From IMG/VR virus record IMGVR_UViG_3300005461_000343: a stretch of DNA of 20,000 nucleotides. One strand, 5' to 3'. The DNA is from an uncultured virus (IMG/VR IMGVR_UViG_3300005461_000343). Taxonomy: Duplodnaviria; Heunggongvirae; Uroviricota; Caudoviricetes. Made by a program: the position numbers and the translations under genes. The notes beneath the pieces are model-generated. The model was not told the DNA's origin and searched no databases. It saw only the letters and a list, made by a program, of their open reading frames with translations. Shown piece after piece: positions 1 through 20,000 of the stretch (positions within the stretch are counted from its first letter, which is position 1; the number at the start of each line of letters is the position of its first letter).

Positions 1-596
1 TAGCTTACCATGCTAATTTATTCAATATTAATAACCATAATACAGACACAATAAATCCTACACAAAAGATTGATGATTATGTTGAAGAGGTTGCGCCTAT
101 AGTTGAAGAAGTTGAAGATTCAAATATATATAAGAATAATCATCTTATGAATGGAGATTCTCCATTTACTGAATACTTTGGAATTAATTCGTATGATGAT
201 AGCCAAGATAATTATATAACGGTAAATAATGGAAGTGATCAAGACGCTGTTGTTATATTAAAAAATATAACTAGTAAAAAGATAATTAGGAATGTATATA
301 TTAACAAACACACATCTTATGATATAAGAAATATTCCAGAAGGTATTTATGAGATGAAATGTGTTTATGGTAATGACTGGAATCCTAATTTATTATTCAA
401 TGGAATGAAGTTAGGAATGTTTCAATCAAATGTACATTACTCTTCACAAGCCAACTATAAAGACTATTTTAATATGTTTTCAGAGAGAACAGAAAATGGA
501 ATTTCTATTCCATACTATGAAGTAACTCTTCATAAAGTGTCTAATGGCAACATGAGAACAAAAAAAATTAACCAATCTGACTTTTTTGAAAAATAA
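1..596 (+). CDS. 5'-truncated hypothetical protein; beta-rich C-terminal domain resembling those of Bacteroidota membrane-anchored (often J-domain) proteins
   Basis: The frame of ORF 147..596 is open back to position 3 (AYHANLFNINNHNTDTINPTQKIDDYVEEVAPIVEEVEDSNIYKNNHL-MNGDSPF), so the true start lies outside the window. Motifs NGSDQDAVV, GNDWN and YEVTLHKVSNGN; the family resemblance is from memory only. Very AT-rich. Confidence 0.7.
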   Translation, partial: AYHANLFNINNHNTDTINPTQKIDDYVEEVAPIVEEVEDSNIYKNNHLMNGDSPFTEYFGINSYDDSQDNYITVNNGSDQDAVVILKNITSKKIIRNVYINKHTSYDIRNIPEGIYEMKCVYGNDWNPNLLFNGMKLGMFQSNVHYSSQANYKDYFNMFSERTENGISIPYYEVTLHKVSNGNMRTKKINQSDFFEK

Positions 597-598
597 AT

Positions 599-1075
599 AT
601 GGAAGATTTTTTAAACAGCATGACTATCCTTTCATCGGCGATATTAGTCTATATATTCAATCGAGATATTATTTTAAAAAAGATATTATGGAAAGAAAAA
701 TTCGAGCCTAGGAAACCTAATGGAAAAGGGAAAAACATCTATTTGTATGACGCAAGGATTTTAGGAGTAATTCTTGAAGGGATTAGATTCAGAGAATCAA
801 CAACAGCATACGGCATATCAGAAGTAAGATACCGTTTTCTAATGTTCCTTGGTATTTTCTTAATTCCTATTGGATGTTATCGTGTTATAGAGAAAAAAAC
901 CATAAAAACCGGATATAAAGAATATACGACACAGTTTATGATACTAGGTACAGAATCATGGAATTTACTTGAAATTATATCCATATATATTTTTAGGTTA
1001 AGCACTTTGATAATATTCATATTCTCTATTATATCGATAGTAGCATTTATTGGCTTGATCAGTGAATATATTTAA
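599..1075 (+). CDS. Hypothetical membrane protein, 158 aa
   Basis: Starts 2 nt after the upstream stop; hydrophobic segments ILSSAILVYIF, FLMFLGIFLIPIGCY and LIIFIFSIISIVAFIGLI; AT-rich. Confidence 0.75.
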   Translation: MEDFLNSMTILSSAILVYIFNRDIILKKILWKEKFEPRKPNGKGKNIYLYDARILGVILEGIRFRESTTAYGISEVRYRFLMFLGIFLIPIGCYRVIEKKTIKTGYKEYTTQFMILGTESWNLLEIISIYIFRLSTLIIFIFSIISIVAFIGLISEYI

Positions 1076-1079
1076 AATG

Positions 1080-1115
1080 TAAAAAGATAGCGGGTGACAC
1101 CAACGCCACCCGCCA
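1080..1115 (-). terminator. Intrinsic terminator of the giant-gene operon
   Basis: Minus strand reads TGGCGGGTGGCG-TTGG-TGTCACCCGCTA-TCTTTTT: a 12-bp stem with three G-U pairs followed by a U tract, 6 nt past the TAG at 1122, between convergent genes. Confidence 0.8.
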
Positions 1116-1121
1116 CTTTAC

Positions 1122-4100
1122 CTATTCACCATTAGCTATCTCATTCATCATAGCTTTCAAATCGTATAACTCCATTTCCAATCTTTCATCATCTACCTTC
1201 TTCAAATACTCACCCATTGATTGATACAATTTGTTAAGATTATTAAACTCTACATATCCACGATATTCATCGCTCATCATAAGATCATTCAATTTTTTCT
1301 GATACTCTGCTATATCAAAACTATCGTTCTGTGGATTAGACAATTCTTTACGATATCCTCTCAATCTTTGTCCGATCTTATCCATTTCTTCCAAATTCTC
1401 ATAATAAGCGTTATCTATGGCTTTCTTTTTCGTCCGCTCATCACCACTTTTTATAAGACGGTTCCCTACAGGGATATTCCTCCAGTCAAAATCACGACTA
1501 CCCCAAGCGGTTTCAGCGGATTTGACCATCTGGGAACGCGTAGCCTCAATACCTCCGAAATAGCCGTCCAATATATGTTCTATAATGGCAGGGTTTAGGT
1601 TAACGGTACCTGTAGTGTATTTATCTCCTCCGGTTAGTTCATTGGCATATTTAGTCATTGCCAATATAGCGGGATCCACGCTCTTAAAAGCCTTTGTCCA
1701 TTCCGGCATACCCTTGTTGAAGTCGTTATCCTTATATAAAGGCAAACCTGTCCAATCCTTGTTATCTCCGGCCTCAATCAATGGCTTTACCGAGCTTGGG
1801 ACGAAAGCGGAGAATCCTCCACCTCCCTCCATCATGTCCAAAGGAAGAACCTGTGACATTTGCTCCGCTATCTTCATGGCCATCTTTTTATCGGTATACT
1901 TCTCCTTTCCGGAAACTATTCCAGAAGACATTTCTCCTAGTCCATATATAGCCCTTAACTCTATGGGCATAGGAATTGTAATCCAATTTCCTCCACCGTT
2001 ACGGAAACAGATATTATTACGTCTCACGTATTCCGGAAGATCGTAGTAATCATCATCTTCATCATCCCCAAAAGCGGCAGCGATCATAGGCATGATAGTG
2101 CCAAGTAAATAGAAAGAGGACGCTAACCCCAAGAATTTCTTGGGATTATCCTTGGCCAGCCTTCCGAAATTATACATACCTTGTACACCAGCGTTCCAAA
2201 ACACATACATGGATCTTGACAATCCAGACGTGAAAGCGCTAGCGTTACCTATCTTGGTTTGCCCCTCAGTATTCAATAATTTCGAACCCGCCCCTTTCTT
2301 ATTGAAGTTTACGGATATCTCCTTAGCGTCATAAATGGATTTATCCATGCTTCGCCCCATTTCTCTAGAAGTAAGGAACGCAGCGAACCTAGCGCAATTC
2401 TCCACGCTCTTATTGAACAAGTCCATCCATTCGCCTAGTATTTTCAAAGCCTTTCCTATAGATACCTTTTGCTTGGAGTATTGAAGTTCTTTTTGGATCG
2501 CCTTCTTCTTGGCTTCCACGTCTCTCAAATTGGTGTATCCGGTCTCTCCTCCTCTCATTACAAAATCATGGTATGCCTTATTCAAGGGATCGATCATATC
2601 CAACGTACCGTTCTCATACCCCTTGACCAGACGATACATATTGATCGGGTTTACCTTAGCGAAATTCTTATTGAACTTCCAAGCGTAAACAGGACTTTCC
2701 TTGACCCATACGGTAGTATTCGAATAAAGCGCGTCACGAAGGAAATTACTTACCATGAAATTAGGGTTACGTGTCGTGAAGTTAGCCGCCAAGTTACGGT
2801 TCAGCCATCCGGCGTATCTCTCCACGGTACCGAACCATCCTTTCGTATTATCCGGGTTTGTAAGCCCGTTCAACGCTTGAGCGGCCCTTGGATTTCCGTT
2901 TATGGTAAGCACGTATTCTTTGCCGGCTCTCTTTACGATCACTTGATGCTCCTTCAAGTCCTTTGGCAATATCTTGTAAGGTATCCCTATAGCATCCCTT
3001 GAACGCCTGACATTAGATCCTTTTTCATTGGATAGCTCCTCCATGCGTTTGTTGAAAGATTCCACGATAGACTCCACCTGTTCCGGATTGGCGTTAGATG
3101 GTATATCCGGGAAAACGGCAATCCACTCACCGGAAGCCTCGTCAAGACGAACCCACATTTCGCTTACGCTCACGAGATCCGTCTTATGATTTTGTACCAT
3201 TGTCAAAAACTTTTGCTTCATCAAGTTCCTATTCCCTTGCATGATTCCACTCTCTGCCATATTAGCGATCGTCGCTATAGGATCGTCAGCCTTGCTCTTT
3301 CGCCCAACGACAGTCTTTATAGGGGCGTTGAACGTCTGGCTTTCGGATGTAAGATAAGCGTAAACCTCATCTGCCGTAGTTTCCTCCCATCCACGCAAAG
3401 GCACATAGAACTGATACATATCGCTGATCGACTCAAACGTATTTTGGCTCATAAGCCCGCTATCCCGTTGCTTTGCCAATATAGCGTCAGTGGCTCTTTT
3501 GACAGAGGCCGATAATTCCGATGTATCATATCTTGACTCGTAATCCAATACGTATCTCCTTGCGGAATCCAGATCATACCCCGTGTTATTCTCGTTAGGA
3601 TACATGGACGTGAATCCGCTGAAATCATCAGAAAGATTAGCTCCGTATTCCTCGGCAAGCCTATCCATTTCTGATTGCTGCTCTTCCCAAGACCTACCGT
3701 TCTCACGTATCTCATTCCTTCTCCCGATATACTCGTCAAGCAGGGATTTATATGTTTCCGAGTTTTGTGACAACGCTCGTTTAACGGCCATTTCCCTGTT
3801 ACGCTCAATACCATGCTTGGTTATAAGGTAATCCCTTATCTCATCAATGGTGGATCCCATCTTTTCCAATCGTGACATCGCTTTTAAGATAGGCTCGAAA
3901 GCCGCTTTTCTATAAGCGTTGAACTCCGCTTCATTAACAGAGGAAAGGGCATTCTCGGCCATATAAGCGTTCTCATAATCCAATAGACGACTCCTCGTTG
4001 CCTTTGCCACGGCATCCTGCAATGTTTTAAGCCCTAGCATAGAATCCTGAAACGCCTCCTGAAATTGATAGGACGATGTAGATAGGGTACGCTCATATTG

Positions 4101-7100
4101 ATCTTTGGCGGAACCTACCTGTTTCTCTACTACTTGGATATCATTATCAGCGAACAATACCGACTCATTCCGCGCGTTCTCCCTAAAACGGATTGTTTTC
4201 TCTGCGAAAGCGAAATCATCCGTCTTTTCCCTTACGCTTTCTCCAACGCCTCTACCCTTGTTTTCAGATTCTGCACGTCCGATGACAGTCCGATCACCGC
4301 CGATTCCATCCCGGACACTTCCGCTCCTATCGCCTGTATCTCCTCCGTCAAGTTGGTCTCCATCGTTGTCAACTTTTCCATCAATCTCCCTTCCATTTCG
4401 GTCAATTGCGTTTTCAGTTCCGTCAATAGCGTTTTCAACTCCCCTTGGTTTGTCGATATGGTCTCGTTCACTTTCGTTTCCGTTCTCATCAACGCCATCG
4501 ATTGTCTCGAGTTCCCTTCCAGTACCTTTTGTTTCAGAAGGTTGTTTTCCTTTTTCAGGTTCAATATCTCTTGCGATTGATCCATTTTCGTTCAAATTTA
4601 TATTGTTAAGACTTAATCTATTTCTCATCACGATATCCTCGGCTACATCCATCAAGTTTCCTTGCTCCAAGTTCTTATAGCTTCTCCAGAGAATATAACG
4701 GAGGTCATTATCCGATAACTTGAAATCAAGACTAATACCTGCCTTTCTCAACATATCAAGAAAAGCGTCCTTGATCTTTTCCCATAACGAACGCTCGGCC
4801 TTGTTATCGAAACCACGTTCCGCTAATTCAGCGAGGTATTCCTCTGTAGCCTCACGCAAGTTAAGAGGATTGCCTTTAGTCCGGTCAATGATATTTTTCC
4901 GGATATCCTCGTTGGCGTTCCGATACACGTTATCAAGGAAAGTATCGAAATCGTCCCCGAATAGCTCACGTAACCCGTGATGCCCTACCACCTCATGAAG
5001 GAAAGTCCTTTGAGCGTCACCTACGGACGTGGAATTAGGTGATACTATGACTATCTCCCCGGTAGAAGTATCATACCAGCCTTTGGAATCTCTCTTACGG
5101 GCCAACATATTCTCATCCGTATCGGTTATATCGTCCACGTCATGGATTACCCTGACAGGGATATTAAACTTGTTTGACCAATCGTTGATTGAGGATTCAA
5201 TAGAACTTACATTATCCTGATTATTAGTTGTATCTACTCCCATGAATCGAAATCGAGTCTCTCCTTCCTCTTTTACCAACGTACCATCAACGTCAAGAGT
5301 TGATTCTAACTGAATATCCTCAGCTTTAGCTTTTTCAACTAATTGTCTCTGCAGATCATTAACCTCTGCCTGAGCCGCATTAAGTTCATCCTCTTTTCCC
5401 CACGGTTTCTTAACGGCTTCCTCTAATCCCGCTATCTTGTTTTCCTCTGCCTTTATTTTAGTGGCTATATCTGAGACGGATTTAGCGGGAATCCCCAACT
5501 GCCTGTCAATGCTAGCCATCAAACCCCTGCCGCCGCTAAAATCACGATTCTCAACCAGTTTTTCCTTTCCTAAATATAAACTATAGACCATCATTCCTTC
5601 ATTGAAATGCACGATTGCCTCGCCTTTTCCTCCATTGAGACTGATTTTCAGAGGAGGGGTGTTTCTGTCAAGCGTATATCTATCATAGTAATCATCAATA
5701 ATGGGCGTAAGCTCATTCGATATACCATCGCTGAAAGTATTGCCTTTAACAGTCACGGACTCAACCCCATCAGGGAAGTTCTCTTTTACGATATTGGCGT
5801 TCCTTTCCATGATATCCTTCCGGCTGTTGTATTCTTGTATCCTAAGTTTGGAGTTAGATATAGAGCCACGCATGGAAGACTTACTGTTAAGATCGCTCCT
5901 CTTGGAGTTTTGCAATTTCTTTAACTTGTTCTGTGCCACAAACAGCAGTTGGGCGGTCTTATCTCCTGATAACGTCGCCGCCATCTCACTAAATGTCATT
6001 CCAGACGGATCACTATCGTCTTGCTCCTCCATTACACGAGACGATATATCGCCTTTCATCATTTGGTTGATGAAGTTTTGTTTTATACGAAGCCTGTCAT
6101 AGGCGGTAGCGTCAAGGGTACCTTTAACGCCATATGTGACGATGTTCACCGGTTTATCCCATGTGGCGTATAAGTTTCCTTGTCGTAAGATACGACCGTT
6201 GCGTTGCTCAAAATCCATAGGCCTGATTGGAGCGTCAATATGATGCAGGGCGAATAGACGATCTTGCACGTTGACACCCACTCCCATTTTCTCCGTGCTT
6301 CCAATAAGAATGCGCACATCCCCATTACGGACCTTATCGAACAAGGCGTTTCTCCTTTCTCCCTCATAATTGCCAACGATAGCTATCTGATTAGATGGAA
6401 TACCTCCCTTGATAAGCTTTTCCTTTATATCATTGTACAAATTAAACTGAGGAACAGATAAATCGACATCGAATAAATCCATTTTTGGAGTCTCAGAAGG
6501 GGATTGATAACTATCGCAGAATATAAGTTGCGTGCCCTTGTCCTTATCGCTCTCCTTATATAATCTCAACACGTTATCGACCACCTTGTTTGTCTTGCTA
6601 TCAGGATTGTCGGGAAATGTAGGATTAAGCAAGCGAAGGTCAATCGCAGCCTGTTTAGCCTTGCTGAACACGACCAAGGGTAGTGCGCTCTTATCCTTCT
6701 TCTCTTTTCCTGTCAATTTGTTATAATCCTCTAATTCCTTGATAAGGGTTTGCATGATATCCTCCAAGTCCTCGTTCTTCTCGACAACGACATTGGTCAT
6801 CTTATTGTCTTTCAACTTAGGGATATTCTTGTCTTCCTTGAACTCCTTGACATCCTCAGTCAAGACAACGTCCGTATGGCTCCTGAACGCCTTTATAAGC
6901 TCCGGGACATTCGTATAGCTCTTGAACCTCTCGGCTATCTTAAAGTTACCGGTAGCGGTAAACTCCAATGACGGCTCAACCGTTCCAAAAGTGGTAGCGA
7001 ACTCGTCAAAGCTATTGATATTATATGCGTCTAGGATATCGGGTGCCACGAAATTCATCATAGTCCAGACCTCTGCCATTGTATTAGTGATAGGGGTACC

Positions 7101-10100
7101 GGTTGCCAGAACCACGTTTCGACCACCATTATTCTCAGATATCCATTGGGCTTTTAGCAACATACTATTAGCTCTTTGTGACGCGCTCGTATCGATACCT
7201 TTAACGTTCGACATCTTGCTTGGAAACCCGATCTTCTTATAATTATGCGCCTCGTCAATAAACAAAGCGTCAACACCCATTTGCTCAAACGTCATGACAT
7301 TATCAGTCCGCCTGTCAAGAATACGCTCCGTCTTGGCCGTGATAGTCTCCGCAGTCTTTGCCTTGCCCTTTACGTTTTTCCCTTTCTTTATACCTTCCAG
7401 AGAATCACGCATACTTTTGGCCTCCCTTTTCAATCTCTCCTGTAAAGCCTTGTCTTCTATGCGATCGATAGCTTCCTCAAAATCATCTATACGCTTTTGG
7501 ATATATGCCTTTTTCCTTTCCTCGCTATCCGGGATAAATGCCATAAATGACTGTGGGACAACGATAGCGTCAAAATCTCCGGTAGCTATAAGATTGAACA
7601 GCCTTGTCCTATTATCGGCATTACGCTCCTCCTTTGTCGGAGATAGAATCTTAGCGGAAGGATACAGTTTATAAAAGTCACGGACGAAATCCTCTAGGGT
7701 AGCGTTTTGGACAACGATCATGGGTTTCTTCGCTATACCTAGCCGTCTCATTTCCATAGCGGACGTAATCATGGTAAAGGTCTTTCCCGTACCGACTTGG
7801 TGAGCGAGTAACGTGCTCTCGGATAGACAACGTTGCACCGCCTTGCTCTGGTGATCCCTAAGCGTTATATTCTTATTAGCGTTAGGATAATGCTCAAAAA
7901 CCGGTTTGTCATACTTTTTTAGTACATAGTTGTTGTATTTATCATTATACACGTCCTCAATACGACCATGGAACATCGTTTTAGAATCAATATACTCCAC
8001 GAACTTATCGGACATGTCGGATATTTTCTCGGCAACGGCCTGTGTCTCCTGCTCGTTTACGACCCTTCTCGTTTTCTGCTTACCGTCCTCATAATATTTA
8101 ATCTCGTCATAAACCTTGGGTTTACGTTGGTTAAGAGCGGCCTTGAACACGTCTATAGCGTCCATTCTCTCAGTCTTGAATTGACCGGCTTTAGCGTAAT
8201 CGGTTATGAACGCCCTCTTATCAAGAATATACTCACCGATCTCTGGGATAAAATTAGCGTTAGCGTAAGATATACCCAGTACATTATCAGCGAAATTATT
8301 TATAAACTCAGACGGGATCCATGTAGTCCCCAGTCGATAACTTATCTCACCATAGGGTATACGTTCTGGCTGTACGGCTTCCAAGTCATCCACGTTTTTT
8401 TGAAACTCCGGATGATCTTCCAAGGCCGCCTTAGCCTCTACCAACTTATCTTTTACGTTTCCAGAGAGATATTCGCTCTTATCTATTATATTGCCGGTAA
8501 CAGGATCCCTATAAGCAATTCCCTTCTCTAGTATCTCGTTTGTCACGTTCACCTCATCCATACCCGTTATCTCCGAGATATAAGGTATATCAATATTACC
8601 TTTATATGACTTGCTTATATTGACGGCATCCAAGACATTATCCGCTTTTGTCGGTAGCTCGAATGGATAACTTACACGCTTATTCAAGATACCATCCGCT
8701 TTCGAGACTTCCCATACCATAGATTTTCCGGTCGTGGAAGGTACCCTTCTAACGGTTTCCAAAGAGAAGGGTAATCCATGCTCAACATCCTCGGCGAAAA
8801 TATCGTCCAAAGCCTTGTTCCTGTTAAGTGTCCCATATTTGGACACGAAAGCATCATATACTTTGTTTAGCCTTTTCCTCGCGGGCTCGGGGTCCACACC
8901 CTTTGTTTGCTCATCATGGATAAGATCGTATAGATTTTTCTTTATATCATTGTAATCATTTACCGCATCCGCTATTTTCCGGGTCTTACCATTATGAACG
9001 AACGTAGGATTTGCCTTAATCGGTTTTAACGACTCTCCATCTAAAACAAAGACATTGCCATTCTGGACGGTAATAGTACCATCTTTCAAAGTGGAGTCAC
9101 CCACAACCTCCGGCCCTTTAGTCTCTACAACACCTGATAGGATATTCTTTGGTAAGTTATCAATAGCGTTAAATAGCTCCTTGCTTAAATCGGCCCCGGG
9201 TTTGGCTTTCAATGTCTGGGACGCTCCACTATATAGACCTCCGCTACCAGCGTCATAAGCAGTCATCATATCACCTAACATCATATCGGGATGATTGGAG
9301 AAATACTCGTTAACCATGATAGGCTTGCTCCTTTTATCCCCGTCCTCCATATAAGTTCCTTCACCTATTTGCGTTGTAGTAGCGAACCCTATCCCATTCG
9401 AAGGTTCCCCATACTTTCTTTTACGGAATATAACGATGTCGGCCGTGACACTCGTGCCGGCCCCTTTCTGGAAAGCGTCATTAGGCAATCGAATAGCTCC
9501 GACCAGATCATAACCGTTTCCACTCACGTACTCACGGAACTTACTATCGGCCCCATCCATCGTAGCCGAGGACGTGACGAATACGCCGAGACCACCTTCT
9601 TTCAATTCCAGAAGCCCCTTTAGGATAAAATAATTATGGAGATTATAAGAGGAACCAAGTTTCTTCCTGAATTGCTTATCTAAAACCTTATCATATGGAG
9701 CGTTTTTCCCGAATGGGACGTTGGTGATAACTAAGTCTTTCGAGTTTGGAGAAAACGCTTTCTCATATCCCTGCACCTTTATATTAGCGTCAGGATATAA
9801 GGCCTTTGCCATACGACCGGACAAACTATCTATCTCGAACCCACTTATACTTGAGTTTTCAGATATAGACCTAGGCATCATACCGATTATGTTACCTATA
9901 CCCATGGCGGGTTCACTGATATTGCCGCCCTTGAATCCAAGTTTCTCCGTTATTCCCCATAAGCTTTCCACGACCTCGGACGGGGTATAATGAGAGGTTG
10001 TCGTGGAACGGACGGCACTGTCGAACTCTTCTTTACTTAATAAGGATTTTAGTTTCTCGTAATAACGTAGATACTTATCATTCCAATTTCGATCCTTAGT

Positions 10101-13100
10101 CCAATTGTTGTCACGTGCGTTGTATTTGCCTTCGTTCAAGGCTTCGGCTAAACCTCCCCATCCAACGTACCTTGACATCTTGGCTTGTTGTTCCGGGGTA
10201 GGTTTTCCTTGGCCGTCCTCTACGTCTTTCAGCGTTTCTATCGCCTCAATATTGGCTTTTAACTTGGATATATCACCGGAAGGAAGCTCAATCCCTTTCT
10301 CCGGGAAGCTGAAATTGTTTTGATTTCTTACAACAGGCCGCTTGTCGCTGTCGCTGATAGGTATTCCTCGGCCTCGCTCCGTGTCAAGCACATCACTTCC
10401 ATGCACGCCTCCACGGTCTCCTCCGCGTTCAGATCCTCGATCCTCTTCCCGTGCTTTTCTTCCCACGCCTTGATCCGCTCTTGAATTTCCTTGCTCATTG
10501 TCTTTAATATTATTAGGAGTGAATAAATCGTTACCATACAAAGGTAATGGTTTGTCCTTGTTGTCCGTTCGCTTTTTCCGGCTATTTTTTATTTTTTTCT
10601 CCGCGGCACTCGCTTGTCTGGCAATCTCAGTCTCTTTAACCACGGTCTCAGCGGAATCCATTATATCCGGGACAGGCTTGTCAAAATTAGCTACATCAAA
10701 CGAACGGACATCCTCATAAGTGGTCATATCCTTATCCCATCCGTTATCTCCTACTTCCGGCAAATCCCTCGCTCCATTGTAGAATGCTTTAAGATACGGT
10801 CGTATAGCGTCACCTAGATCATCGATCATAGCCTTTGAGTAATCTGAGAACTTACGCAATCCTTTCTCTATATGATAAACCGCCATTTCAGTACCTATCG
10901 CCAGTATCTCAGGATCAATACCCATATTCATTTGACCGCCTAGTTTCTTGCGCATGCGCTCACGGAGTTCCGCATACCGTTCATCGGTAACAAGGCGGTT
11001 ACCGCTAGGGGTAACGGTACGATCGCTCAATTTGGCTTTGCCCTTATCGTTGATATCACCAATAAGGTTTTCTACATTTACCTTTTGAGGCTCTACGACC
11101 CTGCGTGTGTCTTCAAGAGAAATAGGTTGCGCATCGCTTACGGCATCGGTATCGCCAAGAATGGTATCGGCCAACCGCCTTGCGCTTTCATCGCTACGCA
11201 TCATGAAACCTCGCTGTTCCCTGTCATACCAACCCTTTTCAGCCTTGGCTAGCTCTTTGGCGGCACGTTGCTGTTCCTTCGATAATTCATTACCGAACTT
11301 CAATAGCCACATATCAAGAACTTTTCCTTTCTTGGTAGTATATTGGGAGGAAACAATGCTATAATTATCAGAATCATTATTTTTAGAAATATCGCTTTCC
11401 TCCTGTTTAATTCCCTTATACTCATAGAAGGGCTTTGTTTTGCGAGTCGAGGAATCAATCCATTTCTTGAACCCATCCAACGTGACCCCGGTAATGTTGC
11501 CTAACCCTTGCCAACCCTCCTCATAGTTTGACAAGTAAGCGGACCTAGCGTCTTCTAAGGAAGGGAATCCCATCATAACCTTATGCTCATCGAATGAGCC
11601 ATCAGTATTCACCTGATCCACGACATACACCATGTCACTATTCATATCCGGGCCTAGGAATACGTCTATATGATCACCATCCACACTTTCAGTACCTCGA
11701 ATGTAACCGTAAGTGTTGTTCATGGTAACAGACCACTCTTTTCCATTAGCGTCCTTACCGGAACGGACGGAACCGGCGGGCTGCTCTATGGTGACATCGA
11801 AACCGTTTATCTTTATATGGCCTTTCTTGTAATTGCCGGCCTCTTTTTGCGCCTCTGTTGGATTGGTATCAACCTTTAGCTCCTCTTCGTGCAATCTCTT
11901 AGCCTCAACTATGCGCTCGGCATAGTCCAATGGGGTCTCATTCTCCTTTGGAGAAGGAGCGACAAATGGAACTAGTCCCCTTGATGAGCCTTCTTGTGTA
12001 GCTCCATCCGTGCGATCAATGTCGGGGCCAGCCGATTCTCTTCCCTCAACCTCTCCAGTTCCCCCGGTCTGATCAAGTTGTTCTCTTGGCAGTACCTCGC
12101 CGCCTCCCTTGCGTAAGCCATCGCCTCCGCTTTCGTCATTTCCTTCAATGTTTTCATTTTCTATCGGTTTATTTTGCGCTAAGATAGCGTCTATTTCATT
12201 TTGTTCGTCAATTATGGCCTGTATTTCATCCGCAATTTGCGAATCAAGCTCGCCTCGCTCCTCATCAGTCAATTGTTTCTCCGAGAAATCACGTACCATG
12301 CTTTCCTCATACGCCTCGTATTCTTCCGGGGACATATGATAATTCTCCTCGCACCACTCAGCGTAAGCGTTGTACTCGGCCTGTCTCTCACGCTCAGCGA
12401 TCGCCTCACGATTCCTCTTGACATAATCGATCAAGTCTCCACGTGTACGAGCGGAAGACAAGACCTCTATGATCGCGTCCCTTCCAGCGTTCGTATCGTT
12501 CTCATCGAAGAAGTTCGTACCATTCTCCTTATCGGCAAGCTCCAATATCTCACCCGCCCTCTCTATATTAACACCGCCTTTCTCCGGAGAGGCGAACAAG
12601 CCGAACATCCTCGCTGTCTCATTATTCCCGGCACCCGTCTCTTTCTTGTATGTGTCACGTGTCAATTTGATCGCCCCATTAGCCAGCATCATGGCCGCAA
12701 GCTCCTCTCCGCTCATAGGATCACCCATCACGGAGATCTCCTTCGCTATGACATCACCCGGCTTCTTGCTGGCCTCCTTGATATCATCATCAAGATTAGC
12801 CCAGAAATCAGCCTCGACCTTGATCGCCTCATATTCTTGTCGGGCTTTTATCAATGCGGCCTCGGCCTTATCCTCTTTTCCGATAGGGGCGTCATCGTAT
12901 ACCTCTTGCGCCTTTTCCAAGGCATCGGACGCTTTTTTAAGGCTTTCATCGAAAGATTTTCTCGTCACCTCGATCTTCCTTGGCATCTTATCGCCATATT
13001 TATCATAAAGGAAATCCAAGGTCATATCCGTACCTGACGATACGAAATCAGGCGTACCATCTTCTCGCATGACCATGGAAGGATTCTCTACATTGCTAGG

Positions 13101-15341
13101 TTGTGCTATCTGATCAATGGTTCCTTCCGCCTCAATCTCGCTCGTTGGCTTGGTGATCGCATCTTCCACAGGAGGTGCAGAGGTTATCTCGGCATCAGCA
13201 CTTGCAACACTATCATCCTCTGGCGACACCTCATTAGCTTGTTGAGAATCGTACATGGCATCTTGAAGAGCAAGAATATCCCTCTCCGTAATAGGCATAG
13301 CCGGAACTGATCCCGCCTTCGGCGCTACCTGTCCCGTCTCCTTGTCCAAAGCGGCCGGTTGAGCGATCCAATCACCGTTCTCGTCCTGTTCTTGAAGGAT
13401 AAACGCATTATCCCCGTTCCATATGACCAATCCCGGCTTGGGTAATTGCGTCTTAGGATTATGATTCATGGTCATGTCAAGCTCGGACTGGCGGGTAGCC
13501 AATAATTGATCCTCATAGGTCCGTCTCATATGACCGGCATCTTGCTCTACTATATCGCTCAACCTTTTCACCGAGACCATCCGATCCTGTCCGTTATCGG
13601 AAATAACGGCCTTATCTCCCTCTATACTCCTAACGTACACAGGTCTTTCCACATTTCCCTCGCTAAGCGTAGCCGTGGTAACGATAGACTGACCATCAGG
13701 ATTCGTGGTAACATAAGGAGTAATATTAGTGGCAACGTAAGTTTCAACCTCATTGTCTATTTCCTCGCCTATACGATCCTGCAAACCGGATATCCTGAGA
13801 TAATCAGCGTAGAAATCCTCGGCTAACGGACGGGCATCCGCATTAACCCCATCAAGAAGGCTCATCACTTGGGCCTCGCTAGCTTTATCATCCACATAGC
13901 TTTCTATCGTACTAGCCAAACCCGGAACCATTCCAGATAGGGAAAGCCTTGTCTCTTCCATCTTTTTGCTCGCCGTCCGTATATCGCCCGGATCAGTCAT
14001 ATTTCGACCTTCTTCCTCTGCCTCGGCAAACCTAGACTTAGTTAATTGAGGAGGGGTGTCAATGCCTTGATCTGCTACATTGGAATCGGTGATAGGCTGC
14101 TGAGCCTGTTTGCCTCCTATTTTATCCGCTACGTATTGCGCACCTTTAGCCAACGCTCCGGCCCCAGTAAAATAAGCGCCGCCTCCCATACCATAGACAA
14201 AACTCTGCAATACACCATCGGTCAAATCCCTTTCCGGATCCGCGCCTGTTATCTTATCCGTTATATTCTCCGCTAGCGTGGAAGATACCTCTTCGATACC
14301 TTCATTTACAGGCTCGAAAAACATACCGAATTTTTTATAGAACTCTTGCATCTTACCCATTATGCCACGTTTGATAGCCTCTTGCGCCTTTTCCTTTCCT
14401 AGCGTCTTGAATAAGGTTGACATCCAAGCCTTGGATACGCCAGCGCCCAGCATCTCAGACAAGGATTCTGCCGTACCAGTAAGAATAGCGTTAGATACCT
14501 TTGCGAACTCTCCCATGTTTGGGTTATTCTGATCGAGATCATCATATTTCTGGCTAGCCACTATTGACCCTATACCAGCGAGTCCGGCCGCTGGAGCTCC
14601 GGCCATTGTAGCGGCCATGGCCCCGATTGACATCGGAAGCGACTCTACGCCTTGCAAGGCTATATCACCTATGGCACCCATATAATTCCCTTCTTTCCAA
14701 AGATCGGTGAAATCCTTGCCATTGTATCTGTTTGACCTTGCCCGGGAAAACTCCGCATCAGCCTTGAATCTATCTGAGATATCCTTGAATGCCCCGCCAC
14801 GTGAGATCAATCCTCCAGTTGCGGATTCCAGTCCTTTGGACACCTTATCCAAGACCCCAAAGATACCGGCACCAAGATCGGCACCTCCTGCGTTAAGTTT
14901 CTGTATGGCGTCTCCAGCCCAAGTATTCATTAAAGAAGAATCCTTCTCATACTCCGTAGGAGGTGGAGGAGTCGCGGTCTCAATCTTTCCTTTTTTACGC
15001 AAGGACTCAAAATTGTAATCAGGTGAGTTCGTCCACGGATTAACGTATTCCGATTGATCCTTCATAGGCACGTCAACCTCTTGTCTTAAAGCGATAGGTG
15101 CAGGATTAACGCTTGATTGAGAAACGTAATCTTTCCTCTCTGCGGGCGAATAGCCTAGGGCACTCTCGAATTTGGAGAAATCGCCTATCTCGGAGAAATA
15201 ATCATCTTGTATCAAATAATCATAAACCATTCTCCTCTTTCCAGAGTCTTTCATCTTACCCTCAAAATTAGAGAAATCGCCAAGTCCCGTATATCCTTGG
15301 CTAATCATAGCATCATATAAATGTTTTACATTAGAATCCAT
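1122..15341 (-). CDS. Giant phage polyvalent / DarB-like virion-ejected protein (~4,739 aa)
   Basis: Uninterrupted 14.2-kb ORF with recognisable pyrophosphatase-like, N6-adenine MTase, SF2 helicase, HExxxH peptidase and LPD38-like regions. Start placed at ATG 15341 (MDSNVK), overlapping the upstream stop by 11 nt, rather than 15386. Confidence 0.9.
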   Translation of the reverse strand: MDSNVKHLYDAMISQGYTGLGDFSNFEGKMKDSGKRRMVYDYLIQDDYFSEIGDFSKFESALGYSPAERKDYVSQSSVNPAPIALRQEVDVPMKDQSEYVNPWTNSPDYNFESLRKKGKIETATPPPPTEYEKDSSLMNTWAGDAIQKLNAGGADLGAGIFGVLDKVSKGLESATGGLISRGGAFKDISDRFKADAEFSRARSNRYNGKDFTDLWKEGNYMGAIGDIALQGVESLPMSIGAMAATMAGAPAAGLAGIGSIVASQKYDDLDQNNPNMGEFAKVSNAILTGTAESLSEMLGAGVSKAWMSTLFKTLGKEKAQEAIKRGIMGKMQEFYKKFGMFFEPVNEGIEEVSSTLAENITDKITGADPERDLTDGVLQSFVYGMGGGAYFTGAGALAKGAQYVADKIGGKQAQQPITDSNVADQGIDTPPQLTKSRFAEAEEEGRNMTDPGDIRTASKKMEETRLSLSGMVPGLASTIESYVDDKASEAQVMSLLDGVNADARPLAEDFYADYLRISGLQDRIGEEIDNEVETYVATNITPYVTTNPDGQSIVTTATLSEGNVERPVYVRSIEGDKAVISDNGQDRMVSVKRLSDIVEQDAGHMRRTYEDQLLATRQSELDMTMNHNPKTQLPKPGLVIWNGDNAFILQEQDENGDWIAQPAALDKETGQVAPKAGSVPAMPITERDILALQDAMYDSQQANEVSPEDDSVASADAEITSAPPVEDAITKPTSEIEAEGTIDQIAQPSNVENPSMVMREDGTPDFVSSGTDMTLDFLYDKYGDKMPRKIEVTRKSFDESLKKASDALEKAQEVYDDAPIGKEDKAEAALIKARQEYEAIKVEADFWANLDDDIKEASKKPGDVIAKEISVMGDPMSGEELAAMMLANGAIKLTRDTYKKETGAGNNETARMFGLFASPEKGGVNIERAGEILELADKENGTNFFDENDTNAGRDAIIEVLSSARTRGDLIDYVKRNREAIAERERQAEYNAYAEWCEENYHMSPEEYEAYEESMVRDFSEKQLTDEERGELDSQIADEIQAIIDEQNEIDAILAQNKPIENENIEGNDESGGDGLRKGGGEVLPREQLDQTGGTGEVEGRESAGPDIDRTDGATQEGSSRGLVPFVAPSPKENETPLDYAERIVEAKRLHEEELKVDTNPTEAQKEAGNYKKGHIKINGFDVTIEQPAGSVRSGKDANGKEWSVTMNNTYGYIRGTESVDGDHIDVFLGPDMNSDMVYVVDQVNTDGSFDEHKVMMGFPSLEDARSAYLSNYEEGWQGLGNITGVTLDGFKKWIDSSTRKTKPFYEYKGIKQEESDISKNNDSDNYSIVSSQYTTKKGKVLDMWLLKFGNELSKEQQRAAKELAKAEKGWYDREQRGFMMRSDESARRLADTILGDTDAVSDAQPISLEDTRRVVEPQKVNVENLIGDINDKGKAKLSDRTVTPSGNRLVTDERYAELRERMRKKLGGQMNMGIDPEILAIGTEMAVYHIEKGLRKFSDYSKAMIDDLGDAIRPYLKAFYNGARDLPEVGDNGWDKDMTTYEDVRSFDVANFDKPVPDIMDSAETVVKETEIARQASAAEKKIKNSRKKRTDNKDKPLPLYGNDLFTPNNIKDNEQGNSRADQGVGRKAREEDRGSERGGDRGGVHGSDVLDTERGRGIPISDSDKRPVVRNQNNFSFPEKGIELPSGDISKLKANIEAIETLKDVEDGQGKPTPEQQAKMSRYVGWGGLAEALNEGKYNARDNNWTKDRNWNDKYLRYYEKLKSLLSKEEFDSAVRSTTTSHYTPSEVVESLWGITEKLGFKGGNISEPAMGIGNIIGMMPRSISENSSISGFEIDSLSGRMAKALYPDANIKVQGYEKAFSPNSKDLVITNVPFGKNAPYDKVLDKQFRKKLGSSYNLHNYFILKGLLELKEGGLGVFVTSSATMDGADSKFREYVSGNGYDLVGAIRLPNDAFQKGAGTSVTADIVIFRKRKYGEPSNGIGFATTTQIGEGTYMEDGDKRSKPIMVNEYFSNHPDMMLGDMMTAYDAGSGGLYSGASQTLKAKPGADLSKELFNAIDNLPKNILSGVVETKGPEVVGDSTLKDGTITVQNGNVFVLDGESLKPIKANPTFVHNGKTRKIADAVNDYNDIKKNLYDLIHDEQTKGVDPEPARKRLNKVYDAFVSKYGTLNRNKALDDIFAEDVEHGLPFSLETVRRVPSTTGKSMVWEVSKADGILNKRVSYPFELPTKADNVLDAVNISKSYKGNIDIPYISEITGMDEVNVTNEILEKGIAYRDPVTGNIIDKSEYLSGNVKDKLVEAKAALEDHPEFQKNVDDLEAVQPERIPYGEISYRLGTTWIPSEFINNFADNVLGISYANANFIPEIGEYILDKRAFITDYAKAGQFKTERMDAIDVFKAALNQRKPKVYDEIKYYEDGKQKTRRVVNEQETQAVAEKISDMSDKFVEYIDSKTMFHGRIEDVYNDKYNNYVLKKYDKPVFEHYPNANKNITLRDHQSKAVQRCLSESTLLAHQVGTGKTFTMITSAMEMRRLGIAKKPMIVVQNATLEDFVRDFYKLYPSAKILSPTKEERNADNRTRLFNLIATGDFDAIVVPQSFMAFIPDSEERKKAYIQKRIDDFEEAIDRIEDKALQERLKREAKSMRDSLEGIKKGKNVKGKAKTAETITAKTERILDRRTDNVMTFEQMGVDALFIDEAHNYKKIGFPSKMSNVKGIDTSASQRANSMLLKAQWISENNGGRNVVLATGTPITNTMAEVWTMMNFVAPDILDAYNINSFDEFATTFGTVEPSLEFTATGNFKIAERFKSYTNVPELIKAFRSHTDVVLTEDVKEFKEDKNIPKLKDNKMTNVVVEKNEDLEDIMQTLIKELEDYNKLTGKEKKDKSALPLVVFSKAKQAAIDLRLLNPTFPDNPDSKTNKVVDNVLRLYKESDKDKGTQLIFCDSYQSPSETPKMDLFDVDLSVPQFNLYNDIKEKLIKGGIPSNQIAIVGNYEGERRNALFDKVRNGDVRILIGSTEKMGVGVNVQDRLFALHHIDAPIRPMDFEQRNGRILRQGNLYATWDKPVNIVTYGVKGTLDATAYDRLRIKQNFINQMMKGDISSRVMEEQDDSDPSGMTFSEMAATLSGDKTAQLLFVAQNKLKKLQNSKRSDLNSKSSMRGSISNSKLRIQEYNSRKDIMERNANIVKENFPDGVESVTVKGNTFSDGISNELTPIIDDYYDRYTLDRNTPPLKISLNGGKGEAIVHFNEGMMVYSLYLGKEKLVENRDFSGGRGLMASIDRQLGIPAKSVSDIATKIKAEENKIAGLEEAVKKPWGKEDELNAAQAEVNDLQRQLVEKAKAEDIQLESTLDVDGTLVKEEGETRFRFMGVDTTNNQDNVSSIESSINDWSNKFNIPVRVIHDVDDITDTDENMLARKRDSKGWYDTSTGEIVIVSPNSTSVGDAQRTFLHEVVGHHGLRELFGDDFDTFLDNVYRNANEDIRKNIIDRTKGNPLNLREATEEYLAELAERGFDNKAERSLWEKIKDAFLDMLRKAGISLDFKLSDNDLRYILWRSYKNLEQGNLMDVAEDIVMRNRLSLNNINLNENGSIARDIEPEKGKQPSETKGTGRELETIDGVDENGNESERDHIDKPRGVENAIDGTENAIDRNGREIDGKVDNDGDQLDGGDTGDRSGSVRDGIGGDRTVIGRAESENKGRGVGESVREKTDDFAFAEKTIRFRENARNESVLFADNDIQVVEKQVGSAKDQYERTLSTSSYQFQEAFQDSMLGLKTLQDAVAKATRSRLLDYENAYMAENALSSVNEAEFNAYRKAAFEPILKAMSRLEKMGSTIDEIRDYLITKHGIERNREMAVKRALSQNSETYKSLLDEYIGRRNEIRENGRSWEEQQSEMDRLAEEYGANLSDDFSGFTSMYPNENNTGYDLDSARRYVLDYESRYDTSELSASVKRATDAILAKQRDSGLMSQNTFESISDMYQFYVPLRGWEETTADEVYAYLTSESQTFNAPIKTVVGRKSKADDPIATIANMAESGIMQGNRNLMKQKFLTMVQNHKTDLVSVSEMWVRLDEASGEWIAVFPDIPSNANPEQVESIVESFNKRMEELSNEKGSNVRRSRDAIGIPYKILPKDLKEHQVIVKRAGKEYVLTINGNPRAAQALNGLTNPDNTKGWFGTVERYAGWLNRNLAANFTTRNPNFMVSNFLRDALYSNTTVWVKESPVYAWKFNKNFAKVNPINMYRLVKGYENGTLDMIDPLNKAYHDFVMRGGETGYTNLRDVEAKKKAIQKELQYSKQKVSIGKALKILGEWMDLFNKSVENCARFAAFLTSREMGRSMDKSIYDAKEISVNFNKKGAGSKLLNTEGQTKIGNASAFTSGLSRSMYVFWNAGVQGMYNFGRLAKDNPKKFLGLASSFYLLGTIMPMIAAAFGDDEDDDYYDLPEYVRRNNICFRNGGGNWITIPMPIELRAIYGLGEMSSGIVSGKEKYTDKKMAMKIAEQMSQVLPLDMMEGGGGFSAFVPSSVKPLIEAGDNKDWTGLPLYKDNDFNKGMPEWTKAFKSVDPAILAMTKYANELTGGDKYTTGTVNLNPAIIEHILDGYFGGIEATRSQMVKSAETAWGSRDFDWRNIPVGNRLIKSGDERTKKKAIDNAYYENLEEMDKIGQRLRGYRKELSNPQNDSFDIAEYQKKLNDLMMSDEYRGYVEFNNLNKLYQSMGEYLKKVDDERLEMELYDLKAMMNEIANGE
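1450..2060 (-). other. LPD38-like C-terminal domain
   Basis: YYDLPEYVRRNN...WITIPMPIEL...PSSVKPLIEA..NKDWTGLPL...NPAIIEHILDGYFGG; pattern recalled for the C-termini of large polyvalent phage proteins. Confidence 0.6.
4232..4585 (-). CDS. Nested gene C (+1 frame of giant gene), 117-aa coiled-coil protein
   Basis: Long heptad pattern ending DVQNLKTRVEALEKA; no Cys, Trp, Pro, Phe, Tyr or His; upstream AACAATATAAATTTGAACGAAA-ATG (A at -3, -6, -12, -13). Confidence 0.72.
   Translation of the reverse strand: MDQSQEILNLKKENNLLKQKVLEGNSRQSMALMRTETKVNETISTNQGELKTLLTELKTQLTEMEGRLMEKLTTMETNLTEEIQAIGAEVSGMESAVIGLSSDVQNLKTRVEALEKA
4395..4436 (-). repeat. 21-nt tandem duplication (one heptad) inside nested gene C
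   Basis: GAAAACGCTATTGACGGAACT / GAAAACGCAATTGACCGAAAT, 18/21 identical. Confidence 0.8.
4593..4600 (-). promoter_or_regulatory. Putative internal promoter -7 box (TAAATTTG) for nested gene C
   Basis: Exact TAnnTTTG match only 7 nt before ATG 4585, which would give a near-leaderless mRNA; no -33 box seen. Confidence 0.3.
4690..5200 (-). other. Zincin-like metallopeptidase (MPTase of polyvalent proteins) domain
   Basis: KGWYD...TFLHEVVGHHGLR (HEVVGH at 4980-4997)...ATEEYLAELAE. Boundaries approximate. Confidence 0.7.
5900..7870 (-). other. SF2 (SNF2/DarB-type) helicase domain of the giant protein
   Basis: LRDHQ, Walker A HQVGTGKT (7779-7802), Walker B DEAH (7245-7256), ATGTP, GVGVNVQ, motif VI EQRNGRILRQGN. 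Boundaries approximate. Confidence 0.9.
9150..10270 (-). other. DarB-like N6-adenine DNA methyltransferase domain of the giant protein
   Basis: ANIEAI...YVGWGG lead-in, HYTP, SAM-binding EPAMGIGN (9891-9914), FEID, catalytic motif IV NVPF (9711-9722), RLPNDAF. Boundaries approximate. Confidence 0.85.
10328..10498 (-). CDS. Nested gene B (+1 frame of giant gene), 56-aa acidic helical protein
   Basis: MSKEIQERIKAWEEKHGKRIEDLNAEETVEACMEVMCLTRSEAEEYLSATATSGLL; upstream CCTAATAATATTAAAGACA-ATG (A at -3, -6, -12, -13); exact TACCTTTG box 40 nt upstream. Confidence 0.7.
   Translation of the reverse strand: MSKEIQERIKAWEEKHGKRIEDLNAEETVEACMEVMCLTRSEAEEYLSATATSGLL
10539..10546 (-). promoter_or_regulatory. 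Putative internal promoter -7 box (TACCTTTG) for nested gene B
   Basis: Exact TAnnTTTG match. No TTTG -33 box; a GGACAA-CAA-GGACAA direct repeat lies upstream instead. Confidence 0.45.
11430..11870 (-). other. Inorganic pyrophosphatase-like (InPase) domain of the giant protein
   Basis: PTEAQKEAGNYKKGH...TYGYIRGTESVDGDHIDVFLG...VVDQ...FDEHKVMMGF; YG and DGDxxD resemble family I PPase motifs. Boundaries approximate. Confidence 0.8.
11972..12157 (-). CDS. Nested gene A (+1 frame of giant gene), 61-aa charged helical protein
   Basis: MKTLKEMTKAEAMAYAREAARYCQENNLIRPGELERLREENR...; upstream CAAAATAAACCGATAGAAA-ATG (A at -3, -11 to -13); the host frame here is a G/E/R/D low-complexity linker. Confidence 0.6.
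   Translation of the reverse strand: MKTLKEMTKAEAMAYAREAARYCQENNLIRPGELERLREENRLAPTLIARMELHKKAHQGD
12179..12186 (-). promoter_or_regulatory. Putative internal promoter -7 box (TATCTTAG) for nested gene A
   Basis: One mismatch to TAnnTTTG, 21 nt upstream of ATG 12157; ATTG lies 22 nt further upstream. Confidence 0.35.
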
Positions 15342-16380
15342 GAATCCAACTGTATTTTTCGTTTGTATTTTCTGTTCCTCCTTCATCGTTTAAAGGGATA
15401 TGCCTGCCCTTACTAGAAGAACCTCCCGATCCGATCACCCTATCAAACTCATCGTATAATTCCGGGAAATTCTGAATATTACTCATGACAATAGCGGCTT
15501 GTTTGGTCTTTTGGTCTCCACCTTCACCAAGCTGCCACGTTACATCCGATACGCTCTTGTTTTTATCTTTATTTTCCTCCGCATACTCCAACATCCTCTT
15601 ATACATATAAGCGATAACCCCATCTTTATCCTTACCGGACAAAGTGAAACGTTTACCGTTTCTGCCGATGATGTCAATAGACTTATCCGCCCCAGATCCA
15701 TTAGCTTTAGCGGTACGATATTGCTCAAGACTACGGAGATTGGATTGCCTTATACCCAACTCTCTCTCTTTATATGCGGCATCCTGTTTCATCTTCCGCT
15801 CCTCCCTGTCATTCTTTATTGCGAATTGAGCGGCACTTTGCGCTATCTTGGCTTTTGCCAAATCATTCTGGGCTTTTCTAGCTTGATCCTGTCTATACAG
15901 AGATAACGCCCTTTGATAATTATTCATATCGTTTTGCCTTGCGGCCAGATATCCGGCCCCATATCTTTGCCTGATAGCCTCCAACCTGTCAGAATAAGAT
16001 TGTAGTTTAGGATCAGCTACGGTAGGTAGTTTCTGCGAAGGTGCCTCTCCCGCAAATGCCAAATTGGAGAAGGAAGACAACACATTGCCTAGATGCCCGA
16101 TTCCAGTAGCTACGGAAGCGGCCCTTTTTCTCCTCTCCTCCTCCTCTTGGCTTATCGGCTTTTGAAAAAGCGTCTCATATAACCTTTGGTTCCATTGGTA
16201 ATCGTTCATTTGAGGCTCGACAACGCTCGCTTGCGGAGTGGTCTCATCCGTATTATCCACGGTTGGAGCTATAGGGTTCTGGCTTCCGGCAACCTCTGGC
16301 TCAACCAATGGCGTAGTGGACAATTCCGGCCTTTGAACGACCGGGGTCCTTTTCCTATTATATCTTTCTTCTAATGTCAT
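15331..16380 (-). CDS. Putative phage internal virion/ejection protein, 349 aa
   Basis: Pro-rich N-terminus, amphipathic AASVATGIGHLGNVLSSFSNLAFAG segment and Q/A/R/K-rich coiled region; sits between the 181-aa gene (5-nt gap) and the giant gene (overlap). Confidence 0.75.
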   Translation of the reverse strand: MTLEERYNRKRTPVVQRPELSTTPLVEPEVAGSQNPIAPTVDNTDETTPQASVVEPQMNDYQWNQRLYETLFQKPISQEEEERRKRAASVATGIGHLGNVLSSFSNLAFAGEAPSQKLPTVADPKLQSYSDRLEAIRQRYGAGYLAARQNDMNNYQRALSLYRQDQARKAQNDLAKAKIAQSAAQFAIKNDREERKMKQDAAYKERELGIRQSNLRSLEQYRTAKANGSGADKSIDIIGRNGKRFTLSGKDKDGVIAYMYKRMLEYAEENKDKNKSVSDVTWQLGEGGDQKTKQAAIVMSNIQNFPELYDEFDRVIGSGGSSSKGRHIPLNDEGGTENTNEKYSWIHGF

Positions 16381-16385
16381 GGTTG

Positions 16386-16931
16386 TTACTTTTTGAATAT
16401 AGACTCGAATAATCCCTTACCCTTGTCAAGATGGGCTTGCGCATCAGCCCCAACGAGGCCCATCCCTGCCTGTAATCCTTGATTAGCCGCTTGCGTGGCG
16501 TTTGCCGCCTGTTGATTATAGATAGACAGCCTTTGGTTACTGATATTATTCTTGGTGTTGAGATATTGGGATTCCACGGCATCCTTCCGTGCTGTAGCGT
16601 TAGTGGCTATACCACTGGCGGTATCGGATATCACCTCGCCCGCCGCTTTCTTGGCCTGCGCTACGGACTCATCCGTAGCCCCTACGACCGCGGCGGTACC
16701 GGAGGCCTTACGGTACTGCTCATCCGCTAATTCCCTAGCCTTGGTCAAGGCGGCTTGCGCTTCCGCACTTTGGGTATAATCCTCGTTATACCTACGGTTA
16801 AACCAATCCTCATTCTCCTTTGCCTGTTTATCCAACACGGCGTTCGCTTTTCTCGCCGCCTTCCTAGCCTTTATTCCCCCGGCAATGCCACTCGCCAAGG
16901 AACTGGCGGCTCCAACTATCGCTCCGATCAT
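16386..16931 (-). CDS. Putative phage DNA pilot/ejection protein, 181 aa
   Basis: Gly/Ala-rich hydrophobic N-terminus (MIGAIVGAASSLASGIAGGIKA), basic patch, Ala/Gln-rich helix and Gly-rich C-terminus, as in small podophage ejection proteins. Confidence 0.75.
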   Translation of the reverse strand: MIGAIVGAASSLASGIAGGIKARKAARKANAVLDKQAKENEDWFNRRYNEDYTQSAEAQAALTKARELADEQYRKASGTAAVVGATDESVAQAKKAAGEVISDTASGIATNATARKDAVESQYLNTKNNISNQRLSIYNQQAANATQAANQGLQAGMGLVGADAQAHLDKGKGLFESIFKK

Positions 16932-17200
16932 AATCTTGTCTTTTCTCGCAAAAGAGATAAATAAAGTGACTCGTGTTTGTTACTTTGATCATTATCTCCC
17001 ATCGGACACCAAAAAATCAACTATTCTATACTGTTTTCTAGCATCTACGAATCATTCGTATATAGTTAGGTCCGGTCACATAGGCATTATTGGTATATTT
17101 GCGAGACAAATTTTATTGTATGCTATGAACGAGGAATTAAAACAGTTTTTAGAGTATATTGTTAATCGTTATTAATTATATAAATATTTTTGTTACGCTA

Positions 17201-17232
17201 TTTGGCAACAAACAATATTATGCTTATCTTTG
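17201..17232 (+). promoter_or_regulatory. Bacteroidota sigma-A promoter for the small-gene cassette
   Basis: TTTG (17201-17204), 20-nt spacer, TATCTTTG (17225-17232); matches the -33/-7 consensus, 50 nt before ATG 17283. Confidence 0.8.
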
Positions 17233-17282
17233 CATCATAATAATAGAGCTGGTGGCAACAGTAACAATTCAGCGATAATATC

Positions 17283-17465
17283 ATGACAACTTACATTTAT
17301 AAAGGACAGTCAATCTCTCACATTCGTTTTATTTCAATTCTTCGTTATGCCGGCATTAATGGAGGTCATAAGCTGTCCGCTTATGAGGCCCTTGTGAAAT
17401 GTGCAAGCTTGGGGAAAGAAAAAGCTATCAAGATTTTAAATGATCTTGAAGTGATTGAAAAATAA
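17283..17465 (+). CDS. Hypothetical protein, 60 aa
   Basis: First ORF after the consensus promoter; AT-rich start context. Confidence 0.65.
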   Translation: MTTYIYKGQSISHIRFISILRYAGINGGHKLSAYEALVKCASLGKEKAIKILNDLEVIEK

Positions 17466-17506
17466 ATATATCTATATTAATTAATAATCAAATAAATACA
17501 ATAAAC

Positions 17507-17692
17507 ATGAAAACATTATATTGCGAAAATAGCGAGTTATTAGAGATTCTAGAAAATAATGGGATAGAAATGATTTGTAATGAAAATATGGAAATCGTAA
17601 TATCTGACGAGGACGCAATGCGCATTGCTACCATTGTTGAAGATTTCGCCCCCTTTGCGTCTGGCGACTATGCGATAGAAGATATAGCCTAG
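17507..17692 (+). CDS. Small acidic hypothetical protein, 61 aa
   Basis: Strong A-rich start context (ATCAAATAAATACAATAAAC-ATG); E/D-rich. Confidence 0.75.
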   Translation: MKTLYCENSELLEILENNGIEMICNENMEIVISDEDAMRIATIVEDFAPFASGDYAIEDIA

Positions 17693-17722
17693 TGGAGATA
17701 AAAGATAACGAAGACATATATC

Positions 17723-18082
17723 ATGAATTTAACATTGCCCGAGTTCGCCTTCGTTGAAGGTTCCGGTCACGAAAAAGGCGGGGATCCTCTATATAGGAGA
17801 AATGTCATAATGCACATACGTTCTGCCAGTATCATCGAAATATTTGGCAGGGATGATGTAGTCTTAAATCCGGATGTTCTGACATTAAAGTTTAGCTATA
17901 CCAATAGATTTGGCATTAAAGAGCCAATGATTGCGGCGTTACATTATTGCGCCACGCTTGATGTCAAATATGATTCCGAAATGATAAAAAAGGAAATCAT
18001 AAAACCCGCGGCTCAATGGTATTGCGATTAGGCTGAGTGGGAAGATGAAAATATAGTAAGAGAGGAGGGATCGAATGAATGA
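17723..18082 (+). pseudogene. Hypothetical protein with a probable premature TAG at 18029-18031 (102 aa if it stops there)
   Basis: The frame continues past the TAG as AEWEDENIVREEGSNE-TGA(18082), overlapping the next start codon (ATGAATGA). Confidence 0.55.
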
Positions 18083-18272
18083 ACGTGAACGAATAGGGAA
18101 ACGAATAGCCGAAATACGTAAGGAAAGATGCTACACGGTGCGACAACTGGCCGAACTTGCCAACCTTCGAGCCGCAACTATCAGCAACGTTGAGAACGGT
18201 AAGTTTTCCGTTGGTATAGATATACTTGCGAAGATATGTGATGCGCTCGAAGTTAAAATAGAAATAATGTGA
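18075..18272 (+). CDS. XRE-family helix-turn-helix transcriptional regulator, 65 aa
   Basis: IGKRIAEIRKERCYTVRQLAELANLRAATISNVENGKFSVGIDILAKICDAL is a canonical HTH_3 pattern. Confidence 0.92.
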   Translation: MNERERIGKRIAEIRKERCYTVRQLAELANLRAATISNVENGKFSVGIDILAKICDALEVKIEIM

Positions 18273-18895
18273 TTACGACAAGTATGACAGCGTCCGAATT
18301 ATTTGAGGAAATCAAGGATGATTATCCCAATGTATTTGCAATATCCGATACTAAGGACGCTAAGGCGAGCCGAATAATCAATAAATCCGGCATCTTTCCT
18401 GTGCGCATCTACTCATTTGTTACCACTAAGCGTAAAAACAAGTGGCTGATATTATGGGAGGCTCACAATAAAAAGGATATAGGCGACAATTGCCGGATCT
18501 CTTTTGTGTGCTACCATGATACCAATCATGGTAAGTACGCCTATATGCCTGTCTTTGTCAATGGTAAGATGGTTCTTCTTGCGTTTCCTCCTCACTTCTT
18601 CAGCCGGTTCGCCGATCGGAAGGGAATTAACCTTACAGGCAAAGAGTTGATTAAGCGGTACTTCGAGATAAACAATAGTTATTCATTCACATTTTCGCAC
18701 GAAGAGGTGGACGGAGGGTACCGGGAGAATGTATTAGCCACCTGTAAAGAGGGAATTGCGATGGGATTCAAAGCCGTAGGGCTGGATGTTTTTCTGCTGA
18801 AGACCTTTATCTCCTACGATATGTGCAAGGGGGATCAAGTCAGTAGCTTCGCCAAGAGCGAGGAGTTCAGGAGAATTCAGCATGACAACAAGTAA
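18269..18895 (+). CDS. Hypothetical protein, 208 aa
   Basis: GTG start in a GTGA overlap with the HTH stop; motifs PPHFFSRFADR and LKTFIS; followed by a terminator. Confidence 0.75.
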   Translation: MITTSMTASELFEEIKDDYPNVFAISDTKDAKASRIINKSGIFPVRIYSFVTTKRKNKWLILWEAHNKKDIGDNCRISFVCYHDTNHGKYAYMPVFVNGKMVLLAFPPHFFSRFADRKGINLTGKELIKRYFEINNSYSFTFSHEEVDGGYRENVLATCKEGIAMGFKAVGLDVFLLKTFISYDMCKGDQVSSFAKSEEFRRIQHDNK

Positions 18896-18925
18896 TAGTT
18901 CTATTTTTCGCATCGCCAAAGTATA

Positions 18926-18960
18926 ACGCCCGTGTTTTTTCTGACACGGGCGTGTTTTAT
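18926..18960 (+). terminator. Intrinsic terminator between the cassette and the integrase
   Basis: Perfect 10-bp inverted repeat ACGCCCGTGT (18926-18935) / ACACGGGCGT (18944-18953) followed by GTTTTAT. Confidence 0.8.
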
Positions 18961-18998
18961 TGGTCTATTTGGGAACTTTATCGAATTTTACGTAATTG

Positions 18999-20000
18999 CT
19001 ACCATTCTCGGACTGCCTCATTAATACCTAAGCCAAGACTACGAAGATAACGCATAGTCATTTTTATATCAGAATGTCTACATTGACGGCATACCACATA
19101 TGGATCTCTTACTATATTATACAGCTCAACGCAGCCTGTATGCTTCCATCCATAGAAAATCAACTCTTTTCGTAGGTTTAACGCAGAAATGACATCCCTA
19201 TGCCTATCTGAGAAATAAGCTACCCGGGATATTCTTTTAGCGCACGTCTCCATATCTTTTCCAAAAATATAAAAATCAGGATTGGCCTTATCTAAGCCCA
19301 TCTCCATTATAATACTCTCAAGCGATCTTGGTATGGTAATGGAATCTTGGGTACCGGTTTTAGAGACGTGGGATGGTATGGTAATCGTATGGTTCCGCAA
19401 ATCCACGCATCCTACCTTGAGATACATGAGCTCAGTTCTCCTGATAAAAGCGTACCGAACGAATTGAGTGGCATAATAAAGCCTTATGTCATGGGCACGC
19501 ATATATGCCATGACCAGCTCTGCCTCACGAGAGGTAAAGGCGACGTTCTTGCCTTTTTCCTCCTTTGATTTCTTTACGGCACAGAACGGGTTTGTGGCGA
19601 TCTGCTCTCTCTCTACCAACATGAAGAAAAGTGTTTTCAAGTAGCTGACCGTATTATTGCAAGTCTTCCCGGAGAAATTACGCTTCATCTTGAGATAATC
19701 CACATATTCTAGGGCGTGTATTTTCGTGAATCCAGAAGGTTCAAATGTATCATACCCCATATCCTTGCACCATATACCGAAAAATTTCAAGGCATTCCTG
19801 TATATCTCGACACTTCTCTTCCTAAGTGAGCACGATTTTATATCTAGCATATCCTCCAAGGAGACCAATAGATTCCTTCGCTCGGTCTCACATTTCTGCT
19901 CAAAAGGATTCCAGCCCTCATCCTCCAGCATAGATATAACCGTAGCCAAAGCAGCTTTAGCCGCCTCTTGCCGCTCACGTTTCTTCTTGAACCTATTTAT
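18999..20000 (-). CDS. Tyrosine recombinase/integrase, 5'-truncated by the window edge
   Basis: Frame open to 20000 (INRFKKKRERQEAAKAALATVISMLEDEGWNPF); SAM-like region (KTCNNTVSYLKTLF...NPF); catalytic region FIRRTEL, SKTG, YGWKHTG, QCRHSDIKMTMRY. Confidence 0.92.
   Translation of the reverse strand: MNRFKKKRERQEAAKAALATVISMLEDEGWNPFEQKCETERRNLLVSLEDMLDIKSCSLRKRSVEIYRNALKFFGIWCKDMGYDTFEPSGFTKIHALEYVDYLKMKRNFSGKTCNNTVSYLKTLFFMLVEREQIATNPFCAVKKSKEEKGKNVAFTSREAELVMAYMRAHDIRLYYATQFVRYAFIRRTELMYLKVGCVDLRNHTITIPSHVSKTGTQDSITIPRSLESIIMEMGLDKANPDFYIFGKDMETCAKRISRVAYFSDRHRDVISALNLRKELIFYGWKHTGCVELYNIVRDPYVVCRQCRHSDIKMTMRYLRSLGLGINEAVREW

What the first reader, a model, noticed from the sequence alone, without database searches (positions are those of the whole stretch)
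4232..12186. Giant polyvalent gene hides three same-strand nested genes, one per disordered linker: a candidate gene-within-gene companion system
Seen: ORFs 12157-11972, 10498-10328 and 4585-4232 are all in the +1 frame, each ATG formed by a host AAT-G codon junction. Each spans almost exactly a G/R/E/D/N-rich low-complexity linker of the giant protein, and ordered host sequence resumes soon after each nested stop. The nested products read as amphipathic helical proteins, unlike the other alternate-frame ORFs. All have A at -3, -12 and -13 (two also at -6) and an upstream TAnnTTTG-like box. Established: these are Bacteroidota start-site and promoter signatures, and standard gene callers discard such overlaps. 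Inference: the small proteins are expressed separately from the giant and could be inhibitors, chaperones or partners of the neighbouring domains (A before the PPase-like domain, B directly before the MTase-helicase, C after the peptidase), or lysogeny-expressed cargo. Alternatively, the giant grew by reading through once-independent genes. I do not know of a description of this arrangement but cannot check the literature.
Basis: partly seen in the sequence, partly recalled or inferred. Interest (0 to 1): 0.9.

Follow-up and report, generated by a model that had tools for sequence, protein, structure and literature searches.

The report
Three real genes nested in giant phage gene
Three stretches of a giant Bacteroides phage gene that look like floppy spacers each also encode, one base out of step, a small conserved helical protein, so the same DNA is kept readable in two frames.

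Summary
A 4754-codon polyvalent-protein gene (15386..1122, minus) contains three same-strand +1-frame ORFs: A 12157..11972, B 10498..10328 and C 4585..4232. Each spans a hydrophobic-poor spacer of the giant protein.

Openness in this one sequence proves little: a synonymous shuffle gives P = 0.11 (A), 0.34 (B) and 0.0005 (C), and a junk-looking ORF also scores 0.0005.

Relatives decide it.
- The nested ORF is intact wherever the spacer exists: C in 42/42 loci, A-like in 80/80 viral loci, B-like in 52/53 viral and 47/50 metagenome loci.
- Substitutions favour the nested frame. Nested-synonymous changes were 37/70 (C), 12/23 (A) and 45/113 (B clade), against 0.23-0.30 expected. Host-synonymous changes are not enriched.
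- The host frame is also kept open: P is 0.02 or less given the nested protein.
- A and B belong to wider small-protein families and fold confidently as three helices (pLDDT 90 and 82).
- One metagenome contig carries a free-standing B-like gene.

I conclude with about 0.85 confidence that these are genuine embedded genes. Expression and function are not shown, and the promoter claim is weak. A travels with the upstream module, not the pyrophosphatase. This is a new variant of known embedded phage genes (Rz1 in Rz; the ShiLan hidden HNH). This scan noted similar cases before on other DNA.

The parts
1122..15386 (-). Host gene: a 4754-aa polyvalent protein. Domains: InPase at aa 1178-1310, Eco57I-like MTase around 1876-1953, SNF2/ResIII helicase at 2507-3070, an HExxH peptidase motif near aa 3440, and LPD38 at 4444-4640.
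   Evidence: InPase E 1.8e-59, LPD38 E 2.1e-37, SNF2-rel_dom and ResIII are above the Pfam cut-off. Eco57I, DEAD and Helicase_C are just below it. The HExxH motif was read from the translation.
11972..12157 (-). Nested gene A: 61 aa, frame +1, predicted three-helix protein. The Met at residue 7 (ATG 12139..12137) is the best-conserved Met in the family and may be the real start.
10328..10498 (-). Nested gene B: 56 aa, frame +1, predicted three-helix protein, directly before the MTase module. The start at 10498 is preferred over 10537.
   Evidence: (L159 has a stop between the two ATGs).
4232..4585 (-). Nested gene C: 117 aa, frame +1, heptad-rich coiled-coil-like protein, inside a roughly 134-aa spacer that some relatives lack altogether.
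   Evidence: (coiled-coil families only, all below cut-off).
11970..12158 (-). Host spacer over A (host aa 1077-1139): 85% polar or Gly, 11% hydrophobic. Its sequence is poorly conserved but never interrupted.
10326..10499 (-). Host spacer over B (host aa 1630-1687).
4230..4586 (-). Host spacer over C (host aa 3601-3719).
4593..4600 (-). TAAATTTG, the only exact TAnnTTTG box, at -15..-8 from the C start codon. It is a candidate only.
   Evidence: Read. The background chance is about 3% per 60-nt window in this gene. No transcript data were available.

Best explanation
A, B and C are genuine embedded (same-strand, +1-frame) protein-coding genes inside the giant polyvalent gene.

Shown:
- Each nested frame is under purifying selection and encodes a small helical protein. 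A and B are confidently predicted three-helix proteins from families found in many related giant genes. C is coiled-coil-like.
- The overlapping host frame shows no detectable amino-acid constraint, yet it is actively kept free of stops. It yields a hydrophobic-poor spacer between modules of the giant protein.

Inferred:
- The small proteins are made by internal initiation at the A-rich, Shine-Dalgarno-free start contexts typical of Bacteroidota. This would be on the giant gene's own mRNA or on a shorter transcript.
- Each works with the module it travels with. B goes with the MTase-helicase module, A with the helical module upstream of it, and C with an optional insert after the peptidase.
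- On origin, the small genes are probably the older reading. The giant ORF came to read through them when neighbouring genes or modules were fused. This fits the free-standing B-like gene, and the published rule that the younger of two overlapping frames tends to be the disordered one.
For: Intactness of the nested ORF:
- C is intact in 42/42 loci that hold the spacer (22 distinct peptides), and in further variants at 84-86% identity.
- A-like ORFs are nested in +1 of an ORF open across the whole locus in 80/80 viral loci (21 distinct peptides; loci matched the diverged query P0013 at 41-56% identity), and in 2 genome loci.
- B-like ORFs are nested in 52/53 viral loci and 47/50 metagenome loci.

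Direction of selection:
- An unbiased 60-codon scan of the whole gene gave 639/459/1440 variable sites at host codon positions 1/2/3.
- The only well-populated windows with position 1 at or above position 3 are aa 1061-1140 (spacer A, 31/21/20) and aa 3601-3740 (spacer C, 24/13/12).
- Allele tests: C nested-synonymous 37/70 against 0.30 expected (p 8e-5), host-synonymous 14/70 against 0.31. A nested-synonymous 12/23 against 0.29 (p 0.016), host-synonymous 7/23 against 0.32.
- B clade: nested-synonymous 45/113 against 0.23 (p 5e-5), host-synonymous 22/113 against 0.28, with alleles at nested codon positions 35/22/56.
- Amino-acid identity, nested against host frame: A 56/61 against 48/58, and 69/75 against 56/73. 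B 74% against 39%, 83% against 54%, and 62% against 35%.

The host frame is also selected. The chance that it is stop-free, given the nested protein, is 0.001 (A), 0.02 (B) and 0/5000 (C).

Families:
- The A profile finds 38 representative clusters at E <= 1e-3. 36 of the 38 are 50-142 aa.
- The B profile finds 16 small proteins.

Folds: A pLDDT 90.3 and pTM 0.71; B pLDDT 82.3.

Autonomy: L330 carries a free-standing B-like gene, with stops in the host frame.

Unbiased clustering of 349 alternate-frame ORFs ranks A, C and B on top.
Against: - There is no evidence of transcription start, translation or peptide for any of the three.
- For A and B, openness in this genome alone is unremarkable (P 0.11 and 0.34).
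- In the window's close relatives B has almost no variation, so its support comes from diverged homologues.
- C has no relative below about 82% identity and no stand-alone homologue, so its history is short.
- The allele counts treat sites as independent and use a consensus, not a tree.
- No fold or family match suggests a function.
- The genomic context of most database family members (P0004-P0062) could not be seen.
- DNA-level chimeras that switch from host to nested frame exist (P0003, L283), which keeps a frameshift reading alive.
Confidence: 0.85

Rival explanations
1. Programmed or occasional ribosomal frameshifting. The nested frames are not initiated independently. Ribosomes translating the giant ORF slip into +1 inside the spacer and terminate at the nested stop. 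This gives truncated giant isoforms that end in an A, B or C domain.
For: DNA-level versions of exactly such chimeras occur. P0003 runs from the host frame into the C frame. L283 runs from a host ORF of more than 1000 aa into the B frame and ends at B's stop. Bacteroidota lack Shine-Dalgarno-led starts, so an internal start is hard to recognise by eye.
Against: - A +1 stop lies one or two codons before the A and C start codons. An ATG is present upstream of the conserved core in every distinct homologue.
- A free-standing B-like gene exists.
- Many database members begin exactly at the conserved Met.
- The chimeras are single contigs and may be indel errors.
- I did not search for slippery sites.
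Confidence: 0.07
2. Compositional artefact. Spacers poor in Leu, Ile, Val and Met codons cannot make +1 stops (xTA-A/G, xTG-A). Long +1 ORFs with helical-looking K/E/M/L-rich products then arise mechanically and are not genes.
For: - The +1 frame has half the stops of +2 (283 against 516).
- A and B stay open in 11% and 34% of synonymous shuffles.
- A junk-looking 121-aa +1 ORF (3814..3449) is as improbable as C by that test.
Against: - Nested-synonymous changes are in excess in all three, and host-synonymous changes are not.
- Nested identity far exceeds host identity.
- Families reach 27-31% pairwise identity with ORFs still intact.
- The AF2 folds are confident.
- The junk ORFs keep the host's position-3 bias and have only near-identical relatives.
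Confidence: 0.03
3. The giant ORF is not one protein. The small genes are ordinary genes between separate large genes, and the host frame across them is open but untranslated.
For: The host-frame sequence in the spacers evolves as if unconstrained at the amino-acid level.
Against: - The chance that the host frame stays stop-free, given the nested protein, is 0.001, 0.02 and below 0.0002. Yet it is open in 80/80, 52/53, 47/50 and 26/26 cases.
- The frame is the same before and after each spacer.
- I looked for no start codon at the head of each downstream module, so this was not tested systematically.
Confidence: 0.03
4. For C only: a selfish or mobile insertion, like the ShiLan hidden-HNH element. 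It is tolerated because the host reads through it as a loop, and it serves no purpose for the phage.
For: The roughly 134-aa spacer with C is present in 42 loci and absent in 16 loci of otherwise 92-100% identical peptidase context, and it is absent from Bacteroides phage BF1-TP2. The precedent is in PMC11855218 (abstract read).
Against: - C has no nuclease or recombinase signature. Pfam shows only coiled-coil families below cut-off.
- The DNA downstream of the junction also differs between the two forms, so this looks like module exchange rather than a clean insertion.
- I did not search for flanking repeats.
Confidence: 0.1

Closest known systems
Lambda Rz/Rz1 embedded spanin genes (PMC6139136, passages read)
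   Same: A complete small gene lies in the +1 frame inside a larger same-strand phage gene. Both frames are functional. Gene callers routinely miss the inner gene. The published argument that the disordered reading is the younger one applies here too.
   Different: - The products here are cytoplasmic-looking helical proteins. No lipoprotein signal or membrane helix is visible in the translations.
- There are three in one 14-kb gene, and each is confined to a spacer between modules of a polyvalent protein.
- Families A and B recur across many giant genes.
- No function is known.
[quoted passage not shown]
   Same: An independent gene sits out of frame inside a phage gene. The host reads through it without stops as an extra loop. 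It shows presence/absence polymorphism, as C does.
   Different: No endonuclease or any mobility domain was found here. A and B are fixed companions of particular modules rather than sporadic insertions.
Polyvalent proteins of phages and conjugative elements (Iyer et al. 2017, PMC5512222; term search of the full text)
   Same: The host gene is a textbook member, with the InPase, LPD38, MTase-helicase and Zn-peptidase combination.
   Different: A term search of that paper gave 0 occurrences of 'overlapping', 'linker', 'low-complexity' or 'frameshift'. The two uses of 'nested' concern a hairpin fold. The nested genes are therefore an unreported layer of these proteins, as far as my searches reach.
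Viral overprinting in general (reviews PMC8227390 and PMC3494269; search listings only)
   Same: This is dual coding, with one ordered and one disorder-prone product.
   Different: The long host frame is the unconstrained, disorder-prone reading here, and the short embedded frame is the conserved one.

Membership tests
Embedded same-strand overlapping gene pair (Rz/Rz1-type architecture) | A complete ATG-to-stop ORF lies inside a longer ORF on the same strand in another frame | tested here: met
   all three are in frame +1 of the 4754-codon ORF.
Embedded same-strand overlapping gene pair (Rz/Rz1-type architecture) | Both frames stay open across diverged relatives, beyond what chance would give | tested here: met
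   for intactness. P(host open | nested protein) is 0.001, 0.02 and 0/5000.
Embedded same-strand overlapping gene pair (Rz/Rz1-type architecture) | Purifying selection acts on the embedded frame | tested here: met
   (excess of nested-synonymous change, p 8e-5, 0.016 and 5e-5). (nested identity above host identity).
Embedded same-strand overlapping gene pair (Rz/Rz1-type architecture) | Both products are shown to be made | not testable with these tools
   No RNA holder was usable and no proteomics was at hand.
o-spanin (Rz1-like) | N-terminal lipoprotein signal with a lipobox Cys, with a partner i-spanin that has a membrane helix | tested here: not met
   The translations show no hydrophobic N-terminal signal in A, B or C. 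This was by eye; no signal-peptide program was run.
Hidden out-of-frame homing endonuclease insertion (ShiLan-like) | An HNH or other homing-endonuclease domain in the hidden frame | tested here: not met
   Pfam and PHROGs give no nuclease family for A, B or C.
Hidden out-of-frame homing endonuclease insertion (ShiLan-like) | Presence/absence polymorphism at one site of an otherwise conserved host gene | tested here: inconclusive
   The C spacer is present in 42 loci and absent in 16. However, the downstream sequence also differs between the two forms.
Polyvalent protein (host gene) | Several unrelated enzymatic or LPD domains in one polypeptide of a phage or conjugative element | tested here: met
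   (InPase, LPD38, SNF2/ResIII). The phage context includes an integrase and an XRE regulator, with 95% DNA identity in parts to Bacteroides phage BF1-TP2.
Any curated protein family for A, B or C | A match above threshold in Pfam or PHROGs | tested here: not met
   none for A or B. For C, only coiled-coil families below the cut-off. NCBIfam and PADLOC were not searched.

The most novel reading that the evidence does not exclude
Gut Bacteroidales phage polyvalent genes are built by reading through small autonomous genes at module junctions. These genes survive as a hidden layer of embedded genes. There are at least four families: A, B and C here, and a fourth, 'E', in relatives. Each encodes a module-specific partner, made from the same mRNA, that regulates, inhibits or helps assemble its neighbouring domain. 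The 'linkers' of these giant proteins would then be primarily genes and only secondarily spacers.
Probability: 0.4. Interest if true: 0.85.

Novelty: new variant of a known kind. Interest (0 to 1): 0.72.

Why it matters
Standard annotation discards fully nested same-strand ORFs. These proteins are therefore missing from phage proteomes, from family databases (no Pfam or PHROG hit) and from functional screens.

- This case gives two conserved hidden families with confident predicted folds (A, B), one lineage-specific one (C) and a fourth in relatives.
- All lie in what would be called disordered linkers of a counter-defence 'Swiss-army-knife' protein.
- It warns that low-complexity linkers in giant phage proteins may be the by-product of a second gene.
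- It offers a testable route by which polyvalent proteins grow.
- It names concrete candidates for regulators of an injected MTase-helicase module in abundant human-gut phages.

Tried and rejected
Homologue searches for C:
- tblastn of C against 50,697 phage records gave no match at E <= 1.
- The big-database search gave only P0003, a host/nested frameshift chimera.
- The ESM Atlas gave only generic coiled-coil look-alikes, score 0.88, below the 0.9 lead level.

Fold searches:
- Foldseek against PDB had no hit at E <= 1e-3 for A or B.
- VIA wide gave a best Z of 5.3 for A and 4.8 for B, which is uninformative for helical bundles.
- BFVD gave nothing for A.

Complex prediction (MTase module alignment A8 with B alignment A6): the queue was full and then the tool was declared unavailable. 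Nothing was folded, so the partner hypothesis is untested.

RNA evidence: no RNA holder was listed.

Other points:
- Codon-usage typicality to date the two frames: both frames are atypical (z -2.4 to -3.7), so this was not decisive.
- Promoter boxes: TAnnTTTG lies within 60 nt upstream in 8/24 distinct A upstreams and 7/27 distinct B upstreams. In B it stems partly from a conserved host D-L-F-G motif, so it is not convincing.
- The in-frame K-rich coiled coil in loci that lack spacer C looked like C in a forced alignment. tblastn found no significant similarity, so I dropped the idea.
- The A profile in 401 Bacteroidales species genomes gave 3 hits: two nested, and one weak in-frame match in a 541-aa ORF that I take as unrelated.
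- 'Relatives' cannot be drawn for a virus record.

Literature searches for nested genes in polyvalent proteins:
- 'polyvalent protein' + 'overlapping gene': 1 paper, which by its title and abstract (a Sinorhizobium podovirus genome) looks unrelated.
- 'polyvalent protein' + phage + nested: 5 papers, of which I opened only PMC5512222 (no description there). The other four look unrelated by title and abstract.
- Bacteroides + prophage + 'polyvalent protein': 0 papers.
- 'nested gene' + bacteriophage + 'purifying selection' + linker: nothing on this in the 12 papers listed, of 85 found.

Full report
**What is there**

The window comes from a temperate Bacteroides-type phage.
- It has an integrase at 18999..20000 and an XRE regulator at 18075..18272.
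- Parts of it are 95% identical to Bacteroides phage BF1-TP2.
- A single ORF runs from 15386 to 1122 on the minus strand and encodes 4754 aa.
- Pfam finds InPase (aa 1178-1310, E 1.8e-59), LPD38 (aa 4444-4640, E 2.1e-37) and SNF2/ResIII. Eco57I-type methylase and Helicase_C fall just below cut-off.
- An HExxH peptidase motif is visible near aa 3440.
- This is a polyvalent protein in the sense of Iyer et al. 2017 (PMC5512222).

| ORF | Coordinates | Length | Host aa covered |
|---|---|---|---|
| A | 12157..11972 | 61 aa | 1077-1139 |
| B | 10498..10328 | 56 aa | 1630-1687 |
| C | 4585..4232 | 117 aa | 3601-3719 |

- All are in frame +1, and each ATG spans a host AAT-G junction.
- Each lies over a host stretch that is 81-85% polar or Gly and 11-15% hydrophobic, against 29% hydrophobic gene-wide.

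**Is it more than chance in this one sequence?**

Only partly.
- A +1 stop needs a host xTA or xTG codon (Leu, Ile, Val, Met) followed by a purine-initial codon. Hydrophobic-poor spacers are therefore mechanically stop-poor in +1.
- The gene has 283 stops in +1 against 516 in +2, and 11 open +1 stretches of 50 codons or more.
- Shuffling synonymous codons (2000 trials) leaves A stop-free in 11% of trials, B in 34% and C in 0.05%.
- Single-genome statistics therefore cannot decide the matter.

**Comparative evidence for C**

A peptidase-domain query fetched 63 viral loci.
- 42 hold the spacer, 16 lack all of its roughly 134 aa, as does BF1-TP2, and the rest are truncated or unanchored.
- The +1 ORF is intact in 42 of 42. 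It is 117 aa, with one 124-aa form that carries a 7-residue in-register duplication.
- It is also intact in three further variants at 84-86% identity.
- Among 26 distinct full-length sequences there are 70 allele changes, falling 34/20/16 on host codon positions 1/2/3.
- 37 of the 70 are synonymous in the nested frame, against 0.30 expected from all possible non-stop mutations at the observed transition bias (p 8e-5).
- Only 14 of the 70 are synonymous in the host frame, against 0.31 expected.
- Typical cases are CTG to TTG or TTA. These are silent for a nested Leu but change Thr to Ile, Pro to Leu or Glu to Lys in the host.

**An unbiased scan of the whole gene**

I ran blastn of the giant gene against 80 loci fetched with the InPase domain.
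- Gene-wide, variable sites at host codon positions 1/2/3 number 639/459/1440.
- In 60-codon windows, the only well-populated places where position 1 reaches position 3 are aa 1061-1140 (28/21/21 and 31/21/20; spacer A) and aa 3601-3740 (up to 24/13/12; spacer C).
- A few windows with 8-17 variable sites also qualify: aa 1341, 2061, 2821-2841, 3301 and 3901. I regard these as noise.
- The B region has 0-2 variable sites per window and says nothing here.
- The 3814..3449 ORF region keeps the host's position-3 bias in most of its windows.

**Comparative evidence for A**

- By my count from the printed groups, 59 of the 80 loci have a polar spacer directly before InPase. Every one has an intact +1 ORF.
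- This includes loci whose InPase is only 70-73% identical. There the nested protein keeps a core of the form A..FC.E.NL..PGEL ... RMEL..K.HPE while the host spacer is barely alignable.
- The other 21 loci have an ordered domain at that place and many +1 stops.
- In gap-free close pairs the nested frame is better conserved than the host frame: 56/61 against 48/58, and 69/75 against 56/73. Differences by nested codon position are 6/4/7 and 4/5/15.
- The allele test on 8 distinct sequences of the window's own A type gives nested-synonymous 12/23 against 0.29 expected (p 0.016). Host-synonymous is 7/23 against 0.32.
- A profile of five A sequences, searched against 1.84 billion representative proteins, finds 38 clusters at E <= 1e-3. 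36 of them are small proteins of 50-142 aa with the same core.
- None of the 38 is a giant protein carrying the motif in frame. The two long hits are weak, repeat-rich matches.
- A pattern search with a sub-alignment fetched 80 viral loci with 21 distinct peptides. The loci matched the diverged query P0013 at 41-56% identity.
- In 80 of 80 the A-like ORF sits in +1 of an ORF that is open across the whole 6-kb locus. The same holds in a Parabacteroides MAG and one further genome.
- The host module upstream of A is the same, or a diverged version, in nearly all distinct loci (...WCEENYH.SPE.YEAYEE...). The downstream domain is InPase-like in only 7 of 21. A therefore belongs with the upstream module.

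**Comparative evidence for B**

- 36 near-identical loci keep the ORF from the 10498-type ATG. One of them (L159) has a stop between the upstream ATG and this one, which favours 10498 as the start.
- The most distant InPase locus, L142, has a 33%-identical +1 ORF in an R/G/E-rich spacer directly before its MTase module.
- A three-sequence profile finds 16 small proteins of 46-92 aa, with core R[MI]..WE...G.K[LV]..L..EE.V...I[LM].LT..EAE.YL.
- A pattern search finds B-like ORFs nested in +1, always just before the MTase N-terminus, in 52 of 53 viral loci and 47 of 50 metagenome loci.
- With each frame aligned optimally for itself, nested identity far exceeds host identity: 74% against 39%, 83% against 54%, and 62% against 35%.
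- In 13 distinct cores of one clade, alleles fall 35/22/56 on nested codon positions. Nested-synonymous is 45/113 against 0.23 expected (p 5e-5). Host-synonymous is 22/113 against 0.28.

**The exceptions are informative**

- L283 and P0003 are chimeras in which the host frame runs into the nested frame. They are indel variants or assembly errors.
- L336 and L337 keep the B-like ORF while the host frame is cut by stops on both sides.
- L330 is a 57% G+C contig with a TonB-dependent receptor and an ECF-type sigma factor.
  - It carries a free-standing B-like gene with stops in the would-be host frame.
  - About 480 nt downstream it carries a free-standing member of a fourth family, 'E'.
  - tblastx finds similarity to the giant genes only at these two small ORFs.

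**The host frame is selected too**

I kept each nested protein and resampled its synonymous codons. The host frame then stays stop-free in 0.1% (A), 2% (B) and 0 of 5000 (C) trials. Yet it is open in essentially every locus. This is true dual coding. It is not a set of separate genes misread as one ORF.

**What the products look like**

- AlphaFold2 with family alignments gives A a three-helix fold (pLDDT 90.3, pTM 0.71).
- B also gets three helices (pLDDT 82.3).
- C matches only coiled-coil families, all below cut-off.
- No solved or predicted viral structure matches A or B meaningfully.

**A check on selectivity**

I clustered all 349 distinct same-strand alternate-frame ORFs of 50 aa or more found inside giant ORFs of every locus fetched.

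| Cluster | Distinct sequences | Minimum pairwise identity |
|---|---|---|
| A | 33 | 31% |
| C | 24 | 82% |
| B | 20 | 27% |

- All three lie over host stretches that are 10-14% hydrophobic.
- Most of the other listed clusters have only close relatives (minimum identity 67% or more) over normally hydrophobic host sequence.
- Three listed clusters are more diverged: family E (5 distinct, 35%), not present in this window, and two at 41% and 46% over ordered, normally hydrophobic host sequence, which I read as carried along by host conservation.

**How it probably works**

Shown: there are two conserved readings of the same DNA. The short one is constrained as a protein. The long one is constrained only to stay open.

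Inferred: independent initiation.
- All three starts have A at -3, -12 and -13, against 7% of control +1 ATGs.
- These are the published positive determinants in a Bacteroidetes ribosome-profiling study (PMC6847099, section 15 read).
- An exact promoter-like TAnnTTTG exists only before C. Across relatives the motif is not convincing.
- Translation from the giant gene's own mRNA is therefore the simplest reading.

On function, I commit to module-specific accessory proteins, at roughly 0.3-0.4. B would go with the MTase-helicase module and A with the upstream helical module. The basis is strict co-occurrence. Nothing here tests binding.

This matches the rule, cited in PMC6139136, that the younger overlapping frame tends to be disorder-prone.

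**Comparison with what is known**

- Embedded +1 genes in phages are classical, as in Rz1 inside Rz. Gene callers are known to miss them (PMC6139136).
- A host gene reading through an out-of-frame inserted gene as a loop was described for the ShiLan hidden HNH in an actinophage methylase gene (PMC11855218, abstract).
- My four literature searches found no description of nested genes in polyvalent-protein spacers. I judged most hits from listings only, and opened only the founding polyvalent paper, which has none of the relevant terms.
- Earlier notes of this scan report the same kind of arrangement in other phage genomes. None shares sequence with A or B.

I therefore rate this a new variant of a known kind. 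It is unusually well supported by comparative data, and expression and function remain open.

Noticed in passing
L131:9204, L144:7929, L269:712, L270:142, L275:178 (starts, + strand); L330:2937-3095: A fourth nested family, 'E', has the core M..KEAM.WLAI.QQAKKG..EA...LRQE.E.R....P...EELK.I. It lies in +1 of giant ORFs, over spacers that are 4-10% hydrophobic, 2.3-2.8 kb upstream of B in L269 and L275. It is not present in this window. It is free-standing in L330.
   Followed up: partly
L330:1-3209: A metagenome contig (57% G+C) carries a TonB-dependent receptor C-terminus, an ECF-type sigma factor, then free-standing B-like (2247-2456) and E-like (2937-3095) genes. Only these two small ORFs resemble the giant genes.
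   Followed up: partly
P0003; L283; P0016: Single records in which the reading switches frame by an indel. P0003 goes from host to C, and L283 from host to B, ending at B's stop. P0016 starts as an A-like protein and continues in another frame. They may be natural variants or assembly errors.
   Followed up: no
window 3449-3814 (-): A 121-aa +1 ORF is as improbable as C under synonymous shuffling (P 0.0005). It is junk-looking, lies over ordered host sequence, has a mostly position-3-biased variation pattern, and has only relatives at 91% identity or more. It warns against single-genome ORF-length tests.
   Followed up: yes
window 4230-4650 (-) versus L042, L051 and BF1-TP2 (L001): The whole C spacer is present or absent among phages whose peptidase domain is 92-100% identical. 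Forms without it continue into different downstream sequence, with an in-frame K-rich coiled coil in L042-type loci.
   Followed up: partly
P0019, P0028: P0019 (142 aa) is a tandem duplication of the A-like domain. P0028 (447 aa) has several tandem repeats that weakly resemble the N-terminal half of A (E 6e-6).
   Followed up: no
window 1-1075 (+): A low-G+C block (28% against about 44% elsewhere) holds two small + strand ORFs (147-596 and 599-1075) without any PHROG match. It is possibly a moron-like cargo region next to the end of the giant gene.
   Followed up: no
L336:1588-1791, L337:1560-1763: A B-like ORF stays intact while the surrounding host frame is cut by stops on both sides (88-codon host span). 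It is possibly a decayed giant gene in which only the nested gene survives.
   Followed up: no
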